64,000 nt of DNA, taken from sequence record PZ534534.1; one strand, given 5' to 3'. Made by a program: the position numbers and the translations under genes. The notes beneath the pieces were generated by a model, which saw only the letters and a program-made list of their open reading frames with translations, searched no databases and was not told the DNA's origin. This document shows positions 1 through 64,000 of this stretch, piece by piece (within the stretch, counting starts at the first letter, position 1; each line of letters opens with the position of its first letter). Source of the stretch: a phage.

Positions 1-554
1 AAAAGATTGCAAAACGTTATCAGAATGAAGAACAGATGGAGAAAACTTTCAAGTGGAAGCCAGGTTTCCAGCGTAATCATTCTAACGCTCGTGATCGTAA
101 GCATCCGGATAAGTGGTTAACACCGCCAAATGATGGCATTCAGGTTGGTGATGAGAAGGAGCTGTCACCTGGAAAAGATGGCAACTACATTCGAACTAAG
201 GAAGCAGGTCCAAAGGATGACAGCTATCTTGTAGATAAGGTTCTTGACGGTGTTGATGTAGGTGTTGACACTGCACGAAACCTTTTTCTTGGTTGGTATC
301 GCACAGGGTTTTTCGACATCAAGGCTATTCGTCGTGTTTGTGATATTAAAAAGTCTGCCTACGATGATGATTCCCTACATCGCACTCTGAGACAATACTC
401 AGAGAGATACGGTCATCCAGTTATCACTCTTGACGATATTAACGAAGTGATGTATCATGTAGAGGTTGTTGCAGGCAGGTTCGGTGATGCATATCTCGGT
501 ATTCTTTCTGCAAAGGATGAGGTAATGTTAAATAAGATTTACTATGAACGCTGA
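1..554 (+). CDS. hypothetical protein, possibly 5'-partial
   Basis: ORF track 36..554; the reading frame stays open back to window position 3, so the true start may lie upstream of the window. Confidence 0.35.
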   Translation, partial: KIAKRYQNEEQMEKTFKWKPGFQRNHSNARDRKHPDKWLTPPNDGIQVGDEKELSPGKDGNYIRTKEAGPKDDSYLVDKVLDGVDVGVDTARNLFLGWYRTGFFDIKAIRRVCDIKKSAYDDDSLHRTLRQYSERYGHPVITLDDINEVMYHVEVVAGRFGDAYLGILSAKDEVMLNKIYYER

Positions 555-753
555 GGGGCTATTAATGAATAATCCGGTAGCAAAGAACTGTAATAAATTC
601 AACAAGTCTGCGATTCACACTGACAGGAAAAAGAGTTGGTTTCCTGACATTGACGAGGAGCTTGAGAGTTACTTTGAAGATTTAGTCACCAATGCAGAGG
701 AGGTTGCGATTAAAGAATACGCAGACAGGCGAGATAAGGCCGGAATCTGTTGA
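544..753 (+). CDS. hypothetical small protein
   Basis: 69-aa ORF with GAGGGG Shine-Dalgarno about 8 nt upstream; overlaps the previous stop. Confidence 0.4.
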   Translation: MNAEGLLMNNPVAKNCNKFNKSAIHTDRKKSWFPDIDEELESYFEDLVTNAEEVAIKEYADRRDKAGIC

Positions 754-778
754 CAAAAATAATGTTACCTGATAAGAT
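750..778 (+). promoter_or_regulatory. sigma70-like promoter (TTGACA-17-TAAGAT)
   Basis: Consensus -35 with 17-nt spacer, read directly from sequence. Confidence 0.5.
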
Positions 779-829
779 CTGCAATATGATGTGATACAAT
801 TTTAACTTACGAGGTCTACAGGTAATGCT

Positions 830-1072
830 ATGTTTAAGGTTAAGCTCGTTTTTCGTTCCATGAATGAGGATTATTTAGAAGATGAAGGTGAATTTCGTGC
901 ACTGGATGATGCAATAGATTTTGCCAACGACTTAGCTTGTATGAATACGGGTTATGGGCTATGCTGTTGGGATGGTGGTGTTCAGATCGGTGATAGCAAG
1001 ATCTTCTACTTCTACCCTGAGCCTGATAACAAACAAATTAAGTATGTTTTATTTATTTGTGCTTTACAATGA
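830..1072 (+). CDS. hypothetical small protein
   Basis: 80-aa ORF downstream of promoter at 750. Confidence 0.4.
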   Translation: MFKVKLVFRSMNEDYLEDEGEFRALDDAIDFANDLACMNTGYGLCCWDGGVQIGDSKIFYFYPEPDNKQIKYVLFICALQ

Positions 1073-1359
1073 GGTTGTTTTCGTGTATCATGATGAATAT
1101 CCAATTTAAAGATGAATTTGATGGCTTTATCTCCGGATGCTTTGAAACAGGGTTCGGAGAAGACTGAGTTCCCCTTAGAGGGCTTGATAGTGCACCACAC
1201 TTAAAATGGTAGGGGCAGCCAGCACATGACGATGTGACCCCAGCCAACCTGTAATAAGGTCGAGCCAAAGTGCGGTAATGGGCTCTGGTAACCCACTTGT
1301 TGGGTCTTGCTGGTCTAGGACGCTGGACAAGTCGCAGGGAATACCACCCTGCGGCGAAC

Positions 1360-1388
1360 TTGACAATCAGTATTTGCTATGATAAAAT
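1360..1388 (+). promoter_or_regulatory. sigma70-like promoter (TTGACA-17-TAAAAT)
   Basis: Perfect -35, 17-nt spacer, TAAAAT -10, about 28 nt upstream of the ATG at 1417. Confidence 0.6.
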
Positions 1389-1416
1389 CCACCTATCACG
1401 TGATAATGGAGGAAAC

Positions 1417-1755
1417 ATGGCGGATACAACTAAAAAGCGTCGCCGTAGAGGCAGACCTCTGAAAGAGGAGTCCAACGCCATTCAGCTAGAGAAGAACATC
1501 CTTGATATGAAGGAATCTTTTATAGCGATGGTTCCAGAAGCTCACAAAGTTTTAAGAGAGCTGATGTTGGACCCGAAAACCAAACAAAATATTCGTCAAA
1601 GCATTGCAGAGTATGTTCTTGATAAGGCAGACCGAATGCAGGAAGAATATGATGAGATGTTCGGTGAAGAGGAAGAGGTGGTAGTAGAAGAGGCTGAAAA
1701 ACCAGCACCTTTTATGCCATTTACCACAGAAATACAGCCTGTTGGCAATAGTTAA
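1417..1755 (+). CDS. hypothetical protein with basic N-terminus and acidic C-terminus
   Basis: ATG at 1417 preceded by GGAGGA; N-terminus KKRRRRGRP; the ORF-track start at 1297 lacks an RBS. Confidence 0.5.
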   Translation: MADTTKKRRRRGRPLKEESNAIQLEKNILDMKESFIAMVPEAHKVLRELMLDPKTKQNIRQSIAEYVLDKADRMQEEYDEMFGEEEEVVVEEAEKPAPFMPFTTEIQPVGNS

Positions 1756-1764
1756 AATATTTTC

Positions 1765-1793
1765 TTGACAAACTTTGCTTAACAGTGTAATAT
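1765..1793 (+). promoter_or_regulatory. sigma70-like promoter upstream of tRNA cluster (TTGACA-17-TAATAT)
   Basis: Consensus hexamers with 17-nt spacer about 60 nt before the first tRNA. Confidence 0.6.
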
Positions 1794-1851
1794 TGTAAAC
1801 ATGGTCTCCCACCTTTTCTGGCGGCTAAGGTGTAAAAGAAAGCCACCCAGT

Positions 1852-1926
1852 GCCCTGTTAGCTTAGTGGATAAAGCAGCGGCCTTCTAAGCCGTTGACAC
1901 TGGTTCGAGTCCAGTACGGGGTGCCA
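1852..1926 (+). tRNA. tRNA-Arg (anticodon TCT)
   Basis: Cloverleaf folded by hand: acceptor GCCCTGT/ACGGGGT, anticodon loop CTTCTAA, T-loop TTCGAGT, CCA encoded. Confidence 0.8.
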
Positions 1927-1930
1927 AATT

Positions 1931-2017
1931 GGGGAGTTATCCCGTAGAGGTAGCGGTGTAGACTGTAAATCTATTGTCATTGCGACTCGGGTGGTTCGAC
2001 TCCACCACTCCCCACCA
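1931..2017 (+). tRNA. tRNA-Tyr (anticodon GTA), long variable arm
   Basis: Acceptor GGGGAGT/ACTCCCC, anticodon loop CTGTAAA, variable arm and T-arm GGTGG-TTCGACT-CCACC; layout matches bacterial tRNA-Tyr. Confidence 0.8.
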
Positions 2018-2131
2018 AATTTACATTTTTAAATGCATAAATCATACAGATAATGGCATTGATATTTATCGTCGTTTATACTAGTCACTAACTGCTCGAA
2101 AATCAGTGTCATTATCAGTATTGTTTATAAA

Positions 2132-2222
2132 TGAGGGTAGGGAGCAATGGTGCTCAAGCGGTCTTGAAAACCGTCCCGTTGAGGATGACTCGATGATGGT
2201 TCGATTCCATTACCCTCAGCCA
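2132..2222 (+). tRNA. tRNA-Ser (anticodon TGA), long variable arm
   Basis: Acceptor TGAGGGT/ACCCTCA, anticodon loop CTTGAAA, long variable arm, T-loop TTCGATT, discriminator G plus CCA. Confidence 0.7.
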
Positions 2223-2320
2223 TATTGTTGACCTTGTAATTAAGCGAAAGCCGGAAGCAGAACCGGATTATCAAATGTTACAGTCGTCATCGCCGACTAG
2301 CAACATGGTCAACATACTGA

Positions 2321-2417
2321 GCTAGGTAAGCCCTTTGGCAAGGGCGAGGATTTTTAATCCTGAAAATAGACGAGGTAGTCGTTGAATACATAGGTGGTTC
2401 GATTCCATCACCTAGCA
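2321..2417 (+). tRNA. atypical tRNA-like gene, anticodon loop TTTTTAA (UUU, Lys-like) with about 30-nt variable region
   Basis: Perfect 7-bp acceptor GCTAGGT/ACCTAGC, D-arm GCCC-TTTGGCAA-GGGC, T-arm GGTGG-TTCGATT-CCATC; anticodon arm imperfect; CCA not encoded. Confidence 0.45.
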
Positions 2418-2424
2418 CCTTTTT

Positions 2425-2500
2425 GCTGATGTAGCACAATTGGTAGTGCAATTGATTTGTAATCAATAGGTTGCAGGTTCGAGTCCTGCTATCAGCACCA
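2425..2500 (+). tRNA. tRNA-Thr (anticodon TGT)
   Basis: Acceptor GCTGATG/TATCAGC, anticodon stem ATTGA/TCAAT, loop TTTGTAA, T-arm GCAGG-TTCGAGT-CCTGC, CCA encoded. Confidence 0.8.
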
Positions 2501-2501
2501 T

Positions 2502-2576
2502 GGCCCTGTAGCTGGAAGGTTCAAGCAAGCGACTCATAATCGCCAGACGGTGGTTCAATTCCACCCAGGGCCACCA
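2502..2576 (+). tRNA. tRNA with CAT anticodon (Met, fMet or Ile-lysidine)
   Basis: Acceptor GGCCCTG/CAGGGCC, anticodon loop CTCATAA, T-arm GGTGG-TTCAATT-CCACC, CCA encoded. Confidence 0.8.
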
Positions 2577-2587
2577 AATAATAAATA

Positions 2588-2664
2588 CTCCGCGTAGCTC
2601 AGCTTGGTAGAGCGCCTGATTTGGGATCAGGAGGTCGAGTGTTCGAATCACTCCGTGGAGACCA
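2588..2664 (+). tRNA. tRNA-Pro (anticodon TGG)
   Basis: Acceptor CTCCGCG/CGTGGAG, D-arm TAGCTCAGCTTGGTAGAGC, anticodon stem CCTGA/TCAGG, loop TTTGGGA, T-loop TTCGAAT, CCA encoded. Confidence 0.85.
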
Positions 2665-2710
2665 CTTTCAGTTATACTTTAAACATATACAAACAAAAGG
2701 AACCTTTAAA

Positions 2711-2980
2711 ATGTATACACTTAAAATTGTAGAGCGTGTAAATCCAACCCATACTGTAGATTTTCGTGACGATTTCAATCCTCTGGCTGTAAATCTTCGA
2801 GAGTCATATCATGAACTCAGCTGCGATGCAGTGGTGGTCTTTTTTGAAGACAACTCTGAAGGGGCAGTAGCTTGTGTTGTTGATAGTGAGCAGAAGTTTT
2901 ATATTTACAGAGATGTAGATGCATACTTGATGAATGAAAATGCAGTTACTGTTAGAATCATCCACCGAGTGCCTCGATAA
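2711..2980 (+). CDS. hypothetical protein
   Basis: ORF track 2621..2980 overlaps tRNA-Pro; internal ATG at 2711 with AAAGGA RBS taken as start. Confidence 0.45.
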   Translation: MYTLKIVERVNPTHTVDFRDDFNPLAVNLRESYHELSCDAVVVFFEDNSEGAVACVVDSEQKFYIYRDVDAYLMNENAVTVRIIHRVPR

Positions 2981-3032
2981 GTATTAGTCTCCTTTTAGTT
3001 AGTTTCGATCTATTTAGGTTACTCAATTTTAA

Positions 3033-3067
3033 CCCGCCCCGTTAGCTGCATAGCTGCGGGGTTTTTT
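3033..3067 (+). terminator. rho-independent terminator
   Basis: GC-rich hairpin (CCCGCCCC...GCGGGG) followed by TTTTTT. Confidence 0.55.
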
Positions 3068-3085
3068 CGTTTCTGGAGCCTTAAA

Positions 3086-3484
3086 ATGATTTCAGTTTTA
3101 ACATGGCTGAGTAGGTATAAAGGGATCATAAAAGGTTTAGTTTTTGCAGCTGCGATAGGTACAGCTTATCTTGGGGCCGTGTATTGGTTTAACTCCAAGC
3201 TTAATGATGCCTACCAGGAGGGTGTGTCAGCAACAGAGTTAAAGTGGGAACGGATCCTTGATCAGCAACAAAAGCAGGCCGACAAGATTAAAATGGGCCA
3301 CGCAGAGGAGGTTAAAAACCTTGAAAAATCTCTTTCTGATCTGCAGGATAAATTAAATATAGCTGAGAGGGCAGGTAAAGAAAAGCAGATTATTTACCTC
3401 CAATCACCTGAGGGTAAGAAGTCAACACTCCCTGATCAGCTTATAGATATTTATAATGAGAGTATTAATCAGGAGGGTCGATGA
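3086..3484 (+). CDS. inner-membrane spanin (i-spanin, Rz-like)
   Basis: N-terminal TM helix (GLVFAAAIGTAYLGAVYWF) followed by charged coiled-coil region; overlaps the lipoprotein gene by 4 nt. Confidence 0.65.
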   Translation: MISVLTWLSRYKGIIKGLVFAAAIGTAYLGAVYWFNSKLNDAYQEGVSATELKWERILDQQQKQADKIKMGHAEEVKNLEKSLSDLQDKLNIAERAGKEKQIIYLQSPEGKKSTLPDQLIDIYNESINQEGR

Positions 3485-3768
3485 GAGTTGCTGCACTGTT
3501 TATTGTGTGCTTGTTATTATGTGGGTGTGCAACCAGCGTTGAGAGAGAATACAAGATTGACCCTCCTGATGTAGGAAGGTTGATTGTTAAACCCCCGGAA
3601 GGTGCCATGAAACCACCTGCTAAAGCTATGCCTTTGAAGAAAGGTGCGCCAGATGCAGTGAATTCTGGCATTATGAGGGATAATAATCTGTCTTGTAGCA
3701 ATGATAGAGCTAAATTGATCATTTTGCAAGACTATATTAGAACACTGTTTCCAAAGGAGAGAGGTTAA
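3481..3768 (+). CDS. outer-membrane lipoprotein spanin (o-spanin, Rz1-like)
   Basis: Signal peptide with lipobox-like LLLCGC, Pro-rich 95-aa product; classic spanin gene pair arrangement. Confidence 0.65.
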   Translation: MRVAALFIVCLLLCGCATSVEREYKIDPPDVGRLIVKPPEGAMKPPAKAMPLKKGAPDAVNSGIMRDNNLSCSNDRAKLIILQDYIRTLFPKERG

Positions 3769-4193
3769 TGTCTAAGATTTACGGACCGTGTTCTGAAAAG
3801 CAGAAGATGATCCTTGAAAACGATGCAGATATTTTGGTAATCGGCGGTGCCGCAGGGTCTGGCAAGTCGTTCCTCTTGCAATTGATGCCACTTAAAATTA
3901 TTGATGACCCCCACAGCTCTGTGGTTATGTTCCGAAGAACAACCCCACAGTTGGAAGGTGAGGGTGGACTATGGCCTAAAGCAGTAGCTATTTATAGTGA
4001 TCTGCCTGAAAACATTAAGCCAAAGTTCAGAGAGAAGGATCATAAGTTCATTTTTCCACGGTTTGATCCGAACACCGGCAAGTGGGATAGAAGCAAAAAG
4101 GGAGCTGTTGTAAAATACTGCCACATGGAGTATGTACAAGATAAGCTTAACCATCAAGGGCTTGAGTATACCATGGTTTGCTTCGATGAGGGT
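3768..4193 (+). CDS. terL: terminase large subunit, exon 1 (ATPase Walker A GGAAGSGKS, Walker B MVCFDE)
   Basis: Walker A/B motifs typical of terminase ATPase domain; ORF ends with in-frame stop immediately after the predicted 5' splice site (GAGGGT|TAATT). Confidence 0.8.
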
Positions 4194-5076
4194 TAATTTG
4201 TAGCTCTCGTAAAACCTCCCTAATTGCGGGGAAATCTTTATTATTGACACCACCAACCTGTCATGGTAACATGATAGAGGCTTCGAAGAGAGATCGAAGG
4301 TATGGTAACAGTGTGTTAATTTAGATAATCCGCAGCGAAGCATCCGAGAGGATGAACGTTCAACGACTAGTCGAAAGACGTAGAATCAAGCGATTCGAAA
4401 CGGGAGGGTGAATGTGTAATACTAAAAAATGTATGGATTGCCAAAGAGTTCTACCTATTGATGATTTCTTTTTATCATCTAAGAGCAAGGATGGATACTC
4501 AGGTACATGCAAGGAATGCTATATGTACTACAGGAAGGGTGGATCTCGTAAAAACAAAAATATGGTTAAGAGAGATGACGCAGCATTGTTTATTCAAGAC
4601 TTGCTGAAGAAAGGTGAACTTTTTGAATGCAAATCTTGTCATGAAAGTATGCTCGCTGATAGTTTTTACACAAAACGTGACTATGGTAAAGTATATCTGG
4701 TTACGAACAGGTGTAAGATGTGTGAAAAGTTTTATCAGATTGAGAAGAAATTTCACATAACAAAAGATGAATACTATCGTCTACTCTCAGATCAAGATCA
4801 TAAGTGTGCCATTTGTAGAATATCCCTTGATGAGTATAGGACGCAAGGGTATAGAGATTTCTTTTGTGTTGATCATGACCATAAAACTGGTGCTGTAAGA
4901 GGGTTGCTTTGTGATAAATGCAACAGAGCTTTAGGTTTCTTCCAAGAGGATGAGGAAACTATTCTTAGAGCGGCAGAGTATTTACACATTCATAAGATAT
5001 AGTCTGGTCTGCATGGAGACATGCAGCTGCCTGAAAATGGCGGGGCAAGACTAGCGACCTTGCCCGAACATAAACG
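4194..5076 (+). mobile_element. group I intron 1 (td-like) in terminase gene, carrying an HNH endonuclease ORF
   Basis: Begins TAATTT after exon-terminal U; 3' core CTGCATGGAGACATGCAGCTG...GGCGGGGCAAGACTAGCGACCTTGCCCGAACATAAACG closely parallels the T4 td intron core as recalled from memory; exon reading frames are restored across it. Confidence 0.7.
4412..5002 (+). CDS. intron-encoded homing endonuclease, endonuclease VII-like HNH zinc-finger type
   Basis: Motif CAIC...VDHDHKTGAVRGLLCDKCNRALG matches the recombination endonuclease VII / HNH pattern; several CxxC pairs; own RBS GGGAGGG. Confidence 0.8.
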   Translation: MCNTKKCMDCQRVLPIDDFFLSSKSKDGYSGTCKECYMYYRKGGSRKNKNMVKRDDAALFIQDLLKKGELFECKSCHESMLADSFYTKRDYGKVYLVTNRCKMCEKFYQIEKKFHITKDEYYRLLSDQDHKCAICRISLDEYRTQGYRDFFCVDHDHKTGAVRGLLCDKCNRALGFFQEDEETILRAAEYLHIHKI

Positions 5077-5393
5077 ACACAATTCGAATGGGAGCAGATA
5101 GACTATCTGATGTCTCGTCTGCGATCTCAGTCAAAGTATCCATCAAGAATGGTTATCAGCTGTAACCCCGATTCAGAACACATGCTTGCCAAACTGGTTA
5201 GATGGTGGTTGGACGATGAAGGGTATCCAGATCCGGAGAAATGCGGTAAGAAAAGATATTTTATCCGACGCGACGGTGAATTTATCTGGGGAGACTCTAA
5301 AGAAGAGTTGATAGAGAAATACACCACGGTTAACGGACTGGGTGTTGAGATCAAGCCAAGACCGTTGTCATTCTCGTTTATAGGCGCAACCAT
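5077..5393 (+). CDS. terL: terminase large subunit, exon 2
   Basis: In-frame continuation (TQFEWEQIDYLMSRL...SFSFIGATI) with no RBS at the internal ATG (5110); boundaries inferred from frame conservation and td-like intron ends. Confidence 0.65.
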
Positions 5394-6372
5394 TAAATGA
5401 TAGTGGCTTCGTGCAGAAATGCACGTCGAATAACTTCGTTAATTGCTGGGAAATCCGATTGCTAAACGGACAATCAGCAGCTATAATTACCCTTCCGAAC
5501 CTGTAGTAGGGAGATGTTTGAAATGAAAAATTTAGGCTTTTTAGGCTACAATCATTATTGTGCTACATACGATGGCAGAATTTACAGTCTGTATTCTAAT
5601 AAATTCCTCCATCCTAATGTGCAGAAAAAGACTGGCTATGCTATGGTAACTTTGTGCGAGGACGGTAAAAAGTTCCAAGTGCTCGTTCACAGAGTGATTG
5701 CTATGACTTTTGTTGATAATGACAATCCCAGCGTGAAAACTCAAGTAAACCACCTAGATGGTAATAAGTTGAATAACGCCGCATGGAACCTTGAGTGGAC
5801 AACGCCTGAGGAAAACACACATCACGCTCATGAAATGGGACTTAAAAAGGACTATGTCAATAAATACAGGTCCCTGGATGATGCCACTGCTCTTGAAATA
5901 TGTAGGCTGTTAGAACAAGGCGCAAGGGTAAAAGACATTTGTGAAATGTTCGGTGTCAATCAACCACTTGTAAGTGGTATAAAGAATGGCTCAGTATACC
6001 CAGATATTTCTAAAGAGTTTAACTTTAGAAAAGTGCCAACCTCTAATCGGATAAGTGAGCACAAGATAATAGGTATCTGCGAGGATCTTAGTGATAAGGT
6101 CTTGTGTGTCAATAAAATAGCTAAGAAGTGGGGAGTAAGTTTTAGTGTTGTTAAAGGAATAAAAGACCGTAAGACTTACACCTATATTTCAAACAATTAC
6201 GATTGGTAATGTAGTTCAACGACTATCCCGAGAGGGAGTAGGGCGCAAGCTTATGGCGCTCGAAAAGCGAAGCACCCTGAAATGGGTGGTGATATAGTCT
6301 ACTCTGCATGGTAACATGCAGCAGCACGTAAAGGTGCGGAAGGTGGTGTTGCGACCACCTTTGAATATAAGG
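5394..6372 (+). mobile_element. group I intron 2 (td-like) in terminase gene, carrying an HNH endonuclease ORF
   Basis: 3' core ACGACTATCCC...GGGAGTAGGG...GATATAGTCTACTCTGCATGGTAACATGCAGCAG plus P9-like hairpin AAGGTGGTgttgcgACCACCTT; the exon-3 frame opens only 2 nt before the predicted 3' splice site. Confidence 0.7.
5514..6209 (+). CDS. intron-encoded HNH homing endonuclease with C-terminal HTH
   Basis: Motifs VHRVIAMTFV...VNHLDGNKLNN...NLEWTTPEEN are the canonical HNH endonuclease signature seen in phage homing endonucleases. Confidence 0.85.
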   Translation: MFEMKNLGFLGYNHYCATYDGRIYSLYSNKFLHPNVQKKTGYAMVTLCEDGKKFQVLVHRVIAMTFVDNDNPSVKTQVNHLDGNKLNNAAWNLEWTTPEENTHHAHEMGLKKDYVNKYRSLDDATALEICRLLEQGARVKDICEMFGVNQPLVSGIKNGSVYPDISKEFNFRKVPTSNRISEHKIIGICEDLSDKVLCVNKIAKKWGVSFSVVKGIKDRKTYTYISNNYDW

Positions 6373-7177
6373 ATTCGATAATCCTGTCTGCCTGAGAGAT
6401 AACCCAGAATACCTTGCTTTCCTTGAAGGTCTACCAGAGCTGGAAAAAGCTCAGCTTCTCCATGGTAACTGGTTTGCAAAGCCTGAGGGTGCAAACTATT
6501 TTCAAAGATCTTTCCTTCGTGATGCCGATAGAGTACCTCTTGGGTCAGTATCTTGCAGGGCATGGGATAAGGCAGGAACCGAGAGAACTTCCGGTAATAA
6601 ATTTCCTGACTTTACTGCCAGTATTAAGGTAAGTAAAGATAGCGACGGCTTTTATTACCTGTCCGGTGATTATTGTCCTGAGAACGTGGATGACGGGAGG
6701 TATTCCACAGGTCTGGAAGGCAAGTTCTGTAAAAAGGCTGGTGAACGAGATGTGATCATCAGGAAACAGGCGCAGTTCGATGGTGATGATTGCATAATCG
6801 TCTTCTCTGTGGACCCAGGGCAGGCAGGTAAGAGTGAGTTCTTAACCTCCTCCAGATCCTTGCTTGCCGAAGGGTTCAGGGTTGAAGAAGACCCAATGCC
6901 TTCCAACAAGTCTAAACTGACAAGGTTCTCACCTTTTGCCAATCTTGCCCAACAAGGAATGGTGAGGATTGTAAAATCCAGTTTCCATCCTGATACTCTG
7001 GAAGCATTTCTGACTGAACTTGAAAAATTCAACGGGGAAAGATCAACATTTAACAGAAAAGACGACTGGGCCGACTGCGTAGCTTCTGCGATTAATTTCC
7101 TGGAGAAAGAGGAGGTAGCACTTCCTTGTGTGATTCCATCAATCTCATCACCTTCTATGTTCAAGCGTTTTATCTAA
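6373..7177 (+). CDS. terL: terminase large subunit, exon 3 (nuclease domain)
   Basis: DNPEYLAFLEG...LHGNWF... motif block typical of the terminase C-terminal nuclease domain; frame matches exons 1+2 for a total of about 515 aa. Confidence 0.75.
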
Positions 7178-7180
7178 GTG

Positions 7181-7209
7181 TTGCCAATCTTAATTAGATG
7201 TGGTACAAT
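7181..7209 (+). promoter_or_regulatory. sigma70-like promoter (TTGCCA-17-TACAAT)
   Basis: Hexamers with 17-nt spacer upstream of the portal gene. Confidence 0.5.
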
Positions 7210-7277
7210 AAAGTAATTGGAGATACTAGCCCTCTGACGAGGGCTATTTTGTTATACTGTTTTGAGGGGTAAAGCTT

Positions 7278-8834
7278 GTGTCCAAAAAGAACCGCAGGAA
7301 ACACAACGCCACAGCCAAAACTGTGAATAAATCTGGGAACGCAGGCGCACCAACTCATAATGTTCGTATGAGTGAGATCGGTTCTGGCGCACTTTCCCAA
7401 ATTATGGCAGAATCGCAATCTATGATGGTTGAGGAATTGCGTTGGCCTCAGCTGATTGCCACAGTGGAGACTATGAAATGTGATTCCACAGTTGCTACTG
7501 CCTTAGATACAAAATATGTTTTCATCACGAAAGCATTCAATGATTTTAAGATCCTTTATAATGTTAAAAGTGAAGACTCTAAGAAAGCTGCCGAGCTTAT
7601 AGAGTATTCTTTGCGTAATTTGGCAAACCAACAAACTCTTCGAGATATTGCAAGAAGCGCAGCTACCTTTAACGAGTATGGTTTTTCACTGTTTGAGAAA
7701 GTATACCGCAGAGAGAAAGAAGGTAAATATGCCGGGATGCTTCTTATTGATAAAATTGCATTCCGACCTCAGGCCAGCCTGTCCAGATCAGAGCCGTTTG
7801 TTTTTGACAAGAATAGTAGAACACTGACAGGTATTTATCAGTCACCTAATGCATTTCTAAACACTCAGAATGCACGCTGGGCTGGACCTCTTGCTGCAAT
7901 GCCTTCAAAAGGCTTTAATGAGCCTGAAATTTTCATCCCTGCTAAAAAGCTTATGCTCATGACCCTGTCAGGAACAGAATCTAACCCTGCAGGTGTGTCA
8001 CCGATGATAGGTTGCTACAGATCTTTCCGTGAGAAAGTTCTGATTGAAAACCTTGAGGTTGTTGGCTGTTCCAAAGACCTTGGTGGCGTGCTTGAGCTGA
8101 AAATTCCTTCCAATATTTTGAACAAGGCCAGCATTGACCCGAATTCAATGGAAGGGAGAATGGTTGCAGACCTTATGCTTGACGCAGCAAACGCCCATAG
8201 TGGTGAGCAAAGTTTCTTTATACTTCCGTCTGATAGAGATAAGTCTGGTAAAGAGCTTTACTCCATGACCCTGAAGGGGGTTGATGGTATGGGTAAGCAG
8301 TATTCGACTAAAGATTTGATTGATGCCCGTAAGAAGGCGATTCTTGACCGTTTCGGTGCTGGCTTTATTAACCTCGGTAACGATAACGTTGGATCCTTCT
8401 CTCTGTCTGAGTCAAAACAGTCTATCCATGGTCATTTTGTTCAGCGTGATATAGATATTATCACTGAAGCCTTCAATAAGGATCTTATTCCACAGCTTCT
8501 GGCATTGAATGGTATCATCCTTGAAGATGATGATATGCCTAAACTGAAACCTGGTCTGATTGAAGAGGTGGACATGGAGAGCTTCTCCAAATTTGTCCAG
8601 AGGATCGGTGCTGTAGGTTACTTGCCAAAAACTCCTGCAGTAATTAATAAGATTCTTGAAGTAGGCGGGTTTGATGAAAGATTTGACGAGGACATGGATC
8701 AGGAAGAGCTGATGAAGCTCTTGGGCCAGGACATCAGTAGGGCTGGTGATGGAATGGCTGCAGGATCCACTGGTAACGGCACTTCTAAGATGTCATCAAC
8801 CAGAGATAATTCCATATCCAACATGGAAAATTAA
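7278..8834 (+). CDS. portal protein (putative)
   Basis: 518-aa protein immediately downstream of the terminase, conserved portal position and size; GTG start with GAGGGG RBS. Confidence 0.65.
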   Translation: MSKKNRRKHNATAKTVNKSGNAGAPTHNVRMSEIGSGALSQIMAESQSMMVEELRWPQLIATVETMKCDSTVATALDTKYVFITKAFNDFKILYNVKSEDSKKAAELIEYSLRNLANQQTLRDIARSAATFNEYGFSLFEKVYRREKEGKYAGMLLIDKIAFRPQASLSRSEPFVFDKNSRTLTGIYQSPNAFLNTQNARWAGPLAAMPSKGFNEPEIFIPAKKLMLMTLSGTESNPAGVSPMIGCYRSFREKVLIENLEVVGCSKDLGGVLELKIPSNILNKASIDPNSMEGRMVADLMLDAANAHSGEQSFFILPSDRDKSGKELYSMTLKGVDGMGKQYSTKDLIDARKKAILDRFGAGFINLGNDNVGSFSLSESKQSIHGHFVQRDIDIITEAFNKDLIPQLLALNGIILEDDDMPKLKPGLIEEVDMESFSKFVQRIGAVGYLPKTPAVINKILEVGGFDERFDEDMDQEELMKLLGQDISRAGDGMAAGSTGNGTSKMSSTRDNSISNMEN

Positions 8835-8901
8835 AAATTATCAACACAGGGGGTTGCAAAACCTCCTTTGGCGTGATAAAATAATCCACATGGGGAATAA
8901 G

Positions 8902-9321
8902 ATGCCACAGGAAGAAATGATTTCCTACGAAATCATCTACGAGCCTGACACTAAAGATGCTCACGGTGAGTGGATGAGTAAAGACACCATCAAAAAGGCT
9001 AAAGATAACTGGGACGCAGCATACGCCGCAGGCCTAGTTTCTGAAAACCTTTTTCACTTGACCTCTACAGATGCTTTCACTATTGAAAAGACGTGGATTC
9101 AAGAAGAGTTTGATGTTGTAGTAATTGGCACTGAGCAGGTCATCAAGGCTGGCTCTTGGGTTGCTAAAGTTAAATACAATAATCCTGAACTATGGGAAGC
9201 TAAGAAGGCTGGCATTGTTGGTGGCCTAAGCATTCAGGCAACAGGTAATGTTGATGAAGAAACTGGTGAAATTACCAACGTAAACTTCGGAATCAGTGTT
9301 GTAGAAGAGGGCAATGAATAA
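8902..9321 (+). CDS. hypothetical head morphogenesis protein
   Basis: About 139-aa ORF between portal and scaffold; start codon uncertain (ORF track 8746). Confidence 0.35.
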   Translation: MPQEEMISYEIIYEPDTKDAHGEWMSKDTIKKAKDNWDAAYAAGLVSENLFHLTSTDAFTIEKTWIQEEFDVVVIGTEQVIKAGSWVAKVKYNNPELWEAKKAGIVGGLSIQATGNVDEETGEITNVNFGISVVEEGNE

Positions 9322-10298
9322 TGTCTGAAAAAACGATTACTATTAAAGAGAAGGGGATTGCCCTGTGCCATAAGGCGCAAGGCTATAGCGCTAACAACAG
9401 ACCTGTATCTCTTTTAATGAAGAGTGATCTTAAGCCTGAGCAGTTAACAGACGACATTGTTAAGGCACTTCGCCAAGTTACTGTGGAGCTTAGTTTTGAA
9501 GAATACCTGCGTCGTTTCTTCGATATGTGGTATGATGATGCTAAAGCACTTGCACACATGCTTGGTTTTGAGATTGAAGAGGAGGCTTGGGCTAAAGAGC
9601 ATCCTGATTGGGAATGGGCGCAAGCTGACGCAGAGTCTTGTATTGCATGGCTGGAAGAGCGTTGTGATAACGTGACCATTCATAAAGCTGCAAAAGAAGG
9701 CAAGCAGCTTAGTGTGGTAGATCAATACAGCCTGTTAAAAACACAACAGATTTTTGAACAAGTAACCGCTGATCTCTTCGATAAAGAAGGGAACCTGATC
9801 AAGGCGGTACAGGAACCTGCTGAGGTGGATAAAACTACCGAGGTGGATGATGTTGCAAAATCCGCAAATACCGAGGAGAATCCGGTGGACGTAACCAAAA
9901 CTAAAGAGTATCTGGATCTGCTGAAGCAAGTAGAAGAGCTGAAAGCAACCCAGAGTAAAGCTGAAGAAATCATCAAGGCCCAGGTTGAAGTTGAAAAAGC
10001 TAAAATGCTGACTAAGGCTCAAGCTTTAAGCTTTGTTGGTGAAGAAGATCACGCAACCCTGGTTAACTTCATGCTGGAAAAAGCTAACGAACCTATCGTA
10101 GCTATGCTGGAGAAAGCTCAAGCAAAAATTGAAGAGCTGGAAGCAGAGGTGCATAAAACTAAAGAAGAGTTTGCCACCACTGAACATGGTAATGATGGCG
10201 AACCTGTTGTGGATGATATTGCGAAATCCGCAGAAGAAATTCTTGCTGAAAACGTTGCAAAAGCACTTGCTCGTGCACGTGCAGAATCTAACAAATAA
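9321..10298 (+). CDS. scaffolding protein (putative)
   Basis: 325 aa, highly acidic, Ala/Glu/Lys-rich predicted coiled coil, located just upstream of decoration/capsid genes. Confidence 0.5.
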   Translation: MSEKTITIKEKGIALCHKAQGYSANNRPVSLLMKSDLKPEQLTDDIVKALRQVTVELSFEEYLRRFFDMWYDDAKALAHMLGFEIEEEAWAKEHPDWEWAQADAESCIAWLEERCDNVTIHKAAKEGKQLSVVDQYSLLKTQQIFEQVTADLFDKEGNLIKAVQEPAEVDKTTEVDDVAKSANTEENPVDVTKTKEYLDLLKQVEELKATQSKAEEIIKAQVEVEKAKMLTKAQALSFVGEEDHATLVNFMLEKANEPIVAMLEKAQAKIEELEAEVHKTKEEFATTEHGNDGEPVVDDIAKSAEEILAENVAKALARARAESNK

Positions 10299-10318
10299 GA
10301 CATTAACGGGGGAAATAA

Positions 10319-10708
10319 ATGATTACCGCTCAATATTCTGATATCGTGCTCGGCAAAGTTGATTCTAGCGATGCTGGCTACAATTTTAAAGAGATGGAAA
10401 TTACACTGACAGAGCACCACCATGCGGGTACTGTTGTAACAAAAACTGGCACTATCGCTAACGATGATGGCTCAGACGTTTATGGTGTTCTTGTAGACCG
10501 AGCTTTGGTAAAAGATGCAGGAAAAGTTCATCTTGCTGAGCCTCTGCAAACAGGTCAGAAATATAAACTGGTTGTTGCAGTTCACGGTGTTACCTTTGCA
10601 AAAGATAAGCTGCTGGGGTCTAACGGTGAAGCAGCTAAGCAGGCTGTTCTTGAAAAGCTGGAAGCTCTGGGTAACAAAGTTCACGTCCAGACTCTTGGTG
10701 AAGAGTAA
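10319..10708 (+). CDS. head decoration-like protein (putative)
   Basis: 129-aa protein directly before the major capsid gene, lambda D-like position; strong RBS. Confidence 0.35.
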   Translation: MITAQYSDIVLGKVDSSDAGYNFKEMEITLTEHHHAGTVVTKTGTIANDDGSDVYGVLVDRALVKDAGKVHLAEPLQTGQKYKLVVAVHGVTFAKDKLLGSNGEAAKQAVLEKLEALGNKVHVQTLGEE

Positions 10709-10756
10709 GTCCTAAATTGTTCGGGAAAATATTTAAGTTTTACTTTGGAGAAATAA

Positions 10757-11767
10757 ATGATTACTCGTAAAGATGAATTTGGCATTGTTGATTTAGGTGC
10801 TACTCTGGACCTTGTTCCACGTCAATTCCGCCTGATTACTGGTATGGATCTGTTCGAAACCCGTCTCGGCACCTCAACAATTGCTCAGATTGAGCGTGTT
10901 GATGAAGTTGTAACCGACATTCCGGCACGCCGTCGTGGTGGTGAGCGTAACTACGTTGGTAGTGAACGTGCTCAGGTTAAAAACCTGAACATCCCGTTCT
11001 TCCCTCTGGACAAAGGCATCACCGCAGCAGATGTTCAGAACTTCCGTCGTTACTTCACCCCTGATGCTCCGAAAACTGTTCAGGACGTAGTAACCCGCGT
11101 TGTTCGCCGTATCCGTGTTTCTCATGAAGCACTGCGTGAGAAAGCGCTGTTCCAGGCTATTCTGGGTAAATCCTATGCACCTGGTGACACAACCTGTCAG
11201 TATGACTACTACACTCTGTGGGGCGTAGATCAGAAATCTGTAGAAATCGATCCAGCAAAAGCAGATCAGGACCCGATGGAAGTTCTGGAAGACGCTCGTC
11301 TGCATATCGCCCTGCAAGCTGGTGACAACGCTGCTGGCTACCGTATCGTGGCTCTGTGCTCTCCTGAGTTCTTCAGTGCAATCACTCACCACCCTCTGGT
11401 AGAGCTGGCATACACCTACTACGGCTCTGCTCAGGAACCTCTGCGTCGTCGTCTGGGTGCTGGCGGTCAGGACAGCGTTTATCGTGTGTTCGAACATAAA
11501 GGTATCACCTTTATCGAAGATATCTCTGGCAATATTCCTAAGAAAGAAGCTCGCATTCTGCCGATGGGTATTGATCAGATGTTCCAGCTGCACTTTGCTC
11601 CGGCAGACGATGTTAACGAAGCAAATACTCCAGCACAGGAACTGTATATGTGGTATAAACACTCTGCATACCTGCGTGAAGAGAAGATTGAATCTGAAAC
11701 TTCTATGCTGGCAGTTAACACCCGTCCGGAGCTGGTTGTTAAAGTAACTCTGAAAAACGGTGGCTAA
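10757..11767 (+). CDS. major capsid protein (putative, lambda E-like position)
   Basis: 336 aa; gene order portal-scaffold-decoration-capsid; strongly biased high-expression codon usage; followed by a strong terminator. Confidence 0.7.
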   Translation: MITRKDEFGIVDLGATLDLVPRQFRLITGMDLFETRLGTSTIAQIERVDEVVTDIPARRRGGERNYVGSERAQVKNLNIPFFPLDKGITAADVQNFRRYFTPDAPKTVQDVVTRVVRRIRVSHEALREKALFQAILGKSYAPGDTTCQYDYYTLWGVDQKSVEIDPAKADQDPMEVLEDARLHIALQAGDNAAGYRIVALCSPEFFSAITHHPLVELAYTYYGSAQEPLRRRLGAGGQDSVYRVFEHKGITFIEDISGNIPKKEARILPMGIDQMFQLHFAPADDVNEANTPAQELYMWYKHSAYLREEKIESETSMLAVNTRPELVVKVTLKNGG

Positions 11768-11791
11768 TCACTAAGGTGATTCATCCCATAC

Positions 11792-11821
11792 GGGGAGGGG
11801 GTTCTCCCCTCCCCTTTTTAT
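11792..11821 (+). terminator. rho-independent terminator
   Basis: Perfect hairpin GGGGAGGGGgttcTCCCCTCCCC followed by TTTTTATTT. Confidence 0.75.
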
Positions 11822-11847
11822 TTATTAGGGTTTAACAGGAGTGTCCC

Positions 11848-12675
11848 GTGAAGAGAGCCGTATATCCAGTTGAGTATGATCCTCTATTAAGAGTTTTCAA
11901 CAATCAGTTAAGTTTTTATCAATTTTTAGCACAATACAATCCAGAAATCAATGTTGGTTTATCAGCTCTTCTGCCACCAACAGAATTCGTTATTGGCAGT
12001 GTTCACTATCCATGCAGAACGATTGTAGACTTCTTCCAGAAGATTGCAAAACACACAGGCCTGCCAATTGATACTGGTATTTCAACTATCCGTATGGGTG
12101 TTATTCTTCTGTTCTTCACAGAGAACCTTGATGAAAGCACTTTAACACTGCAAAGCGGGGATGTCAATATCACACTAACTCCTTCAGTGTTTAAAGAGGT
12201 AGATGCTGCTTTCCAAGTTTCCGTGGCAGAGGGCCATCTATGGGACCCTGTAGGGATGCCTAAAAAAGTGACCATAAACGATGAGCAATGCAACATTGTT
12301 TATGAAGAAGATACCCAAACTTTCACCATTGAGTGGCCTAAGAAACGTTCTCAGGTTGTAAATCTTGGACTGGTCTCTACGATAGCTCCACCGCCTGAAC
12401 CAGAGCCGGAGCCGCCTGTAGGTCCTACTGAACCTGGTGGTGACGGTGAAGTTACTGTAGCAGATCCGCAAGATGTGACTGTATCCTCTTCCTCATTTGT
12501 AGCCATTGAGAATAAGGATGAAATCCTTAAACAGGCCGCAGCTCTTAACAACGAAGATGACAAAAGTGGTTCAAAAGATGCACTTCAAGCCTTCGCTAAA
12601 GAGTACGGTGTTACCTTAAGTAAGGCAAAAACTTTCCAAAATATGATGAAAGATTTTGAGGCTGCACTGGCATAA
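11848..12675 (+). CDS. hypothetical head/neck structural protein with Pro-rich linker
   Basis: 275 aa, GTG start with AGGAG RBS; PPPEPEPEPP linker. Confidence 0.4.
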   Translation: MKRAVYPVEYDPLLRVFNNQLSFYQFLAQYNPEINVGLSALLPPTEFVIGSVHYPCRTIVDFFQKIAKHTGLPIDTGISTIRMGVILLFFTENLDESTLTLQSGDVNITLTPSVFKEVDAAFQVSVAEGHLWDPVGMPKKVTINDEQCNIVYEEDTQTFTIEWPKKRSQVVNLGLVSTIAPPPEPEPEPPVGPTEPGGDGEVTVADPQDVTVSSSSFVAIENKDEILKQAAALNNEDDKSGSKDALQAFAKEYGVTLSKAKTFQNMMKDFEAALA

Positions 12676-12683
12676 TTTTGTTA

Positions 12684-12718
12684 AGGCCCCTTCCAAATCA
12701 GGAATGGGGCTTTATTTT
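12684..12718 (+). terminator. putative terminator
   Basis: Imperfect hairpin GGCCCCTTCC...GGAATGGGGC followed by TTTATTTTT. Confidence 0.4.
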
Positions 12719-12734
12719 TACGAGGTATTTTCAA

Positions 12735-13355
12735 ATGGCATGGTATGAAGATGAAGAGATTATCCCGTCACCGCCTAACCATGATGGTGTAGTCGATACC
12801 CCAGAAGAACCACCAAAAGAAGATCCTGTACCTCCGGAACCTGATCCAGACCAACCTCTTATTAATATTATGAGGTTGTTACTTGGCAATGTTGATGAGG
12901 AAACCCTCCCTGATGAGGTAATTAAAACATTCCTTGACATGGAGAAGTTGAAACTAAATTATCCGGCAGATCCTGATAAGCTGCCCCTGCTTAAGTACAA
13001 TGTGCTTGTGCAGCTTGTGCGGTGGCTGATGATGCAGGAAGTGTCCAGTGGTAATGCAAGTATAACTTCCCGTCTGGAAAAAATAGGTGATGAGACCATA
13101 GAGATTCGTGGTGGATCTTCCTACGCCCAATGGAAGGATTTCCTTGATTGGCTGCTGGCACACCCAGACTATGTAGATTCTGAGCTAGATGCTTACAGCA
13201 GAATGATTATCATTGGTGGTGTTCGTGTAGACGAAGGAATTCGGGTTAAATTTAATGAAAACAGCAACGGACCGTTCGATGTCCAGGGGATTACACCTAT
13301 CAGTGGTCTAAATAACCAACCTCCTCGCCACCCAAGACGCAAACGCAGTTTTTAA
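12735..13355 (+). CDS. hypothetical structural protein (neck/head completion candidate)
   Basis: ATG at 12735 with GAGG RBS; acidic Pro-rich N-terminus. Confidence 0.4.
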   Translation: MAWYEDEEIIPSPPNHDGVVDTPEEPPKEDPVPPEPDPDQPLINIMRLLLGNVDEETLPDEVIKTFLDMEKLKLNYPADPDKLPLLKYNVLVQLVRWLMMQEVSSGNASITSRLEKIGDETIEIRGGSSYAQWKDFLDWLLAHPDYVDSELDAYSRMIIIGGVRVDEGIRVKFNENSNGPFDVQGITPISGLNNQPPRHPRRKRSF

Positions 13356-13361
13356 AAATTG

Positions 13362-13390
13362 TTGCTTTTGATGTATCTTTGTGGTAAAAT
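13362..13390 (+). promoter_or_regulatory. sigma70-like promoter (TTGCTT-17-TAAAAT, TGGTAAAATA family)
   Basis: -10 TAAAAT preceded by TGG; 17-nt spacer. Confidence 0.45.
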
Positions 13391-13408
13391 ACATTAGTGA
13401 GGGATATA

Positions 13409-13867
13409 ATGCTAAAGGTTAAATGTCAAACAAGGTTCAACCTAAAGCGTTTAGATCGCTTCTACAAAGAACTTGTGAGACTTGAAAGTAAAACAATAAC
13501 CTACGGCTTTTATGACGAACCTCACCCGTCAGGCTTAAATATGGCAACATTGGCAGCCATTCACAACTTCGGTTGGAACGGGCTGCCTGTTCGCAATTTC
13601 ATGGAGACAGCCTTTGCATTTCATAGTACTCAACTACAGACCTTGACAGAAAAATTGTTGAGAGCTATGGCTAGAGGATCAAGTGCAGAGGCTATTCTTA
13701 AGCAGATGGGGGACACAGGGGCCAAAGCTATCCAGTTTGTTATTGAGGCTGGGCAGTTTAGTAATCCTACTGTTAGTGAGCAGTGGGCACAAGAAAAGGG
13801 CTTCAACGAGGCTATGCGGCATTACGATGTGCTGCTTGAATCTGCAACCTTTAAAATCGGACAGTAA
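13409..13867 (+). CDS. hypothetical structural protein
   Basis: ATG at 13409 with GAGGG RBS. Confidence 0.4.
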   Translation: MLKVKCQTRFNLKRLDRFYKELVRLESKTITYGFYDEPHPSGLNMATLAAIHNFGWNGLPVRNFMETAFAFHSTQLQTLTEKLLRAMARGSSAEAILKQMGDTGAKAIQFVIEAGQFSNPTVSEQWAQEKGFNEAMRHYDVLLESATFKIGQ

Positions 13868-13882
13868 AAATAAGGGGGTTGA

Positions 13883-14308
13883 GTGGCAGCAGGTTATAAG
13901 CTGATAGGAAAGAACAGACTAATACCTCGTAAAACATTCAAAGGTCGCCACAGAGTGTATAACAAAACAGTTGGTGGCCCTTTTGCCAACGAGGGGTTAG
14001 AACTTGAGTATGAAGAGTTTGATGTCTTAGAGTGTGTTGTGCAGCCGTTGACAGGAAGGGCAGCTAAAGATTACTCCTCTCAAATAAACCCTGAAGGTGA
14101 CAGACAGTACGAGGCTTTTACAGTTTACTCTTCAACCAAGTTGTATAGTCCGGATGAAGGGACATATGCAATGGCTGATCAAATTCAACTTCCTGACATT
14201 CGTGGTGACTTGAAATGGTTTACCGTTTTAAAATGCGATGCATATGTTACCTCTGGTGGTGGGAGATATAGATTTTTTGTAGTAGAAGAGCCTGAAGGAG
14301 AAAACTGA
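13883..14308 (+). CDS. hypothetical neck/tail completion protein
   Basis: 141 aa; GTG start with AAGGGGG RBS. Confidence 0.4.
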   Translation: MAAGYKLIGKNRLIPRKTFKGRHRVYNKTVGGPFANEGLELEYEEFDVLECVVQPLTGRAAKDYSSQINPEGDRQYEAFTVYSSTKLYSPDEGTYAMADQIQLPDIRGDLKWFTVLKCDAYVTSGGGRYRFFVVEEPEGEN

Positions 14309-14859
14309 TGGAAGCTTTCGAAAAAGTTTTTTCTGATCTTGAAACAACCATTGCTAAGCTCGTCAAGGTTGCCACAGGAAGAACTGTAGTTCTGGCAGAA
14401 AGCTCTACCATACCGAAGCCGGAAGGTGAGTTTGTACTTTTACAAACCTTGGCGATCAATCCCACAACTTGGGAAGATAATGAGTTTCAAGATGCAGAGG
14501 GTAATGCTTACGTCACCCACAGTTACACTGTTACTTATCTGTTAACAGCTTATCGTGGCAGAGCATATGCTGCACTTAGCAGAGTATTGCAAGCAATAAA
14601 CCTTCCAATGTTTTATGACAAGTATTTCCCTCTGGGATCGTGCTTTGCCTACTCTAACAATTCAACAATCTCACCTCAAAGAGTGCCGTTGAATAAGCAG
14701 ACGTATGAAAATAGAGCCACTGTGATGCTGACATTTAACGTAAGGTTTGTTGAAACAGACATTGGGGCTTTTGAGGATCTTCAGGGAATTAAGGCTGAAA
14801 TAACCACACACTTCCCTTCACCCAATTCTGGTAAAGCGGTTACAGACAGTGGTCAGTAA
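14308..14859 (+). CDS. hypothetical tail-associated protein
   Basis: 183 aa, start overlaps the previous stop. Confidence 0.4.
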   Translation: MEAFEKVFSDLETTIAKLVKVATGRTVVLAESSTIPKPEGEFVLLQTLAINPTTWEDNEFQDAEGNAYVTHSYTVTYLLTAYRGRAYAALSRVLQAINLPMFYDKYFPLGSCFAYSNNSTISPQRVPLNKQTYENRATVMLTFNVRFVETDIGAFEDLQGIKAEITTHFPSPNSGKAVTDSGQ

Positions 14860-14931
14860 TCGTTATAATTGTGTAGTGTAATGATTACACTGCGTGTTTG
14901 ATATCCGTGCACAGATATTAAGAGGAAACAA

Positions 14932-16308
14932 ATGCCATATTTAGATAAAGTGGTAGATGTTACAGTTAACCTCGGAACCCAGCCTATTGACACTGTAGGT
15001 TTCGAAACTCCGCTGTTCATCGCTATCCACAACAACTTTACTGAGCGAGCTCGTGTATATGCTGAGCTGGATCAGATGGTGGAAGACGGTTTCGCACAAG
15101 GCTCTGCAGCTTATGAGTTTGCAGCAAAAGCTTTCGGCGGTGTATTCCCTCCGCAGTATGTTATGATCGGCAGACAGGCAAAAGAAAAAACCACTGTAGA
15201 TTTTAAAGGTATTGCTGCCGCAGCTGATACCGATGTCGTAATGACTATTGCAAAAGGTGGCTACAATACTTCTCTGATAGTGCCTATCTCTGGTGGAACA
15301 GGTGCAACTCAGATTGCAGAGTCCATGAAGACTAAAATCGAAGCAGATGATAACTTGGACGATATCACTGTAGCGGCTGAAGACGGTGTTCTCACCATCA
15401 CGGGTGACTGTACTGTTGGTTATCATACTGGTAACTATACAATCAAAAATATCGCCAATGCTGAAAAACCTTCTACAGTAGTTGATAAGATCAATGCTGA
15501 GCGTGACAATTGGTACTTCCTGTGCCATGAAGACCACACCGACATTGAAGCATGTGCGAAGTGGGCTCAGGCTAACTACAAGCTGCATGTCTACTCTACT
15601 GCAGAAGATGTGACTGGCAAAGATAATAACATCGCCACCAAACTGATGGCTGCACAATATGACAGTGTTGGCATGTACGATCCTCGTGCAGATAAGGACT
15701 TCCCGGAGGGTGGTATCATAGGTGCTATGGCATCCAACGATCCGTCTTACGGCGACAGCTTGCACTTAAAACAGATGCCAGGTGTGATTGCACCGTCTCT
15801 GACTTTAACTCAGCGTATGGCTATTTGGGAAAACCACGTTAACTTCTACAGAATGATTAACGGTGTTGGCGCTTTCTGGGAAGGTAAGTGTGCTTCAGGT
15901 CAGTATGCAGACGCTATTCGTTTTGCACACTGGATCAAGTTCAGATCTGAAGAATCTATGTTTGGGTACATGCATCGTCGCTCCAACATGGGTTTAAGCA
16001 TGAAGATGTCTGATGATGATCTTCCGGTTATCAAGTCTGTCCTGATGAACAACCCAATCAACACTGGCATTAAGAATGGTGCGATCCTGACAGGTTTCGA
16101 CGAAGACAATAATGTATTCTACGACCCGATCATCACAGTTCCTAAACGTGCAGAAATCCCAACCAATCAGTTGGCTGCTCGTGTTCTGGAAGGTGTGAAA
16201 GTAGAACTGGTGTATAACAACGCCCTGCACTTCGTCCGTATCCGGATCAACGTCCTTCTGGACAAAGTTGGTTCTAAATCCACCAATGCTGTTGCAATGA
16301 CTGAATAA
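14932..16308 (+). CDS. major tail protein, tail sheath-like (putative)
   Basis: 458 aa, strong RBS, codon-biased; positioned before the tube-like gene, chaperones and tape measure. Confidence 0.5.
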   Translation: MPYLDKVVDVTVNLGTQPIDTVGFETPLFIAIHNNFTERARVYAELDQMVEDGFAQGSAAYEFAAKAFGGVFPPQYVMIGRQAKEKTTVDFKGIAAAADTDVVMTIAKGGYNTSLIVPISGGTGATQIAESMKTKIEADDNLDDITVAAEDGVLTITGDCTVGYHTGNYTIKNIANAEKPSTVVDKINAERDNWYFLCHEDHTDIEACAKWAQANYKLHVYSTAEDVTGKDNNIATKLMAAQYDSVGMYDPRADKDFPEGGIIGAMASNDPSYGDSLHLKQMPGVIAPSLTLTQRMAIWENHVNFYRMINGVGAFWEGKCASGQYADAIRFAHWIKFRSEESMFGYMHRRSNMGLSMKMSDDDLPVIKSVLMNNPINTGIKNGAILTGFDEDNNVFYDPIITVPKRAEIPTNQLAARVLEGVKVELVYNNALHFVRIRINVLLDKVGSKSTNAVAMTE

Positions 16309-16318
16309 GGAAGCCTAG

Positions 16319-16792
16319 ATGGAAACTCAAATTTTAACTCCTTATGCGTATGACCCTAAAAAGGTCAAACTGTATCTGATGCAGCAGCGTGTCACTGGCT
16401 TCGCTGCTGACACCAAGATTGTTGTTTCAAGAAACGAAGACAACATTTATCCTCACGTCGGTGTGGATGGTGAAATGTCTGCGGCTCTGTCCCGTAACCA
16501 ATCCGGTGTTATGACTGTATCTTTGCAGAACACTTCTGTATGGAACGCTTACCTTTCTGACTGGCAGAAACAGGCATCTATTACTGGCCTGGTATTCTTC
16601 CCGGTTCTGCTGGAAGGTAGCCAGGGCCCTGGTATTTCCACAATCGGTTGGATCCAGAAACAGCCTGACCTGACTTACGGAACCGAAGTAGGTCAACTGG
16701 ACTGGGATATCGGTATTCTGGATGCATGGCTCAACCGTGATAACATCACTGGTGCTCTTACTGGCCTCGCAGGTCTTGCAGGTATTATTTAA
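16319..16792 (+). CDS. tail tube-like protein (putative)
   Basis: 157 aa directly after the sheath-like gene and before chaperones; followed by a terminator. Confidence 0.45.
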   Translation: METQILTPYAYDPKKVKLYLMQQRVTGFAADTKIVVSRNEDNIYPHVGVDGEMSAALSRNQSGVMTVSLQNTSVWNAYLSDWQKQASITGLVFFPVLLEGSQGPGISTIGWIQKQPDLTYGTEVGQLDWDIGILDAWLNRDNITGALTGLAGLAGII

Positions 16793-16810
16793 GGGCACAC
16801 TTTAGCATAA

Positions 16811-16837
16811 GCCTCACCTTCGGGTGGGGCTTTTTGC
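16811..16837 (+). terminator. rho-independent terminator
   Basis: Hairpin CCTCACCttcgGGTGGGG followed by CTTTTTGCTTTT. Confidence 0.65.
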
Positions 16838-16882
16838 TTTTATGGTTTTGACACACGTTCTTGAATTGCTTGAAAGGTTAAA

Positions 16883-16911
16883 TTGACAATGCACCATAAT
16901 CATGGTAAAAT
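16883..16911 (+). promoter_or_regulatory. sigma70-like promoter (TTGACA-17-TAAAAT, TGGTAAAATA family)
   Basis: Consensus -35 and -10 with 17-nt spacer upstream of the chaperone gene. Confidence 0.6.
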
Positions 16912-16954
16912 ACACAAATATGGTGCACAACATGACTAATAAGGATGCTATAAA

Positions 16955-17428
16955 ATGGCTATAAACTTTAGACCTACAACAGAGATTGATTTAGCAGGGC
17001 ACAACTTTGTGATCACCCACTGGGGGCCGATGAAAGCAATGAAAAACATGCCTAAAATCGGTAAGATTGTGGCTGTCCCGCTAGGTGCTATCGGTGGATC
17101 TATTCTCTCAGGTGGTCAGAATATGGCAGAGGTCCTTCCTACAGCCCTGGCTTACCTGTTCCAAGAACTTGATGATAACTCCATTGAAGAGCTATTTAAA
17201 ATCTTGTTCGAAGATATTACCGTAGATGGTGTGGATAGGCTTAACCCGGATGTTGTGTTTGCAGGGCATCTGCTGGAGATGATTAAGCTGGCAGGTAAGG
17301 TTCTGGAGGTTAACTACGGCTGTTTTTTCACACAAGACGGTTTAGGAAGCCTTCTGGAGATGTTACAGCAGATGGGTATGATTCAGCAGGTGAACAATCT
17401 GGATCAGACTCCGGAAGAGCAGGAATAA
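16955..17428 (+). CDS. tail assembly chaperone (lambda G-like)
   Basis: 157-aa acidic protein directly upstream of the tape measure gene; contains a slippery heptamer near its 3' end. Confidence 0.6.
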   Translation: MAINFRPTTEIDLAGHNFVITHWGPMKAMKNMPKIGKIVAVPLGAIGGSILSGGQNMAEVLPTALAYLFQELDDNSIEELFKILFEDITVDGVDRLNPDVVFAGHLLEMIKLAGKVLEVNYGCFFTQDGLGSLLEMLQQMGMIQQVNNLDQTPEEQE

Positions 17429-17688
17429 GCAAGGTTGTTGTGAGGGCCAGTGAGTGGGCAGCCAAGAACAGTTCACTAAACTGGTTCGACTTTCTTTGGT
17501 GCAGGGTGCTCAAGAATTTCAAAGGGGAAAATTTTGAATCGCTAAATCTTGCAGATATGGCGTATTTCCTGAAGCTATGTGAGTATCTTGATATCGAAGA
17601 ATTCCTAGATACCGTCCAAAACAGGGAAATGGAGCGGGAGCAGAAGGCTGCCGCAGCTGCTGCGAAAGCTAAGCGCAGGAGAGGATAA
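16955..17688 (+). CDS. tail assembly chaperone frameshift fusion product (lambda GT-like)
   Basis: Downstream ORF (17440..17688) has no independent ATG or RBS, lies in the -1 frame and overlaps the upstream ORF, as in the lambda G/GT paradigm. Confidence 0.5.
17323..17329 (+). promoter_or_regulatory. programmed -1 ribosomal frameshift slippery site (T TTT TTC)
   Basis: X XXY YYZ heptamer in the zero frame of the chaperone gene; the -1 frame is open from 17314 to 17688. Confidence 0.55.
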
Positions 17689-17692
17689 TCTA

Positions 17693-17728
17693 AGGGCCGG
17701 ATTCCTTTTCTGGGATCTGGCCCTTTTT
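17693..17728 (+). terminator. rho-independent terminator
   Basis: Hairpin GGGCCGGAT...ATCTGGCCC followed by TTTTTATT. Confidence 0.6.
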
Positions 17729-17742
17729 ATTATGAGGAAACC

Positions 17743-20079
17743 ATGGCTACAAACAAAATAGTTGCCACAACAGTCAACAAGATTGGCTTTGAGATAGAGA
17801 ACTCCTCCTACAAAAAAGCTGTAGAGAAAATTCGCAGTATTGGGAGGGAGTTCAGGAAACTGGGCGAGGATTTTAACTCAGCCAACCCCATGAGTAGATG
17901 GCAGGCAGTGGCGGTTAAAACTCAGCAGACAATGCAACGTGTTGCCAGACAACAATCTCAAGCAAATGCTAAACTGCACAGGGAGAGCGTTGCTCAGGCT
18001 AAGAAAGAGGCTGCAGTAAAGGCTGCAATAGAGCGTAGGGAGAATGCAAGACGTAGGCAAGCTGTAGGCAATCTTACCGCCAAAAACCCAGAGATGGCTA
18101 GGATGCGTAAGTTCTACCAGCAGCAAGCTAAAGAGGCTAAAAAAGCTGCCAAATCTGCACCAGTATCCTATGGGGGTTATAAGGCACCTAAGGCAAGAGT
18201 TCTTGCTAACGCCAAGTCTTTCAGATATATTCCAGGCAACCCGAACATGGGTGGAGTGGCTTCAGATCCTAATCTTGTGAAAGCCCAGACCGCTGCCATG
18301 AATCGTTATCATAGACAGCTAAGAAGAGACAGTAAAGCTGGTATGGATAATAGGCTTATGTCGGATCGTGAGGCAAGGAGAACCCACCTCTACAACTCCG
18401 CGATAAGACTTTCTGCCAAGTATGGGGCCGGATTCCGTGGAAGCTTGCCAGGATACTCAGAGTTAGAGTCCAGGTTTGCTCGCGGGGAGATGAAGAAGTC
18501 AACCTTTAACGCCCACCTGTCAGCGCTGCAGTCTGGGTTTAAAAGCGCCACCAGCCAAACGCTTACACTAGGCGATGCCATGAGAGACTTACGTAGATCT
18601 GTTATTAATGCAACAGCTGCGTATACAGCTTTTTCTGGATTTGCTGCAGTTAATAGATCCGGTCACATGATGGAGGGGGCAAGTGCTGCTCTTACTGCTG
18701 TTACTGGAGATCCAAACAAAGCTAACAGTGAGGTTGCGTTTGTCCAGCAAGAGGCTATGCGTCTTGGTTTTGATCTCAAATCTGGTCTTCAAGGTTACGC
18801 CCAGATGTCGGTAAACGCCAAAAACCAGATGACAAATCAGGAAGTGCATGAGCTGTTTTCTGCATACTCCCAGTATGCTGCTGCTTATGGTGCCGATGAG
18901 GTAAAATACCAGCGCGGTATTATGGCAATCCAGCAAATGCTCGGTAAAGGGCAAGTAATGTCCGAAGAACTGAAGCAACAACTTGCTGAAGCATTGCCTG
19001 GTGCATACGAACCTTTTATCAAGGCCACCAAAGAGGCTTTTGGTCTTTCTGAACTCTCCATGGATCAGTTCATGGACATGATGAAGAAAGGTGAGGTTAA
19101 AACAGCCAAGATCATGAAGTATGTGGCTAAGTACATGAACGAGGCATCTGCAGCTGGTTATGAAAGAATGCAGAAGTCTAACGTGCTGGCAGAAAACAGA
19201 CTGAAAACCTTCATCGAACTGACTCGTCAGAAACTGTTCACCCGTTGGTCTGACGAACTAACAGAGTTCTATTATACACTGATCCGCACGGGTGAGACTC
19301 TGCAATTTGTGTGGGATGCCTCTGGTGATTTTGTTAGCGGGTTTGTGAGAGGCCTTAACTGGGTAGTTGGTGAACTAAACAACACTATAGTCAAGATCCG
19401 CATGTTTTTCCTTGAATGGGGGATTAAATGGGGGTTCATAACAGCCAAGACGAAGGAATATTCTGAAGAGCTTCATGACACCTTTAGCTATGCTAAATGG
19501 GCAGGGTTTGCTGCTGCCATCATGCTGGTCGTCAACGCCCTAACAAAAGGTTTTGTCATGGCATCTATGCTTGTAAAAACCTTTAAATTCCTTAACTCTC
19601 TAAGGGGTGCAGCTGGAGCAGCGGGTGCCGCTACTACAGAAGGATCTGGTGGTGGAGCTCCGGCAGGAAAAGGTGGAGGTGGCCTCAAGACACCTGGTGG
19701 CAAAGTTGGTCTGCTCGGTAAGCTGGGCATTATCGGTACAATACTAAGCGCCGGGGAATTATTTAATGACCGTTACAACCCACTAAGTGAAAGAAATCAG
19801 CAGCTGGATACTATCAGCGATATGATTCGCAAAGATATCATATCGGGAGGTAACGGGTTTGTTAATCCTTTGGACACCTTACCGGGCGGGACTCTTCCGT
19901 TGCCGGGTGGCCCTGGTTTTGCTTCTCAATTAAGAACTATGGAAATGCTACCTTTAGAGATCAGTGATGGGAAAATCACGATTTCAATAGATGAGGGTGA
20001 GTTTAACAAAATATTTGATGCAAAACTTGAGTGGGAGAACAATAAAGATATCAACTTCATGTCTACCGACCTTTGGTAA
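17743..20079 (+). CDS. tail tape measure protein
   Basis: 778 aa, basic Ala/Gln-rich coiled coil N-terminus, conserved tape-measure core block (QQMLGKGQVMSEELKQQLAEALPGAYEPF), Gly-rich C-terminal region. Confidence 0.85.
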   Translation: MATNKIVATTVNKIGFEIENSSYKKAVEKIRSIGREFRKLGEDFNSANPMSRWQAVAVKTQQTMQRVARQQSQANAKLHRESVAQAKKEAAVKAAIERRENARRRQAVGNLTAKNPEMARMRKFYQQQAKEAKKAAKSAPVSYGGYKAPKARVLANAKSFRYIPGNPNMGGVASDPNLVKAQTAAMNRYHRQLRRDSKAGMDNRLMSDREARRTHLYNSAIRLSAKYGAGFRGSLPGYSELESRFARGEMKKSTFNAHLSALQSGFKSATSQTLTLGDAMRDLRRSVINATAAYTAFSGFAAVNRSGHMMEGASAALTAVTGDPNKANSEVAFVQQEAMRLGFDLKSGLQGYAQMSVNAKNQMTNQEVHELFSAYSQYAAAYGADEVKYQRGIMAIQQMLGKGQVMSEELKQQLAEALPGAYEPFIKATKEAFGLSELSMDQFMDMMKKGEVKTAKIMKYVAKYMNEASAAGYERMQKSNVLAENRLKTFIELTRQKLFTRWSDELTEFYYTLIRTGETLQFVWDASGDFVSGFVRGLNWVVGELNNTIVKIRMFFLEWGIKWGFITAKTKEYSEELHDTFSYAKWAGFAAAIMLVVNALTKGFVMASMLVKTFKFLNSLRGAAGAAGAATTEGSGGGAPAGKGGGGLKTPGGKVGLLGKLGIIGTILSAGELFNDRYNPLSERNQQLDTISDMIRKDIISGGNGFVNPLDTLPGGTLPLPGGPGFASQLRTMEMLPLEISDGKITISIDEGEFNKIFDAKLEWENNKDINFMSTDLW

Positions 20080-20087
20080 TAAACTGT

Positions 20088-20112
20088 GCAGGGGGGGCTC
20101 CGGCCCCCTTTA
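20088..20112 (+). terminator. rho-independent terminator
   Basis: Hairpin GGGGGgctccggCCCCC followed by TTTATTTTAT. Confidence 0.6.
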
Positions 20113-20123
20113 TTTTATCGGTG

Positions 20124-20152
20124 TTGTAAAAACGGCTATTTTATGATACAAT
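20124..20152 (+). promoter_or_regulatory. sigma70-like promoter (TTGTAA-17-TACAAT)
   Basis: Hexamers with 17-nt spacer upstream of the first post-tape-measure gene. Confidence 0.45.
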
Positions 20153-20185
20153 ATCTAGATGGTATCGGAGTGTCCTGGAGAGGTT

Positions 20186-21070
20186 ATGCCAAGCAATATA
20201 GTTGATGAAAAAGACCTGTACAAGCCTCAAGAGGTTAAATCTCCAAAGGCTGAAAAGGCAGAGCAGCAAACTGAAAGCGATGTAAAGTACACTATGTTTG
20301 TCAGCGGTCTTAACTATGGTGGTCGCAATACGGAGATGAAGGGTAAAAACTTTACTAACGATCTTGCCATTATCTTCGACCAGGTTGAGAACTATTCTTT
20401 CAAACATTCTGTTGATAAAACTAGTTTTGCAGTGGAAGATAAGTCTACCCTGTCAGACCACGCTGTAATTAAAGATGGTGTATTTTCTTTTACTGGTAGG
20501 GTAAATACATCACCACATATAATCTATGAGCAAAACTACATTGACAGGAATACTGACTCTAAAAACCCTGCAGCATCTATGCGACCGGGCGCTGCACTGG
20601 AGGCTTTGACTGAGATCATTAATAAGCGCCAATTGGTTTCTTTGGTTACCGAGGAAAGACTCCTTGAGAACTACATTATAACCAGCCTTTCTGCCAGCAA
20701 GTCTGTTGGTGAAGGTGCTGCAATGGTTTTTGATGTAGAACTTACAGAGTTCCGCACATTCTACTTGAACAAGGTTGTTAATGCAACTGTATACAGCAAT
20801 CCTAAGAAAGTAGGCAAGACCCAACAAAAAGGTGCTGTCAACGACTGTAAGAATGGTAGTAACGTAGGTAACAAGAGGGACACAGGAGCATTCGCAGACA
20901 CTGCATCCACAAATGCTGCAGAGGAGTGGCAGCCATACAAATCCATGATGTGGACAGATGAAAACGGTGTTACCCAATCGGCTGCGGATTGGTATTATCA
21001 GGAATATGGAAGACCTTCTACCATAGTCCCATCTGAGCAGGGGAACTACAACAAAGTTAACGGGAAATAA
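20186..21070 (+). CDS. hypothetical baseplate/distal tail protein
   Basis: ATG at 20186 with GGAGAGG RBS (ORF track start 20159); first gene after the tape measure. Confidence 0.4.
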   Translation: MPSNIVDEKDLYKPQEVKSPKAEKAEQQTESDVKYTMFVSGLNYGGRNTEMKGKNFTNDLAIIFDQVENYSFKHSVDKTSFAVEDKSTLSDHAVIKDGVFSFTGRVNTSPHIIYEQNYIDRNTDSKNPAASMRPGAALEALTEIINKRQLVSLVTEERLLENYIITSLSASKSVGEGAAMVFDVELTEFRTFYLNKVVNATVYSNPKKVGKTQQKGAVNDCKNGSNVGNKRDTGAFADTASTNAAEEWQPYKSMMWTDENGVTQSAADWYYQEYGRPSTIVPSEQGNYNKVNGK

Positions 21071-21082
21071 GGGGAGCGTATA

Positions 21083-21463
21083 ATGGAGCTTAAAGATTGG
21101 TGCATAATCACCTTTGTGTGGGACATTGACGGCTTTCCTGATCAAACCATGCGTGTTGTTTTAGACAACGAAACGTATGAAATGCGTATGCAATGGAATG
21201 AGAGGGATGAGTCCTGGTGGTTATCTCTTGGTCCGGTAGGTGACAGCCCTTTAGTAACCAGAAAAGTAACAGCTTGTCAAGATATTTTAGACGGACTGCA
21301 TTACCGAGATGATTTACCGAAAGGTAGACTGATGGCGCTGTCGTTTAAAGACGATCAATATTGGGGCAGGGTTGGAAGATATAACCTTGGGGCGAGATCT
21401 GAGCTACAACTTGTATACGGCACCCCGGTTGATCTTTACAAGGAACAGCAAGGGTTAGAATAA
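21083..21463 (+). CDS. hypothetical baseplate protein
   Basis: 126 aa, tightly packed with flanking baseplate genes. Confidence 0.4.
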   Translation: MELKDWCIITFVWDIDGFPDQTMRVVLDNETYEMRMQWNERDESWWLSLGPVGDSPLVTRKVTACQDILDGLHYRDDLPKGRLMALSFKDDQYWGRVGRYNLGARSELQLVYGTPVDLYKEQQGLE

Positions 21464-22467
21464 TGGCGGAGTACAGACGTAGAACATGGCGATTATTGTT
21501 TGGTCGTCCTGTAGAACATGGCGGTAAATCAAAAACCAATATCCCAAAATCTGTTGAAAAGAAAGGGGAGAGTGATTCCGGAGTTTATGAAGTTAGCTCT
21601 GACACTGGTGCTGCCAATATAGAGTTTGACATACAAAAGGATAATACCAAAGAGCCAAACAAAGGTTATGTGACAGTTTACAACCTGTCTGACGATACAG
21701 TTAACTATCTGGATATGCATCAGGCTGATGCCCTTGCAGTTATGTTTGAAGCTGGATATGATGATGAGAACCAGTTAATATTCTCCGGAACTGTAGAGTT
21801 TGTTGAAGACAGATGGGAAGGTCCGACCAGAAAAACTAAGTTCATCTTTGGAGATGGTACTGAGAACATTATTAAGTGCCAAAGCACAAGATCTTATCAG
21901 AAAGGTACACCTCTGAACTCTGTGCTTAATGACCTGCTGAAGGATATGAACTTGCCAAAAGGTAGGGTTGTGGGTTTTGGAAACCAGACTTTGCAATACT
22001 CTATGGCTTTCTCTGGAAACACTGCAGAGAACCTCCGCAGGTTTGCAAGGCTGACCAACTCCACATTTAGCGTTCAGGATGGAGCTTTGTATTGGACCAA
22101 GGTTGGAAAAAGGTTCAAAGACTCTGTGTTTGAAATAAGTGCAGAGTCTGGGATGCACGGATCGCCTACCCCTAAAAACCCAGAACCTGCTAAAAAACGA
22201 AAAGCTAAAGCTGCTGCCAAAGGCGGTTCGACATCTAAAAAGAAAAAGAAAAACCCGAGAGAGGATGTTGGCCTTACTGTAACCACATGCCTTAACGGAG
22301 CTATCCTCCCAGAGTCCACTATTTATCTTAAAAGCAAGCAATATACAGGATTCTATAAGGTGATCACGGTGCATCATAAGGGCACCATAGAAGGAGGTGA
22401 TTACACTACAGAGCTTGGCCTTGGGGAAACAGTGGGTGGAGTTGTTGACAAAACTGAGGAGGTATAA
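21463..22467 (+). CDS. baseplate hub-like protein (putative)
   Basis: 334 aa, position upstream of the spike gene; Lys-rich internal linker. Confidence 0.35.
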   Translation: MAEYRRRTWRLLFGRPVEHGGKSKTNIPKSVEKKGESDSGVYEVSSDTGAANIEFDIQKDNTKEPNKGYVTVYNLSDDTVNYLDMHQADALAVMFEAGYDDENQLIFSGTVEFVEDRWEGPTRKTKFIFGDGTENIIKCQSTRSYQKGTPLNSVLNDLLKDMNLPKGRVVGFGNQTLQYSMAFSGNTAENLRRFARLTNSTFSVQDGALYWTKVGKRFKDSVFEISAESGMHGSPTPKNPEPAKKRKAKAAAKGGSTSKKKKKNPREDVGLTVTTCLNGAILPESTIYLKSKQYTGFYKVITVHHKGTIEGGDYTTELGLGETVGGVVDKTEEV

Positions 22468-23144
22468 TGGCAATAAATAGGAAAGATGCTGCTGTAAGAT
22501 CCTTCATAGAAAAAATAATGAGGGACTACCACACCAGTATCAGGGCCAGAGTTGTCAGTGTAGACTACAGTATCCCTTCTGCATCTGTGCAGCCAATAGC
22601 TGAAACCACGTTTGATGACGGAGATGTGGAGAGATACCCCCTTATCTATGACGTTCCAATTCAGGTGATGTCTGCAAACAGCGGAAAGGCAAGGTTAACA
22701 CTTCCTATTAAGGCCGGAGATGTTGTAGGATTGCAGTTTTCAGAGAGGAATGAAAACAATAACGACGATCAACAAACTCACGGCCTGTTTCCAGGGTGGG
22801 CAATCACCTCCGTTCATTCAGACTCAAACGCTTTACAGATCGATCCTGATAACGTAGAGTTATGGAATGATAGGGTTTATTTTAAACTGACACCTTCTGG
22901 CGATTTTGAGCTTCAGACACCGGGTGGAACATTACGGTGCGACAGCAGCGGGGAGTTTTCTTTCACTAACGGTGCTGCCAATTTGCGAGCTGCTGTGGAT
23001 GGAAATATCAGAATGAATGGTGCCACAATAGACCCATCTGGTAGAATTATAACTGCTGCTGGCGTGGATTTGGATTCATTCTATGCAGAATATAAAGGTC
23101 ATACCCACTCTTGCCCTGATGGCGAGACAAGTGGACCGCACTAA
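22467..23144 (+). CDS. baseplate central spike protein (P2 gpV / Mu gp45-like, putative)
   Basis: 225 aa; beta-rich spike-like sequence ending in a His/Cys-rich apex motif (YKGHTHSCPDGETSGPH). Confidence 0.5.
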   Translation: MAINRKDAAVRSFIEKIMRDYHTSIRARVVSVDYSIPSASVQPIAETTFDDGDVERYPLIYDVPIQVMSANSGKARLTLPIKAGDVVGLQFSERNENNNDDQQTHGLFPGWAITSVHSDSNALQIDPDNVELWNDRVYFKLTPSGDFELQTPGGTLRCDSSGEFSFTNGAANLRAAVDGNIRMNGATIDPSGRIITAAGVDLDSFYAEYKGHTHSCPDGETSGPH

Positions 23145-23156
23145 TAGAGGGCTTTC

Positions 23157-23873
23157 ATGGCTACGCTTTATAGTGATATATTGATGGACCCACAGACAGG
23201 CGATTTGGCGATAGACAAAGGTCTTGAGTTGATAGATTCAAACCAGGTAAGTCTGCGCCAGCGCTTGTGGATGAGATTTAATACGTGGAAGGGGAGCTGG
23301 TACTTTGACGAGCTGTTTGGCTTCCCTTATATGGACTTTCTCAGCAAGAAGGTCATGAAGACTGTTCTTGATAACAAGATTATGGAAGTGGCAAGACAAG
23401 AGCCGGATGTGCTAAACATCATAAACTTCCAATCCACCATGGATAGAAGATCGAGAACATACCAAGCGTTCTTTGAGGTTGTTACCAAAGAGAACGAGAT
23501 TGTAAGGCTGGCTTTTGTAGGTCTTGATCAGTTCACCTACCCACAGCCTGATTCTGGGACAACCTCCCTCTGTGATGATGAGGGTTGGATTAAGTGGGCT
23601 AATAAACTGTACTATCTGATCAACTTCAGATTGCCTAGAACCGGAGATGCCACATGGTGGAACCAGTATGCTGGTCCTGAGATGGAAAACCCGATCCCTG
23701 TAGGCTCTCTGTTGACTCAGGATAAAGATCTGCTGATGACTGAGGCAGAACAAACCATTAACCGCAATACCTGGACGCTTGCTCCAGATGAGCGCGAATA
23801 CTCTGGTGTTATTGCTACCTCCAATGATGAGGCTATTGCCAACCAGTCTGGTCGTGCTATTGATGTTAACTAA
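23157..23873 (+). CDS. hypothetical baseplate protein
   Basis: 238 aa in baseplate gene run. Confidence 0.35.
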   Translation: MATLYSDILMDPQTGDLAIDKGLELIDSNQVSLRQRLWMRFNTWKGSWYFDELFGFPYMDFLSKKVMKTVLDNKIMEVARQEPDVLNIINFQSTMDRRSRTYQAFFEVVTKENEIVRLAFVGLDQFTYPQPDSGTTSLCDDEGWIKWANKLYYLINFRLPRTGDATWWNQYAGPEMENPIPVGSLLTQDKDLLMTEAEQTINRNTWTLAPDEREYSGVIATSNDEAIANQSGRAIDVN

Positions 23874-23882
23874 GGAGAAATC

Positions 23883-24551
23883 ATGGCTGTAGCTTATCCT
23901 ACAATACCAATTCCAGATCTTGAAGATGCAGAAACAGTCCTGAGTGATGACTTCTTGGTTGTCAACCAGACTGATGGGACAAGAAAGGCTAAGATTGACG
24001 ATGTTGTCAACGATCTTAGCATCACTAAGATAGTCTATTTCACAGAGGGTGGTTATCTTAAGAGCAAGAAGGACTTTGCTTATGATCCAGAAACTAAGCG
24101 CTACTACACGTGGAACGGGGATTATCCTAAAATAATCCTCCCAGACTCCACTGTAGAGGGTGCTGGGGGTGTGTCTGCAAATGCCTGGTCTGTTTTTGGT
24201 GAGCTTGCTGCAACTTCTTCTGGCAGAATAGTTGATTACGGATCTATCGGTGGTCAGCTTGATATGGATCTTGAAGTTGCGGATACCTTTAAGGTTCGAC
24301 TAACTTCAAATACCACAATCTCTTTTGAAAATCAAACAGAAGGTCTTGAAGGGGTGGCGAGGACTATAACCGTATGCATTACTCAGACCTCTGGCGGCAA
24401 CAAAGTCTATTGGCCTGGTAATGTTAAATGGTCCTACGGAAGAGATCCTATCCTAACATTTACAGCTGGTGCAACAGATATTTTCAAGTTGGAAACCTAC
24501 GACAACGGGTTAACTTGGTACGGGGCACTGATTATCGCAGGAGCTATCTAA
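23883..24551 (+). CDS. receptor-binding protein with conserved N-terminal particle-anchor domain
   Basis: N-terminal 100 aa share a recognisable pattern with the N-terminus of the 27186 fibre (F.EGG.L....DFAY.......Y.W.G..P...P). Confidence 0.5.
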   Translation: MAVAYPTIPIPDLEDAETVLSDDFLVVNQTDGTRKAKIDDVVNDLSITKIVYFTEGGYLKSKKDFAYDPETKRYYTWNGDYPKIILPDSTVEGAGGVSANAWSVFGELAATSSGRIVDYGSIGGQLDMDLEVADTFKVRLTSNTTISFENQTEGLEGVARTITVCITQTSGGNKVYWPGNVKWSYGRDPILTFTAGATDIFKLETYDNGLTWYGALIIAGAI

Positions 24552-24552
24552 G

Positions 24553-27150
24553 ATGCGTATTCAACACAACATTGATAACGTATTTCAGATGATTGAGGGG
24601 CACAGGAAGTGCCTCGATAACAACACAGGTATTACCAACACACCTACACAAAATAAGCTAGTAAACCCTGATGGTCTTATAGCTGCAGGGTGGGCAGGTA
24701 ATAAGATAAATAACGATTGGGCAATGCATGAGTCCCAAGCTGTGTTGATTCTGGGATACATTGAAGCATACAGGGCATCGAAAAGCGATTTCTATCTGGA
24801 TAGGGCAAAAGATGCTTGGGAAGCTTACAATAGTCATCTTCTGGGTGCATATGCCGTAGAAAGTAAAATGCAAAGATTGTCCCACTACCCTCTATCCACA
24901 GATGGGGTTCCATCACACGGTGGGTTTAAAGATGTGGTGGTGTCTTTTACCAACGGTAGAGGAAAAATCCCAGCTGGATCTCCGACATGGGGGGAATACC
25001 TGGACAAGGCATTCCAAGCGTATAACGGTGTGTTAGGAAGAAACACTGTAGACTCTGATGTTTACGGTGGCACAGATGCTAACCCAGATTGGACAACATC
25101 CGGATTAAGTTGGTGGGTTGAGTGGTACATAGCATGGGATGGTAACCGCTATTGGGCTAACGGTAGCATAGCCGACAGTGGTCATACGTCTGTAGAGTTC
25201 GGCACAATCCAATTACAAGATAAGGGTGTTACAGGCAGCCACAAGGTGACCTATTGTGTAAGATTACCTCAGGAGCAGGGTGGATCGGTGATACCTGCAG
25301 GATCCCCTGTAATTGTAAATCCTATAAACGTGGTTGCAGATAATCAGGCCCCAGAGTTGGACGGGGAAGAAATGTGGTGTGACGCTTGTTATCAACTCTA
25401 CACCTTGACAGGTGAGGAAAAGTATTACACCGCGTTTGAACAGTCTTACAACAAACTGCTTAATTTCAGTGATATAAACGCCTACGACAAATTGTTTAGA
25501 AAGACCACGTTGATTAAGGCACCGTTTACAGATGGTACTTGTCTTGTTGCAGGAACAGTTCCTGTCATGAGCAGGGACAGTGACGGGTATATCAATTTTA
25601 GAATGAACGCACGCCAGCCTTGCGAAATAATCCAAAAAGGGACTACATACAAAATAGGCAGAGATGCTGAAATTGTTATGAATTTCGGAGGAGAGGGGGT
25701 TCTGTTCCAGCCACATTTCATCCTTAATGATGGCAACAATAACAAAAAACAGTACAGGATAGGGGTTCCTTTTGGAAGGGCAGAGGTAACAGAAATAGTT
25801 GCCAAGGTTACCGATTTCGTAGAGGTGGTTGGTAAAGACGGTAATCCGTATCTCTTACCTAAAGAGGAAAACATTGCCGTAAGCGGTGGTGCTAGTGTTA
25901 GTATGCAGTATGATACCGACATTTACAACCACTCTGACAACTTCACCCGTTGTAATATAGCAAGAGGTAAAGTAACTTTCAATTTTGGAAGAGAGATTTC
26001 TTTAAACTCAGTAACTTATCGATCAGATGATGAGATGGTAAGGGTCAAATTTCTTGACAAAGACAGGTGGTTATGGTATGCTGATCTATATGCCACCAAT
26101 GGACAATGGATAACAGAAACTCTTACTCTAGGAGATTTCAAACTAGATCCGACACAACCTCATCACACCGAAGAAGAGATTAAACCTTTCTTTGCTAATC
26201 CTAAGGGACTAACCTCTGTAGATTTCAGTCTAAGCGACAGGCAGATAGGTAATGGCTTGTTTGATCTGTATTGCGTCAACACGCTGCCGCAATTCTATAT
26301 TGCAGATAGGGATGCTTATCTAATCTGGTTTAGCGTGTGGATGGCAAGCAAGACAGAATCAACCGCTAAGGTTGGCGATTGCTATGTCAGAAACTACAAG
26401 CAAGGTGCATACAGGCACACACCGGGTGTGTTCCCTGCCGGAAAGGTGATAGATAAGGAAAACTATCTCTTAGAGGAAAAGCCAAATTGGCCCTACCCTG
26501 GCATGCAATACCCAGCAGTCTACTGCATGGGTGCAGAAAACATAGATCGCCATAGATTGTCAAATACAATAGGCTTTCTGTATGACGCTCAAGTCTGGTA
26601 TAATAATACATTTAGGACAGAGGGTCCAGTTGCCTCACGTTATGTATGGCAGAGAGGCAATGAAGGGTTGACTGGTTGGTGGGAGATGGTAGATAACTCT
26701 AAGCTCCAGTCAAGATCTTTTGTTGCTGCGTGCCGCACAATATATGAGCTCAAGAAACATAAAGAACCTGTTGATGAAAGACTGTTCCTGTTCTGCCAGA
26801 AATGGGCATGGTTCCTCAACAGATTCCAGTCATCTCATTCAGGAAATCTGCCTACAGACTTTAACACCTCTGGGGGATACTCTTATCAAGACAGAGGGGA
26901 CAGGATGTGGGTGGTAGGTGAATGGCTTGCAGGTTGCTGCTGGCTAGGTCTGTGCGGGTATTCAGAGACAATACCTCAAATAGATATTGTTGTAGAAGCC
27001 TGTGTGAAGCTACTGCAAAAGCACCACTTCATTAATGGGGATAATATTTTAAACGGCTGCTGGGCAGTTTCTGATCCGGTTGGCTATCACTCTGGCGAAA
27101 TCCTTCGCGGTCTGGGTCTTTATGCTCAATACCGTGGATTGTACCTTTAA
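24553..27150 (+). CDS. large tail-associated protein, putative polysaccharide depolymerase (tailspike-like)
   Basis: 865 aa immediately following the anchor-domain protein; Trp/Tyr-rich sequence suggestive of a carbohydrate-active fold; function inferred, not demonstrated. Confidence 0.4.
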   Translation: MRIQHNIDNVFQMIEGHRKCLDNNTGITNTPTQNKLVNPDGLIAAGWAGNKINNDWAMHESQAVLILGYIEAYRASKSDFYLDRAKDAWEAYNSHLLGAYAVESKMQRLSHYPLSTDGVPSHGGFKDVVVSFTNGRGKIPAGSPTWGEYLDKAFQAYNGVLGRNTVDSDVYGGTDANPDWTTSGLSWWVEWYIAWDGNRYWANGSIADSGHTSVEFGTIQLQDKGVTGSHKVTYCVRLPQEQGGSVIPAGSPVIVNPINVVADNQAPELDGEEMWCDACYQLYTLTGEEKYYTAFEQSYNKLLNFSDINAYDKLFRKTTLIKAPFTDGTCLVAGTVPVMSRDSDGYINFRMNARQPCEIIQKGTTYKIGRDAEIVMNFGGEGVLFQPHFILNDGNNNKKQYRIGVPFGRAEVTEIVAKVTDFVEVVGKDGNPYLLPKEENIAVSGGASVSMQYDTDIYNHSDNFTRCNIARGKVTFNFGREISLNSVTYRSDDEMVRVKFLDKDRWLWYADLYATNGQWITETLTLGDFKLDPTQPHHTEEEIKPFFANPKGLTSVDFSLSDRQIGNGLFDLYCVNTLPQFYIADRDAYLIWFSVWMASKTESTAKVGDCYVRNYKQGAYRHTPGVFPAGKVIDKENYLLEEKPNWPYPGMQYPAVYCMGAENIDRHRLSNTIGFLYDAQVWYNNTFRTEGPVASRYVWQRGNEGLTGWWEMVDNSKLQSRSFVAACRTIYELKKHKEPVDERLFLFCQKWAWFLNRFQSSHSGNLPTDFNTSGGYSYQDRGDRMWVVGEWLAGCCWLGLCGYSETIPQIDIVVEACVKLLQKHHFINGDNILNGCWAVSDPVGYHSGEILRGLGLYAQYRGLYL

Positions 27151-27154
27151 CATA

Positions 27155-27175
27155 GGGGGCTGTTTGCCCCCTTTC
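27155..27175 (+). terminator. rho-independent terminator
   Basis: Hairpin GGGGGCtgtttGCCCCC followed by TTT. Confidence 0.55.
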
Positions 27176-27185
27176 AGGAGAAAGA

Positions 27186-30100
27186 ATGGCTGATATTAAA
27201 GTTGTCAGAATTGAATCTCTTCCTGCCACTACCGCAGTGACAGAGGATGATTACCTGGTTGTTCAACAACCAGACCTGACTCGTCGTGTAAAAATTGGCG
27301 ATGTTGTCCATGTGGATGGGACTGTTTCTCATGTAATCTCCTTTAAGGAAGGTGGTAAGTTAAACGGCCCAATGGATTTTGCCTACTTCGAAGAGGAAGA
27401 CCTCTACCTGCGTTGGAAAGGCGAATTTCCACACACTGTTCCTGCACTGTCTTCACCGTACGCTGATGGTGGGATTACTGACGCTGCATGGATGGTATAT
27501 ACTGACCCGTCCCTAAGGGAGGAGCTGGAATCTACCATTGGCGCATCTATGATCATGACAGCCGAAGGGCAGTCTGTCCAGGATGTAATGGATGTTACTG
27601 TTCAGACAGCTAACGATGCTAAAGCACTTGCACAGCGTGTAGATTTTGGTACAGTGCACACTGTAGGCGATGTTATTCACCTTGATAACTTTGTTGGCCC
27701 TGCAGTTATTGAAGAGGGAAGAACTACCAACTACCCTTCTGTAGCAGCTGGTGAAAAATTTCTGAACGGTGTGGTATCTCGTCGTGATACTACAACTGTT
27801 GATGGTATTTTCCGTGGCGCTACCACCGGAGCTATGTACACCATTGCAGTAACCAACGGTGTAGCAACAACAAAAAGAATAGCACTTCGTGATGAATTTA
27901 AACGCCTAGAGACAAATAACCCAACAAGAACAGTTATCCGTGCTGGAGATGATTTAAATACGGCAGGGTACTTGCAGCTTGATGCAACAGGCCGTTGGGG
28001 TATGTGGAACCAACAAACAGCTTCGTGGCAACCTCTTGCTATAGAGCAAGGCGGCACAGGGGCTAGAGATGCCGCTGGAGTCCGTATCAATATCGGTGCT
28101 TTCTATAAGCAGCGTGCTGCGCTTGATGCAAATTTCAATATCAATAATTTGACTGGTAATCAGGATGGTATATACTACCAGCCGATGACTGCTAATGCAA
28201 CTGAGGCAAATGGTTACCCTGCAGGTTCTGGTGCTGGTCACTTGATTGTTTGGCAGAACAATGCTAACGGCGGTACAGGGTGTCGTCAGGAATACTATCC
28301 ATTCTCTAACGTAGATGTTTGGTATTTGAGAACCTATCAGGCCAACACAAATCAGTGGACTGCATGGCAGCCGATGGTCAGACCTCGTAACGATGATACC
28401 TTCAGATCTCATATTGGCCTTGGTAAAAACAACTCGCCAGCCTTCGGGCACCTTTACTTAGCTCAATACTCGGGAGATGTTAAATCGGCCTCAGGTATTC
28501 TCCATGGAGATAAATATAATACTGACGGTGTCCTTGAGCATGGATATAGGATCTATTCTGAGGTAAGAAACGACAATAAGGCTTGGTTGACAATCCACCT
28601 GCACAAAGGTGCAAAAGGATCTGAAACTCATAGATATTTAGGTTTACGCGAAGACGGCGTGTTAGACTGCCCTAAATACATGCAGGTTGGGGATCTTACT
28701 GGTCAGCTGACAAACTGGGGACTTGGAGAGTGGATTCGTAGTTCAGGAGCAGAAAGAGGCTTCTGGGGGTCCAAGAAAGCCGCCAAGATGGTCGTCTGGG
28801 ATGGTGGGATGGATGAGTCCGGTAACGGCACTCTGGAATGGGGTGTTTATAACAACCGGAAGGCCAAGTGGGAACCTTTATCTCACGCCGCAGGTGGCAC
28901 TGGGGCTACAACCCTGGCAGATGCTCAGAATCTGTTCAAAGTTCCTATAGCTGCGGGTGTCAAAGATTTCTTAACACTGCCAAGAACTGCAGGGATGGAA
29001 GATGGGAAATACTACCCAATCATCGTTAGAACAGATCCGTACTATGCTCCAGCAACTGGTACTGATATTACCATAGTTACCAGATCGTCATCCGGCAGTG
29101 ACCCTATGAACTGCGCTACTCTGCAGTGCCATTACAGAACTGGGGGCTGGACAGACAGAGGAGACTCTTTCTACGGGGTAGTAAATTTCTACCAGAATGA
29201 AAAAGCACTTCTTGGGATGGTTGCTCCAACAAGGGGTAAACAAGAGTATGTTGCTTTCTATGTAGAGGCTCGTGCTTTCCCTGTCAGCGTATACGCAAGT
29301 AGAAATGTTGTAGAAGTGTTTACCAGAGAGCAAGATTACCAGGTCGGAGCTGTAACAGACAATCAGGACGGTGTTAAGTTTGTTGCGCCTCTCCAGTCAG
29401 CAGATTTGAATCTTGCTGTTCTTGGAGATAACAATACCAACACCAGACCTATTGTTGACTTCAAAGGTACCTCTGGGTTCTACACTGGCGGCGGCACACA
29501 GTGGCACTATATAGGCACTGCTGAACGCTATGCGGTGATGAGCAAAATGAACATGCCTAAAGTCGAACTATGGGCTGACGGTATTGACTATTTGTGCTAT
29601 GGCAGCCCTAGAAAGGCGTTATTCTCTAATGCAGGATTCCAGTGTGCATCAGATGGAACAGAGGATCTAACTAACGGTACGTTTACCTCTAAATGCGGTA
29701 ATGGTGCTGGCCTCAAAGGTCAGGCAGAGTTCAGATCTACCCCAGAAGCTGGTCAAGTTATTGTTCGCGATGTTGTGGGCACAGCTCACAGATTCTACAA
29801 TTTCAACAAAGACGGTACTTTCTCGGCCCCTGGTGGTTTTGTATGTCATACTGGTGGAGACTGGAACAACCAGTTTGGGTCTAATAACCCGTCAAAAATA
29901 ATGGCGGGTAATGTTAACGGACCAGAAGGCTCGATGGTTGTTGGTGGACTGTCTGTGGCGTTCTCTGGAAACTATGCTTTCCAAATGGCTGGACGCCTTG
30001 ATCAGTTATACACCAGATCTATCGAGGGTGGTAACCATAGAGCGTGGAACAAGGTCATACAACACAGAGGGCAAGGTCTGGGGATTAATGACCTTAACGA

Positions 30101-30986
30101 CTACAAAGGGGATAGGGAAGGTTTTTATCATCAGGAGGCCAATGCTCAAGCCACACCTGATAGAAACTACCCATGCTCCCGGGCAGGTACGCTTATCGTG
30201 TACAGGAACTACGCCAATGTTCCAGAGAGTTGCGTACAGGAGTATATATCATATCTTGGGGAAAAATTCCTGCGTTATGGAACAACAATAGGTAGTGTTT
30301 TCACATGGGGACCTTGGCAGCAGCTTGGTGGTAAGGGAATTACTCTTAAAACCGCAGGTTCCAATCTTGACCCAGAGTTCATGATACATACAGGTGGTGG
30401 GACCGATGTTACCAACACTTCCAACATGCCTTCTAATACAGGCAGAATGTACTACTGGGGTAATGGCGCAGACAGGAAGAACGTGCTTGAGTTTCAGATA
30501 AACGACAACGCTACATCTGCCAGTTGGGTATGGCATTGTGGTGCTAAGACAGATGAGGCCAAGTCAAGGTACTTTGCTGTCAACGGCGTAGTAGAGTGCA
30601 CCGCTGTCAGCCAGAGCTCTGACCGTGACCTGAAGGATAACATAGAGGTTATTCCTAACGCGTTGGAAGCTATCCGTAAGATGAAAGGCTATACCTACAC
30701 TCTAAAAGAGAATGGTATGCCTCACGCGGGGGTAATTGCTCAAGAGGTTATGGAAGCATTGCCTGAAGCGGTTGGTTCTTTCGTGAAAAGGAAAGAGGTT
30801 CCTGGTCCTACTCAAGATGGTATTCCTCTGATGACCGAGGAAAGATTCTATAATGTTGACTATGCGGCTGTAACAGGATTGCTTGTTCAGGTTTGCAGAG
30901 AACAAGATGATAAAATAACCGCCCTTGAGGAGCAGGTTAAAAAATTGACAGAGGTTGTTACTGGGTTGCAAGAGAAACTGAAGTAA
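27186..30986 (+). CDS. long tail fibre with C-terminal intramolecular chaperone (peptidase S74) domain
   Basis: C-terminal block SDRDLKDNIEV...GYTYTLK...GVIAQEV is the hallmark of the self-cleaving chaperone domain of endosialidases and T5 L-shaped fibres; N-terminal anchor domain shared with the 23883 protein. Confidence 0.8.
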   Translation: MADIKVVRIESLPATTAVTEDDYLVVQQPDLTRRVKIGDVVHVDGTVSHVISFKEGGKLNGPMDFAYFEEEDLYLRWKGEFPHTVPALSSPYADGGITDAAWMVYTDPSLREELESTIGASMIMTAEGQSVQDVMDVTVQTANDAKALAQRVDFGTVHTVGDVIHLDNFVGPAVIEEGRTTNYPSVAAGEKFLNGVVSRRDTTTVDGIFRGATTGAMYTIAVTNGVATTKRIALRDEFKRLETNNPTRTVIRAGDDLNTAGYLQLDATGRWGMWNQQTASWQPLAIEQGGTGARDAAGVRINIGAFYKQRAALDANFNINNLTGNQDGIYYQPMTANATEANGYPAGSGAGHLIVWQNNANGGTGCRQEYYPFSNVDVWYLRTYQANTNQWTAWQPMVRPRNDDTFRSHIGLGKNNSPAFGHLYLAQYSGDVKSASGILHGDKYNTDGVLEHGYRIYSEVRNDNKAWLTIHLHKGAKGSETHRYLGLREDGVLDCPKYMQVGDLTGQLTNWGLGEWIRSSGAERGFWGSKKAAKMVVWDGGMDESGNGTLEWGVYNNRKAKWEPLSHAAGGTGATTLADAQNLFKVPIAAGVKDFLTLPRTAGMEDGKYYPIIVRTDPYYAPATGTDITIVTRSSSGSDPMNCATLQCHYRTGGWTDRGDSFYGVVNFYQNEKALLGMVAPTRGKQEYVAFYVEARAFPVSVYASRNVVEVFTREQDYQVGAVTDNQDGVKFVAPLQSADLNLAVLGDNNTNTRPIVDFKGTSGFYTGGGTQWHYIGTAERYAVMSKMNMPKVELWADGIDYLCYGSPRKALFSNAGFQCASDGTEDLTNGTFTSKCGNGAGLKGQAEFRSTPEAGQVIVRDVVGTAHRFYNFNKDGTFSAPGGFVCHTGGDWNNQFGSNNPSKIMAGNVNGPEGSMVVGGLSVAFSGNYAFQMAGRLDQLYTRSIEGGNHRAWNKVIQHRGQGLGINDLNDYKGDREGFYHQEANAQATPDRNYPCSRAGTLIVYRNYANVPESCVQEYISYLGEKFLRYGTTIGSVFTWGPWQQLGGKGITLKTAGSNLDPEFMIHTGGGTDVTNTSNMPSNTGRMYYWGNGADRKNVLEFQINDNATSASWVWHCGAKTDEAKSRYFAVNGVVECTAVSQSSDRDLKDNIEVIPNALEAIRKMKGYTYTLKENGMPHAGVIAQEVMEALPEAVGSFVKRKEVPGPTQDGIPLMTEERFYNVDYAAVTGLLVQVCREQDDKITALEEQVKKLTEVVTGLQEKLK

Positions 30987-30993
30987 CTGTTTT

Positions 30994-31019
30994 GCCCTCG
31001 CTTCGGCGGGGGCTTTTTG
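30994..31019 (+). terminator. rho-independent terminator (CGCTTCGGCG family)
   Basis: Hairpin CCCTCGCttcgGCGGGGG with UUCG-type loop followed by CTTTTTGTTTG. Confidence 0.65.
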
Positions 31020-31025
31020 TTTGTA

Positions 31026-31054
31026 TTGCGTATTAACTTAAAATCTGGTAAAAT
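31026..31054 (+). promoter_or_regulatory. sigma70-like promoter (TTGCGT-17-TAAAAT, TGGTAAAATA family)
   Basis: -10 TAAAAT preceded by TGG; -35 weaker. Confidence 0.4.
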
Positions 31055-31085
31055 AGCTATCATGATTGTTTAACCCGGAGGCACA

Positions 31086-31676
31086 ATGTTTTTATGGGAA
31101 AGGCCTAGATATCTTCCAGATATTAGATTGGAGCTGCTGGCAGATATTGTTACGTTTAAAAGTCCATTTACAGGTAAAACGCAAAAAGTAACCTATGCCA
31201 CACCTAACTGGAAAGGCACTTTGACGGTCTCCAATATCAGCGAGTCACAGTTGCTAGAGCTTAAGAGCTTTGTTGATCAGGTGTATAAAGATGGAAACAT
31301 CTTTCTTATTAAAACTTACGGTCACTCAGTAACAACTAATGAGCCAATCGCCCTTGGGCCTACTGGTAACGACGATTTTTTGAAGACGGTCGGATGGGAG
31401 CCAAACAGAGACATAGCTAGAGCTGGGGATAAAATATCTGTCAATGATGAATTGAAAGTGGTAACAGCTCCAGTGCGTAGTGATGGTGTTGGGTCTGCTG
31501 TTATAGGCATATCTCCAAGACTTAGAAAGCCTATTGCCGCAGGGGACACCATGAAGATAATAACTCAATCTCCGAAGGGTAGGTTTCATATCAGAGATAT
31601 TTATAAAATTAAGCAAAAAGTCGATGCTATGCAAAAAGGTGATAATATAGTTATCAACTTCTTTGAGGATTTCTAA
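31086..31676 (+). CDS. minor tail protein (tail-tip complex, first gene of J-type module)
   Basis: 196 aa, first of three small genes preceding the J-like gene. Confidence 0.45.
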   Translation: MFLWERPRYLPDIRLELLADIVTFKSPFTGKTQKVTYATPNWKGTLTVSNISESQLLELKSFVDQVYKDGNIFLIKTYGHSVTTNEPIALGPTGNDDFLKTVGWEPNRDIARAGDKISVNDELKVVTAPVRSDGVGSAVIGISPRLRKPIAAGDTMKIITQSPKGRFHIRDIYKIKQKVDAMQKGDNIVINFFEDF

Positions 31677-31677
31677 G

Positions 31678-32229
31678 ATGATCAGAGCGCCATTAGATAA
31701 TTTATTTCTTGAAAAGCTGGAGCTTGATGGTGTTGAGATCTTAATTGCTGCAAAGCTGGAGCTACCGACAGGAACTGTCAGGGTGTGCTCAGGCACTGGT
31801 GTTGTAGTAATTGAGGGGCAACATTTTATAGGGATAGGTGGATCAGCAACGTTAACTGCTGTGTCTGAGAAAGATGCCACCAACTTCGGATCTGTGGTAG
31901 CGACATTGAACGGGTTTGATCCTAAGTATGTGGGTGATCTGCTGAAGACGGAGTATTCTGGTTGTCGTGCCACGTTGTACATTACCGCTATGGAGAATGG
32001 TCTGCCTGTTACAACTAATGGCTTGTTTGACGGCCTTATAACAGATATGGCTATTCAGACAGGCGAGAATAGTGCTTTGTCCATATCCATCTCCTCCATC
32101 TTCAACAGCTGGTTAAGAGGTTTTCCTTATCGGTACACGGAGGAAAGCCACAGCTCAAGAAACGATAACGACAGATTTTTTAAATATGTGGATCAGGTGG
32201 CGAGCCGCCCGATCATTTGGGAGGTTTAA
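31678..32229 (+). CDS. minor tail protein (lambda L-like position)
   Basis: ATG at 31678 with GAGGAT RBS (ORF-track TTG start at 31663). Confidence 0.45.
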   Translation: MIRAPLDNLFLEKLELDGVEILIAAKLELPTGTVRVCSGTGVVVIEGQHFIGIGGSATLTAVSEKDATNFGSVVATLNGFDPKYVGDLLKTEYSGCRATLYITAMENGLPVTTNGLFDGLITDMAIQTGENSALSISISSIFNSWLRGFPYRYTEESHSSRNDNDRFFKYVDQVASRPIIWEV

Positions 32230-32654
32230 TGAGCACACATCCTCGTTTAGTGGATTGGCAAGAAAGATTGTGGAAAGTGTTTGACGAAGAGGCCACCATA
32301 CCTTTTGAATGGGGATTCCACGATTGTTGCACCTTTGCGGCTAAGTGTGTTGATGCCCAATACGGAACAGATTTTCTTTCTAACTTTGAAGGAACGTATA
32401 AAACAGAGTTGGAAAGCAAAAGATGGTGCATGCTTCGTTTCAAAACCACACACCTGCCTACTATTTTTGATCTCTTTATGACTCGGCTGGATACTCCTAA
32501 ACAGGCTCAGCGTGGAGATATTGTCATTTTCGAAGGTCTGAACGGGCTCACCGCTGGTGTGTTCTGGAACAACCAGATTTGGGCTAAAGGTGATAAAGGG
32601 GTCTTTATGTTCGACATGAAAGATTCTATCGTTGTTGATGTCTGGAGGTATTAA
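32229..32654 (+). CDS. minor tail protein, putative NlpC/P60-like (lambda K-like position)
   Basis: ATG at 32229 with GGGAGG RBS; conserved Cys/His (FHDCCTFAAKC) consistent with a papain-like peptidase domain. Confidence 0.45.
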   Translation: MSTHPRLVDWQERLWKVFDEEATIPFEWGFHDCCTFAAKCVDAQYGTDFLSNFEGTYKTELESKRWCMLRFKTTHLPTIFDLFMTRLDTPKQAQRGDIVIFEGLNGLTAGVFWNNQIWAKGDKGVFMFDMKDSIVVDVWRY

Positions 32655-35600
32655 TGCCAATTGCAATGATTGATAACATCGTTGCTTCTGCAAGATCTTC
32701 AAGTTATGACTGGAACGCATCCAAGGCAGCTCTGGCTGACAGCCTGAACACTGTTACCACCAGAACTCTGGATAAGATTTTCGAGGGAAACAAATCTTAC
32801 AGAAGTCAGCAAGATAGACAAAAGCTTCTCAGATCTTCTGCTGCACCTTGCTCTGTAGTGTATGGGAAGACACGTACATCTGGATTGCTTGCGTTTTTGG
32901 AGCAGGACAGGGACAGAACCCTTCATTGTGCTATTGTTCTTGCCAATCACCCTCTGGAAGGTATAGAAGATATACTTATCGACGGTAATCCTATTTCTTC
33001 GTATGGGGATTTGGTATCGTGGGAGCTACATAACGATAGAAAAACCTCTGATCCTTTCATGGGCACACACTGCCCATCGTGGTCACCGGACATGATAGGT
33101 AGAGGGATCAGTTGGCTACGGGTCAGCTTTAGGTTTGACCCTAACAAGTTTCCTTTTGGGTTGCCAAACGTCACACTCGTCAAGGTTGGTAAAAAATGCT
33201 ATGATCCTCGCACTAGTAAAGAGGTGTATACCAATAACGCTGCCTTGGTGATTCTGGACTATTTAAGAACGTACCTTAAATGTCCTGACGAAACCATCAA
33301 CTGGGAGTCCTTCAAGGAGGCTGCCAACATATGCGACGAGGCTGTAAGAAACGCAGACGGAACCAGCGAGCGTCGTTACACAATTAATGGCGAGTTCGAT
33401 ATGGATGAGGCCCCAGCAAGTATTATGGCAGAAATGCTGAAAGCTTGTGGCGCAGATCTCAGCTATGTAGCTGGTAAGTATGGTTTGCTGGTTGGTGCAT
33501 ACTATGGCCCGGCAACAATGACACTGAGTGAGGATTGTGTCTGTGGTGAGGTCAAGATCTACCCGGAAGCCTCATTTGACAAAAGATCCAACACAATAAC
33601 CGGCAGATTCACTAGTCCGACCAAAGGGTATTCTGAAACAGATTTTCCATCAGTGTTTGTCCCAGAGTGGATAGAGAAGGATGGAGAAAGAAAGATAATC
33701 GATATAGACTATCGCTTTGTTACCAGCCCTTATCAAGCTCAGCGTGTTTCTGCAATCTTCTTAAGACGCGCGAGAGCTGGCAGGATTATTGAAGTCACCT
33801 GCAATATGCGAGGTTTTAAATTTAAACCTGGTCGTTACGTTACAATGAACCTTCCAAGTATAGGTATAGTGGGCCAAGAAATGAGGGTTCTTGAATGGGA
33901 GTTTACCAAAAAGGGTGGTGTCAAGGTAAAACTTCGTCAAGATGCTAAAGAGTGGAATGATGCCACAGGGCAACTTCCGGATTCTGGCAATGTAGATATT
34001 CCGATATCTCCATCTGGTGTAGCTCAACCGCAAAACTTCAGATACTCCGTTCTCCAAGCTGGGGAAGTAACTCACGGTGTTTTGGCTTGGGACAACGTTG
34101 GGACTTACGCTCAAAATATTGTGCAGGTAAGAAAGAACGGAGAGATTGTTTGGACAGCACAGACAGTTGAGCAGTTTGTCAGAGTAGAAGGTTTGACCAA
34201 AGGGTCATACACAGCAACCGTGGTTGCAACATCTTATAAAGGTGGTGTATCTCCAGAAGCGTATTGTGAGTTTAACATTCAGGCACCTGAAGCTCCGGTT
34301 TCTGTAGAGGTTAAGCAAGGATACTTTGCTATCACCTTGATTCCGCATAGTAGGGATTTAGCAAGTGTTAGCACCCAGTATGACTTTTGGACATCCGGTA
34401 TGACAAGGTTGCCAGACACCAGTGATGCAACCGTTACTTCAAACGCCACCCGTATGGGTGTTGGTTCAACTTGGACATCTGAAGGTCTGCAGAACGATAA
34501 GGTTTATTATTGGTATATTCGAACCACAAACGCTTTTGGTAGTTCTCAGTTTGTAGAATGCGCTGCACGCTGCTACACCTCTATTGAGGATTTGATGCCT
34601 CAGATAGATGCTGAATTCAAAAAGACAGAAACTTATAAAGAGTTGATGAGCACTTTGGATTCCTCTATTGAAGAGGTTGAAAATCGTGTCACAGAACTTA
34701 ACAGGTACATGGATGGTAGGGTAGATGAAGCGTTCCAGCAACTTGGGGACAGAATAGGTGCGGTAGTTACAGAAACAACTCAGAAGTTTGAAGATGTCAA
34801 TGGTAACATTACAGCGCTGGATAGGAAACTTGTTGCTGCACAGAACAAATTCACCAACGATCTGAACACTGAAAGTGGCAGACTGGCATCTCTAATCGAG
34901 ACAACCAATAAAGCAACTACTGATCTTCTGAACAAAAAGACAGAGGCTTTAGATGAGAAATTGGTTGCCGCCAAAGGTGAGCTGGTAGAGCAGATAGGGG
35001 GAGTTGAGAGCGGGTATTTAGCCGGAGATAAAACTCTGGATGGTAAGATCAATACTCAGAGAACAGAACTTGACGCAAGCATCTTGAGCACTAACCAAGC
35101 CACTGTAGATCTTTTGAACAGGACATCTGAAACTCTGGATCAAAAGATTAGTCAGACAAACGCGACGGTATCTAAAAACTATACCACCCTTGACGGCAAG
35201 ATAACTACCGCAAAAACTGACCTCAACACCTTGATTGCCAATACCAACAAGGCCACCACTGACTTGTTGAATCAGAAAACATCTGCACTGTCAGAGCAAA
35301 TAACTTCTGCACGTGGGGAGATCTCTACCAACAAGCAAGCGATTGATGCTTTGGATGGAAAACTGACCTCCACAAAAACAGCGCTGGATGCTACAATTTC
35401 CGATACCAACAAAGCCACTGTGGACCTTATCAACGGCACAGCGTCAGCTATTCGTCAAGAACTTGCTGTCGCTAAGCAGGAGATCATCAATGATGTTGGG
35501 GATGTATCTGAGCTTAGGGCTGCAGTAGCTACAACATCTAAGGCTGTAACCGACTTAGAGGGTAAAGTAAATGCTCAATGGGGCACAAAAATACAGGTAG

Positions 35601-36493
35601 ACTCCGCAGGGAATAAATATGTTGCAGGTATCCAGTTGGGGATGGAAGGGTCTGGGGGCCAAGTTCAATCCTACTTCATGGTTAGTGCAAACAACTTTGC
35701 GGTATACAACCCCGGAAATGGAACAGCAACCCTTGCTTTCGCAATCAAGAACAACCAAGCGTTCTTGAAAGACGCTTTTATAGAGAATGGCACGATCTCT
35801 TCTGCCAAGATCGCACAAGAAATTTCGTCAAACAACTACGATGGCAACGGGTACCATAAATACGGTTGGTATATTAACAAGAACGGGCACGCCCAATTTA
35901 TGGATGTATGGGTGAAAGGCAACATCAACGCCAGTTCTGGTAACTTCACAGGGGCAGTTAACGCCACCAGTGGTACCTTCCGTGGGGATGTTTATGCCAA
36001 TAACGGTAGCTTTAGGGGCACCATAGATGCAACCGGAGGTACCTTCCGTGGGCGTGTAGAGGCTTCTGTTATTCGTGCTAACCAGTTCGAAGGTGCAATA
36101 GTTGCACACAAGACCTACGGTGACTGTCCTCCAGTATACAACTCTCAGCAGCAGGTTTGCCGTTGGAGATGGAGATACGTGGATAACGTTCAAGGACAAG
36201 GTAAGAACGTAACATTCTTCTTTAAGCTTAACGGAACTCTAGGAGGCTCCCAGTTGAATGTGTGGATAGCGGGGCACCAGTTGCTCGCTGGCAAGAAGTA
36301 TGGTAACGACAACGATGGTATGTGTGCAGTCGGGATAACAGGGCTGGGTGAACAGACCATAGACATTATTGTTGAAATTTACACACGCTGGTCCACCTCA
36401 GCTATAACAGGTGTTACAATATCCTGTCCTACTGTGATAGTAAGTCGTTCAAACTCTAGCTTCCAGGGACCTTGGAACGAGTCTCACGACTAA
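32654..36493 (+). CDS. host specificity / central tail fibre protein (lambda J-like)
   Basis: 1279 aa; blocks GYFAITLIPH, YYWYIRTTNAFGSSQFVE and WGTKIQVDSAGNKYVAGIQLGMEG...SANNFAVYNP match lambda J blocks recalled from memory; long heptad-like repeat region. Confidence 0.8.
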   Translation: MPIAMIDNIVASARSSSYDWNASKAALADSLNTVTTRTLDKIFEGNKSYRSQQDRQKLLRSSAAPCSVVYGKTRTSGLLAFLEQDRDRTLHCAIVLANHPLEGIEDILIDGNPISSYGDLVSWELHNDRKTSDPFMGTHCPSWSPDMIGRGISWLRVSFRFDPNKFPFGLPNVTLVKVGKKCYDPRTSKEVYTNNAALVILDYLRTYLKCPDETINWESFKEAANICDEAVRNADGTSERRYTINGEFDMDEAPASIMAEMLKACGADLSYVAGKYGLLVGAYYGPATMTLSEDCVCGEVKIYPEASFDKRSNTITGRFTSPTKGYSETDFPSVFVPEWIEKDGERKIIDIDYRFVTSPYQAQRVSAIFLRRARAGRIIEVTCNMRGFKFKPGRYVTMNLPSIGIVGQEMRVLEWEFTKKGGVKVKLRQDAKEWNDATGQLPDSGNVDIPISPSGVAQPQNFRYSVLQAGEVTHGVLAWDNVGTYAQNIVQVRKNGEIVWTAQTVEQFVRVEGLTKGSYTATVVATSYKGGVSPEAYCEFNIQAPEAPVSVEVKQGYFAITLIPHSRDLASVSTQYDFWTSGMTRLPDTSDATVTSNATRMGVGSTWTSEGLQNDKVYYWYIRTTNAFGSSQFVECAARCYTSIEDLMPQIDAEFKKTETYKELMSTLDSSIEEVENRVTELNRYMDGRVDEAFQQLGDRIGAVVTETTQKFEDVNGNITALDRKLVAAQNKFTNDLNTESGRLASLIETTNKATTDLLNKKTEALDEKLVAAKGELVEQIGGVESGYLAGDKTLDGKINTQRTELDASILSTNQATVDLLNRTSETLDQKISQTNATVSKNYTTLDGKITTAKTDLNTLIANTNKATTDLLNQKTSALSEQITSARGEISTNKQAIDALDGKLTSTKTALDATISDTNKATVDLINGTASAIRQELAVAKQEIINDVGDVSELRAAVATTSKAVTDLEGKVNAQWGTKIQVDSAGNKYVAGIQLGMEGSGGQVQSYFMVSANNFAVYNPGNGTATLAFAIKNNQAFLKDAFIENGTISSAKIAQEISSNNYDGNGYHKYGWYINKNGHAQFMDVWVKGNINASSGNFTGAVNATSGTFRGDVYANNGSFRGTIDATGGTFRGRVEASVIRANQFEGAIVAHKTYGDCPPVYNSQQQVCRWRWRYVDNVQGQGKNVTFFFKLNGTLGGSQLNVWIAGHQLLAGKKYGNDNDGMCAVGITGLGEQTIDIIVEIYTRWSTSAITGVTISCPTVIVSRSNSSFQGPWNESHD

Positions 36494-36502
36494 CCTTTAA
36501 AG

Positions 36503-36528
36503 CCCCGCTTCGGCGGGGTTTATTTTTA
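36503..36528 (+). terminator. rho-independent terminator (CGCTTCGGCG family)
   Basis: Perfect hairpin CCCCGCttcgGCGGGG followed by TTTATTTTTAT. Confidence 0.75.
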
Positions 36529-36536
36529 TGCTCAGA

Positions 36537-36565
36537 TTGACTATTGTTACAAAATTTGGTAAAAT
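36537..36565 (+). promoter_or_regulatory. sigma70-like promoter (TTGACT-17-TAAAAT, TGGTAAAATA family)
   Basis: Near-consensus hexamers, 17-nt spacer. Confidence 0.55.
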
Positions 36566-36598
36566 ACCTTGTAGAGATTTTCATACCGGAGGAGTGAC

Positions 36599-38089
36599 GT
36601 GGCTAAGTATGGATTGACAGAGGCTGGTTTCGTTATACCAACCCTAAATGACCTAATCGTTGAAACTAAGCAAAGCCTGATCCGTGCTTTTGGCGAAAAC
36701 TTCAACGTACAGAGTAACTCCGTTGCAGATAAGCTGACCACTATCTTCAACGAGCGAGAGTATCAACTTATTCTTATGGCAGCATCTGTATACGCATCAC
36801 AGACGCTGTATGGGGCAGAAGGTATTTACCTAGATGAGCTTCTTGGAAGACAAGGTATTTACCGAAGAGGCCGTTCTAAATCATCAGGTACCTGCCAGTT
36901 GACAATCAACACAACTGTGCCGTACAATATGATTTATGATTCCAAAACTTATACGCTGGACAGTGGCAACTTTGTTCTTAGCAACGATGTGCAAGTAGCA
37001 GGGAATCTTATTGCTCACAGAATAAATGCCCCAGACCTAAGGATTGGTAAATACAACTTTCAAATTACCAACCAGACAGATGGAAGTATCAAAACAAAAA
37101 GTCTGGTTTTAACAGATAAGTCTCTGGACTCTTCTGATCTGCCAAGCTTTTACGGAGAGATTAAGCAGTTCATTGTCGATAATACAACCCTGTTGAACGA
37201 CGATTTGATTCAGATAGATATGTTGACAGGAACGTTGTGGATAGGGTACAATTCGAATCTTGATCAAGTTGGACTTAATAGTAGAGTAGATTTCAGAGTA
37301 TCCCCGATTGTAGGGGAAAGAACTATCACACTGGATGTTATCGCTAACGAGGCGGGTGAGTTGTCAAGAGAGGCAGAAACCGTGACAACAATGTCACCTA
37401 CTCCCAGTGGATTTATCAAGCTTACCAACCGAGAAAGATTCAATGAGGGCAGGGATGTTGAGAAAGACTCAGAGTATCGCTTAAGAGCTTCCAGCACAAA
37501 ACAGTTAACATCTAAGGCTACCCGTCCTGCAATCCTTAGCGCTGTAAGCGAGGTGAAAGGTGTTGAGAAAGTGAGAGTGTTCTCCAATAACACCGATAAA
37601 ACTGATGCTAAAGGTATACCCCCTTACAAGTTCCAAGTGGTTGTGTTTGGTGGTGCAACGGAAGACATTTGCCAAGCACTTTACCAAACTATAGCCTGTA
37701 CGAACAGGACTTATGGTAATATTTTCTACGATGTCACTACATCTGACGGTCAAACTGAAAGAATTTATTACTCCAAGGCAAACACCTACCGCCTAGATGT
37801 AAGAATTACCTACTCCGGTGCTGCGCTTTCTACAACCGAAAAAGATGCCATTATAGAGGCTCTTTTGCAGGTTGTTAACGGACTGGATGTTGCAGATACG
37901 TTGTATAATATCCAATTGGTAGGTGCTGCATCTGCTGCTGTGTCAATAGGCAGATTTAATAGGCTGGTAATTCAAGTTAAATCCGTAGGAGCTTCTGATG
38001 AAGCTTACACTACAAACGATATTGTTGCGAACATGACCGAGGTGTTTGACCTCGACGAAAGTAATATAACTTTCCAACAAACTATTTAA
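36599..38089 (+). CDS. baseplate J-like protein (Mu gp47 / P2 gpJ family, putative)
   Basis: 496 aa; N-terminal block ...LYGAEGIYLDELLGRQGIYRRGRSKSSG... resembles the conserved baseplate-J signature; GTG start with GGAGGAG RBS. Confidence 0.6.
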   Translation: MAKYGLTEAGFVIPTLNDLIVETKQSLIRAFGENFNVQSNSVADKLTTIFNEREYQLILMAASVYASQTLYGAEGIYLDELLGRQGIYRRGRSKSSGTCQLTINTTVPYNMIYDSKTYTLDSGNFVLSNDVQVAGNLIAHRINAPDLRIGKYNFQITNQTDGSIKTKSLVLTDKSLDSSDLPSFYGEIKQFIVDNTTLLNDDLIQIDMLTGTLWIGYNSNLDQVGLNSRVDFRVSPIVGERTITLDVIANEAGELSREAETVTTMSPTPSGFIKLTNRERFNEGRDVEKDSEYRLRASSTKQLTSKATRPAILSAVSEVKGVEKVRVFSNNTDKTDAKGIPPYKFQVVVFGGATEDICQALYQTIACTNRTYGNIFYDVTTSDGQTERIYYSKANTYRLDVRITYSGAALSTTEKDAIIEALLQVVNGLDVADTLYNIQLVGAASAAVSIGRFNRLVIQVKSVGASDEAYTTNDIVANMTEVFDLDESNITFQQTI

Positions 38090-38100
38090 GGCGGCGAGAT

Positions 38101-38787
38101 ATGGCAGAGATTAAGTCGGATGTTAACCACATCCACACTCTGCCAGATTTTGTTCAGGGAGGTCTTGACTACCTGCCTGGAGATTTTCTGGCTGAGAAGG
38201 TTAATTTAGTCACATTCTTAACCGTATACCTTAAAAGGTTGGAGGATGTTGATAAGATGCTGGTAGGTTTGGCTGAAGGAAGATTGCTTAACAATGCCAG
38301 CGGAAGATACCTTGACGAAGTTGGTAATCAACTTGGTATTCTTAGGAATGGACTTTCAGATGCTGATTTTCGTGCCACACTAATTATTCAGCAGGCCGCA
38401 GCATCAAGGGGCGGGACTCGCGAAGATGTCATCTCCACCTTGCGACAATTGTTCGGAAGAGACAATTTCGATACGTGGAAAGGAGACAACTTCAGGTTTG
38501 ACATAAATATTAGAAAAACTTGCTTTGACATATTGCAGTCTATCGATCAGATCTTAGATATGCTACCATTACCTTGTCATTTGCGTCTTACAGAATCGCA
38601 AGGGCAAGCTTTTGGTTTTGAAGGGGACTCTACAGCTCTTGGCTTCGGATCAGTGTGGGAAGAAAACCAATTCGGAGTTGGTGGGCTGGCTACTTTGCTG
38701 TATGTTCCTGACGTAAGACCTGATTGGGACACCACAACCATTTATTGTGAAAGTATTACAGTAAACGCAACTAGACAGGAGGGTTAA
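38101..38787 (+). CDS. baseplate wedge protein (P2 gpI / Mu gp48-like, putative)
   Basis: 228 aa immediately after baseplate J-like gene, conserved gene order. Confidence 0.45.
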   Translation: MAEIKSDVNHIHTLPDFVQGGLDYLPGDFLAEKVNLVTFLTVYLKRLEDVDKMLVGLAEGRLLNNASGRYLDEVGNQLGILRNGLSDADFRATLIIQQAAASRGGTREDVISTLRQLFGRDNFDTWKGDNFRFDINIRKTCFDILQSIDQILDMLPLPCHLRLTESQGQAFGFEGDSTALGFGSVWEENQFGVGGLATLLYVPDVRPDWDTTTIYCESITVNATRQEG

Positions 38788-40859
38788 TGGCAACAGCTAT
38801 TTTTAAACCTTACCGTGATTACTCTACAATGGCTGCACGGTTTCATTACCGCACAGTTCAGGATACTGCCGTTCCTGGTAGGGATTATAATCATGTTGAG
38901 GGTGATGTAACTATCCCAATTGGGGCAACCAGTATTGAGATCCCAGTGGAAATTGTTGACAAATTACCCAACAGGTTGCCAAGAAGCTTCTTTATGGAGT
39001 TTTCATCAAAATCTCAAGGGGTGATGATTGGAACACAAAGGGCGAAATGTACAATAGTTTCAGATGAGAATCTTGACAGGATATCTTGGGATACTGTTGA
39101 GGAGAGAATGTTTCACCCAAGGTATTGGGTTACAACTACTCAGCAGACTGAAAGTACCTGTATTGTTGCAGATAACAACTGTTGTATTAACCGTTTAGTG
39201 TCAAGAACATATGGAGGTATGGCTGGGTGCATTTGGGAAACAGTTGACAAGTATGACCATTTCGGTATTGGGTTTGATGATCACTATGAGATGAGAAACA
39301 CCAAGCTTTGGTTCAGAATGTCAATAACCAATGCCAGCAACTTCTCCACCCCTGAAAAGATGATTATGACTGTAGACCTTGTTGATGGCACAATCATCTA
39401 TGTTCCTTTAGCTCAATATGCTGTCAGCATCTCAGAGGATAAGAATGTTGCAGAGATTCATATTGATTTCGAGGACTGCGTCGGGATGGATCAGAACAAC
39501 AACATGATGGGTGTTGATCCTCGACAGGTGAGAAGGATTTTAATACCGCTTATGCCTAAAGACTGGGTAAGTAATAGCACAGACCCGAGAACGGAAAATG
39601 TAGAGTGTGAGTTGCGCCTAGATCTGCTCCAGCCAGACACAGGCTGGAAAATGATGCAACTTAACAATATTCAGGTTAAAGAGCACGACGTTGGGATCTG
39701 CACCGCATATGACGATATGTGGAACGTATCTCCTTTAAGGGTGTTGAACAATATCAAGCGTCTGGGCTATACCGGAACCATAAACCATTATGTTGGTATG
39801 AGTCATTATTATGACTACACATGGTCAGGAACCCAATGGTCTATAAACAGAACAGGGGCGCTAAACGCTGCAGCTTATAAATGGCATGATGATTTTATGT
39901 ACAATGCCAAACGACATAACTTCGACGTTATGCAATCTGTAAGTTTTGAGCTTTTCAGCGATGCCTGCCCGTTGGAATGGACCCAAAGAGACTGGAACGA
40001 TAACTACGCTAAAACAGGGTATACACCCTGTAGCTACCTCCTGTCTCCAACCATTGAAGAGGGTATGAATTTCCTTACTGCAGTATTTAAGAATTTTGCA
40101 TCAGCCGCTATGAGAAACAACCTGCCAGTGATTATGCAGGTTGGTGAACCGTGGTGGTGGTACAATACCGATACTCGTAGACCTTGTATTTATGATTACC
40201 CTACAAAGCAGGCGTTTTATGATGAGACAGGTGAGTATGCATTAGATATTGGGACTATTGACGATCCTAAAACTGGCGGTGTTTACGACAAGTATGTAGC
40301 ATTTTGTCGTGGTAAGCTTGGCGCTCGTATTGCGGCCATTTCAAAGGCAATAAAGGCACACGCTGCATCAGCTCAGATGACAGCTCTGCTGTTTTTCCCA
40401 ACCATTATGGAAACAGAGCTTACGCAAAAGCTGAACCTTGCTGACCAATATAAAAAAGAAGCAGGTGCTCTTGATTTCTTCTGCACCGAGTGCTACGATT
40501 GGGTGATGCAGGGAGGTATTGAAAAGGCAAAAGAGTCTGTAAACATACCTATCGTTAAGTTAGGTTGGCAACCGTCTGAAATACAATACCTTGCAGGGTT
40601 CGTTCCTAGTAAAGAGCTTGCTCCGGTATATGGCTACGACCCAACCAGGAATTACCAAGAATTTTTATGGAGATGTATCTGCGGAAACATGGCAACCATA
40701 GAGTATAGATACCCTGAGGTAAAACAGTATGTGTGGGCATACCCGCAAGTAATGTCTGACAGCATCACTGTTACAGCCAGAGATTCTACCGTGCTTCATA
40801 TGGGGCAGGTTGCTCTGAAAGGGTATGTAGAAGATGTTGTCCCTCCAGACTTCTCATAA
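38787..40859 (+). CDS. tail fibre/spike protein with N-terminal Calx-beta-like domain and putative glycosidase-like C-terminal domain
   Basis: N-terminal pattern DYNHVEGDVTIPIGATSIEIPVEIVDKLPN resembles Calx-beta; Trp-rich C-terminal region (QVGEPWWWYNTD). Confidence 0.4.
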   Translation: MATAIFKPYRDYSTMAARFHYRTVQDTAVPGRDYNHVEGDVTIPIGATSIEIPVEIVDKLPNRLPRSFFMEFSSKSQGVMIGTQRAKCTIVSDENLDRISWDTVEERMFHPRYWVTTTQQTESTCIVADNNCCINRLVSRTYGGMAGCIWETVDKYDHFGIGFDDHYEMRNTKLWFRMSITNASNFSTPEKMIMTVDLVDGTIIYVPLAQYAVSISEDKNVAEIHIDFEDCVGMDQNNNMMGVDPRQVRRILIPLMPKDWVSNSTDPRTENVECELRLDLLQPDTGWKMMQLNNIQVKEHDVGICTAYDDMWNVSPLRVLNNIKRLGYTGTINHYVGMSHYYDYTWSGTQWSINRTGALNAAAYKWHDDFMYNAKRHNFDVMQSVSFELFSDACPLEWTQRDWNDNYAKTGYTPCSYLLSPTIEEGMNFLTAVFKNFASAAMRNNLPVIMQVGEPWWWYNTDTRRPCIYDYPTKQAFYDETGEYALDIGTIDDPKTGGVYDKYVAFCRGKLGARIAAISKAIKAHAASAQMTALLFFPTIMETELTQKLNLADQYKKEAGALDFFCTECYDWVMQGGIEKAKESVNIPIVKLGWQPSEIQYLAGFVPSKELAPVYGYDPTRNYQEFLWRCICGNMATIEYRYPEVKQYVWAYPQVMSDSITVTARDSTVLHMGQVALKGYVEDVVPPDFS

Positions 40860-40871
40860 TCAGGAGATAAA

Positions 40872-41912
40872 ATGTCAAAACCTAGTTTTCCATTAGAGAT
40901 TTGGGCAGAGGAGGATCAGGTTCTGCCTAACACCCACAGACAGAACAGGCTACGCCCGATTGATGATTTGTGGAGAAAAGGTTGGGATCTTGGTCAAAAG
41001 CCATCCTGTGAAGAACTTAACTATATTTTCAATATGCTCGGAACTTGGGCAAAATACATTGCTGACGAGCAGATCCCCGCTCAAGAAGGCCGTTATCTGG
41101 TACGTGATAATAACTTGAGCGATCTTTTGAACATCCCTGTTGCCCGTAGAAACCTTGGGATTATCACTAAGGAAGAGGCAGACGCCAGGTATGTAAAAGT
41201 TACAGGTGATACAATGACAGGCCCCTTGGGGTTGCAACGTATCAACTTTAAAGCTGCCGAGACAGATAAGGCTTGGATAGAGACAACTATTGGCCCAGAT
41301 AAGACAACTCTCGACTTTGGGTTAAGTGATAATACCGGGTCGTTTGATGATGGTGGTACATCTACAGTAGATGCGTTTCGTTGGAGATTCCAGCCAACTC
41401 AGCCGGATATTAATCCAGAGTTCACTTTGATGTACCTTAACGCGATCACGGCTAATCGTGCGCTGTTGAAAGTGGTAGGCAATGTTGAAGTTGTCGATAA
41501 CATGAGGTGCAATAACCTTACTATCAGCAATACAGCAACATTCACCAACTGTAATGTGGCTAGTCAGTTGACGGCTGGGTCAGTATATGTTAATGGTGGT
41601 GCAAGTTGTGACAGTATGGTTGTAAGAAGCCAGCACTGTGTTGTCGGTAACAGAAATGTGGTGCGCTCCGTGAATGGAGTGACGGCTAACGGTAACGGTG
41701 ATGTAACGATCACTATCCCGCAGACAGGTGTGCAAGACATCAGAATCGGTGCAAGACTTGTGGACGGCGTTTCTGAATCTCCAATCCGCAACGGCTACGT
41801 TGTCACAGGCTGGCATTTCGGTGACAAAAAAGAGATGCGTGGTTCAACCTACTGGGCAGGACCTTTACAAAAACTTGTAAATGGTCAATGGATCACTGTT
41901 AATTATGCATAG
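40872..41912 (+). CDS. tail fibre protein (paralogue A)
   Basis: 346 aa; paralogous to 42927..43970 (same N-terminal PLEIWA.EDQVL and C-terminal QKLVNGQWIT..YA ends); followed by a Tfa chaperone gene. Confidence 0.6.
   Translation: MSKPSFPLEIWAEEDQVLPNTHRQNRLRPIDDLWRKGWDLGQKPSCEELNYIFNMLGTWAKYIADEQIPAQEGRYLVRDNNLSDLLNIPVARRNLGIITKEEADARYVKVTGDTMTGPLGLQRINFKAAETDKAWIETTIGPDKTTLDFGLSDNTGSFDDGGTSTVDAFRWRFQPTQPDINPEFTLMYLNAITANRALLKVVGNVEVVDNMRCNNLTISNTATFTNCNVASQLTAGSVYVNGGASCDSMVVRSQHCVVGNRNVVRSVNGVTANGNGDVTITIPQTGVQDIRIGARLVDGVSESPIRNGYVVTGWHFGDKKEMRGSTYWAGPLQKLVNGQWITVNYA
41868..41897 (+). repeat. 30-bp direct repeat copy 1 (3' end of fibre paralogue A)
   Basis: CAAAAACTTGTAAATGGTCAATGGATCACT identical to 43926..43955. 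Confidence 0.9.
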
Positions 41913-41926
41913 ATCGGAGGACTAGC

Positions 41927-42511
41927 ATGAAAATACTTCAAGAGTTTAAACTTTACCAACCGGGATCTGGCGAATACTACTCCAACAAGGAAACCAAGGA
42001 GCTGACCCCTCAAGAGGTCGAGGATTACACCGCATACACTGGGTATTTTTTACGTAATGATGATGGTGATTGGTATGTGCAGTCACGAACATTACGACAA
42101 GAAAATCCAGGGTGTATCTTCCTACTTGTTGACGAGAAGGGAATTCTTAAGACATCTACAGAAGAACCTGATGCCTTATGGCCTGCTCCAGGTCTTCGTG
42201 TGGTTATCGCCAAAAAAGAAGAGGTACCAGAAAACATTATGCTTCACCACGACGCTTTGCGTTTAGTTGGTGATGAATTTGTCACAGACAATGAATTCTT
42301 TGTTCAACAGGCAGAGGGTGTCATAGAGACAGAACTTGCTTGGGCTACTGCTAGAATTGGTGCCTATCAAGACATGATTGACCTTGAATATGATCTTACT
42401 GATGACCAGAAACGTAACATCAGAGATTTGAAAATGTACAGGGTAAAACTTCTTGAAATAGATACATCTAAAGCCCCTGACATTTTCTTCCCGGAGCGAC
42501 CTACCCTCTAA
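41927..42511 (+). CDS. tail fibre assembly protein (Tfa chaperone)
   Basis: C-terminal block DQKRNIRDLKMYRVKLLEIDTSKAPDIFFPERP matches the conserved Tfa C-terminal signature (W..YR..L..vD.s.AP.I.WP..P). Confidence 0.7.
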   Translation: MKILQEFKLYQPGSGEYYSNKETKELTPQEVEDYTAYTGYFLRNDDGDWYVQSRTLRQENPGCIFLLVDEKGILKTSTEEPDALWPAPGLRVVIAKKEEVPENIMLHHDALRLVGDEFVTDNEFFVQQAEGVIETELAWATARIGAYQDMIDLEYDLTDDQKRNIRDLKMYRVKLLEIDTSKAPDIFFPERPTL

Positions 42512-42522
42512 GAGGAGGTGTT

Positions 42523-42837
42523 GTGGAGTTGGATTTGGCGGCATTGTACGGTATCTGCATGGGTACCGTTGTCCCGATCTGTGTATGGGCTTTCAACCAG
42601 TGGCACACCAAATGGAAAGGCATTTCCAAGAGGTTGGATGAGCTGGAGAAAGACCTCATCTTAGTGAAAAACAGTATGGTTACAAAAGATAGACTTGATT
42701 CCGTTATCGAGACTCGGTTAAGCAAGCTAGAGGCCGATATTAACGACCTTAAGCAGGATGTCAGGACAGATGTCTCCGGCATCCGAGCTGATGTACAAAA
42801 GATTTTGCACATGCTCGTAGAGCATAGTAAAAGGTAA
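42523..42837 (+). CDS. small membrane protein (single TM helix plus coiled coil) embedded in the fibre locus
   Basis: GTG start with AAGAGGAGG RBS; TM segment LAALYGICMGTVVPICVWAF; own terminator downstream. Confidence 0.5.
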   Translation: MELDLAALYGICMGTVVPICVWAFNQWHTKWKGISKRLDELEKDLILVKNSMVTKDRLDSVIETRLSKLEADINDLKQDVRTDVSGIRADVQKILHMLVEHSKR

Positions 42838-42846
42838 ACAAAGGTC

Positions 42847-42880
42847 AGAACGGAAAGGACTCCGTTCTTGCATTTTGTTC
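42847..42880 (+). terminator. rho-independent terminator
   Basis: Hairpin AGAACGGAaaggacTCCGTTCT followed by TGCATTTTGTTC. Confidence 0.55.
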
Positions 42881-42896
42881 TCTAAAGTGTTAAAAT
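42868..42896 (+). promoter_or_regulatory. sigma70-like promoter (TTGCAT-17-TAAAAT) for the second fibre cassette
   Basis: Hexamers with 17-nt spacer; overlaps the terminator tail. Confidence 0.45.
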
Positions 42897-42926
42897 AGTC
42901 CTAAGGAATTTTCTCAGGAGAACGTG

Positions 42927-43970
42927 ATGACTAAACCAGTTATCCCTCTTGATATTTGGGCCAATCAGGATGTTGTGCTTGAAAATACGGGAGAGTTGAA
43001 TAAATCTCAACCAAAAAAAGAAGAGAGATTGAAAGGTTGGGATATGACACAAAGAATGGCATGTGAAGTTGTTAACTTTGAACTTCACATGCTTTCTGCG
43101 TGGTTGAAGCATTTAACAGAAGATGTTGTCCCAGGATGGGATAATAGATTCTTAAGGGTCACTAATAATCTAGCAGACGTTCCAGACAAAGCTGCTGCAC
43201 GTCAAGTTCTCAATGTATACTCACCTGAAGAAATGGACGATCTATATGTTGACAAGTCTGGAGACATAATGACTCAGACTCAAACTTTAGGTCTTCAAAG
43301 AATCGAGTTTGCATCTGCGTCAACAGACAGTGCGGCAATATATACCACCATAACTCCAGACAAGACGACGATGGATTTCTGGATTATGGACAACATCGGT
43401 GGTGCTGACGGCACAGACCTTGATGATCCTTCTCACCAAATAGATGGGTTCCGTTGGAGATTTCAACCTTCTGGTGGGCAGCCTGTGTTTTCAGCTATGA
43501 AGCTCAATGCTATAACTGCCAACCGTGCAAGACTGGCTATCCAAGGAAATCTTGAATGCAACGATGCAAAAAGTTCCTCTGCAAATGCCAATGCGGTCAC
43601 GATACCAAGAGCCACTGTTAATGGACAACAATCCTGCGGAAGCGCTCAAATAGGTGGAAGAGTTGATTGTAACGATGAAACCGTCAGGGGCCAATATGCA
43701 ACAGTTGGTGGAAGAAACGTGGTCCGCAGGGTAAATGGTAACGGCGCAGACAGTAGCGGTAACCTTACTATCCCTATGCCTAGCAGAGGGGTTGATGATG
43801 TAAGGATAGCAAACCGTTTTAAAACCACCTACAGAGAGTCAAGAGTCTACCCTGGACATGTGATGTGCTCTGGTAACTACGCTTATAAACACCCTTATCA
43901 AGGTGATTACTGGACAGGTGCTATCCAAAAACTTGTAAATGGTCAATGGATCACTATATCTTATGCTTAA
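42927..43970 (+). CDS. tail fibre protein (paralogue B)
   Basis: 348 aa; ATG at 42927 with AGGAGAA RBS; paralogous to 40872..41912. Confidence 0.6.
   Translation: MTKPVIPLDIWANQDVVLENTGELNKSQPKKEERLKGWDMTQRMACEVVNFELHMLSAWLKHLTEDVVPGWDNRFLRVTNNLADVPDKAAARQVLNVYSPEEMDDLYVDKSGDIMTQTQTLGLQRIEFASASTDSAAIYTTITPDKTTMDFWIMDNIGGADGTDLDDPSHQIDGFRWRFQPSGGQPVFSAMKLNAITANRARLAIQGNLECNDAKSSSANANAVTIPRATVNGQQSCGSAQIGGRVDCNDETVRGQYATVGGRNVVRRVNGNGADSSGNLTIPMPSRGVDDVRIANRFKTTYRESRVYPGHVMCSGNYAYKHPYQGDYWTGAIQKLVNGQWITISYA
43926..43955 (+). repeat. 30-bp direct repeat copy 2 (3' end of fibre paralogue B)
   Basis: Identical to 41868..41897. Confidence 0.9.
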
Positions 43971-43981
43971 AAAGAGGGTAA

Positions 43982-44248
43982 ATGAAACTAACTCAGTTTT
44001 TATGGGGACTGGTTGCGGCATCTGATGACCCTACGAAAGTGTCCCAATCTAAGCTATGGTCGAACATAGGCATGGCGGTGATGACTGGGGGGTTTATTCA
44101 TATGGGGGATAATGATACGCTTCCTGAATGGTATGCGTGGATATACGCGCCTTCAGTAGCTTGCCCCCAGCTTATTAGCAAATTCATCTCGCTCCGGTGG
44201 GGTTGCCAGCACCCTGACCACGTTAAAAACGAAGAGCAAAAAGCTTAA
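43982..44248 (+). CDS. hypothetical small protein downstream of fibre paralogue B
   Basis: 88 aa with hydrophobic N-terminal segment; occupies the position where a fibre chaperone would be expected but lacks the Tfa signature. Confidence 0.35.
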   Translation: MKLTQFLWGLVAASDDPTKVSQSKLWSNIGMAVMTGGFIHMGDNDTLPEWYAWIYAPSVACPQLISKFISLRWGCQHPDHVKNEEQKA

Positions 44249-44257
44249 GGAGAAATC

Positions 44258-46003
44258 ATGGCGCAAGACATGACAAGCTTTGAGCAGGCGGTAGATCAAG
44301 TAATTGTTGATTCTGAACGTTTGCACCTGATTGTCAACGGTAACGCTGTGGATGAAGTTGTCGTAGAGGATGGGACCACCATCCCTACGGTACGAAAAGC
44401 CATGCTTGACACCCTTTATTTTAAAACGCCACCGATCCCTTGGGCGTATGGTGCATCCACAACAGTTTTTAACCAGCTGTACGAGTTTAAAGGGGACACA
44501 GGCCCTCAGTGGTGGTACGCTCCCGCAGCATCAAAATCTAACCCGGTTAGAATGCCAGCAGATCCTTCACAATCTCCAAACTGGAGATTATATACCGATT
44601 CTGCAGTAATGGCAAAATACTACGCAAAACTTAACAGTCCGAGGTTCGAAGGTGACCCGCGAGTACCTACGCCTCCAATGGACGACAAATCCGAGTCTAT
44701 AGCAAACACAGAGTTTGTTGTTGACTATGTGGATAGCATATTTGAAGCCATGGAGGGAATGAAAGTTACTGTAGGATCTTTGGTGGTAAAAGGTCTTACA
44801 GAACTTGCTAACACTATAGTTGGTGGCACACTCACCTTACATGGGCCTGTTAATGGAGCAGATTCTACTGCACGCTTCAGGAACCTAATCCTCACGGCAA
44901 ATACTTCTACACTTACTTTTGCGTGGAGTGATCCTAAGCATGCAGACTGGAGAAGCACAGAGCTGCAACCTCATGAAGTGTCCACCCACAGGGTTATAGC
45001 TGACACTATAACTTCTGGGAAACCAGTGGCTAATAATAACGATGTGCATTTTGATGGTCTAGGTAATAACTTTTTTGACTACGTGTACATTCGTGGTAAT
45101 GCCATGAAGGCAGCAACCGAACCGACATTGCAGGTAGATGGAACCACCAGGGTTAAGAACCTTGAGGTGACAGGCACTGTTACAGGGATAACCTACTCTG
45201 TCGATGGCACCATGATTTACCCTAGCTATATTGAAAGCACGGGGGACGCATTAATAAATGGTGATTTAGAAGTTGGCGGATCTGTAGTTATTCGAGGTAC
45301 AGCCTCTATCCAAAACATAGCTCTGAATACCCTAAGAGTCAATGAGCGTGCAACTTTTGAAGGGGAAGGGCTTACAGCCAACAAAGGTGTAATTACCGAG
45401 CTGACAACCACTACTTTAACTGCAACAACTGCAAACTCTGAAAACTGCAACGTTACCAGAAACTTGCAGGTAAATGGAGATGTTAGTTTAAACGCAGCAG
45501 GGACGGGCACCACCTACCTTCACAACCTTGAAATATCCGGCACAGTGACTGGGTGGCTGCCAGACTTCTCTAATGTCAACTTTGTTTGTAATGGCATTAA
45601 CTCCAGTGGCAAGATAACCACCTCTCAAGAAATTGAGGCGGGTAAAACCATTACTGCCCCTACTTTCCACGCAGGAAAGGTAGATTTTGATTTAGAGGAG
45701 GTTGACGCGTCCAGTGGGACATGGACACCTAACGGGCAGGCCAGTATGTATGTTGTCCACGCGAAAGGGGATTTTACAATAGGACAATGGCCTGGTACAT
45801 CAGCGGAAGATAAACCTTATCCATTCACTGCGGTTATCTATGTCATTCAGGATGCTGTAGGTCACAACGTGACTTTGCACGATAAGTATGCTATCCTGTC
45901 GGCAACGCCTGTTATTAATAACAAGGCTAATAGTGTTACCTTGCTGCAATTAACATATTGTGGTGTTGGTGATATCGTAGACGTAGTAATTGCACAACGT
46001 TAA
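44258..46003 (+). CDS. tail fibre/tailspike protein
   Basis: 581 aa, Thr/Gly/Asn-rich beta-rich sequence with repeated ...TG.V.G... segments typical of fibre shafts. Confidence 0.5.
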   Translation: MAQDMTSFEQAVDQVIVDSERLHLIVNGNAVDEVVVEDGTTIPTVRKAMLDTLYFKTPPIPWAYGASTTVFNQLYEFKGDTGPQWWYAPAASKSNPVRMPADPSQSPNWRLYTDSAVMAKYYAKLNSPRFEGDPRVPTPPMDDKSESIANTEFVVDYVDSIFEAMEGMKVTVGSLVVKGLTELANTIVGGTLTLHGPVNGADSTARFRNLILTANTSTLTFAWSDPKHADWRSTELQPHEVSTHRVIADTITSGKPVANNNDVHFDGLGNNFFDYVYIRGNAMKAATEPTLQVDGTTRVKNLEVTGTVTGITYSVDGTMIYPSYIESTGDALINGDLEVGGSVVIRGTASIQNIALNTLRVNERATFEGEGLTANKGVITELTTTTLTATTANSENCNVTRNLQVNGDVSLNAAGTGTTYLHNLEISGTVTGWLPDFSNVNFVCNGINSSGKITTSQEIEAGKTITAPTFHAGKVDFDLEEVDASSGTWTPNGQASMYVVHAKGDFTIGQWPGTSAEDKPYPFTAVIYVIQDAVGHNVTLHDKYAILSATPVINNKANSVTLLQLTYCGVGDIVDVVIAQR

Positions 46004-46012
46004 TATATATCT

Positions 46013-46040
46013 AACCGCTCCTGACGGGGCGGTTTTCTTA
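46013..46040 (+). terminator. putative terminator
   Basis: Hairpin AACCGCtcctgacgggGCGGTT followed by TTCTTATCT. Confidence 0.4.
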
Positions 46041-46053
46041 TCTGGAGAACACA

Positions 46054-49000
46054 ATGCTTCCAATCCCTTTGCTAAAACTTGGTCGTCATTTCCTCGATAA
46101 GAGGGGTGGAATTAAGGAACTTGCTGTTCTGTCATACCCAATAGACAACAGTGATGGTACAAGCAACACAGTATCCTATGTAAATAGCTTAGCTATACTT
46201 TTTGATGATGGTCAGCTTAATATTACTGGCTATAATAGGTTCGGAGAGTGTCGGACTGGAGATCTTGATACAATAAACTATCCTAATGAGGCAGCTTGGA
46301 ACGTAGACCATGTTTGGAGAGCTGACCGTGCATTTGTAATCCGCACATTCGATAATAAATTTTTCTATATTGGTTGCACAGCTGGTCTTATCGGATCGGA
46401 GGCAGCAGGTGGAAACGATGTTTGTGTCAGAGAGTGGACACCTTTGCCGGAACAGATCGTAACAGGGTTGCATTTGGACACCCATCCTGAGAGACTTGTT
46501 GAAGTAATGGGTGGCGTAAACAATACCGTGTGGGTAATTGCTGCACCAGAGGCTGATGGTATGCTTCACCTGTACGGCTCTGGCAATAATACTTACGGCT
46601 CTCTTCATGTTGACAAAAGTCAACACGCTACTCCAGTTAAGATCGGTGAAACATCTGAAAGTCCAGAGACAGGTCCTTGGAAAAATCCAAGAATTAATTG
46701 TGAAGTTCATGACAACTCGGTTATTTTTGGTGGTCCTAACGGATTCTGGATTGCAGGTTACGACTTTCTGAGAAATAACAGTAGAAACGACCTTGTTTGG
46801 CCTCCTGTGCAGATTACTCGTAACGATTTGAGGGGCATTCCTGCAGATGAGGAGTGGAAAGGGTTTATGTGTGGTCCTAACGGGGCAGTAATTGCTACAC
46901 AGAGGATGCATAGACCCGATGACCAGCAGCTTGTTAACGTATTTTATGGTCAAAACATTTGGGGAGATGATACATGGCGGGAACTGAATATCACCTACAC
47001 CCATGAGGTAATGATGGCTCGTGGGTACGGCACAAGTGGCATTTTCTTCAATAATGGCACTAAGCAGTATCGTGGGTTCTCTCGCAACTTATGTAATGAT
47101 ATTGGTGCACAATCTGCAAACAATAGTCCTAGGGCCGATTTTATCCACTATCAAGCTCTTGCTACAGCTAAATATGTTGAGCAACGCCTGCCAGTCAGCT
47201 GGACAGAGAGTGTTTATTTCCAAGGCATCCACAGAGAAGGTTTCTTAGGTACCTTTACTGTTGTTAATGGTAAACTTTGGTGGTCAGGTATCCCAAGGGG
47301 AAGTTTTACAGGATCTAATAACCTCTTTGGCGGCAGACTTAACAGCCAAGGGTTCACAGAGATTCCGGAGAATTGGTATAAAAATGTCCCGGTAGACAGT
47401 TGGGGTGTTGAGGATATTTTCGACGTTAACGGTGTTAGCAGCGTTAGCAATATTTACATTGGTGACACGGTCAAGATGAAATTGAAGCCTCAGCCAGAGG
47501 GGGCTACGTTCATTATTGACAAGATTGAACTGGTAAATGCTGCAGGCACGGTTGTTACAGATGCAAATTACCAATTCTCCACCAACTGGAACCACGGAGG
47601 GGCCAATGAAGTTGTTGTCACCCAGTATAACAGAAATGTTAACAGACGTGGCCTGTACTCTGTAAAAATAACCTATCATGACAAGCATGGCACAGGCAGA
47701 ACCCATACGACAAGGACTTTGAACTGGAACACCATAGTTCCTGCGTACCCGTCTGATGGTAAATGGCATACTGTCGGTAGAAACAAACAGTTCCATGTTA
47801 ATGATACTGTATACTTTGGGCTGAATGGGACCCAGCCTGCAGTAGAAGGGGATACATCGTATATGGTCAGACTCCACAGAATGGATGCTGGATCAGTCAC
47901 TTATGATGTGACCCAAGAGATCTACGATCAAAGACGCGCCACGTATGACAATATTGTGAAAACACAAGCCTTGTGGGAGTTCAATCCTAATGGCAAGGGT
48001 GGTAAAATGTTGCAGGTTAATGAGCAGAACGGAACGTCGTTGACTGTTCACGAACACCCAGACCCTTGGCCTGATCCTGGAAAACCTCACCCAGGAGCTC
48101 GTACACTGAAAATTGTCAGCCATGATGCAGGGTATTTCGGAATACGCTGGGAAGCTACAGTAAGATATGTCGACGGGACAACAAACAACATAGGGATTAC
48201 ACTTGGCGGCACTAGTGAAGATAACTCGCTGAAAATTGCCTACACGCCCAGAGGTATCTCTATTGATAATATGGATGTTGTTCGCAATGGTTACGGCGAT
48301 GTGAATGTCAAAGTTACTCTTGGCGAACATCTTGGTGGGGAAAGGATCATCATGTATGCCTTTGATCATGATCCACGCACCAATGGAACTTATGCAAATC
48401 AGGCATGGAGTTACCTGATAAATGCACCTGAGCCGAATACTAAAGAGTTCTACTATGGTATGAAGCGAGATGTGTGCAAGAAAACAGGAACACATGACTG
48501 GATTGCTATCTGCGTTAAAGATGAGCGCACAGCTTGGGATGAGCCTGTTAACAGATGGTTCATAGGTATTCCTACCAGAAGTGATAAGTATGTCGCAGAA
48601 TATATTGTATGCATGGGCGGTACCAACCTAAACATGTGTTGGAACGAAGATGTAAACAAATACTCTGATTATGACTATATGAGGGATTACTCTTGTAATT
48701 TGTGGTTTAACCAAACTACAGGTTACCCTCCAAGACAGGCGAGAGTAAACCCTGCAATCTTCACAGACACGCAGGTTTTCTTGACAAAACAGGCCAACGA
48801 GGTCCAGACCTTCAAGAACAAATACGACCCTAATAAGTGGTTCTATAACTGCTATGGGGCATTTTTCTGGGGACCTGGAGAATTACCTGGTGGTGGCTCT
48901 TGTTTTGAGGCTGCAACTTACGCCAGTGACAGATTTATGGGCCAGGTCAAGAAATACAAGATAATTCCAGGGCCTGAAACTTTAGGCAACGCTGTCGACC

Positions 49001-51681
49001 CCTATATCATCATGAGTGATCTAAGATCGAACATGGATGGAACATCCATATCTATGCAAGTTCCGGTAACAAACGGATACAAGCGTGTTGTGATGATCAT
49101 TAAGTGCGATCTGATAGGTAAGCAAGTTCTTGCAGAGAACGGAACTTCCACCCACCTATTTGAGACTGCTCTGCACTATCAGTTTGCTGATTCACCTTTT
49201 GCAGGGGATAAGAGAATATCTGACACAGACGCTGTGCGATGCAAGAAATTTATGCTAGGTGGTGGGTGGTGGTGGTATGAATTTGACTTAACAGACAAAT
49301 TCACCGACACGTCTAAAGTAGTGACGGGGCTTCGTCTAGACCTTGGCGAAAACATGCACAAAAGTGTTTGTGATGGCACCTACGGTGACCCAACAATCTA
49401 CTTAAAGTATGTCTCTTTTGAGCACCCAGAGGATGTTGTTTATGGTCCAAAACTGAGACTGTTTGGCAATTGGATTGCTAAAGACAGGGTAGGTATGGGC
49501 AAGAAGGTAAGAGGCTTCTTAATAGATGCCGGTACAGAGGACATGCTAGTCAATGCAGTGTGGCCTGAATTACCTGGGACTCAGTGGAACAACTCAGCCA
49601 AATCTATAAACTGGTTCAATATCCACAGGGCTATGTGGACAACCAACTGTTACCTGTGGAAAGAGCTGAATGACGGCGCTTTCGGGTTCACAGGCGGCAG
49701 AAGAATGGCAATCATTTGCTGGACAACGTTGCAAAGATGTTATGACCATGACTACGAGATTGGAGGTAGGGCATGGAAAAATATTAGGGATAGAATCATA
49801 ACCAACTTTGCAGATCCTAACGGTGGTGGAGCGTATGGCTTCGACTGCAGCAGGCTCATCCATTTGAACGGATCCTCTGCCTACAAGAAAGAAGGTTACT
49901 CTGGGTCTATGATAGAATGGGGCCTGGTGAAAGATGCTCGCGTGCTGATGGGTCAACAACTTGCTGCTGCAATAGGTCCTAATGCAGTGCAATCTGTTAA
50001 ACCTGCGTGGTTTGATATCCCATTGTGGTCATCCGGTACACCAGGAACTGCTGCAATCAACCCTACCACGGGGGATCTGGAAATCTCTTGGGAGGACTTG
50101 AAGCAGGTTGGAGGCTGGGATAAAACAGGGTATCAGGTCCAGTGGTGGAGGGCTGATGGATCTTTAGCCGCTGATGAGTTTGTTAAGGACAATTTCTACA
50201 CCATGTCCTCTGCAAAAGCACAGGAATTGTTCGGTCAGGCAACTCCGTCAACGATCACCATGTCTATGTGCTGTAAAGACAACAGGACTGGAGCTTTGGG
50301 GCCAAGGGTTGCTAAAGTTTTCTCAGGTATTAAATGGAATCTACCTGTCCAAAGTATTTCATGGAAGCAAATAGGTGATAACAAGCTGCTGGTTACCCCT
50401 GCCTGTCAGTTCAACGCAACTCTTAACGTTGATCCTGCTGTTGCGGCAAACTCAGCTAAAGCTTCTGACTTCTCTGTGTCTAACACTGCTATGGCAGATG
50501 TGAGGAAGATTGACACGCTGAACGCCAGAATTACCTGTAAAAACACTTATGGCACATTCCAAATCATCAACAACTTCACAGATGCTGATTCTAAGGTAGT
50601 GAGGACAGCAAGCCAGACTCTGAGTTTAGGAACTCTGGCCTATGCGGCACTGATCACCGAACAGTCGGCAACACTCCAAGGAGGCGGTGTAGGCAAGTCC
50701 ATTGCAACACCTGTGTGGAAGCCAAATGAGTGGGTTGTGTTTGATTTGACTGTGGACTTCTCCAGCGATAATAACTGGACATGGGTAAGGAATTGTTTGT
50801 CACAGTTGATGGGCGGTCCAAGCTCCGTTAGTGATAGTCACGACTCTACTGACCCGAGTGTGTTCCAGGTAGGTAAAACTCACCCAGAGACTGGAGAAAC
50901 GTTGCCTGACAGGAAGTATGCGTTGGTTTGCATCTCTTACGGGAAGGCAGATGTCACATTCTCAGGGACACACACTTATAACGGAACTTACAACTTCTCA
51001 AGGAAGTATAGTCTCAAAGCAGGGAACATTATAGACGAGGTCGGTGTGCTGTATAATCCGGGCAACGGCATAGGGATTGTGGGCGGTAAACTGCAGATGC
51101 AGGAACCTTCTATCACCCCTTCCAACGTATCCGGGATTAGAAAGACTTGGGAAAGTAGTAATACCAACATTGCAACAGTGGATGCCACCACAGGGCTGGT
51201 AACATTTAAAGCTACTGGGAATGTCACCATAAAGTTTGTAGTTAGAGATGATGCAGGCCGCAAAACGTCTTCAACATCGTTTACTGTCAGACAGATGGCA
51301 CCTCAGTGGTTTATTTGGGAAGGAAATCCTCTTGACGGGGCTTACCCTAGACCTGCAGGAACGTCCAATATGAGGGTCTTTACCGGTCCGGTCATGAACA
51401 ATCCGACCACAACCACCAACCCTACATTTTTTGGTGCTTACATACCTGAAATTATTGGCCTACCAAGGAACCAGATACAACTGCTTTTCGGAGCAGGTGT
51501 TGATGGTCTAGCCACTTTTGGGTACAGTGACAACATTGATGCAGCCAGAAGCTCGGGTTGGATTGGATTTAAGTTTCAGTGGAACCCTGGTGGTAGAACA
51601 TTAGGTGTTGCAAGCATAGGTGTTATGCTACCTGGTAACCAGCAATACCATCTCGAAGCTTATACAAACTTCCCTAGTTAA
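46054..51681 (+). CDS. giant tail-associated protein (1875 aa) with RCC1-like repeats and Ig-like (Big_2-like) domain
   Basis: N-terminal repeats of GxNxxGxxG type (GYNRFGECRTGD, GSGNNTYGSLH); C-terminal segment NIATVDATTGLVTFKATGNVTIKFVV resembles bacterial Ig-like domain group 2. Confidence 0.55.
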   Translation: MLPIPLLKLGRHFLDKRGGIKELAVLSYPIDNSDGTSNTVSYVNSLAILFDDGQLNITGYNRFGECRTGDLDTINYPNEAAWNVDHVWRADRAFVIRTFDNKFFYIGCTAGLIGSEAAGGNDVCVREWTPLPEQIVTGLHLDTHPERLVEVMGGVNNTVWVIAAPEADGMLHLYGSGNNTYGSLHVDKSQHATPVKIGETSESPETGPWKNPRINCEVHDNSVIFGGPNGFWIAGYDFLRNNSRNDLVWPPVQITRNDLRGIPADEEWKGFMCGPNGAVIATQRMHRPDDQQLVNVFYGQNIWGDDTWRELNITYTHEVMMARGYGTSGIFFNNGTKQYRGFSRNLCNDIGAQSANNSPRADFIHYQALATAKYVEQRLPVSWTESVYFQGIHREGFLGTFTVVNGKLWWSGIPRGSFTGSNNLFGGRLNSQGFTEIPENWYKNVPVDSWGVEDIFDVNGVSSVSNIYIGDTVKMKLKPQPEGATFIIDKIELVNAAGTVVTDANYQFSTNWNHGGANEVVVTQYNRNVNRRGLYSVKITYHDKHGTGRTHTTRTLNWNTIVPAYPSDGKWHTVGRNKQFHVNDTVYFGLNGTQPAVEGDTSYMVRLHRMDAGSVTYDVTQEIYDQRRATYDNIVKTQALWEFNPNGKGGKMLQVNEQNGTSLTVHEHPDPWPDPGKPHPGARTLKIVSHDAGYFGIRWEATVRYVDGTTNNIGITLGGTSEDNSLKIAYTPRGISIDNMDVVRNGYGDVNVKVTLGEHLGGERIIMYAFDHDPRTNGTYANQAWSYLINAPEPNTKEFYYGMKRDVCKKTGTHDWIAICVKDERTAWDEPVNRWFIGIPTRSDKYVAEYIVCMGGTNLNMCWNEDVNKYSDYDYMRDYSCNLWFNQTTGYPPRQARVNPAIFTDTQVFLTKQANEVQTFKNKYDPNKWFYNCYGAFFWGPGELPGGGSCFEAATYASDRFMGQVKKYKIIPGPETLGNAVDPYIIMSDLRSNMDGTSISMQVPVTNGYKRVVMIIKCDLIGKQVLAENGTSTHLFETALHYQFADSPFAGDKRISDTDAVRCKKFMLGGGWWWYEFDLTDKFTDTSKVVTGLRLDLGENMHKSVCDGTYGDPTIYLKYVSFEHPEDVVYGPKLRLFGNWIAKDRVGMGKKVRGFLIDAGTEDMLVNAVWPELPGTQWNNSAKSINWFNIHRAMWTTNCYLWKELNDGAFGFTGGRRMAIICWTTLQRCYDHDYEIGGRAWKNIRDRIITNFADPNGGGAYGFDCSRLIHLNGSSAYKKEGYSGSMIEWGLVKDARVLMGQQLAAAIGPNAVQSVKPAWFDIPLWSSGTPGTAAINPTTGDLEISWEDLKQVGGWDKTGYQVQWWRADGSLAADEFVKDNFYTMSSAKAQELFGQATPSTITMSMCCKDNRTGALGPRVAKVFSGIKWNLPVQSISWKQIGDNKLLVTPACQFNATLNVDPAVAANSAKASDFSVSNTAMADVRKIDTLNARITCKNTYGTFQIINNFTDADSKVVRTASQTLSLGTLAYAALITEQSATLQGGGVGKSIATPVWKPNEWVVFDLTVDFSSDNNWTWVRNCLSQLMGGPSSVSDSHDSTDPSVFQVGKTHPETGETLPDRKYALVCISYGKADVTFSGTHTYNGTYNFSRKYSLKAGNIIDEVGVLYNPGNGIGIVGGKLQMQEPSITPSNVSGIRKTWESSNTNIATVDATTGLVTFKATGNVTIKFVVRDDAGRKTSSTSFTVRQMAPQWFIWEGNPLDGAYPRPAGTSNMRVFTGPVMNNPTTTTNPTFFGAYIPEIIGLPRNQIQLLFGAGVDGLATFGYSDNIDAARSSGWIGFKFQWNPGGRTLGVASIGVMLPGNQQYHLEAYTNFPS

Positions 51682-51691
51682 CAGGAGGCAA

Positions 51692-51726
51692 ATAAAAAGG
51701 GGCCAGACGGCCCCTTTCTTTTTATA
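51692..51726. terminator. bidirectional rho-independent terminator between convergent transcription units
   Basis: Perfect hairpin GGGGCCagacGGCCCC flanked by an A-run upstream and a T-run downstream. Confidence 0.75.
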
Positions 51727-51727
51727 A

Positions 51728-51928
51728 TTAGTAATATTCCCAACACGACCCATCTTCAGACGGCTGGACACGCTTACCTTCATGATCGACATAGGTGTAA
51801 CCACAGCCTTCACAGATAACAGGGGCCGCATAACCTTCCTTCCACTGGTCCTCTGTGATCAGTCCTTTCAGATCTCCGCAGTCACGACCAAACAACTCTT
51901 CAGAACAATCTTTGCAAAAATCAGCCAT
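51728..51928 (-). CDS. small Cys-rich zinc-ribbon protein
   Basis: 66 aa with two CxxC pairs (CKDC...CEGC). Confidence 0.45.
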   Translation of the reverse strand: MADFCKDCSEELFGRDCGDLKGLITEDQWKEGYAAPVICEGCGYTYVDHEGKRVQPSEDGSCWEYY

Positions 51929-51931
51929 TTC

Positions 51932-52378
51932 TCAGTCCTCGCATTTAACAAATTTTTCTACAGATCCACCAAGCACAGCTTGTTGTTTAATGGCACTTTC
52001 TTCATCATAGTGGATAGATTTATGTTCCGTACCTCCAAACTTACCTGTGTGGAAGGTGTGCACCCAAATCTCTTTAGGAAGGGATTTATTCTCTTCCTCC
52101 ACCAACTCCCACATACCCCACAAGTGATCTGCGATATCTCTGATGAAATATCCCTCACCGAGGTTTGTATTCACACTATAAGCTGATTCGTGATCTCCGC
52201 AAATATAACGGAAGGCAGTGTACTCTTTACCTGGTGTGAAGTGAGTGTCCATTAGTATAGCTGTTAAAGAATAAGGGTCTCGAAAGCCTAAGAACTTTAG
52301 TTTAACAATTTCGACATTTACATCCGCAAGATTATCCATGACGATCTCCTCTGTTCGGTTGGTGAGATAATCATACAT
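51932..52378 (-). CDS. hypothetical protein
   Basis: 148-aa ORF contiguous with neighbouring minus-strand genes. Confidence 0.45.
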   Translation of the reverse strand: MYDYLTNRTEEIVMDNLADVNVEIVKLKFLGFRDPYSLTAILMDTHFTPGKEYTAFRYICGDHESAYSVNTNLGEGYFIRDIADHLWGMWELVEEENKSLPKEIWVHTFHTGKFGGTEHKSIHYDEESAIKQQAVLGGSVEKFVKCED

Positions 52379-52503
52379 AGATCTGGTGTTGGTGTCAAGT
52401 TTAATTTTAAGCGATTCTGGGGGGGTATTTTGTTCAGGAGGGTAATCACACAGGGTAGGGCAATTTATGAAGGCACAGGCCTCGTTTGAGGCCTTAAAAT
52501 AGG

Positions 52504-52884
52504 TTATGACGCTTTGACGTAGCGCTCTGACAAAGCTGGGAAGCCAAAAGCAGTACCTATACTACCGTATGCTACCCACCATTGAAGTTCATCGTGACAC
52601 CATTTTCCGATCAGGAAGGTGCTGGGGTAGCGGGTCAGTATTTTGGCATAAGCTTTAGGGTCTGCATCCTCTGGGATAATGATACTTGGAACATCTTTGT
52701 TATGACCACAGCAGCAGTTTAGAGTTTTCAATCCTGCCGCCCATAGACTCATGATAGGCTTAGCCATGCACTTATCAAGGCACACACGTTTTTTGCCGTC
52801 ACGGAGCTTTTTAGGCACATCAACGATAACATTTTGATGCTTGGCACCTTTCACTTTCCAATTATAGGATTTACACTTGCACAT
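52504..52884 (-). CDS. hypothetical Cys-rich protein
   Basis: 126 aa, multiple Cys clusters (CKCK, CCCGHN). Confidence 0.45.
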   Translation of the reverse strand: MCKCKSYNWKVKGAKHQNVIVDVPKKLRDGKKRVCLDKCMAKPIMSLWAAGLKTLNCCCGHNKDVPSIIIPEDADPKAYAKILTRYPSTFLIGKWCHDELQWWVAYGSIGTAFGFPALSERYVKAS

Positions 52885-52914
52885 TTAATCAGTCTCCATC
52901 TAGAAAGCAATACT

Positions 52915-53061
52915 TTACTTAAAATCTTTGTCACCTATTACGATTGCACGAATCCACTCATTGTGATGTTCAATGGCGGTAAGGTGTAACATAATGCAGT
53001 GATTGTCATTACCAAACACGGTGCGGTAAGCTTTAGCAGCACCATGATATAACTTCCACAT
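52915..53061 (-). CDS. small hypothetical ORF (48 aa), not in supplied ORF track
   Basis: Hand-translated from the minus strand in a 197-nt gap between same-strand genes. Confidence 0.25.
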   Translation of the reverse strand: MWKLYHGAAKAYRTVFGNDNHCIMLHLTAIEHHNEWIRAIVIGDKDFK

Positions 53062-53081
53062 CAGGTAATGATATCTTCGCC

Positions 53082-53561
53082 TCATGGCTCTTTCTCCGGT
53101 TCAGGATCTGGGTAATCTTCAATAATAAAGGGCCATCCGTTCCGCTTAGCCTCAGACTTGTACTCAATCTCCTTCATTGCAAACTCTAACTGATTCTTAG
53201 CCGGAATACATGCCGGAGAATCATCAATCCAGATATCTGGGTAGATATCAAACTGCGCCAAGTAGGCTGCCTTCTGCACACCGCCTGTGTAGAACACACC
53301 AACATCGAGCTCCTTGCGCCAATACTCAATGTCTACATTGTCTTGAGTAATGAATCGGAAAGTCACAAGGTAGACTGTCCACCCCTCCTTCTTCAGATCC
53401 CTGATCAGGCGGGAGAAGATGAAAGGGCTCGCATTAAACGTTCCATCAAAGTCGATGGCAATGATGTGTGTGCCGTGGCGAGTCTCGTATGGATTGCTTG
53501 TGGTAAGATTACTGTAGTTAAAAGGAACTTCTTCCCCGCAGTAGCTGTAGTCCATATTCAC
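53082..53561 (-). CDS. HAD-superfamily phosphatase-like protein (putative nucleotidase)
   Basis: Motif IAIDFDGTF matches HAD motif I (DxDGT). Confidence 0.5.
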   Translation of the reverse strand: MNMDYSYCGEEVPFNYSNLTTSNPYETRHGTHIIAIDFDGTFNASPFIFSRLIRDLKKEGWTVYLVTFRFITQDNVDIEYWRKELDVGVFYTGGVQKAAYLAQFDIYPDIWIDDSPACIPAKNQLEFAMKEIEYKSEAKRNGWPFIIEDYPDPEPEKEP

Positions 53562-53833
53562 ACCTTCTCGTTGATAAATTTACGGGCGGTTTGGTGGGTT
53601 GTTTCTGCTGTCTTCAGAATGATATTAATTTTATTGTCAAGATCATTCATCTCTGCAGTTAGTTCAGGAATCTCTCCGGCATGCATAGTGAAATCATACA
53701 TAGACATGCCCAGAATCTCATTGATGCGACGGTTGCATTCTGCAGCACGCTGGTTCATTTTCCAAGCTAACACCAAAGCCTCCTGCGTAGCCTCTAGTGC
53801 AAAATCTAATACGTCGGCCTCTTCTTTCGTCAT
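53558..53833 (-). CDS. hypothetical protein
   Basis: 91-aa ORF, 4-nt overlap with downstream gene. Confidence 0.4.
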   Translation of the reverse strand: MTKEEADVLDFALEATQEALVLAWKMNQRAAECNRRINEILGMSMYDFTMHAGEIPELTAEMNDLDNKINIILKTAETTHQTARKFINEKV

Positions 53834-53892
53834 CTCAGTCTCTCCTGTTGTATTGTTGTTGGTAGGTGCATGAATACCTTATAACTCACCTT

Positions 53893-54423
53893 TTATTCAA
53901 ACTGTAATAGCAAGTCCACTACCGCGCTAGGTCTGTCAACAAATTCCCCAGGTCCACATGCCCACAGAGGGTATCCGTCTACATACCGCCAAATCCAACC
54001 TGCGGTGTGGAGTTCGAGCAGGGCAGTGCCGTCCTTACTGTCAACCACTCTTTCCCACAGTGTCGGGCAGCGAAGCTTGAGGACCGGATCACCTCCCTTA
54101 TACCCGTCCATGTAGATACCCATTGCAAAGTTCAGCATCATCTTTTTGTGCACTGATCTCTTACTGAGGGTGCTCATCACTTCCTCTTTGTGAATGTTTG
54201 TAAGCTTCTCTTTGGCTACCCGCAGATCGTTGCAACCATTGTTCAGCAGATCTTCCAGACACTTGATCCGAAGGTCGTGAATGTCTTTGTCGTGTACCGT
54301 TGGCACAGGGTCGTAGCGGTATAGCACTGTTGATACAAGGTTGCTCGGGTGTGGGTCTGACAGCAACCCATACCCAATGTCTCTGTCAAGCTTTCCTGTG
54401 TTGTAAGCCACATTGACCGCCAT
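53893..54423 (-). CDS. hypothetical protein
   Basis: 176-aa ORF in minus-strand operon. Confidence 0.4.
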   Translation of the reverse strand: MAVNVAYNTGKLDRDIGYGLLSDPHPSNLVSTVLYRYDPVPTVHDKDIHDLRIKCLEDLLNNGCNDLRVAKEKLTNIHKEEVMSTLSKRSVHKKMMLNFAMGIYMDGYKGGDPVLKLRCPTLWERVVDSKDGTALLELHTAGWIWRYVDGYPLWACGPGEFVDRPSAVVDLLLQFE

Positions 54424-54425
54424 GA

Positions 54426-54671
54426 CTATAGCTCCACTAGCAAAGTGCTTTCAAAGTGCCGTTCATGCAGACCGTTGTAAGGGACCACTTCCACAACACC
54501 ATCACGGACATACGGGGCCATCATAGTGGTATAATCTCCAAACGGGTTGGTATTGTCACTAACCACAACCACCTTCTGCCCTTCCTTGGCAGAGTGCCAA
54601 ATAGATCTGCACTTCATCAGGTGTTCTAGAGCTCCAGGTAAAATTTTGTTACGTTCTTTACGGGTCTTCAT
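54426..54671 (-). CDS. hypothetical protein
   Basis: 81-aa ORF. Confidence 0.4.
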   Translation of the reverse strand: MKTRKERNKILPGALEHLMKCRSIWHSAKEGQKVVVVSDNTNPFGDYTTMMAPYVRDGVVEVVPYNGLHERHFESTLLVEL

Positions 54672-55117
54672 AACAGGTATAGCTCCTTATGAAAGTGGTC
54701 TTTTAATTTCTCACTGAGAAACTTCTTGATACCTTCCTCTAAAGTGTTTTCGATGTAGTCCAGCTTAACTGCTTCGATGGACATATCATAGATTGCCAGC
54801 TCTAAGCTGTCAAGTCCCATCATAGCATGAACCATAAGATTTTCATCTTCAGATACATTCAGGGGACTTCCTATAACATCTGTAGGTAGGATAGTTTCCC
54901 AATTATTCTGAGCGGTAGTTCTCCCGCCATCTACTTTACGGCGCAGTTCGAATGTGTTCTTAGTGTAGAACACTTCATAAGAAACGATACGACTGTCACT
55001 CTCATAATAGACGAAGTTCAGGTAGGATCCTAGCCGCAGTCGGCAAACTTCCACCCCAAACCATTGTTTCTTATAAGAATTCAGGCTAATGCTGTCGCAT
55101 TCACGTTTGCTCAACAC
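54668..55117 (-). CDS. hypothetical protein
   Basis: 149-aa ORF. Confidence 0.4.
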   Translation of the reverse strand: MLSKRECDSISLNSYKKQWFGVEVCRLRLGSYLNFVYYESDSRIVSYEVFYTKNTFELRRKVDGGRTTAQNNWETILPTDVIGSPLNVSEDENLMVHAMMGLDSLELAIYDMSIEAVKLDYIENTLEEGIKKFLSEKLKDHFHKELYLL

Positions 55118-55133
55118 GGTTATCTCCTTTTTG

Positions 55134-55367
55134 TTAATCTTCGTAAATCAGGATTTCTGCTTTAGGTTTTCGTGCTTTCAGGTCCAGCTCTATCCAGTGC
55201 ACCATAGCTGTTTCAAGAAAAACAGCCTGTATGCATCCGTCTTCAGCGTGCCCTACCAGCATAACAAGATCTTCACCTTCATCATCTGCATCACGAACAT
55301 ACAAAATCTCTCCAGATTCAAAGTCTTTCACAACCTGATTGCTGGATAATTTACGAATTTTTGCCAT
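55134..55367 (-). CDS. hypothetical acidic small protein
   Basis: 77-aa ORF. Confidence 0.4.
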   Translation of the reverse strand: MAKIRKLSSNQVVKDFESGEILYVRDADDEGEDLVMLVGHAEDGCIQAVFLETAMVHWIELDLKARKPKAEILIYED

Positions 55368-55368
55368 A

Positions 55369-55632
55369 TCAGAAACCCTCTAAAAAGCTCTTGTAGAAAA
55401 TAATCTCAGTATCCACACCAGTCACAATCTTGTCGTTCCTGATTTCATCTGTAAGATAGGTGTCAAAACGCAGCACCTGTGTGGTATTGTCACACATCCA
55501 CTCGGCTGTGACCATGGCAAAAATCTTAGCATCTTCATTATCCGGTGTGAATGTTACCACCTCACCGCATTTAAACTTTTCGATAGGTTGCGTGTTAGCT
55601 TTTGGTTCTGCAATAGTGATTTTTGTAGTCAT
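55369..55632 (-). CDS. hypothetical protein
   Basis: 87-aa ORF. Confidence 0.4.
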   Translation of the reverse strand: MTTKITIAEPKANTQPIEKFKCGEVVTFTPDNEDAKIFAMVTAEWMCDNTTQVLRFDTYLTDEIRNDKIVTGVDTEIIFYKSFLEGF

Positions 55633-55898
55633 TACTCTTCCTTCATAGTTTCACCAAATACTTCGATACGAGCGTCAAGCTCTGTTGCTTTCAGCTCCCC
55701 AACAAAATCTTTCAGTTCTTTCTCGTCAAGATCGTATGCCCACACACAAGATGAGCATGCAGATTTCACGATTAGCAGTGTAGATACACGGCCTGACTCT
55801 GTAATCATGCTCACAATGGTTCCTACAGGGAACGTGTTGATAGCTTTTTTAACTGGGCGTTCAGCTTTAATTACTACCTCTGTTGCCATAAATACCAT
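55632..55898 (-). CDS. hypothetical protein
   Basis: 88-aa ORF; the antisense + strand ORF 55588..55956 is Ser-rich and judged spurious. Confidence 0.4.
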   Translation of the reverse strand: MVFMATEVVIKAERPVKKAINTFPVGTIVSMITESGRVSTLLIVKSACSSCVWAYDLDEKELKDFVGELKATELDARIEVFGETMKEE

Positions 55899-55904
55899 CC
55901 TCTC

Positions 55905-57386
55905 TTACTTAGCGTACTCGATTAATTCCACAGTTTTCCCAAAGCTCGGGATATAATTTTTATTATACCCTTCGGTGAGAACCCATAAAGTATCGTACTT
56001 TTTCCACTTGTTGTCAACAGCCTTTTGTTCAAAGTTATGCTCAAAGTAGAGGTCGGTAAGGACGATGACATCTTTTGCATTCGGTATGTTAGCATCCAGA
56101 TACTCGAACACGCAGGCGGCTGTTGTGCCCCATGTTGAGTGGACCTCATAGTTAATCATCTCATCGATGTTACCGCGAGTGTATACTTTAACCTCTCCAA
56201 CCTCCGTTGACCAACAGAACATAGTAACCTTAAACTCTTTATACAAATTGCACAACCCGGTGATCTCATTGAACATTTTCTTTAAAGTTCTTTGTGAGAT
56301 CGACCCAGAAACGTCTAAAGCCACTACAATATCTATAGTGTTTTCCGGATTACGACCAGGAACAATAACGTGTTGATTCTTGTTTATAGCTCCAACTTTT
56401 CGCATTGTGGTGGTCAAAGACCCAGATCGGCGACCAGGTTTTCTGTAGGTTAACTCAGCCTTTCTTTTAGATAACATACGTTGCTTAATAATATCTATAT
56501 AATTGATTACAGGCTTGCCTCTGTTTTTGACAAACTCGCGCACCGCCTCGGGGCAACGACCTCCTGAAGCTTGCATTGCTGCTTCCAACATGTCACCAGA
56601 GTCCTGCATGGCCTGATCTTTGTCAGATTGACTGATTACTGGTTGCGGCTGATCATACCCCATAGCCTTTCCAAGATCATCACTAGTGCCACCGTTCCCG
56701 CTCATGTGATCATCGGTTTGTCGTTTATCTCCTTGGGAGTTCTCACCTTTACCGTTCTTACTTTTACCGCCATTCTGATCTCTTTGTTTATCAAGAACTG
56801 CATAGACGTTCTCAGCAATCCATCCATGAAACCTCATGTCGCAGTAGCAATTAGCTAAGAAGCCAAAAGGCTTACCTTTTACGAACTCAGTGCTTTTCCC
56901 CTTCGGGAAGAAAACACAAGGAGGCTTGCTAAAGTCAACCACAAGACCTGTGTTGATAACGTGATCACAAGCAATATTGAACAGTTCCGGCTCAAAGCTT
57001 TTACCACGGACCAGATGATCACAGATAATATGCCCCACCTCATGTGACAGAAGAAAGGCCACCTCTTTCACAGATTTTGGGGAATAGAAAACCTCAGCCA
57101 TCTCAAACTGCTTGTCAGTCAGAGATGCTTTAAGAATGGTTTTACGCTCATCCGCCAACCCCATAATGAACTCAGGGCTGTAGTAGATGCGTTTATGGTC
57201 GGTTGCCATGGTGGAGCACCATGTGTGGTTTTCTACGAACTGCAACCCTGACAGTAGTGTGCCATAAAACGGCAGCTTTTCAAGGAGATACATACGTGCA
57301 GCCTGCAACATTCTCAGGGCATCATCTTTCTGCGAGGCAATGATTTCTGAACTTCTGCTATCCATTAAAACTCCAGAAGGGGCCAT
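55905..57386 (-). CDS. vWA-domain protein with N-terminal HExxH metallopeptidase-like domain
   Basis: HEVGH zinc-binding motif followed later by a vWA MIDAS motif (VVALDVSGS); family normally partnered with MoxR-type AAA+ ATPases. Confidence 0.7.
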   Translation of the reverse strand: MAPSGVLMDSRSSEIIASQKDDALRMLQAARMYLLEKLPFYGTLLSGLQFVENHTWCSTMATDHKRIYYSPEFIMGLADERKTILKASLTDKQFEMAEVFYSPKSVKEVAFLLSHEVGHIICDHLVRGKSFEPELFNIACDHVINTGLVVDFSKPPCVFFPKGKSTEFVKGKPFGFLANCYCDMRFHGWIAENVYAVLDKQRDQNGGKSKNGKGENSQGDKRQTDDHMSGNGGTSDDLGKAMGYDQPQPVISQSDKDQAMQDSGDMLEAAMQASGGRCPEAVREFVKNRGKPVINYIDIIKQRMLSKRKAELTYRKPGRRSGSLTTTMRKVGAINKNQHVIVPGRNPENTIDIVVALDVSGSISQRTLKKMFNEITGLCNLYKEFKVTMFCWSTEVGEVKVYTRGNIDEMINYEVHSTWGTTAACVFEYLDANIPNAKDVIVLTDLYFEHNFEQKAVDNKWKKYDTLWVLTEGYNKNYIPSFGKTVELIEYAK

Positions 57387-57398
57387 TGGCCCCTGTCA

Positions 57399-58439
57399 TT
57401 ATTTAACGTGTTTGAAAATACCTGCCAACTCGGTCATTGTCATGCGGGTGGTCTTCATAAGATCTGTCATAGCTTTCTCCATAATTGGAGATACTACCAT
57501 AAAGTTTCCTTTAGTGAAACCTTTATTCCAGTCGGTCACCAACAGGGGTTTAAGTCCAGCTCCAAGACGTTCACCAGTTAAAGCACAGCATTTGCGAATA
57601 TACGAACTCTTAAATTGGCTGAATGACAGATCAACTTTCATACCTACATCGTAGAACGTTTGACAATAGAAAGTGTAAGCTTTGGCAATCTCAACATCAT
57701 CAGGTAGTGCAGGAACCTCTTCTGTAAGCTCCTCTTCGACCTCCTGAGTCTCTTTTTCCTCTTCATGCACCTGTTGCGTCATTTCTTCAATCTCTTCTGT
57801 GATAGGCTCGTTTACAATGTCGGAAATGTGCTTCTTGGGTGCACGATAAGTAACTTTAGACATCGGTAGCATATCTTCCTCCTCTTCTTCGTCAAAGAGT
57901 GCTAGTTTATCCTCTTCCGTTCCATATTGCAAGATGAAATCTTCAAAAGTATAATCACCTTTCAATTTCTCCATACGCTCTTCGCTCAGGTGGAGCATCA
58001 TCTGCTGGACAATTTTTCGATCAGTTTCGTCTTTAATCAAGACTGCAGTCTTTTTATCTACCAGACAGTCCTTTAGAGAGTTGCATCTCAATCCCACCAC
58101 ACAACAGTTATCAGCCGCATAAGGACCTTCATCATCTATCCGCTCCAGAGATGGGTAGAAAGGATTCCCCAGCCCGTTTTCATCTGTGTGCATGTCAAAA
58201 GGTATAAGGGTATAGTCGCATACTCCATCTCCTAAAAGTTTTTTACCAAATAGGAGGTATTCTTCCCATGACAGGTCGAACTCTATATCTCGTTTCCGTG
58301 CGTTATTCTGTTTGCGTCTATATTTTTTGAGCAAGCGCTCTAACTCTTCTGGTGTATAATATTTTTCAAGATTCATGAGTCGTCTCTCGTGCTCTGTAAG
58401 TGAAGAAATCGTATCAATTGTCTCAACAGATGTCAACAT
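57399..58439 (-). CDS. hypothetical protein with N-terminal His-Me finger (HNH-like) nuclease-like motif and acidic linker
   Basis: Pattern CDYT...SLERIDDEGPY..NC.....CN..K resembles an HNH nuclease core; poly-Glu linker; ATG at 58439 (ORF-track TTG at 58442). Confidence 0.45.
   Translation of the reverse strand: MLTSVETIDTISSLTEHERRLMNLEKYYTPEELERLLKKYRRKQNNARKRDIEFDLSWEEYLLFGKKLLGDGVCDYTLIPFDMHTDENGLGNPFYPSLERIDDEGPYAADNCCVVGLRCNSLKDCLVDKKTAVLIKDETDRKIVQQMMLHLSEERMEKLKGDYTFEDFILQYGTEEDKLALFDEEEEEDMLPMSKVTYRAPKKHISDIVNEPITEEIEEMTQQVHEEEKETQEVEEELTEEVPALPDDVEIAKAYTFYCQTFYDVGMKVDLSFSQFKSSYIRKCCALTGERLGAGLKPLLVTDWNKGFTKGNFMVVSPIMEKAMTDLMKTTRMTMTELAGIFKHVK
57840..57868. repeat. 29-bp inverted repeat, left arm (inside minus-strand gene)
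   Basis: Exact reverse complement of 59702..59730. Confidence 0.9.
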
Positions 58440-58450
58440 CAAAAACGTGT

Positions 58451-58479
58451 TGACTTTACTCTAACTCCACAATATAGTG
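58451..58479 (+). promoter_or_regulatory. sigma70-like promoter (TTGACT-17-TATAGT) in divergent intergenic region
   Basis: Hexamers with 17-nt spacer about 40 nt upstream of the ATG at 58519. Confidence 0.55.
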
Positions 58480-58518
58480 CACCCATTCGAAAGAAAACTA
58501 ACATAGGAGCACTTACTT

Positions 58519-59418
58519 ATGGCAAATCTTAACAGTTTTAGTACGCGGTGGAAACAGGACATAACAACCAATCTTTCAGCTGGGGACATCCTTTCTGCAA
58601 TTTACGAGGCTTTAGATGATAAAGCTACTTCAAAAGCGGTTTGTACCAACCCATTAATTCCTATAGTGATGAAGGTTATTGAGCGTAGATTGGTATCTGG
58701 GTCTGATAAGTGGACATATTTAGATAATGAAGGACACACCTATTCCAATGGGTATGTCGATATAAAAGTAGAATACGCGGTATCATACCGCCGGAGCGGT
58801 TCTGTAACTTTCAACTTCTCTGGAGGTTTTCGATCTCTGGCTACCTCACCTTTTGTTTCCTCAGAGGAGAAGTATGAGCTGCCATTTCTTTGGATGATGG
58901 CTAACGCGACAGGAAAAACCCCCGTTAGCATCCGAGTAAAATACAACTACAACGGATCTAGTAAGATCTATGCCGAAAGTGTCTCAGCAAGTTTTTATTT
59001 TGTGATGGGGGATGGAATCCTCAAACATATAAAGATGTGCGATATGCATGATGTTATAAATGAAGTGACTGATAAGAATGTTCTAGTGAAAGACCTCAAC
59101 AATTTTTATACACCTGGAGACTATTACGTCAGCCGTCCGCTGTGCATCTTTAATGCCGCACACCCTCTAGGTGAGTATTTGATCGCCAATAGCGATATTG
59201 CCAATAACCGCTTCGAGGTAGCAAGAGTTCAGAATGAGGTATTGACATCTTGCAAGAGCGGTGATAAGTTTACCGAAGAAGAGATGGGTGTTTTAGAAAT
59301 GATGGGATATAAGTGTAGCCTTTGGGTAGATGAGGTGTTTAATGATTGCATCTATGGACAGGATATTTACCCATTAAAGAAGTATACTGATACAAGTTTA
59401 ATTTATGCGAGGGTTTGA
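58519..59418 (+). CDS. hypothetical protein
   Basis: 299-aa ORF, first gene of + strand block. Confidence 0.45.
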   Translation: MANLNSFSTRWKQDITTNLSAGDILSAIYEALDDKATSKAVCTNPLIPIVMKVIERRLVSGSDKWTYLDNEGHTYSNGYVDIKVEYAVSYRRSGSVTFNFSGGFRSLATSPFVSSEEKYELPFLWMMANATGKTPVSIRVKYNYNGSSKIYAESVSASFYFVMGDGILKHIKMCDMHDVINEVTDKNVLVKDLNNFYTPGDYYVSRPLCIFNAAHPLGEYLIANSDIANNRFEVARVQNEVLTSCKSGDKFTEEEMGVLEMMGYKCSLWVDEVFNDCIYGQDIYPLKKYTDTSLIYARV

Positions 59419-59693
59419 CTATGATGAAGGCATGTGGTAATGTATATTACGTCGGTGAACATGTTCAGGCAGACAGTGTGTGGAAATCTATTAAGTCCAC
59501 CACTGACGATGCCTTTCTGAGTGGACTATGTTTCCCCAATCCGGGAGACATCCTCCCTCATCCTGGAGATTTTGTTGTCAACAAGATGGACGGTTATACC
59601 GTGTGCCTGATGGTTGAAAAAATCTTTTTAGACACTAGACACAATCACCGTCTTGTGTTAAAATTTCAAGAATGTAAAATGACAATTGCCTAA
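59415..59693 (+). CDS. hypothetical protein
   Basis: 92-aa ORF overlapping upstream stop by 4 nt. Confidence 0.4.
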   Translation: MTMMKACGNVYYVGEHVQADSVWKSIKSTTDDAFLSGLCFPNPGDILPHPGDFVVNKMDGYTVCLMVEKIFLDTRHNHRLVLKFQECKMTIA

Positions 59694-59701
59694 GGAGACC
59701 T

Positions 59702-59730
59702 TACCGATGTCTAAAGTTACTTATCGTGCA
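59702..59730. repeat. 29-bp inverted repeat, right arm (spans start codon of 59707 gene)
   Basis: TACCGATGTCTAAAGTTACTTATCGTGCA; exact reverse complement of 57840..57868. Confidence 0.9.
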
Positions 59731-60063
59731 GCTATTTACTGCAATGAACACCCAATCAATAATGATGGTCACTGCCTTTTTAAAGAAAATCAATTGGGCT
59801 GTATTGTCCTCCCTGATGAAGGGGAAGGTTATCTGATTGCATTGACAGGGTTTGAACCTAAGGCTCTGGAAGCCAATCTGGACTACCTGGTAGAAGAGGG
59901 TGCTGCAGACCTGGTTGCCAATGGCCTCTCCATAAGCCTTGACGAAGTAGAGCGCTTCATGGGCAATTACCGTGTAGTGCGTGAGTTTACTATCGAGGTG
60001 GAAACTCCCGAGTGGGGTAGCCATGAAACTAATGCCGAAGAAAAAGAAGAGGAGGTAGAATAA
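59707..60063 (+). CDS. hypothetical protein (N-terminus MSKVTYRA)
   Basis: ATG at 59707 preceded by AAGGAG RBS (ORF-track start 59686). Confidence 0.45.
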   Translation: MSKVTYRAAIYCNEHPINNDGHCLFKENQLGCIVLPDEGEGYLIALTGFEPKALEANLDYLVEEGAADLVANGLSISLDEVERFMGNYRVVREFTIEVETPEWGSHETNAEEKEEEVE

Positions 60064-60320
60064 TGAAAGTGCAGATCTTGACTAATGCCGAGAAGATGTT
60101 TATTGAAGATACACCTTTTGAAGCTGGTGAGCTACAGTTCGTTTATTTTGTTGACTTAGATAAGGTGTTTCCTGCACTGAATCTAGGTTTGGATGAAGTT
60201 CCTCATAAGGTTTTGTGCCAAGTTGTTCGTGCCTTAGCGGCAGAGGGGGAGTTCCACACCCTTCAAGATGTCCAGACCTACGGGTATCTTGAACTACAAC
60301 GAGAAGAAGAGGTGGACTGA
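60063..60320 (+). CDS. hypothetical protein
   Basis: 85-aa ORF. Confidence 0.4.
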   Translation: MKVQILTNAEKMFIEDTPFEAGELQFVYFVDLDKVFPALNLGLDEVPHKVLCQVVRALAAEGEFHTLQDVQTYGYLELQREEEVD

Positions 60321-60322
60321 TA

Positions 60323-60703
60323 ATGGCTCAGTGGAAGACAACAGTTGACCTTCATGATCAGTGGTTAGGACGCATCACTGAAGACGGGAAGCTAGTGGAG
60401 TGGGACAATAAGCATGTTAGCGAGTTGGCAAGTATTGTGGCTGGCAAGTTACGCTCCAAGTTCCCTGAACAACTGGATCCTGATAGTTCAAAGTTCGATC
60501 CTGAGTTAGAGGATGTTGTATACTACTTCGACACCGTTGATGACTACGACGCGTGGTTTGCAGCACGGGAGCTTTACCCACAAGGCTCTGCTATGCGCCA
60601 GATGGAAGAAGATTATCCTCCGTGTGAGCAATTCAATAGTGCAATGACTTGCCTCTATGATTGGGCAGATAAGAACCTTGTCTGGATTCGGACTGCATTT
60701 TAG
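60323..60703 (+). CDS. hypothetical protein
   Basis: 126-aa ORF. Confidence 0.4.
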   Translation: MAQWKTTVDLHDQWLGRITEDGKLVEWDNKHVSELASIVAGKLRSKFPEQLDPDSSKFDPELEDVVYYFDTVDDYDAWFAARELYPQGSAMRQMEEDYPPCEQFNSAMTCLYDWADKNLVWIRTAF

Positions 60704-60747
60704 TGGGCAGGAATGGCGGCAAGGATGCTGCTTAAGGAGTAGTAGAG

Positions 60748-61017
60748 ATGTTATACCAGCAATATGAACTTCGTGCAGAAAAAGAGTTAAATTTTGACAA
60801 AGATATTCACAGATATTATTATGGGAAAGTTAGAGGGCAAGCAAGAAAGTGTACTCCAACACTCTTTTATGCCAGCAGACGACTAGCGCCAGAAGAGGCA
60901 ACAGCAGAAAGGGTTGCGTACAACTGGAGAGTCACGTATGATATTGACAGATTCGATGTGATATCTGTTTTGGAAAACTTTGAAAACACTTACACACAAG
61001 TAGAGGACTTTTACTAA
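60748..61017 (+). CDS. hypothetical protein
   Basis: 89-aa ORF. Confidence 0.4.
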   Translation: MLYQQYELRAEKELNFDKDIHRYYYGKVRGQARKCTPTLFYASRRLAPEEATAERVAYNWRVTYDIDRFDVISVLENFENTYTQVEDFY

Positions 61018-62201
61018 TGTCAAGAAACGTATTCGAAAGTGGTCAAATCACTGTCCGTGAGTTGCCAGCTATTATTCAGTTTGCCCAACGTCATAGCCGA
61101 TCTGTCCTAATTTTGGGACCAATGGGTGTGGGTAAAAGCCAGGTGATGAAGCAGATCGCTGATAATATGTTCGGTGAGCGAGATGACAACCTTGTTGACG
61201 TGCGACTGTCAGATAAAGATCCTGCCGACTTATCTGGGCTACCTATCCCTGTAGAAGCGGATGGAACTACACGTACAGTGTTTGCAATTCCAGAATTTTG
61301 GCCTGCGGATCCTGACTGGAGCGGAATTATCTTTCTGGATGAGCTCACTCATGCAGATAACTACCTGCAAAAGGTTGCAATGCAAATTATGCTTGACCAC
61401 AAGTGCGGCACCTATGCATTCCCTAAAGGTTCTGTTTTTGTGGCTGCGGGTAACCGTTCTACAGATGGTGCGGTTCTTTCGGCGCTCGAAGCCCCTCTGG
61501 CTAACCGTTTTATCATTGTAGAGGTTACAAGCAATGCAGAGGTGTTTATTGAGGACTACGCATTCCTCAACGGGGTTCACTCCTCTGTAATTGGGTATCT
61601 GAAAAGAGTTCCATCAGCTATTGATAATTATGAGGCTATGGCTGAGATTAATTGTCCATCTTTTGCCACACCACGATCTTGGGTTGCTGCATCTGACATC
61701 TTGCACGATTTTGACAGCGGTATTATTTCTGACGCTATGGCCCGTGTTCTTCTACAAGGTGCTATTGGTCACACTGCAGCGGTAGAGATCTGGACTTACC
61801 ACACCAAGAAACGTAATTTACCGGAAATCGGTCGGATTATGGCAGGTGGCTGCAAAGAATACGTAGGTCCTAAGCAGCCAGACATTTTGTGGATTCTTGG
61901 ATCTGAAGGTTGTATCGCTATTCGCAATATGATGGAAAATGCAAGTATCTCAGACGAAGATCTTGTCAGCTGCGTGGCAAACTTCCTCGATTTCCTTTGG
62001 GAAAACTTCAAGGACGAGAACCGAGATTTTGTATTCTCAGTCTTTATGGCGATGATGAAACCTAATGCCTTAGGAAATGCCTTGCTTATCGGTAAAGGGC
62101 GTGACAAGATTGTTGCTCAGCTGATCAAAGCATACCCAAACCTGATGAAGATTGTAAAAGAGTTTGGTGAAGAGTTTAGCGCCATTTTGGCTAAAGCTTA
62201 A
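61017..62201 (+). CDS. AAA+ ATPase, MoxR-like
   Basis: Walker A GPMGVGKS and Walker B IIFLDEL with overall MoxR-type layout. Confidence 0.8.
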   Translation: MSRNVFESGQITVRELPAIIQFAQRHSRSVLILGPMGVGKSQVMKQIADNMFGERDDNLVDVRLSDKDPADLSGLPIPVEADGTTRTVFAIPEFWPADPDWSGIIFLDELTHADNYLQKVAMQIMLDHKCGTYAFPKGSVFVAAGNRSTDGAVLSALEAPLANRFIIVEVTSNAEVFIEDYAFLNGVHSSVIGYLKRVPSAIDNYEAMAEINCPSFATPRSWVAASDILHDFDSGIISDAMARVLLQGAIGHTAAVEIWTYHTKKRNLPEIGRIMAGGCKEYVGPKQPDILWILGSEGCIAIRNMMENASISDEDLVSCVANFLDFLWENFKDENRDFVFSVFMAMMKPNALGNALLIGKGRDKIVAQLIKAYPNLMKIVKEFGEEFSAILAKA

Positions 62202-62211
62202 GGGGGGTTGT

Positions 62212-62592
62212 ATGGCTAAAGTAGGTAAGCGGGGAAACTACCTGGTGGTATTGACCGAGGAGCCGGAGAAGGAGTACGAATGCAGCTCCACTTGCGTGAT
62301 CGATATCCGAGAAAAAGATGTAGATGAAGTCTGGTTTAAAATATTGGACGCTTGCGATAGCAGTGATTATTTCTTCATTTATGTCAACGATAAGGCTGGA
62401 TTCTTCCATGACGACGGAGAGTTGCCGTATGAAATCTATGAACTTGTAGAGGCTTGCCATCGTGGAGATGCGGAGTTGTTTGGCCTACGGCTGAAAAGCG
62501 GTAAATTCTTCTATCAAGATGAGTGCATGAATCTTCATAACTTTGTAGAGGGAACTTGCAACGATGGAGAGATTTTGGCACACTACGATTAA
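62212..62592 (+). CDS. hypothetical protein
   Basis: ATG at 62212 with GGGGGG RBS (ORF track 62164). Confidence 0.4.
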   Translation: MAKVGKRGNYLVVLTEEPEKEYECSSTCVIDIREKDVDEVWFKILDACDSSDYFFIYVNDKAGFFHDDGELPYEIYELVEACHRGDAELFGLRLKSGKFFYQDECMNLHNFVEGTCNDGEILAHYD

Positions 62593-62604
62593 TTTCTAAG
62601 ACCT

Positions 62605-62628
62605 CCCCCGCTTCGGCGGGGATTTTCT
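62605..62628 (+). terminator. rho-independent terminator (CGCTTCGGCG family)
   Basis: Hairpin CCCCCGCttcgGCGGGG followed by ATTTTCTATTT. Confidence 0.65.
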
Positions 62629-62641
62629 ATTTGGAGTCATT

Positions 62642-63142
62642 GTGAAAATTAAGATCTTTGCTATTATTTTGAGCGCACTTTTATCGCTGCCTGTTGTTGC
62701 AGCACCAAAACAAAAAGTATATCATACTTGCAAGCCATCAGATACTAAGGAAAACATTCTGGCATGCAATATCTACAGGGAAGCTAGAGGAGATGGCACG
62801 ATGGGTATGCTGGCATCTGGGTTTGCCACACTAAACAGGAAATCCCACCCTAAATACCCAGACACTATAAGAAAGATTGTCTACCAACCTAACCAGTTTT
62901 CGTGGACAAACCACGGCAAAACTTTTAAGGTGACAGAAAAAGATTCATGGGATCACGCTAAAAGTCTTGCAAAGATGCTTCTAAAGGTCTATAATAACAA
63001 CCATGTTGCATACATGGCTATGGACATAACAGGTGGAGCAACACACTACCATACAACCAAAGTACGACCGAAATGGGCAAAAAAGATGCAGAGGACAGCT
63101 CAATTCGGGAGCCATATCTACTACAAGGAGCGCAATAAATGA
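62642..63142 (+). CDS. secreted cell-wall hydrolase, SleB-like (putative endolysin)
   Basis: N-terminal signal peptide (MKIKIFAIILSALLSLPVVAAP); block CNIYREARGDG...ATLNRKSHPKYPDTIRKIVYQPNQFSW matches the SleB-type cell-wall hydrolase signature. Confidence 0.65.
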   Translation: MKIKIFAIILSALLSLPVVAAPKQKVYHTCKPSDTKENILACNIYREARGDGTMGMLASGFATLNRKSHPKYPDTIRKIVYQPNQFSWTNHGKTFKVTEKDSWDHAKSLAKMLLKVYNNNHVAYMAMDITGGATHYHTTKVRPKWAKKMQRTAQFGSHIYYKERNK

Positions 63143-64000
63143 TTGTAAACAGTAATGAAACTAAAGCGGTACTAACCGGGAATATGGAGGTCACCAGGGG
63201 CTCAATTTCTCTGAACAAAGAGACTTTTGGGCTAATCATTAAAGGGATTTACGAAGATAAGGTGCTGGCAAGCTGCCGTGAACCAATCTTCAATGCCGTG
63301 GACTCCCATGTTGAGTCTGGACGGGGTGATGTACCGATCATTATTCACTCTCCTACAGACCTTGAACCATACTTCTTTGTGCAGGACGTTGGATTGGGCA
63401 TGTCAGAAGAGATGGTCCGCAACACTTTCATGAATCTCGGGGAGTCAACCAAGCGCAACAGCAACGCTCTGGTAGGTAATAAAGGTGTTGGTTCAAAGGC
63501 TCCGTTCAGTATGGTGGACACTTTCGATGTTATCAGTGTGCACAATGGTGTTGAAAGCACATATCTATTGTTCTTGGATCAGGGTATCCCAAACGTTACC
63601 AAGATCCGTGAGCGGAAGACTGAAGAGCACAACGGGGTAAAAGTTCAGTTCCATGTTAAGAAAGAGCATGTCCTGAAATATCGCACTGCTATTGCGTCAT
63701 GCCTACGCTATGCAAAGTTTCCGTTTACCGTTACCGACCCTATGACCAGTAAGATGCTGGAAGGTGATAAGGTTGAGGCGCAGTATCACTACGAGAAGGA
63801 TGGTTGGAAAATGACCATCCTGAAAGGTTATACCAGCTCTGATGAGAGCCGTGTGGTGATGGGACACCAACCTTACCGCTCTAAGTTTCTGGAAACATTG
63901 ACAGACTACCCTGCAATCTGTGTAGAGATCCCTATCGGGGATTGCAATATTAACCCTGGGCGCGAATGGACCATAGAGGGGCACGACGATGGTGGATTCC
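63139..64000 (+). CDS. rIIA-like protein with GHKL-type ATPase motifs, 3'-partial (runs off window)
   Basis: Hand-translated ORF absent from ORF track (no stop in window); motifs EPIFNAVDS (N-box), DVGLGM (G1), GNKGVGSKAPF (G2). Confidence 0.5.
   Translation, partial: MIVNSNETKAVLTGNMEVTRGSISLNKETFGLIIKGIYEDKVLASCREPIFNAVDSHVESGRGDVPIIIHSPTDLEPYFFVQDVGLGMSEEMVRNTFMNLGESTKRNSNALVGNKGVGSKAPFSMVDTFDVISVHNGVESTYLLFLDQGIPNVTKIRERKTEEHNGVKVQFHVKKEHVLKYRTAIASCLRYAKFPFTVTDPMTSKMLEGDKVEAQYHYEKDGWKMTILKGYTSSDESRVVMGHQPYRSKFLETLTDYPAICVEIPIGDCNINPGREWTIEGHDDGGF

What the first reader, a model, noticed from the sequence alone, without database searches (positions are those of the whole stretch)
42523..42837. 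Small membrane protein gene inserted between the two fibre cassettes
A 104-aa protein with one N-terminal TM helix and a long charged coiled coil has a very strong RBS and its own hairpin terminator, in the middle of the fibre locus. No holin was found beside the spanin genes or the SleB-like hydrolase, so this is a holin or lysis-regulator candidate; alternatively it could be a superinfection-exclusion factor.
Basis: inference. Interest (0 to 1): 0.5.

Follow-up and report, generated by a model that had tools for sequence, protein, structure and literature searches.

The report
Conserved membrane-anchored coiled-coil gene after fibre
This is a real, already annotated but uncharacterised gene of rV5-like coliphages encoding a small inner-membrane protein with a coiled-coil tail; it always follows the short-tail-fibre gene, and there is no evidence yet that it is the phage's missing holin.

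Summary
The ORF at 42523-42837 (+) is real. The window is a Vequintavirus (rV5-like myophage, 99.9% identical to phage DrSchubert) and the gene is rV5 gene 31, listed in 2013 as "membrane protein, 1 TMD". It has a perfect AGGAGGT Shine-Dalgarno, a GTG start confirmed by homology, and a downstream hairpin with an interrupted T-tract.

It belongs to a narrow family (phrog_5345 plus phrog_15210, including phi92 gp149). About 120 clusters are known, all from ~120-155 kb myophages. The gene always lies directly after the short tail fibre gene, or after its Caudo_TAP chaperone where one exists. It was not inserted between two fibre cassettes. Vequintavirus instead put a second fibre paralog into the slot that five sister lineages fill with a polytopic membrane gene.

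All 88 aligned members lack K/R before the hydrophobic segment, which predicts N-out/C-in topology. The best-conserved part, LEK...(V/A)TK, matches the beta-layer motif of trimeric alpha/beta coiled coils.

No holin, spanin, releasin (DUF2730), chaperone or defence family is matched. The protein is absent from published virion protein lists.

Function is undetermined. My best guess (0.4) is a membrane-tethered assembly factor of the short-fibre module. A lysis regulator (about 0.3), architecturally like the Mu gp25 releasin, is not excluded.

The parts
42510..42519 (+). Shine-Dalgarno AAGAGGAGGT. It overlaps the TAA stop (42509-42511) of the upstream chaperone gene.
   Evidence: sequence read directly
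42523..42837 (+). CDS with GTG start, 104 aa. It is rV5 gene 31 and DrSchubert bas50_0037, family phrog_5345.
42535..42594 (+). Codons 5-24, the N-terminal hydrophobic (predicted transmembrane) segment. It is preceded by the acidic tail MELD and followed by K30, K32, K36 and R37.
   Evidence: hydropathy; 0 K/R in the N-flank of all 88 family members
42643..42696 (+). Codons 41-58, LEKDLILVKNSMVTKDRL, the best-conserved block of the family. One heptad is followed by a (V/A)-T-K beta-layer-like motif. The AF2 helix break falls at residues 53-57.
42847..42880 (+). An 8-bp GC-containing hairpin (42847-42868) followed by an interrupted T-tract. It is a weak terminator-like element found only in Vequintavirus.
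40872..41912 (+). Context: short tail fibre paralog 1 (346 aa, phrog_4465).
41927..42511 (+). Context: Caudo_TAP tail fibre assembly chaperone (194 aa). It ends 11 nt before the 104-aa gene.
42924..43970 (+). Context: short tail fibre paralog 2 (348 aa; annotated start is the ATG at 42927). It occupies the slot that holds a 130-157-aa polytopic membrane gene in the other Vequintavirinae lineages examined.
43982..44248 (+). Context: 88-aa membrane protein (phrog_1322). It is the third gene of the ancestral three-gene membrane cluster.

Best explanation
The gene encodes a late-expressed, non-virion, single-pass inner-membrane protein. Four acidic residues (MELD) face the periplasm. A ~75-residue helical domain faces the cytoplasm and probably forms a parallel trimeric alpha/beta coiled coil with one beta-layer at MVTKD.

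It is the conserved last gene of the unit 'short tail fibre - (Caudo_TAP chaperone) - X'. I propose that it is a membrane-tethered morphogenetic accessory of that unit. In this model it docks or templates the trimeric short tail fibre, or the fibre-chaperone complex or baseplate periphery, at the cytoplasmic face of the inner membrane. It is then left behind when the particle matures. T4 gp40, which helps portal assembly at the membrane, works in a comparable way.

Shown: the ORF, its family, its gene order, the charge bias, the motif, and its absence from published virion lists.

Inferred: the topology, the trimeric state, late co-expression with the fibre genes, and the whole functional step.
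For: (1) Fixed gene order.
- In five other Vequintavirinae lineages the gene directly follows STF-TAP: SSE121/4MG/PVP-SE1, CR8, KpS8, Av-05 and ChuuTotoro.
- The same holds in phi92-like and phAPEC8-like phages.
- In phi92 relatives that lack a TAP gene it sits directly after the fibre gene, i.e. in the chaperone slot.
- This adjacency survives rearrangements that moved the 88-aa membrane gene and inserted other fibre genes.

(2) Tight coupling. In SSE121 the TAP, the 104-aa gene and the next gene overlap by 1 and 4 nt. In L013 the gene overlaps the next fibre gene by 1 nt. In the window the gap from the TAP gene is 11 nt.

(3) Evolutionary rate. It evolves at the rate of the fibre and chaperone rather than the baseplate. 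Window versus SSE121: 31% identity, against TAP 34%, STF 45% and wedge 60%.

(4) Beta-layer motif.
- The most conserved columns are L41-E42-K43 and T54-K55.
- The family profile's best PDB matches are the MATKDD beta-layer constructs 5apx/5apw (E 0.001-0.003), aligned in heptad register.
- The published consensus is [aliphatic]-A-T-K-[polar]-[DE], all solved examples are trimers, and the motif is common in phage fibres.
- The a-to-a spacing across the motif is 13 residues in both subfamilies.
- Core positions are dominated by Ile.
- The AF2 helix break is at residues 53-57.

(5) Cytoplasmic orientation. All 88 members have 0 K/R and 1-3 D/E before the hydrophobic segment, and 2-3 K/R just after it.

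(6) Not a virion protein.
- It is absent from the 26 proteins in the CB7 virion MS list, where CB7_31 and CB7_36 flank the missing 32-35.
- It is absent from the phi92 cryo-EM component list.
- It has no MS evidence in rV5.
- No PDB chain matches it, although phiTE virion entries are present.
Against: - I know of no membrane-anchored tail fibre assembly factor, so the role of the anchor is unexplained.
- Conserved adjacency to fibre genes does not prove a fibre function. The T4 holin gene t sits next to gene 38, and the T7 holin gene 17.5 sits next to gene 17 (my own knowledge).
- The second fibre paralog in the window has no partner of its own.
- The family shows no sequence relationship to the fibre shaft (hhalign prob 20% over 12 columns) or to any chaperone family.
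- The trimer and beta-layer reading rests on a short motif and a low-confidence monomer model (pLDDT 63.6). A simple helix-turn-helix hairpin fits equally well.
- Small membrane proteins are easily missed by virion mass spectrometry and by cryo-EM.
Confidence: 0.4

Rival explanations
1. Lysis-timing factor. In this reading the protein is a membrane-tethered cytoplasmic regulator: an antiholin, a holin partner, or a Mu-gp25-like 'releasin'. It would act with the neighbouring small membrane proteins, namely the 88-aa 2-TMD protein and, in sister genera, the overlapping 4-TMD protein. Alternatively it would act on the signal-bearing SleB-like hydrolase.
For: - The architecture is the same as the Mu gp25 releasin. 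That protein is 99 aa, N-out/C-in, has 4 periplasmic residues starting M-D, carries a 73-aa cytoplasmic helical domain with a break about 25 residues after the TMD, and is a late gene.
- The holin of rV5-like phages is not positively identified.
- Lysis genes are scattered. The endolysin lies among replication genes and the spanins lie beside the terminase. Location therefore does not exclude a lysis role.
- In the other Vequintavirinae lineages examined the gene heads a cluster of three small membrane genes, overlapping the second by 4 nt in four of the five.
- The SleB-like hydrolase at 62642-63142 starts MKIKIFAIILSALLSLPVVAAPK. That is a basic N-terminus followed by a hydrophobic stretch.
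Against: - No homology to DUF2730. hhalign of the two family profiles gives prob 5%, and PF10805 was not among the Pfam matches.
- DUF2730 genes lie within 5 genes of the endolysin. This gene never does.
- The main endolysin is a soluble lysozyme without a SAR domain, so no releasin is needed for it.
- In phi92-like phages and their relatives the gene is separated from the 88-aa membrane gene.
- The cytoplasmic domain is conserved in a fibre-like beta-layer motif.
Confidence: 0.2
2. The holin itself. In this reading it is a single-TMD, hole-forming protein that releases the soluble endolysin.
For: - It is small, has one TMD, has a hydrophilic charged C-terminal part and sits in the late operon.
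- The endolysin is soluble and so needs a canonical holin.
- No confirmed holin exists in the lineage.
- Holin genes next to fibre genes occur in T4 and T7 (my own knowledge).
Against: - No holin family is hit.
- The hydrophobic segment is short and poorly conserved in the phi92-type subfamily: ~13 uncharged residues, with a KD17 mean of 1.88 and a minimum of 1.4. The soluble domain is nearly invariant there.
- The C-terminus is not basic. The rV5 table gives pI 7.3.
- There are better-looking 2-TMD candidates: rV5 gp129, bas50_0114 and the 88-aa protein at 43982-44248.
Confidence: 0.1
3. Superinfection-exclusion or host-takeover membrane protein, encoded next to the receptor-binding genes as T5 llp or the cor genes are.
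For: - It lies beside receptor-binding protein genes.
- It is a membrane protein and is not in the virion.
- PHROGs files the neighbouring 88-aa family under 'moron/host takeover'.
Against: - It is embedded in, and translationally packed into, the late structural operon.
- It is conserved at a fixed position across two subfamilies of strictly lytic phages, rather than being sporadic.
- It has no lipobox or signal peptide.
- Its predicted soluble domain is cytoplasmic, away from receptors.
- There are no PADLOC hits.
Confidence: 0.1
4. Minor virion component. In this reading it is a small fibritin-like trimeric whisker whose hydrophobic N-terminus is buried in the baseplate rather than in a membrane.
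For: - The trimeric beta-layer motif is typical of fibres.
- The hydrophobic segment is marginal as a TMD in the phi92-type subfamily.
- Some GenBank records label the gene 'tail fiber protein' or 'putative structural protein'.
Against: - It was not detected by CB7 virion MS.
- It is not assigned in the phi92 model and matches no deposited PDB chain, phiTE entries included.
- It has no MS evidence in rV5.
- The 'tail fiber' labels look like propagated annotations made from gene position.
Confidence: 0.05

Closest known systems
Phage Mu gp25 'releasin' (DUF2730, PF10805)
   Same: - About 100 aa.
- Predicted N-out/C-in single TMD with only about 4 periplasmic residues, starting M-(x)-D.
- Basic residues at the cytoplasmic boundary.
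- A ~73-78-aa helical cytoplasmic domain with a break about 25 residues after the TMD.
- Late gene and not a virion protein.
   Different: - No detectable homology (hhalign prob 5%; PF10805 not among the Pfam matches).
- Mu gp25 lies within the lysis cassette and acts on a SAR endolysin. Here the endolysin is soluble and lies about 90 kb away in the linear DrSchubert record.
- Mu gp25 has a Pro-Gly loop where this family has the (V/A)TK motif.
Alpha/beta coiled coils with beta-layers (Tcar0761/DUF3782, DUF1640/MCUR1-type membrane proteins; Hartmann et al. 2016)
   Same: - The motif [M/Y]-[V/A]-T-K-x-[D/E/x]-[L/I] fits the consensus [aliphatic]-A-T-K-[polar]-[DE].
- It is preceded by a heptad in register, with hexad-type spacing.
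- The DUF1640 proteins are also membrane-anchored stalks.
   Different: - Only one motif copy is present.
- The anchor is N-terminal rather than C-terminal.
- There is no significant whole-protein match to those Pfam families.
- The oligomeric state has not been tested.
Two-component spanin inner-membrane subunit (Rz-like i-spanin)
   Same: - N-terminal TMD followed by a coiled coil of similar length.
- Members of the phi92-type subfamily hit PHROG 'Rz-like spanin' families weakly (phrog_739, E 2.4e-5 and 5.4e-4).
   Different: - The charge bias is opposite. The window's real i-spanin has R10, K12 and K16 before its TMD, whereas this family has none.
- There is no o-spanin lipoprotein partner gene.
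- The phage already has a spanin pair at 3086-3768.
- hhalign against that i-spanin gives prob 0.6%.
Holins found next to fibre genes (T4 T, T7 gp17.5)
   Same: A small late membrane protein encoded beside tail fibre or adhesin genes (my own knowledge).
   Different: - No sequence or family relationship.
- T4 T is N-in, with a large globular periplasmic domain.
- No lethality or triggering data exist for this protein.
Tail fibre assembly chaperones encoded downstream of fibre genes (Caudo_TAP such as Mu U and lambda Tfa; T4 gp38 and gp57A; V22 gp27)
   Same: - Encoded directly after the fibre gene and absent from the virion.
- It takes the chaperone slot in phi92 relatives that lack a TAP gene.
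- T4 gp57A is also a small all-helical oligomer (my own knowledge).
   Different: - It has a membrane anchor.
- It coexists with a bona fide Caudo_TAP in most genomes.
- It shows no homology to any chaperone family.
T4 gp40 (membrane-bound head-vertex/portal assembly factor)
   Same: A small phage membrane protein that assists assembly at the inner membrane and is not in the virion (my own knowledge). This is only a functional precedent for the proposed mechanism.
   Different: It acts on the portal rather than on fibres, and no sequence comparison was made here.

Membership tests
Holin (any class) | At least one transmembrane domain in a small protein | tested here: met
   The hydrophobic segment spans residues 5-24, KD19 1.91. 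rV5 Table S3 lists '1 TMD'. The segment is marginal in the phi92-type subfamily.
Holin (any class) | Match to a described holin family (Pfam, PHROGs or NCBIfam) | tested here: not met
   Searches gave only sub-threshold coiled-coil matches. XhlA reached E 0.012 over 20 residues.
Holin (any class) | Genetic linkage to endolysin or spanin genes | tested here: not met
   The spanins are at window 3086-3768. The endolysin is outside the window, among replication genes. The gene is never adjacent to either in the related genomes examined.
Holin (any class) | Lethal, energy-poison-triggerable hole formation that releases endolysin | not testable with these tools
   Needs inducible expression and complementation of a holin-defective phage.
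Releasin / DUF2730 (Mu gp25) | Sequence membership in PF10805 | tested here: not met
   PF10805 was not among the Pfam matches. hhalign of A3 against the DUF2730 alignment A4 gave prob 5.4%.
Releasin / DUF2730 (Mu gp25) | N-terminal TMD with N-out/C-in topology and a cytoplasmic C-terminal domain | tested here: met
   By the positive-inside rule: 0 K/R in the N-flank and 2-3 K/R just after the segment, in all 88 members. This is a prediction only.
Releasin / DUF2730 (Mu gp25) | [quoted passage not shown] | tested here: not met
   The endolysin bas50_0209 is soluble and distant. A SleB-like hydrolase with a signal-like N-terminus exists at 62642-63142, but it is about 20 kb away.
i-spanin (Rz-like) | N-in/C-out TMD with a periplasmic coiled coil | tested here: not met
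   The charge bias predicts the opposite orientation. The window's own i-spanin shows the expected basic N-terminus.
i-spanin (Rz-like) | Cognate o-spanin lipoprotein gene embedded, overlapping or adjacent | tested here: not met
   The next gene is a fibre gene or a 4-TMD protein without a lipobox.
Beta-layer alpha/beta coiled coil | Motif [aliphatic]-A-T-K-[polar]-[DE] in hexad or nonad spacing between heptad segments | tested here: met
   The motif reads M-V-T-K-D-R (window) and Y-A-T-K-A-E (phi92 type). T54 and K55 are near-invariant. The a-to-a spacing is 13 residues, L45 to L58. AF2 shows a helix break at 53-57.
Beta-layer alpha/beta coiled coil | Parallel trimer | not testable with these tools
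   Only a monomer model was possible. Ile-rich core positions are suggestive.
Caudo_TAP tail fibre assembly protein | PF02413 domain | tested here: not met
   PF02413 is found in the upstream gene 41927-42511 (E 1e-11) but not in this protein.
Receptor-blocking exclusion lipoproteins (T5 Llp or Cor type) | Lipoprotein signal peptide with a lipobox Cys | tested here: not met
   The sequence has no signal peptide or lipobox. The phi92-type homologs labelled 'lipoprotein' contain no lipobox either.
Virion structural protein | Detected in purified particles | tested here: not met
   From the literature and PDB only: the CB7 MS list, the phi92 model, the rV5 table and PDB sequence searches.

The most novel reading that the evidence does not exclude
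The protein is the first example of a membrane-anchored tail-fibre morphogenesis factor. In this reading it is a trimeric alpha/beta coiled coil tethered to the cytoplasmic face of the inner membrane. It would template, dock or hold trimeric short tail fibres, or the baseplate periphery, during assembly. That would tie myophage tail assembly to the membrane in the way T4 gp40 ties portal assembly to it.
Probability: 0.25. Interest if true: 0.6.

Novelty: new variant of a known kind. Interest (0 to 1): 0.35.

Why it matters
rV5-like, phi92-like and PVP-SE1-like phages are among the most frequently isolated therapeutic and biocontrol coliphages. Two basic parts of their biology remain open: which gene is the holin, and how their multi-fibre 'Swiss army knife' baseplate is assembled.

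This gene is one of only a few small membrane proteins conserved across the whole lineage, and it sits in the late operon. If it times lysis, it fills the missing part of the lysis pathway. If it helps fibre assembly, it adds a membrane-tethered class of morphogenetic factor.

Either outcome is directly testable in the BASEL phages or in EdH4 with existing knockdown tools. As it stands, it is a conserved hypothetical protein with a clearer structural description than before. It is not a discovery of a new system.

Tried and rejected
- **Holin, lysis and defence family searches.** Pfam, PHROGs, NCBIfam and PADLOC were run on the protein, and Pfam on all 88 aligned members. Only sub-threshold coiled-coil noise came back: XhlA, EzrA, DUF1664, apolipoproteins, JetC.
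- **Partial duplicate of the short-fibre shaft.** hhalign against the CR8 fibre gave prob 20% over 12 columns. Rejected.
- **Relationship to the phage's own i-spanin.** hhalign prob 0.6%. Rejected.
- **Homology to Mu gp25/DUF2730.** Prob 2% with the single sequence and 5% profile against profile. Rejected as homology and kept as an architectural analogy.
- **Structure.**
  - The AF2 monomer with an 88-sequence alignment was low confidence (pLDDT 63.6, pTM 0.30).
  - Foldseek against the PDB gave no match.
  - A multimer prediction was not possible.
- **Exhaustive HMMER search of 1.84 billion representatives.** Only 12 hits, several of them coiled-coil noise. There is therefore no distant relative in a different, informative genomic context.
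- **The search for related loci with the family alignment.** It failed because no stretch was conserved enough.
- **Search for the missing 4-TMD gene (phrog_7451) elsewhere in the window.** None found.
- **Literature.**
  - No functional, knockdown or transcript data exist for this gene.
  - The genome-wide CRISPRi-ART screens covered T4, T5, SUSP1 and PTXU04, not an rV5-like phage.
  - The PVP-SE1 and phi92 genome papers are not held.
  - The phiTE MS table is not held.

Full report
**What the window is**

Region 40800-44300 is 99.9% identical to Escherichia phage DrSchubert. It is at least 90% identical to 117 phage records, nearly all Vequintavirus (rV5-like myophages). The finding's ORF is DrSchubert bas50_0037, 'hypothetical protein'. 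It is also rV5 gene 31. The rV5 paper's Table S3 already lists that gene as 'membrane protein, 104 aa / 11,948 Da / pI 7.3, 1 TMD', without mass-spectrometry evidence.

**Checking the observation**

- The ORF runs 42523-42837 on the + strand and starts with GTG.
- The stop codon of the upstream Caudo_TAP chaperone gene (41927-42511; PF02413, E 1e-11) lies inside AAGAGGAGGT. This gives a perfect AGGAGGT Shine-Dalgarno 3 nt before the GTG.
- The start is confirmed by homology. The N-terminus M-x-(L/I/V)-D is kept throughout the Vequintavirinae-type subfamily.
- Residues 5-24 are hydrophobic, with a KD 19-mer mean of 1.91.
- The rest is charged and helical. AF2 gives helices 3-52 and 58-103 at pLDDT 63.6. 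It shows a 3-4 hydrophobic repeat, and Certrevirus carries an exact 7-residue insertion, which is typical of coiled coils.
- Downstream, an 8-bp hairpin at 42847-42868 is followed by TGCATTTTGTT. The spacer folds better than shuffles (z = -2.7), but the T-tract is interrupted. I call it a weak terminator-like element.

**The family**

- The protein matches phrog_5345 ('unknown function') over its full length, E 1.5e-48. It reaches no Pfam family above threshold.
- tblastn finds it in 224 phage records. About 117 are Vequintavirus at over 95% identity. About 107 are at 22-33% identity in Seunavirus, Certrevirus, Mydovirus, Avunavirus and unclassified Vequintavirinae.
- A profile search recovers 123 clusters. 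These include a second subfamily, phrog_15210, which contains phi92 gp149 and phAPEC8 gp089. That subfamily is mis-labelled 'lipoprotein' although it has no lipobox.
- An exhaustive HMMER scan of 1.84 billion representative proteins gave only 12 hits.
- The family is thus confined to this lineage of ~120-155 kb myophages.

**Gene order**

- In SSE121, 4MG, PVP-SE1, CR8, KpS8, Av-05 and ChuuTotoro the order is: short tail fibre (STF), Caudo_TAP, this gene, a 130-157-aa polytopic membrane gene, an 85-89-aa membrane gene, then the next fibre.
- In most of these genomes the first three junctions overlap or lie a few nucleotides apart. In SSE121 the overlaps are 1 nt and 4 nt.
- Only Vequintavirus has a second STF paralog (window 42924-43970) in place of the polytopic gene. 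The window holds no homolog of that gene.
- The gene was therefore not 'inserted between two fibre cassettes'. The second fibre gene was inserted behind it.
- In phi92-like and phAPEC8-like phages the homolog again follows STF-TAP, while the 85-aa membrane gene sits elsewhere, in front of the wedge gene.
- In phi92 relatives that lack a TAP gene, the homolog follows the STF gene directly, in the usual chaperone slot.
- The invariant unit is STF-(TAP)-X.

**What the protein looks like**

- In all 88 aligned members the segment before the hydrophobic stretch has no Lys or Arg and 1-3 Asp/Glu. Two or three Lys/Arg follow the stretch immediately.
- By the positive-inside rule this predicts N-out/C-in topology, with about four residues in the periplasm and the coiled coil in the cytoplasm.
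- The same phage's i-spanin (3086-3484) has R10, K12 and K16 before its TMD, the opposite arrangement.
- In the phi92-type subfamily the uncharged hydrophobic run is only about 13 residues, so the anchor there is marginal.
- Conservation peaks in the soluble part, not the anchor. L41-E42-K43 and T54-K55 are nearly invariant across both subfamilies.
- The family profile's best PDB matches are the GCN4-MATKDD constructs 5apx/5apw/5apz and 6h9l (E 0.001-0.02). The heptad before the motif aligns in register.
- These constructs come from Hartmann et al. 2016. That paper defined the beta-layer, with consensus [aliphatic]-A-T-K-[polar]-[DE]. All solved examples are trimeric, and the motif is frequent in phage fibres and in DUF1640 membrane stalks.
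- The window motif MVTKDR and the phi92-type motif YATKAE fit this consensus.
- The a-to-a spacing across the motif is 13 residues, which is hexad-type. Core positions are Ile-rich. The AF2 helix break falls exactly at 53-57.
- I read this as a probable parallel trimeric alpha/beta coiled coil. A plain helical hairpin is not excluded.

**What it is not**

- There is no significant relationship to the fibre shaft or to the phage's i-spanin.
- There is no significant relationship to holin, chaperone or defence families.
- It matches no solved structure, by sequence or by fold.
- It is absent from the 26-protein virion proteome of Certrevirus CB7, where the flanking CB7_31 and CB7_36 were detected.
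- It is absent from the component list of the phi92 cryo-EM model.
- It matches no PDB chain, although phiTE virion entries are present. The window's STF N-terminus matches chain 9cuy_c at E 1e-19.

**Lysis context**

- The rV5 paper proposed gp129 as the holin. The BASEL annotation proposes bas50_0114. Both lie outside the window.
- The endolysin is a soluble lysozyme located among replication genes.
- The spanins sit beside the terminase.
- A SleB-like hydrolase at 62642-63142 carries its own signal-like N-terminus.
A late membrane protein is a legitimate candidate.
- The closest functional precedent for this exact architecture is the Mu gp25 'releasin'. It is 99 aa, N-out/C-in, has four periplasmic residues and a 73-aa cytoplasmic domain, and is a late gene.
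- Profile-profile comparison with DUF2730 gives only 5% probability.
- DUF2730 genes also lie within five genes of the endolysin and act on SAR endolysins. Neither holds here.

**Weighing the explanations**

- The most specific evidence is the invariant linkage to the STF/TAP genes across rearrangements.
- Supporting that are the translational packing with those genes, the TAP-like evolutionary rate, the fibre-like trimer motif and the cytoplasmic orientation.
- I therefore favour a non-virion, membrane-tethered accessory of short-fibre or baseplate assembly (0.4).
- This is inference. No such factor is known for fibres. T4 gp40 for the portal is the nearest precedent, from my own knowledge. 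The T4 t and T7 17.5 genes show that a holin gene can sit stably beside fibre genes.
- The rivals are a lysis regulator (0.2), the holin proper (0.1), superinfection exclusion (0.1) and a minor virion protein (0.05).

**Novelty and interest**

The gene is already annotated in more than 200 genomes as a hypothetical or membrane protein.

This analysis adds:
- the union of phrog_5345 with phrog_15210;
- the corrected evolutionary reading of the locus;
- the uniform N-out/C-in charge signature;
- the beta-layer motif;
- the exclusion of spanin, releasin and holin family membership.

It is a conserved phage membrane protein of undetermined function. Interest is moderate (0.35), because it bears on two open questions in a widely used phage group and is easily testable.

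Noticed in passing
window 42924-43970 (compare L003 4312-4785, L004 4336-4794): The second short-tail-fibre paralog of Vequintavirus sits exactly where the other Vequintavirinae lineages examined encode a 130-157-aa polytopic membrane protein (phrog_7451 in SSE121; described with 4 TM in PVP-SE1). In four of the five lineages that gene overlaps the 104-aa gene by 4 nt. The window has no homolog of it. This looks like gene replacement at a fixed slot.
   Followed up: partly
window 43982-44248: This 88-aa membrane protein (phrog_1322) has two hydrophobic segments and a charged C-terminus (KNEEQKA). It is as conserved as the baseplate wedge protein (61% identity to SSE121, against 60% for the wedge) and occurs in 359 phage records. 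In phi92-like phages it sits just before the wedge gene instead. It looks more like a class II holin than the 104-aa protein does. It matches no Pfam family.
   Followed up: partly
window 62642-63142: The SleB-like cell-wall hydrolase (TIGR02869, E 1e-12) begins MKIKIFAIILSALLSLPVVAAPK. That is a Sec-signal-like or SAR-like N-terminus, so it could reach the periplasm without a holin. By homology to DrSchubert, rIIA and rIIB follow it. The phage therefore has two muralytic enzymes of different export type.
   Followed up: partly
window 3086-3484 and 3481-3768: The i-spanin and o-spanin pair overlap by 4 nt and lie immediately upstream of the terminase large-subunit gene. That gene is interrupted, with an HNH-like ORF at 4412-5002. 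The upstream neighbour (2621-2980) is not a membrane protein.
   Followed up: partly
phage database hits: Sixteen GenBank records named 'Campylobacter phage' with host Campylobacter jejuni (for example MG065655) match this 3.5-kb E. coli rV5-like region at over 90% identity (MG065655: 99.3%). These are probably mislabelled or contaminant genomes.
   Followed up: no
L015, L016 (P0124): A 10.5-kb contig (MN856106.1) carries myovirus baseplate, fibre and sheath-initiator genes, yet its protein is named 'MAG: hypothetical protein [Cystoviridae sp.]'. That is evidently a taxonomic misassignment of a dsDNA phage fragment.
   Followed up: no
L008 8433-8774, L009 8441-8776: The phi92 gp149 and phAPEC8 gp089 homologs are annotated 'lipoprotein', as is phrog_15210, but they contain no lipobox cysteine. 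Some Vequintavirus records label the 104-aa gene 'tail fiber protein' or 'large surface anchored protein'. All of these look like propagated mis-annotations.
   Followed up: yes
window 46013-46034: A much stronger terminator-like hairpin follows the 581-aa fibre gene and precedes the 1875-aa fibre gene. It has 9 bp, 6 of them GC, and is followed by TTCTTATCTG.
   Followed up: no
L004 4001-4339 and alignment A2 columns ~74-80: Certrevirus-type homologs carry an insertion of exactly seven residues (one heptad) after the conserved K-x-K. This is consistent with selection to keep the coiled-coil register.
   Followed up: yes

What the first reader, a model, noticed from the sequence alone, without database searches (positions are those of the whole stretch)
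46054..51681. 1875-aa giant protein terminating the late operon
The largest ORF in the window combines RCC1-like beta-propeller repeats at the N-terminus with an Ig-like domain near the C-terminus and ends at the bidirectional terminator. Its size and domain mix suggest an additional adhesin or fibre, or an ejected internal protein; its role cannot be decided from sequence.
Basis: partly seen in the sequence, partly recalled or inferred. Interest (0 to 1): 0.5.

Follow-up and report, generated by a model that had tools for sequence, protein, structure and literature searches.

The report
Giant accessory adhesin of rV5-like phage
The 1875-residue gene is the already catalogued "gp27" of rV5-like coliphages, most likely a dispensable surface adhesin that helps the phage on some wild hosts but not on lab E. 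coli; its exact place on the virion is still unproven.

Summary
The ORF (46054-51681, + strand, 1875 aa, 208 kDa) is real and is the largest in the window. It is the last gene of the tail/fibre region and ends at a bidirectional terminator.

The window is a Vequintavirus. The gene is 99.4% identical to DrSchubert bas50_0041 and is the orthologue of rV5 gp27 and MaxBurger bas54_0041, annotated there as "lateral tail fiber protein with intimin domain" or "Ig-like domain protein".

Both domain claims hold:
- Big_2 Ig-like domain at aa 1682-1733, above Pfam's threshold.
- RCC1-like propeller at aa 1-441. This rests on transitive homology, not on a direct Pfam hit.

Between them lies a region (aa 761-1440) with no detectable relatives outside this family among 1.84 billion proteins. 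The last 125 aa occur as two discrete cassettes across 114 genomes.

Published transposon data show the orthologue is dispensable on K-12 but 4.7-fold depleted on clinical isolate CFE311. Virion mass-spectrometry evidence is weak.

Best reading: a non-essential, host-dependent accessory adhesin anchored by its conserved N-terminus. No feature of a canonical trimeric fibre was detected. Nothing supports an ejected internal protein.

The gene is already known; its mechanism remains open.

The parts
46013..46034 (+). Terminator-like hairpin with T-run, between the upstream fibre gene (stop at 46003) and the giant gene
   Evidence: Scan hit with 9 pairs. Folds at -16.7 kcal/mol, z -3.8. A hairpin with a T-run sits at the same position in ESCO5 (Phapecoctavirus) and 4MG (Seunavirus).
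46044..46047 (+). Shine-Dalgarno GGAG, 7 nt before the ATG
   Evidence: Sequence read directly.
46054..51681 (+). CDS of the 1875-aa, 208-kDa protein, orthologue of rV5 gp27 / bas54_0041 / bas50_0041
   Evidence: Matches PHROG 15684 full length at 4431 bits.
46054..47376 (+). aa 1-441: RCC1-like beta-propeller module. It is the most conserved part; aa 1-207 are shared with the last tail-operon gene of other genera.
47398..48333 (+). aa ~449-760: beta-sandwich (Ig-like) domains. Only aa ~449-565 are modelled with moderate confidence.
   Evidence: AF2 pLDDT 65-83 for aa 449-565. Foldseek hits to Ig-like domains. Weak PF16403 hit in homologue P0003.
48334..50043 (+). aa 761-1330: conserved central region with no detectable relatives outside the family. 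It contains a confidently modelled beta-sandwich (aa ~966-1125, nt 48949-49428) and a Trp/Glu-rich conserved stretch (aa ~1160-1290).
   Evidence: A profile of aa 761-1440 searched against 1.84 billion representatives found only 3 own-family hits. Nothing in PDB sequences. AF2 confidence. Invariant residues.
50050..51333 (+). aa ~1333-1760: array of Ig-like beta-sandwich domains. It includes the most variable stretch (aa 1434-1585, nt 50353-50808) and Big_2 (aa 1682-1733, nt 51097-51252).
   Evidence: AF2 pLDDT 80-92 for aa 1590-1760. Foldseek hits to cadherin, S-layer and phage Ig arrays. Pfam Big_2. Variability.
51304..51678 (+). aa 1751-1875: C-terminal tip cassette, present in two discrete allelic forms
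   Evidence: tblastn against 114 genomes: 38 at >=95% identity, 76 at 61-63%, none in between. Mosaic pattern relative to P0001 and P0002. No relatives outside the family.
51696..51717 (.). Bidirectional intrinsic terminator shared with the convergent minus-strand genes

Best explanation
The gene encodes a non-essential, surface-exposed accessory adhesin of the Vequintavirus tail-fibre apparatus.

Proposed mechanism, with what is shown and what is inferred:
1. It is expressed late as its own hairpin-bounded unit at the end of the fibre cluster. The hairpins are shown; attenuated expression and low copy number are inferred.
2. The conserved N-terminal RCC1-like propeller, especially aa 1-207 with the invariant M-x-P-I-P start, anchors the protein to the virion. 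This is inferred from the conservation pattern. The likeliest dock is the conserved C-terminal head of the upstream essential fibre protein; this is a hypothesis.
3. The rest projects outward as a chain of independently folding domains: Ig-like sandwiches, a family-specific central region, then a further Ig-like array. Partly shown by modelling.
4. The variable distal Ig region and the swappable 125-aa tip make weak, host-specific contacts with surface glycans (O-antigen or capsule) that are absent from K-12. Adsorption therefore improves on some natural hosts but not in the laboratory. The host-dependent fitness effect is published; the ligand is inferred.

In function it resembles dispensable, adsorption-accelerating fibres such as T5 L-shaped fibres, and Ig-domain decorations such as Hoc. 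It does not resemble an obligatory receptor-binding fibre.
For: Context:
- It is the last + strand gene after baseplate, short-fibre and fibre genes.
- The same position and N-terminal module occur in Phapecoctavirus ESCO5 gp226 (890 aa) and Seunavirus 4MG_038 (567 aa), each also carrying Big_2 domains.

Conservation gradient:
- aa 1-450 are 70-100% identical across relatives; aa 1451-1600 drop to 12-24%.
- The tip occurs as two cassettes in 114 genomes and is exchanged independently of the rest of the gene.

Fold:
- The C-terminal half matches strings of Ig-like domains from adhesins, S-layers and phage surface proteins.

Genetics (preprint 10.1101/2025.11.20.689424, supplementary file 9):
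- bas54_0041 took insertions at 281 of 336 TA sites and is called non-essential on K-12. The upstream bas54_0040 is essential, with 1 of 123 sites hit.
- On clinical isolate CFE311 the mean count falls from 30.9 to 5.8, log2FC -2.23, adjusted p < 1e-5.
- bas54_0041 is the 1875-aa orthologue.

Dispensability in culture:
- The gene is frameshifted or split in DrSchubert, V18, APECc02, ime and others.

Possible dock:
- Only the C-terminal ~105 aa of the upstream fibre are conserved with ESCO5 gp227 (51% identity), next to the conserved N-terminus of this protein.
- Bas49/Bas54 cryo-EM shows unassigned density attached to the head of one fibre class (PMC12143355).

Precedent:
- RCC1-like proteins are virion proteins confirmed by mass spectrometry in Rak2-like phages (PMC5259590).
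Against: - Virion presence is not established. rV5 MudPIT gave 3 peptides, 9 spectra and 3.1% coverage, all non- or semi-tryptic with poor ranks, in the same tier as gp1 and gp228.
- Bas49/Bas54 cryo-EM located only three of nine annotated fibres.
- Both AF2 models are of low overall confidence (mean pLDDT 47.7 and 53.5). The propeller fold and the 'chain of domains' picture are therefore only partly supported, and the oligomeric state was not tested.
- The upstream fibre's head domain occurs in 385 phage records against 213 for the RCC1 module, so co-occurrence is one-directional.
- The CFE311 effect is partial and comes from one preprint and one strain. A non-adsorption cause (polar or regulatory) is not excluded.
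- No ligand is known.
Confidence: 0.6

Rival explanations
1. It is a canonical trimeric lateral tail fibre, as annotated in the BASEL genomes. On this view it is one of the three lateral fibre sets seen on phi92-like and rV5-like phages, acting as a primary receptor-binding protein for particular hosts.
For: - Annotated 'lateral tail fiber protein with intimin domain'.
- Located in the fibre cluster; conserved N-terminus, variable C-terminus and tip cassettes.
- Host-dependent fitness effect.
Against: - No coiled-coil, beta-helix, intramolecular-chaperone (S74) or fibre-family hit in Pfam, PHROGs, NCBIfam or PDB. The matches are a propeller and Ig-like domains, which usually fold as monomers.
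- Depletion on CFE311 is partial (4.7-fold), whereas the bas54_0028-0031 fibre set is completely lost on the same host.
- In phi92, the AF3 model of gp150 did not fit the fibre II density (PMC13450770).
- Oligomeric state was not tested here.
Confidence: 0.15
2. It is a Hoc-like decoration of the capsid, neck or sheath. Its Ig-like arrays would bind mucus or other environmental glycans, keeping the phage in the gut mucosa rather than acting in adsorption to the cell.
For: - Ig-like arrays resemble Hoc-type proteins and Ig-decorated major head or tail proteins in BFVD.
- Dispensable in culture.
- Source annotations such as 'structural protein with Ig domain'; PHROG 215 is classed under head and packaging.
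Against: - The gene sits at the end of the fibre cluster, not in the head module.
- The conserved module is shared with 'tail protein' genes at the same position in other genera.
- A host-strain-specific fitness effect in liquid culture is not expected from mucus binding.
- The dimorphic tip suggests a bacterial target.
Confidence: 0.1
3. It is not a virion component. It would be a late-expressed protein acting in the infected cell or released at lysis, for example a glycan-acting enzyme in the orphan central region that frees progeny from debris or modifies the cell surface.
For: - Virion mass-spectrometry evidence is very weak, and no density has been assigned in cryo-EM.
- The central region has many invariant Glu/Asp/Trp residues, compatible with a carbohydrate-active site.
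- The gene forms its own hairpin-bounded unit.
Against: - No enzyme family was detected by any profile or fold search.
- The N-terminal module plus variable distal architecture and the tip cassettes are typical of virion-borne host-recognition proteins.
- There is no signal peptide-like N-terminus (sequence).
Confidence: 0.08
4. It is an internal protein packaged in the head and ejected into the host with the DNA.
For: Only its large size and the lack of an assigned location. Nothing specific.
Against: - Ig-like and propeller domains are typical of extracellular or surface proteins.
- The gene lies in the fibre cluster.
- It is non-essential, with a dimorphic distal tip.
- No capsid-targeting or protease-processing signature was seen.
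Confidence: 0.03

Closest known systems
rV5 gp27 / MaxBurger bas54_0041 / DrSchubert bas50_0041 (PHROG 15684; 'lateral tail fiber protein with intimin domain', 'Ig-like domain-containing protein')
   Same: Same gene. It is 99.4% nt identical to DrSchubert and Mangalyan and 90-99% aa identical across about 110 Vequintavirus genomes. Position, length and start/stop are the same. The rV5 gp27 peptides map onto this sequence.
   Different: This copy carries the minority 'type A' C-terminal tip, found in 38 of 114 genomes; rV5 itself has the other type at ~63% identity. Unlike DrSchubert, it is not frameshifted.
Last tail-operon gene of Phapecoctavirus (ESCO5 gp226, 'tail protein', 890 aa) and Seunavirus (4MG_038, 'Ig domain-containing protein', 567 aa)
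   Same: Same genomic position, same preceding hairpin, homologous RCC1-like N-terminal module (39% and 30% identity over ~207 aa; hhalign probability 99.7% over ~400 aa), and Big_2 domains after it.
   Different: They are two to three times shorter. They lack the aa ~450-1600 insert (extra Ig-like domains plus the orphan central region) and have unrelated C-termini.
Ig-like accessory domains on phage surfaces (T4 Hoc; Big_2 on tail and head proteins; Fraser et al. 2006, as cited in PMC5259590)
   Same: Big_2/Ig-like arrays, dispensability in the laboratory, and a presumed weak carbohydrate-binding role (the role rests on established knowledge).
   Different: Here the Ig domains belong to a 208-kDa stand-alone protein with a propeller anchor and a unique central region, encoded in the fibre cluster rather than fused to a capsid or tail-tube protein.
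Dispensable adsorption-accelerating fibres (T5 L-shaped fibre pb1, which binds O-antigen; my own knowledge, not tested here)
   Same: Not needed on a rough K-12 host, beneficial on a natural isolate. This matches the K-12 versus CFE311 pattern of bas54_0041.
   Different: pb1 is a trimeric fibre with an intramolecular chaperone. No such features were detected here.
Intimin (NCBIfam NF033627)
   Same: One Ig-like (Big_2) domain aligns to an intimin Ig repeat.
   Different: 21 bits against a family cut-off of 1400. There is no beta-barrel, LysM or lectin-like domain. The label 'intimin domain' means only 'Big_2 fold'.

Membership tests
rV5 gp27 orthologue group (PHROG 15684) | Full-length similarity and conserved position at the end of the Vequintavirus fibre cluster | tested here: met
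   PHROG 15684 matched over aa 1-1874 at 4431 bits. 108 phage records cover >=80% of the gene at 90-99% nt identity. Same neighbours in DrSchubert and MaxBurger.
RCC1-like beta-propeller (Pfam PF00415 / PF25390) | Profile match above the curated threshold in this protein | tested here: not met
   No RCC1 family listed at E<=1 for the window protein. Close homologues reach only E ~1e-3 on PF25390, far below its cut-off.
RCC1-like beta-propeller (Pfam PF00415 / PF25390) | Homology to proteins that do meet the family threshold (transitive) | tested here: met
   ESCO5 gp226 scores 24.2 bits and 4MG_038 36.9 bits on PF00415 (cut-off 21.7); on PF25390 they reach E 8e-11 and 7e-9. hhalign of aa 1-441 against gp226 aa 1-408 gives probability 99.7%. 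PHROG 4219 at E 4e-7.
RCC1-like beta-propeller (Pfam PF00415 / PF25390) | Seven-bladed propeller fold | tested here: inconclusive
   The AF2 model of aa 1-780 has mean pLDDT 47.7 and aa 235-443 fall below 50. Foldseek still gives weak hits to HERC1, HERC2 and UVR8 at E 2e-3 to 6e-3.
Bacterial Ig-like domain group 2 (Pfam PF02368) | Profile match above the gathering score | tested here: met
   34.7 bits against 22.8, aa 1682-1733. AF2 pLDDT is 80-92 in this region.
Intimin (NCBIfam NF033627) | Full-length equivalog score | tested here: not met
   21.4 bits against a cut-off of 1400; only a 39-residue Ig segment aligns.
Trimeric phage lateral tail fibre | Fibre-type folds: coiled coil, triple beta-helix, or a C-terminal intramolecular chaperone or separate chaperone | tested here: not met
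   No such family in Pfam, PHROGs, NCBIfam or PDB searches. Fold hits are Ig arrays. The models are low-confidence, so absence is not proof.
Trimeric phage lateral tail fibre | Conserved N-terminal attachment module with variable or swappable distal end | tested here: met
Trimeric phage lateral tail fibre | Presence in purified virions | tested here: inconclusive
   Published rV5 MudPIT: 3 weak, non-tryptic peptides, 3.1% coverage. No density assigned in Bas49/Bas54 cryo-EM.
Trimeric phage lateral tail fibre | Trimeric stoichiometry | not testable with these tools
Trimeric phage lateral tail fibre | Required for infection of at least some hosts | tested here: inconclusive
   From the literature only. 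Non-essential on K-12; 4.7-fold depleted, not lost, on CFE311.
Hoc-like capsid decoration | Gene in the head module and a capsid-binding domain | tested here: not met
   The gene lies after the baseplate and fibre genes. No Hoc family hit; there is only generic Ig-array similarity.

The most novel reading that the evidence does not exclude
The protein is a single-chain (not trimeric) 208-kDa appendage. Its RCC1-like propeller would clamp onto the conserved C-terminal head of the upstream essential fibre, accounting for the unassigned density seen on that fibre class in Bas49/Bas54 cryo-EM. Its family-restricted central region (aa ~761-1330) would be a new carbohydrate-binding or carbohydrate-cleaving fold. 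If so, rV5-like phages carry a fourth, structurally unprecedented host-recognition device with a two-state swappable tip.
Probability: 0.2. Interest if true: 0.55.

Novelty: already known. Interest (0 to 1): 0.3.

Why it matters
rV5-like phages are among the most commonly isolated coliphages and are candidates for therapy and biocontrol because of their broad host range. Which of their roughly nine 'fibre' genes does what is still unresolved.

This gene is their largest. It is dispensable in the laboratory, yet it matters on at least one clinical isolate and carries a two-allele tip. It is therefore a plausible determinant of host range on natural strains and a possible engineering handle.

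For the genome scan itself the finding is ordinary. It is a correctly spotted but already deposited and annotated gene, and its interpretation as an adhesin or fibre matches existing annotation.

Tried and rejected
1. Structure prediction in two pieces (aa 1-780 and aa 761-1875) with the 16-17 available homologues. Mean pLDDT was 47.7 and 53.5. Only the Ig-like parts and one beta-sandwich are usable, and the propeller and the helical part of the central region are not. Both jobs are spent, so no multimer or domain-wise rerun was possible.

2. Fold searches. PDB and BFVD hits are dominated by generic Ig arrays, with nothing specific for the central region.

3. Sequence and profile searches against PDB with the whole protein, the family profile and the central-region profile. 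Only weak Ig hits or nothing.

4. Word-indexed protein search.
- Full length: 15 family members only.
- N-terminus: 3 fragments.
- Tip: 1 family fragment.

5. Exhaustive HMMER search with the central region: own family only.

6. Search for paralogous modules in the other fibre and baseplate proteins of the window: none by blastp or family HMM.

7. Internal repeats by self-BLAST: none.

8. 'Intimin' membership: rejected.

9. Strict co-occurrence of the upstream fibre head with the RCC1 module: not strict. The head is more widespread, 385 records against 213.

10. Additional virion proteomics for Vequintavirus. The O177 'proteomics' paper contains no mass spectrometry, and the RBPseg supplements are not held.

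11. Literature on RCC1-like phage tail proteins. Only the Rak2-like GAP32 precedent was found.
Full report
**1. Observation**

- The ORF at 46054-51681 (+) exists, starts with ATG seven bases after a GGAG, and encodes 1875 aa (208.4 kDa, pI 6.2).
- It is the longest ORF in the window; the next are 1279 and 1266 aa.
- An open frame of this length cannot arise by chance at 45% GC (about 1e-46 by my estimate). GC content and strand skews match the surrounding + strand late genes.
- The gene is the last + strand gene before a block of minus-strand genes. It ends 15 nt before a hairpin (51696-51717) flanked by an A-run and a T-run.
- A comparable hairpin with a T-run (46013-46034, -16.7 kcal/mol) lies between the preceding gene's stop (46003) and this gene's ribosome-binding site, so the gene is bracketed by terminator-like sites.

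**2. Identity**

- The window is a Vequintavirus (rV5-like myophage). The gene is 99.4% nt identical to Escherichia phages DrSchubert (bas50_0041) and Mangalyan, and 90-99% identical in 108 further records.
- Annotations in those records range from 'hypothetical protein' and 'Ig-like domain-containing protein' to 'lateral tail fiber protein with intimin domain'.
- It matches PHROG 15684 (unknown function) end to end.
- The rV5 orthologue is gp27 (1878 aa, 208 kDa). The three gp27 peptides in the rV5 proteome table map onto this sequence with 0-2 mismatches.
- The MaxBurger orthologue is bas54_0041, also 1875 aa.
- The gene is therefore known and deposited many times. Its function has not been determined biochemically.

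**3. Domain anatomy**

*(a) N-terminus, aa 1-441.*
- Pfam gives no direct hit. PHROG 4219 ('regulator of chromosome condensation') matches aa 42-135 at E 4e-7, and PHROG 11922 ('tail protein') matches aa 41-194 at E 2e-26.
- tblastn shows that aa 1-207 are shared (39% identity) with the last gene of the tail operon in Phapecoctavirus, and more weakly in Seunavirus and in Salmonella and Cronobacter relatives.
- Those shorter positional orthologues (ESCO5 gp226, 890 aa; 4MG_038, 567 aa) do hit Pfam RCC1 above its gathering score, hit the RCC1-like domain model at E 8e-11 and 7e-9, and also carry Big_2 domains.
- hhalign of this family's aa 1-441 against gp226 aa 1-408 gives probability 99.7%.
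- The AF2 model is poor here, but Foldseek still lists the HERC1/HERC2 RCC1-like domains and UVR8.
- Conclusion: the 'RCC1-like propeller' claim is right, by transitive homology.

*(b) aa ~449-760.* Beta-sandwich domains, with moderate confidence only for aa 449-565.

*(c) aa 761-1330/1440.*
- This is a well-conserved region with many invariant Trp, Glu, Asp and Cys residues and no detectable relatives.
- A profile search of 1.84 billion representative proteins returned only three members or fragments of this same family. PDB sequence searches returned nothing.
- AF2 models only a beta-sandwich (aa ~966-1125, pLDDT 70-83) with confidence.

*(d) aa ~1333-1760.*
- A string of Ig-like sandwiches (pLDDT up to 92) that includes Pfam Big_2 at aa 1682-1733, above threshold.
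- Foldseek matches cadherins, NUP210, S-layer proteins and many phage Ig-array proteins, including Hoc-like ones.

*(e) aa 1751-1875.* A small C-terminal domain without outside relatives.

*The 'intimin' label.* It reflects only the Big_2 fold: 21 bits against a cut-off of 1400.

*Negative results.* No coiled coil, beta-helix, chaperone-of-endosialidase or other fibre family was detected. No paralogous module exists in the other fibre proteins of the window.

**4. Evolutionary pattern**

- Only 15 full-length relatives exist in a 5.8-billion-protein collection.
- Conservation is highest in the propeller (70-100%). It is lowest at aa 1451-1600 (12-24% in distant relatives, 36-46% in a 77%-identical one).
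- The last 125 aa behave as a cassette:
  - P0001 is 96-100% identical elsewhere but 50-76% in the tip.
  - P0002 is 77% identical overall but 96-98% in the tip.
  - Among 114 Vequintavirus genomes the tip is either >=95% identical (38 genomes) or 61-63% identical (76 genomes, including rV5), with nothing in between.
- A conserved proximal module, a variable distal region and a recombining tip are the usual signature of host-recognition proteins (established knowledge of phage receptor-binding proteins).

**5. Functional data in the literature**

*Transposon sequencing of MaxBurger (HIDEN-SEQ preprint).*
- The text lists bas54_0041 among fibre genes that tolerate disruption.
- Supplementary file 9 gives 281 of 336 TA sites hit and a 'Non-essential' call. 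The upstream bas54_0040 has 1 of 123 sites hit and is 'Essential'.
- In the K-12 versus clinical-isolate comparison, bas54_0041 drops from a mean of 30.9 to 5.8 reads per site (log2FC -2.23, adjusted p < 1e-5). bas54_0028-0031 are lost completely and 0026/0027 become dispensable.
- Sheets S6 and S7 are identical and both derive from the '311' sample, so the result applies to CFE311.

*Disrupted copies.* Consistent with dispensability in culture, several deposited genomes carry frameshifted or split copies:
- DrSchubert has a 1-nt deletion removing the last ~83 aa.
- V18, APECc02 and EPFV3 align in several pieces.
- ime is split into two ORFs.
- Sequencing errors cannot be excluded.

*Virion presence.*
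- Evidence is weak: 3 non- or semi-tryptic peptides, 9 spectra, 3.1% coverage.
- Cryo-EM of Bas49/Bas54 placed only three of nine annotated fibres, but noted unassigned density attached to the head of one fibre class.
- The LL12 paper notes weak similarity of gp27 to the N-terminus of phi92 gp150. The location of gp150 is still unresolved in the 2026 phi92 structure.

**6. Mechanism proposed**

I favour (confidence 0.6) a non-essential accessory adhesin. It would be anchored by the conserved N-terminal propeller and project a chain of Ig-like and family-specific domains. Its variable end and swappable tip would contact strain-specific surface glycans.

- Shown: the domain content (in part), the conservation gradient, the tip dimorphism and the hairpin bracketing.
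- Published: the host-dependent fitness effect.
- Inferred: virion attachment, monomeric state, the glycan ligand and the docking site.

For the docking site, the only part of the upstream fibre protein conserved between Vequintavirus and Phapecoctavirus is its C-terminal ~105 aa (51% identity). This lies directly next to the conserved N-terminus of this protein, and the two are adjacent wherever both occur in the rows listed. However, that head domain is more widespread than the RCC1 module (385 against 213 records), so this remains a hypothesis.

The conserved hairpin ahead of the gene in three genera suggests reduced read-through and a low copy number. That would fit the weak mass-spectrometry signal.

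**7. Rivals**

| Rival | Confidence | Main point |
|---|---|---|
| Canonical trimeric fibre | 0.15 | Not excluded, because oligomeric state was untestable and the models are poor; no fibre-type fold is detectable and the phenotype is only partial |
| Hoc-like decoration for mucus binding | 0.10 | Fits the Ig arrays, but not the gene position or the strain-specific effect |
| Non-virion late protein or enzyme | 0.08 | Fits the weak proteomics and the conserved acidic and aromatic residues of the orphan region, but has no positive evidence |
| Ejected internal protein | 0.03 | No support |

**8. Verdict**

The gene itself is already known.

What remains of real interest is modest:
- a ~570-aa region without relatives anywhere;
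- an architecture unlike characterised fibres;
- a two-state tip cassette;
- an unresolved virion location.

Interest is 0.3. The most novel reading not excluded is a single-chain propeller-anchored appendage with a new glycan-acting fold, docking on the upstream fibre head. It has probability about 0.2 and interest about 0.55 if true.

Noticed in passing
window 30994-31013, 36500-36521, 46013-46034, 51696-51717 (+ strand): Strong hairpin/T-run sites follow each large fibre gene. They divide the fibre region into four units: 24553-30986, 31086-36493, 36599-46003 and 46054-51681. These units coincide with the behaviour groups of MaxBurger genes in published transposon data: 0026-27 needed on K-12, 0028-31 needed on CFE311, 0032-40 essential, 0041 accessory.
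   Followed up: partly
L001 (DrSchubert) 25374 region; also V18, APECc02, EPFV3, ime, magaca and nomine records: The orthologue is frameshifted or split in several deposited genomes. DrSchubert has a 1-nt deletion at gene position 5374 that removes the last ~83 aa. This may be laboratory loss of a dispensable gene or sequencing error.
   Followed up: partly
window 45686-46000 (C-terminal 105 aa of the upstream fibre protein): This small C-terminal head is found in 385 phage records. They include Klebsiella, Erwinia and Pectobacterium phages, and jumbo phages where it is annotated 'long tail fiber proximal subunit'. It looks like a widely shared fibre module, possibly an adaptor.
   Followed up: partly
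L003 (ESCO5) ~8962-8985; L004 (4MG) ~6960-6990: A hairpin with a T-run sits immediately before the RCC1-Ig gene in Phapecoctavirus and Seunavirus as well. The sequences differ but the position is the same, so the element is conserved in place across three genera.
   Followed up: partly
HIDEN-SEQ preprint 10.1101/2025.11.20.689424, supplementary file 9, sheets S6 and S7: The sheet labelled 'K-12 vs CFE303' contains the same table and command line as 'K-12 vs CFE311' (both use the '311' wig file). The CFE303 result for this gene is therefore not available.
   Followed up: no
GenBank records MG0656xx ('Campylobacter phage', host C. jejuni): Fifteen to twenty records named as Campylobacter phages carry this rV5-like coliphage gene at ~93% nt identity and have coliphage-sized genomes. 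The host labels look doubtful.
   Followed up: no
P0018: A partial protein labelled Eggerthella lenta in NCBI is 96% identical to the N-terminus of this phage protein. This is probably coliphage contamination of that assembly.
   Followed up: no
P0001: The collection lists a precomputed Pfam family PF26918.1 for the 93%-identical homologue. That family is not in the local Pfam copy, so it could not be identified.
   Followed up: no
window 46189-47004, 47284-47877, 47893-48495 (- strand): Three ORFs of 197-271 aa lie antisense inside the giant gene. None is annotated in the related genomes. They are most likely shadow ORFs of the long coding frame.
   Followed up: no

Follow-up and report, generated by a model that had tools for sequence, protein, structure and literature searches.

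A divergent MoxR-type AAA+ ATPase and a vWA partner with a zincin-like domain on opposite strands of an rV5-like coliphage

Can two genes that lie 3,630 nt apart on opposite strands of a phage genome encode the two halves of one machine, an AAA+ ATPase and a vWA partner bearing an HExxH domain? The question is raised by a locus in PZ534534.1, of which a stretch of 64,000 nucleotides (the window) was analysed. The window comes from an rV5-like coliphage (Vequintavirus). The vWA-partner ORF spans 55905..57386 on the minus strand (493 aa) and the ATPase ORF spans 61017..62201 on the plus strand (394 aa), both recovered as an earlier, sequence-only reading had placed them. The 6.3-kb region is at least 80% covered in one place in 115 phage genomes, at 90–99% nucleotide identity. 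Because these genomes keep the region, both ORFs are true conserved genes and chance ORFs are excluded. The pair is already known: GenBank records name a MoxR ATPase and a vWA metallopeptidase, and the same pair was reported from jumbo phages by Iyer et al. (2021). It is not new in kind, and the inversion and the perfect 29-nt inverted repeat reported here are minor additions.

Family assignment of the two proteins

The two genes and the domains of the minus-strand protein are as follows.

55905..57365, minus strand: vWA partner gene (486 aa), with an N-terminal HExxH zincin-like domain (DUF2201_N) and a C-terminal vWA-like domain (DUF2201)
56424..57104, minus strand: best Pfam stretch for DUF2201_N, aa 95–321 of the 493-aa frame
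55923..56330, minus strand: vWA-like domain, aa 353–488, with MIDAS residues D358-x-S360-x-S362, T421 and D445, all invariant
61017..62201, plus strand: MoxR-clade AAA+ ATPase (394 aa), 100% identical to a phage rV5 protein annotated 'MoxR ATPase'

The minus-strand protein clears the gathering score for both Pfam domains, which occur in N-to-C order (DUF2201_N, PF13203, 100 bits against a cut-off of 23.2; DUF2201, PF09967, 43.7 bits against 26.4). Residues H115-E116-V-G-H119-x4-H124, R127 and D141 of DUF2201_N are invariant in 30 homologues from phages and bacteria; zinc binding and catalysis at this conserved HExxH zinc-site motif are putative. The C-terminal domain has a Rossmann-like vWA fold with a complete MIDAS (DxSxS...T...D), and its compact model has no obvious long 'finger' insertion. 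The description of this protein as a vWA protein with an HExxH domain is thus borne out. No match was obtained among PDB sequences, NCBIfam or PADLOC. The vWA-peptidase family comprises 33,255 cluster representatives (50% identity) at E ≤ 1e-3. Translation probably starts at ATG 57365 (486 aa) and not at 57386: GGAG lies 6 nt 5' of ATG 57365, the same start is used in the Murica and LL12 annotations and in a 536-member protein cluster, and the alternative ATG 57386, at the upper end of the open frame, falls within a GC-rich hairpin.

Many RefSeq and GenBank records of this gene carry the label 'HNH endonuclease', as does PHROG 1314 (8.9e-123). If the gene did encode an HNH or homing endonuclease, it would have no ATPase partner. 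There is next to no chance of this: no HNH family appeared among the Pfam matches of the protein at E ≤ 0.1, and its entire length is explained by DUF2201_N and DUF2201, with the vWA fold and the invariant MIDAS. The label is a propagated, widespread mis-annotation of a vWA-peptidase, which our analysis exposes in many records.

The plus-strand protein has a full AAA+ catalytic set, invariant in 27 sequences: Walker A G34-x4-G39-K40-S41, Walker B D108-E109, N146, R164 and R220. Judging from their positions, N146 would be sensor 1, R164 the arginine finger and R220 sensor 2. The gathering score was not reached for any of the Pfam MoxR-type models AAA_3 (PF07726), AAA_5 (PF07728; 16.7 bits against a cut-off of 22) and bpMoxR (PF20030; 15.1 against 27), and the protein misses every curated cut-off in Pfam and NCBIfam. 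Since single-sequence searches of Pfam, NCBIfam, PADLOC and PDB sequences returned P-loop-level, sub-threshold matches only, the assignment required homologues, profiles and a fold search. In alignment A1, none of the 17 Vequintavirinae-type members reached the MoxR-type Pfam models at E ≤ 1e-3, while all ten members of a sister clade of 360-aa proteins did. The sister-clade proteins match the window ATPase at E ~1e-44, with 34% identity over 85% of its length, and carry AAA_3/AAA_5/bpMoxR. MoxR membership is therefore transitive and not direct, as only these relatives match the Pfam models.

An AF2 model of the ATPase (pLDDT 84) has a hairpin (E75-81/E84-90) between beta2 and beta3 and short strands at 129–135 ahead of beta4 (pre-sensor-1 hairpin). 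The predicted structure thus contains a helix-2 insert and a pre-sensor-1 beta-hairpin in a MoxR-like fold. The top 16 Foldseek matches in the PDB were NorQ and the MoxR protein CbbQ2 (TM on target 0.59–0.67; best E 3e-8 to 7e-8), and the NorQ structures include a complex with the NorD vWA domain. Among PDB sequences, the midasin AAA ring (3e-10) was the best match to a profile built from the ATPase alignment. The protein is a divergent MoxR-clade AAA+, placed by its relatives, predicted fold and gene neighbourhood; the earlier MoxR-like assignment stands on these grounds but finds no backing in the protein's own Pfam scores. The A1 profile returned only ten MAG contigs from genome contigs, so the clade looks phage-borne. 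Searches of PADLOC, NCBIfam and the PDB with both proteins revealed no tie to any known defence system.

Pairing of the genes and origin of the split layout

The ATPase is genomically associated with a vWA partner, which the window carries 3.6 kb off and on the other strand. In IMG/VR, 68 of 69 loci with room for it have the vWA gene immediately 3' of the ATPase gene and co-directional with it, with a median gap of 72 nt, and the same adjacent co-directional order was found in all nine MAG contigs. Adjacent, co-directional ATPase-then-vWA order also occurs in Sulfurivermis, an N4-like phage, Atu_ph07, A73, POP15 and an Aeromonas phage. The identities of the two proteins to the window pair fall in step (ATPase/vWA: 53/44, 50/46, 42/37, 37/38, 35/36, 35/33 and 32/26%). 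Gene neighbourhood thus strongly supports the two families being partners, in line with the view that they are two halves of an ATPase-vWA pair; adjacency is near-universal outside the split-type clade. Two lineages (L077 and L108) have the ATPase and no vWA gene within 8–10 kb, which suggests that the ATPase may not always need a vWA partner.

The divergent 3.6-kb layout pointed out in the sequence-only reading is genuine and unusual, and is confined to the clade of Vequintavirus, Seunavirus and Klebsiella phages. The adjacent-type gene order is PIF1(-) SleB-like(-) .. P .. ATPase(+) vWA(+), and the split-type order is vWA(-) .. P .. ATPase(+) .. SleB-like(+) PIF1(+). As judged from gene order, the split layout is explained by one inversion of the block from the promoter region to the ATPase. 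Both genes stay beside the same promoter region in the five split-type lineages examined, and across split-type lineages that have drifted to ~45–53% identity both are intact, with all catalytic, MIDAS and HExxH residues kept. Elsewhere among phages, the pair has nucleotide-metabolism and replication genes (5'-3' exonuclease, ThyA, dUTPase, ThyX) for neighbours. In rV5-type phages, rIIA, an anti-sigma-like gene and many small ORFs share its block, and its own units contain no structural genes.

Control region and transcription units

The elements between and around the two genes are listed below.

57378..57394, minus strand: GC-rich hairpin with a 7-bp stem and 3-nt loop, separating the upstream gene's stop codon from the vWA start
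57399..58376, minus strand: opening gene of the leftward unit, preceding the vWA gene, recorded as 'anti-sigma factor' or 'HNH endonuclease'
57840..57868, minus strand: left arm of a 29-nt perfect inverted repeat, internal to the anti-sigma-like gene
58377..58518, no strand: intergenic divergent control region (142 bp) with sigma-70-like promoters whose -35 boxes are back to back
58436..58431 (-35 TTGACA) and 58413..58408 (-10 TACGAT), leftward: sigma-70-like promoter with a 17-nt spacer, just inside the control region
58450-58455 (-35 TTGACT) and 58473-58478 (-10 TATAGT), rightward: sigma-70-like promoter with a 17-nt spacer
58519..61017, plus strand: six small or unknown ORFs of the rightward unit before the ATPase (299, 92, ~118, 85, 126 and 89 aa)
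59702..59730, plus strand: right arm of the 29-nt inverted repeat, covering the annotated start and first 8 codons (MSKVTYRA) of ORF 59707-60063
62212..62592, plus strand: 126-aa ORF right after the ATPase gene, the final gene before the terminator
62606..62621, plus strand: intrinsic-terminator-like hairpin, CCCCGCTTCGGCGGGG then ATTTTCTATT, closing the rightward unit and also annotated in Murica

A scan of the region for sigma-70-like promoters gave 31 sites, compared with 24 ± 4.7 in shuffles, which is no enrichment, so the promoter calls rest on position and conservation. TGTCAA, the leftward -35 box, is invariant in the five split-type lineages. A strong sigma-70-like match at 60794-60822, just 5' of the ATPase gene, was set aside as a promoter: it lies inside the 89-aa ORF and comes from the same unenriched scan. 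The stop of that last ORF overlaps the ATPase start (TAATG). Because the units start back to back in one region and the leftward -35 box is invariant, they are probably expressed simultaneously, possibly at different levels. The suggestion that separate promoters set the stoichiometry of the two proteins is thus plausible, but both units begin in a single 142-bp region.

The first gene of the leftward unit had no Pfam hit; its PHROG matches fall in families labelled Srd anti-sigma factor, sigma-70 decoy and endonuclease VII, and among the loci examined it is restricted to split-type phages. The hairpin between this gene and the vWA gene (RNA fold -18 kcal/mol, z -2.45) might act as an attenuator or influence RNA stability; it is labelled a terminator in Murica, and an adjacent U-tract is absent.

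The arms of the 29-nt inverted repeat flank the divergent promoters. The left arm encodes an internal M-S-K-V-T-Y-R-A, with GAGGAGGA before it. The repeat was considered as the border of an invertible promoter segment, and the predicted inverted junction was found in none of the 116 matching phage genomes (at least 80% coverage). An actively flipping segment is therefore rejected at the consensus level.

A proposed machine, its alternatives and known systems

The explanation that we find best overall, and consider probable, is a phage-borne MoxR-type AAA+/vWA machine that was split by inversion, is made early and works in a NorQD-like manner. The two genes would encode its subunits, with the vWA subunit bearing the N-terminal HExxH zincin-like domain. 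The ancestral state would have been an ATPase-then-vWA bicistron. A single inversion, in the ancestor shared by the Vequintavirus, Seunavirus and Klebsiella-phage lineages, would then have turned around the block from the bidirectional early promoter region through the end of the ATPase gene, with one breakpoint in the ATPase-vWA spacer. Such an inversion would account for the present positions of the vWA gene, second in the leftward unit and ~1 kb from the promoter, and of the ATPase gene, seventh in the rightward unit and ~2.5 kb from it. Host RNA polymerase would make both proteins early. An ATPase hexamer would bind a single vWA subunit, like NorQ in its 'finger-in-pore' complex with NorD, and ATP hydrolysis would move or activate the HExxH domain, or a MIDAS-bound client, on a phage or host target. 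The NorQD binding mode is carried over to the phage pair as an analogy and not as a result. A 6:1 complex would need unequal protein amounts, which separate promoters and the hairpin before the vWA gene could supply.

The same machine might instead serve virion assembly, with a late structural client, the pair acting as chaperone and co-chaperone and the HExxH domain processing structural proteins (Iyer et al., 2021). Such a function was suggested for ASV44729/ASV44728, the jumbo-phage pair (PMC7824862) whose homology and adjacency we confirm, and a part in tail development is implied for the MoxR ATPase p618 of the archaeal virus ATV, which binds the vWA protein p892 (PMC4124505). Nevertheless, we regard it as unlikely, as the proposal is a prediction and not an experiment, the rV5-type genes adjoin sigma-70-like promoters in a block with rIIA and have no structural genes in their units, and elsewhere the pair keeps company with nucleotide-metabolism and replication genes. 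That last association also speaks for metal insertion or enzyme maturation, in which the pair, like NorQD, CbbQO, CoxDE or the chelatases, would remodel a phage or host metalloenzyme, the HExxH motif serving metal binding or delivery and not proteolysis; the nearest solved structures, NorQ/NorD and CbbQ, do insert metal or reactivate an enzyme (PMC13036017). This reading is nonetheless rather improbable, given that no conserved candidate client gene lies beside the pair across lineages, that the rV5-type neighbours are unrelated small ORFs, and that E116, the invariant Glu behind the first His, is what a catalytic zincin typically has.

The inversion could also have uncoupled the genes, leaving proteins that work apart in independent roles or one that is decaying. 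Separate transcripts 3.6 kb apart, the ATPases of L077 and L108 and a vWA gene that is in two pieces in the original rV5 record would all be compatible with this. It is very unlikely in view of the conservation of the whole region in 115 genomes, the parallel divergence of two genes that keep all key residues, and the promoter region flanked by both in five of five split-type lineages. Lastly, the split may itself be adaptive, with opposite arms of one early promoter independently setting a ~6:1 dosage and the 29-nt element acting as a shared post-transcriptional operator, an idea to which we give very little credence. If it were true, the element, identical RNA including the AUG in both divergent transcripts, would coordinate the arms.

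Our literature search on DUF2201, COG3864, rV5-type and N4-like phages and Vequintavirus transcriptomics turned up nothing on the function, interaction, expression or phenotype of these genes and their products. It yielded predictions and no experiment on the family, in agreement with the view that the role of such pairs in infection is unsettled. The finding matters little beyond annotation. As the pair is spread over Vequintavirinae, N4-like phages, jumbo phages and bacteria, a client found in one tractable coliphage would inform the whole family. E. coli K-12 supports the growth of rV5-type phages such as EdH4, which are already open to Cas13-based knock-down, and the split layout brings the small practical gain that either subunit can be silenced or deleted without a polar effect on the other.

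Among known systems, Midasin/Rea1, the best profile match of the ATPase alignment, is an AAA_5-type ring that docks its own MIDAS/vWA domain, but its six AAA modules are fused in one giant eukaryotic polypeptide that functions in ribosome biogenesis. NorQ-NorD and CbbQ-CbbO share with the phage pair an AAA+ with helix-2 insert and pre-sensor-1 hairpin and a MIDAS vWA partner, whose N-terminal domain lies upstream of the vWA domain and is joined to it by a linker. Cryo-EM of NorQD revealed one vWA protein per hexamer (PMC13036017). Sequence identity is only 17–21%, the clients (cNOR, Rubisco) have no counterpart in the phage, and the phage vWA model lacks an evident finger insertion. ATV, the Acidianus two-tailed virus, also has a viral MoxR-vWA pair, p618 and p892, in which the vWA protein binds and stimulates the MoxR ATPase (PMC4124505). 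It differs in being an archaeal virus, whose pair acts in extracellular tail growth; p892 lacks a peptidase domain and p618 is a virion component. The DUF2201 protein of Sulfurivermis fontis ('predicted metal-dependent peptidase') and its upstream AAA_5 ATPase form the same two-gene module with the same domain order; bacterial DUF2201 proteins are ~22–25% identical to the phage protein and lack two Vequintavirinae insertions. A MoxR AAA+/metallopeptidase-vWA pair was described in group 2.2 jumbo phages (Iyer et al., Viruses 2021; PMC7824862). The pair of Agrobacterium phage Atu_ph07, ASV44729.1/ASV44728.2, is homologous to that of the window (ATPase tblastn 1e-27; HMM E 1e-84 and 5e-91 for the two genes), with an N-terminal HExxH domain followed by a vWA domain in the vWA subunit. 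Compared with this jumbo-phage pair, the rV5-type proteins have lineage-specific insertions and their ATPases fall below Pfam AAA_5/AAA_3, and whereas the Atu_ph07 genes are adjacent and co-directional, those of rV5-type phages are split onto divergent units.

Family assignment and pairing of the two genes

The sequence-only reading had proposed that a minus-strand vWA protein with an HExxH domain and a plus-strand MoxR-like AAA+ ATPase are two halves of a pair. The coordinates of both ORFs were exact and the interpretation is supported overall. The features discussed here are:

51696-51717: GC hairpin with A-run and T-run flanks, AAAGGGGCCAGACGGCCCCTTT then CTTTTT
55905-57386, minus strand: vWA-peptidase gene
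57399-58376, minus strand: anti-sigma-like gene, first of the leftward unit
57840-57868 and 59702-59730: 29-nt inverted repeat, perfect and with sharp boundaries; each coding strand reads TACCGATGTCTAAAGTTACTTATCGTGCA
58377-58518: predicted promoter region
58519-59418, plus strand: 299-aa protein
59707-60063: ORF starting MSKVTYRA
60748-61017, plus strand: 89-aa ORF
61017-62201, plus strand: ATPase gene
62606-62621: terminator-like hairpin

Profile searches placed both domains of the minus-strand protein above the Pfam cut-offs (DUF2201_N, putative metallopeptidase, 2.3e-28; DUF2201, VWA-like, 3.6e-11), which bears out its proposed family. Across 30 aligned homologues from phages and bacteria, H115, E116, H119, H124, R127 and D141 never vary, nor does the full MIDAS motif (D358, S360, S362, T421 and D445). 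An R-P-x-R-R segment at aa 318-323 is also conserved. The family comprises 33,255 representatives (50%-identity clusters, E<=1e-3). The gene likely starts at ATG 57365 rather than 57386, giving 486 aa with GGAG 6 nt upstream; ATG 57386 falls within a GC hairpin (57378-57394). PHROG 1314, the family of this protein, carries the label "HNH endonuclease", and this name, or "homing endonuclease", has been passed on to entries in RefSeq and GenBank (Murica NC_041871, FFH2 NC_024134, FV3, Aeromonas 4L372XY, Serratia BF, Bacillus phage G and Pseudomonas phages Paride and Cassandra). A domain search of the protein found no HNH domain.

The MoxR-like assignment of the ATPase was upheld by its relatives, residues, fold and alignment profile, but not by single-sequence profile searches, in which all AAA matches were sub-threshold. 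About 5,700 homologues were recovered. The nearest clade outside the Vequintavirinae (34% identity, E about 1e-44) contains Pfam AAA_3, AAA_5 and sometimes bpMoxR, and Walker A, Walker B, N146, R164 and R220 are invariant. The predicted structure (pLDDT 84) has both beta-hairpin inserts of the helix-2-insert clade, and by fold it comes closest, among PDB entries, to NorQ (also in the form bound to the vWA domain of NorD) and to CbbQ2, a MoxR Rubisco activase. The top match of the alignment profile against PDB sequences is the midasin AAA ring. Together, these place the ATPase in the MoxR/AAA_5/midasin clade.

Gene neighbourhoods identify the two proteins as a pair. The ATPase alignment recovered 80 IMG/VR loci, 69 of which continue for 1.5 kb or more downstream, and a DUF2201 gene lies directly 3' of the ATPase gene on the same strand in 68 of the 69 (median gap 72 nt). 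The same order was found in all nine informative MAG contigs, in large uncultured phages, on a Sulfurivermis chromosome, and in an N4-like roseophage, Aeromonas phage 4L372XY, Pectobacterium phage POP15 (Certrevirus), Escherichia phage A73 and Agrobacterium jumbo phage Atu_ph07. A few ORFs intervene between the two genes in two cases, L008 (1.5 kb) and Pseudomonas phage Cassandra (2.9 kb, with a homing-endonuclease-like gene among them). Measured against the window copies, both proteins lose identity in parallel across lineages. In two lineages, L108 (Logan SRR16894747 contig) and L077 (IMGVR_UViG_3300048042_000013), the 8-10 kb flanking the ATPase gene on each side contain no DUF2201 gene; blastp gives 59% identity to the window protein for one of these ATPases, and tblastn 28% for the other. 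Tail genes lie immediately upstream of the L108 ATPase gene, on the same strand.

The MoxR/vWA pair is already annotated, and pairs of this kind have already been described. Many rV5-like coliphages (Vequintavirus: EdH4, Murica, LL12 and FFH2) match the 6.3-kb region at 98-99% identity, and 115 phage records have a single match spanning at least 80% of it. Proteins 100% identical to the window ATPase and vWA protein are annotated "MoxR ATPase" in phage rV5 and "metallopeptidase" in phage nomine, respectively. The pair is labelled "metallopeptidase, contains von Willebrand factor domain" and "ATPase" in Murica, and "putative metallopeptidase" and "MoxR ATPase" in LL12. New in this analysis are the statistics on near-universal adjacency, the proposed origin of the split by a single inversion, and the conservation of the predicted back-to-back promoters. 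In DQ832317.1 (phage rV5) the vWA-peptidase gene matches in two pieces (7756-9214) annotated as two hypothetical proteins, which suggests a frameshift or sequencing error. Sixteen unannotated MG0656xx records carry a Campylobacter jejuni phage label (C12, C2, A12a, C5, C7, C15, D#); they are 97.6-98.2% identical to E. coli rV5-like phages across the region (shorter stretches up to 100%), which probably reflects a wrong host label or contamination.

Origin of the split layout

The divergent layout is shared by the window, Klebsiella phage K54_rec6 (4.6 kb between the two genes), Seunavirus 4MG (4.4 kb) and two metagenomic lineages, L109 and L110. Adjacent-type loci have the order PIF1(-) SleB-like(-) ... 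promoter region ... ATPase(+) vWA(+), and split-type loci the order vWA(-) anti-sigma-like(-) promoter region ... ATPase(+) ... SleB-like(+) PIF1(+). The split-type order matches the product of one inversion of the block from the promoter region to the ATPase gene, in which one breakpoint would lie between the ATPase and vWA genes. Adjacency would be ancestral, because it is present in bacteria and distant phage families, and both flanks would have stayed transcribed because the two-way promoter region travelled with the inverted block. Among the loci examined, the anti-sigma-like gene between promoter and vWA gene was seen in split-type loci only. Relatives carry mobile elements in this same early region: within the rightward unit of L109 an IS605-type TnpB/Cas12f-like gene (6081-7178) precedes the ATPase gene, and in L110 an intein with a LAGLIDADG domain lies inside the PIF1 helicase (1-1557).

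Promoters, repeats and neighbouring ORFs

The sequence-only reading also expected separate promoters to set the stoichiometry of the two proteins. Two promoters are indeed predicted, but within one compact region of 142 bp (taking the annotated anti-sigma-like start, 58376): TTGACA-17-TACGAT leftward and TTGACT-17-TATAGT rightward, with their -35 boxes back to back. Five split-type lineages, with proteins no more than about 45-60% identical, all keep the leftward -35 unchanged (TGTCAA on the plus strand) and have rightward -35/-10-like boxes at matching positions. The promoter scan overall found no enrichment over shuffles, so the promoters stay predictions, and we found no transcript data for the region in the literature. 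Given one shared control region, the two units likely have the same timing and independently set levels. The terminator-like hairpin at 62606-62621 would end the rightward unit one gene past the ATPase, and the hairpin at 51696-51717, where a long plus-strand block meets the minus-strand block holding the vWA gene, is likely a bidirectional terminator.

The repeat arms lie 1,833 nt apart. They straddle the divergent promoters, and therefore both transcripts would share the same 29-nt RNA with an AUG. This AUG is the annotated start of ORF 59707-60063 in the right arm and, in the left arm, an internal Met of the anti-sigma-like gene (57863), preceded by GAGGAGGA. Murica and LL12 keep the repeat, whereas the Seunavirus, Klebsiella, A73 and POP15 relatives lack it; none of 116 matching genomes has an inverted isoform of the intervening segment.

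The 58519-59418 product is named "putative alpha 1-3 fucosyltransferase" in several records; it has no Pfam or NCBIfam match, its sole match being a PHROG of unknown function, and the annotation looks unsupported. The anti-sigma-like gene, upstream of the vWA gene, is labelled "anti-sigma factor" or "HNH endonuclease"; a Pfam search gave no match and its PHROG labels are mixed (HNH endonuclease, sigma-70 decoy, Srd anti-sigma factor and endonuclease VII). The stop codon of the 89-aa ORF and the start codon of the ATPase gene overlap (TAATG), a sign of possible translational coupling. The PHROG of this ORF (13164) bears the name "ATPase", yet the protein is tiny and lacks a P-loop. K54_rec6 and 4MG have no equivalent ORF; in both, the ATPase gene follows the homologue of ORF 60323-60703.

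Possible function and comparison with known systems

Virion assembly and proteolytic processing have been proposed for a homologous jumbo-phage pair (Iyer et al. 2021, PMC7824862). Such a role may still apply here, but it fits less well with the early-region position of the pair in the window and its nucleotide-metabolism neighbours elsewhere. Bacillus phage 0305phi8-36 remains viable, though with a growth defect, when a deletion takes out a MoxR-like and a vWA-like gene together with two tRNA genes and six unknown genes (PMC3357382); these MoxR-like and vWA-like genes may or may not be homologous to the window pair. We propose, by analogy, that a hexamer of the phage ATPase would grip one vWA-peptidase and that ATP would serve to position or activate the HExxH domain on a client. 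The closest solved or characterised analogues are NorQ-NorD, whose binding mode its authors expect for AAA+/vWA pairs generally (PMC13036017), and the archaeal virus ATV, in which the MoxR ATPase p618 is bound and stimulated by the vWA protein p892 (PMC4124505).
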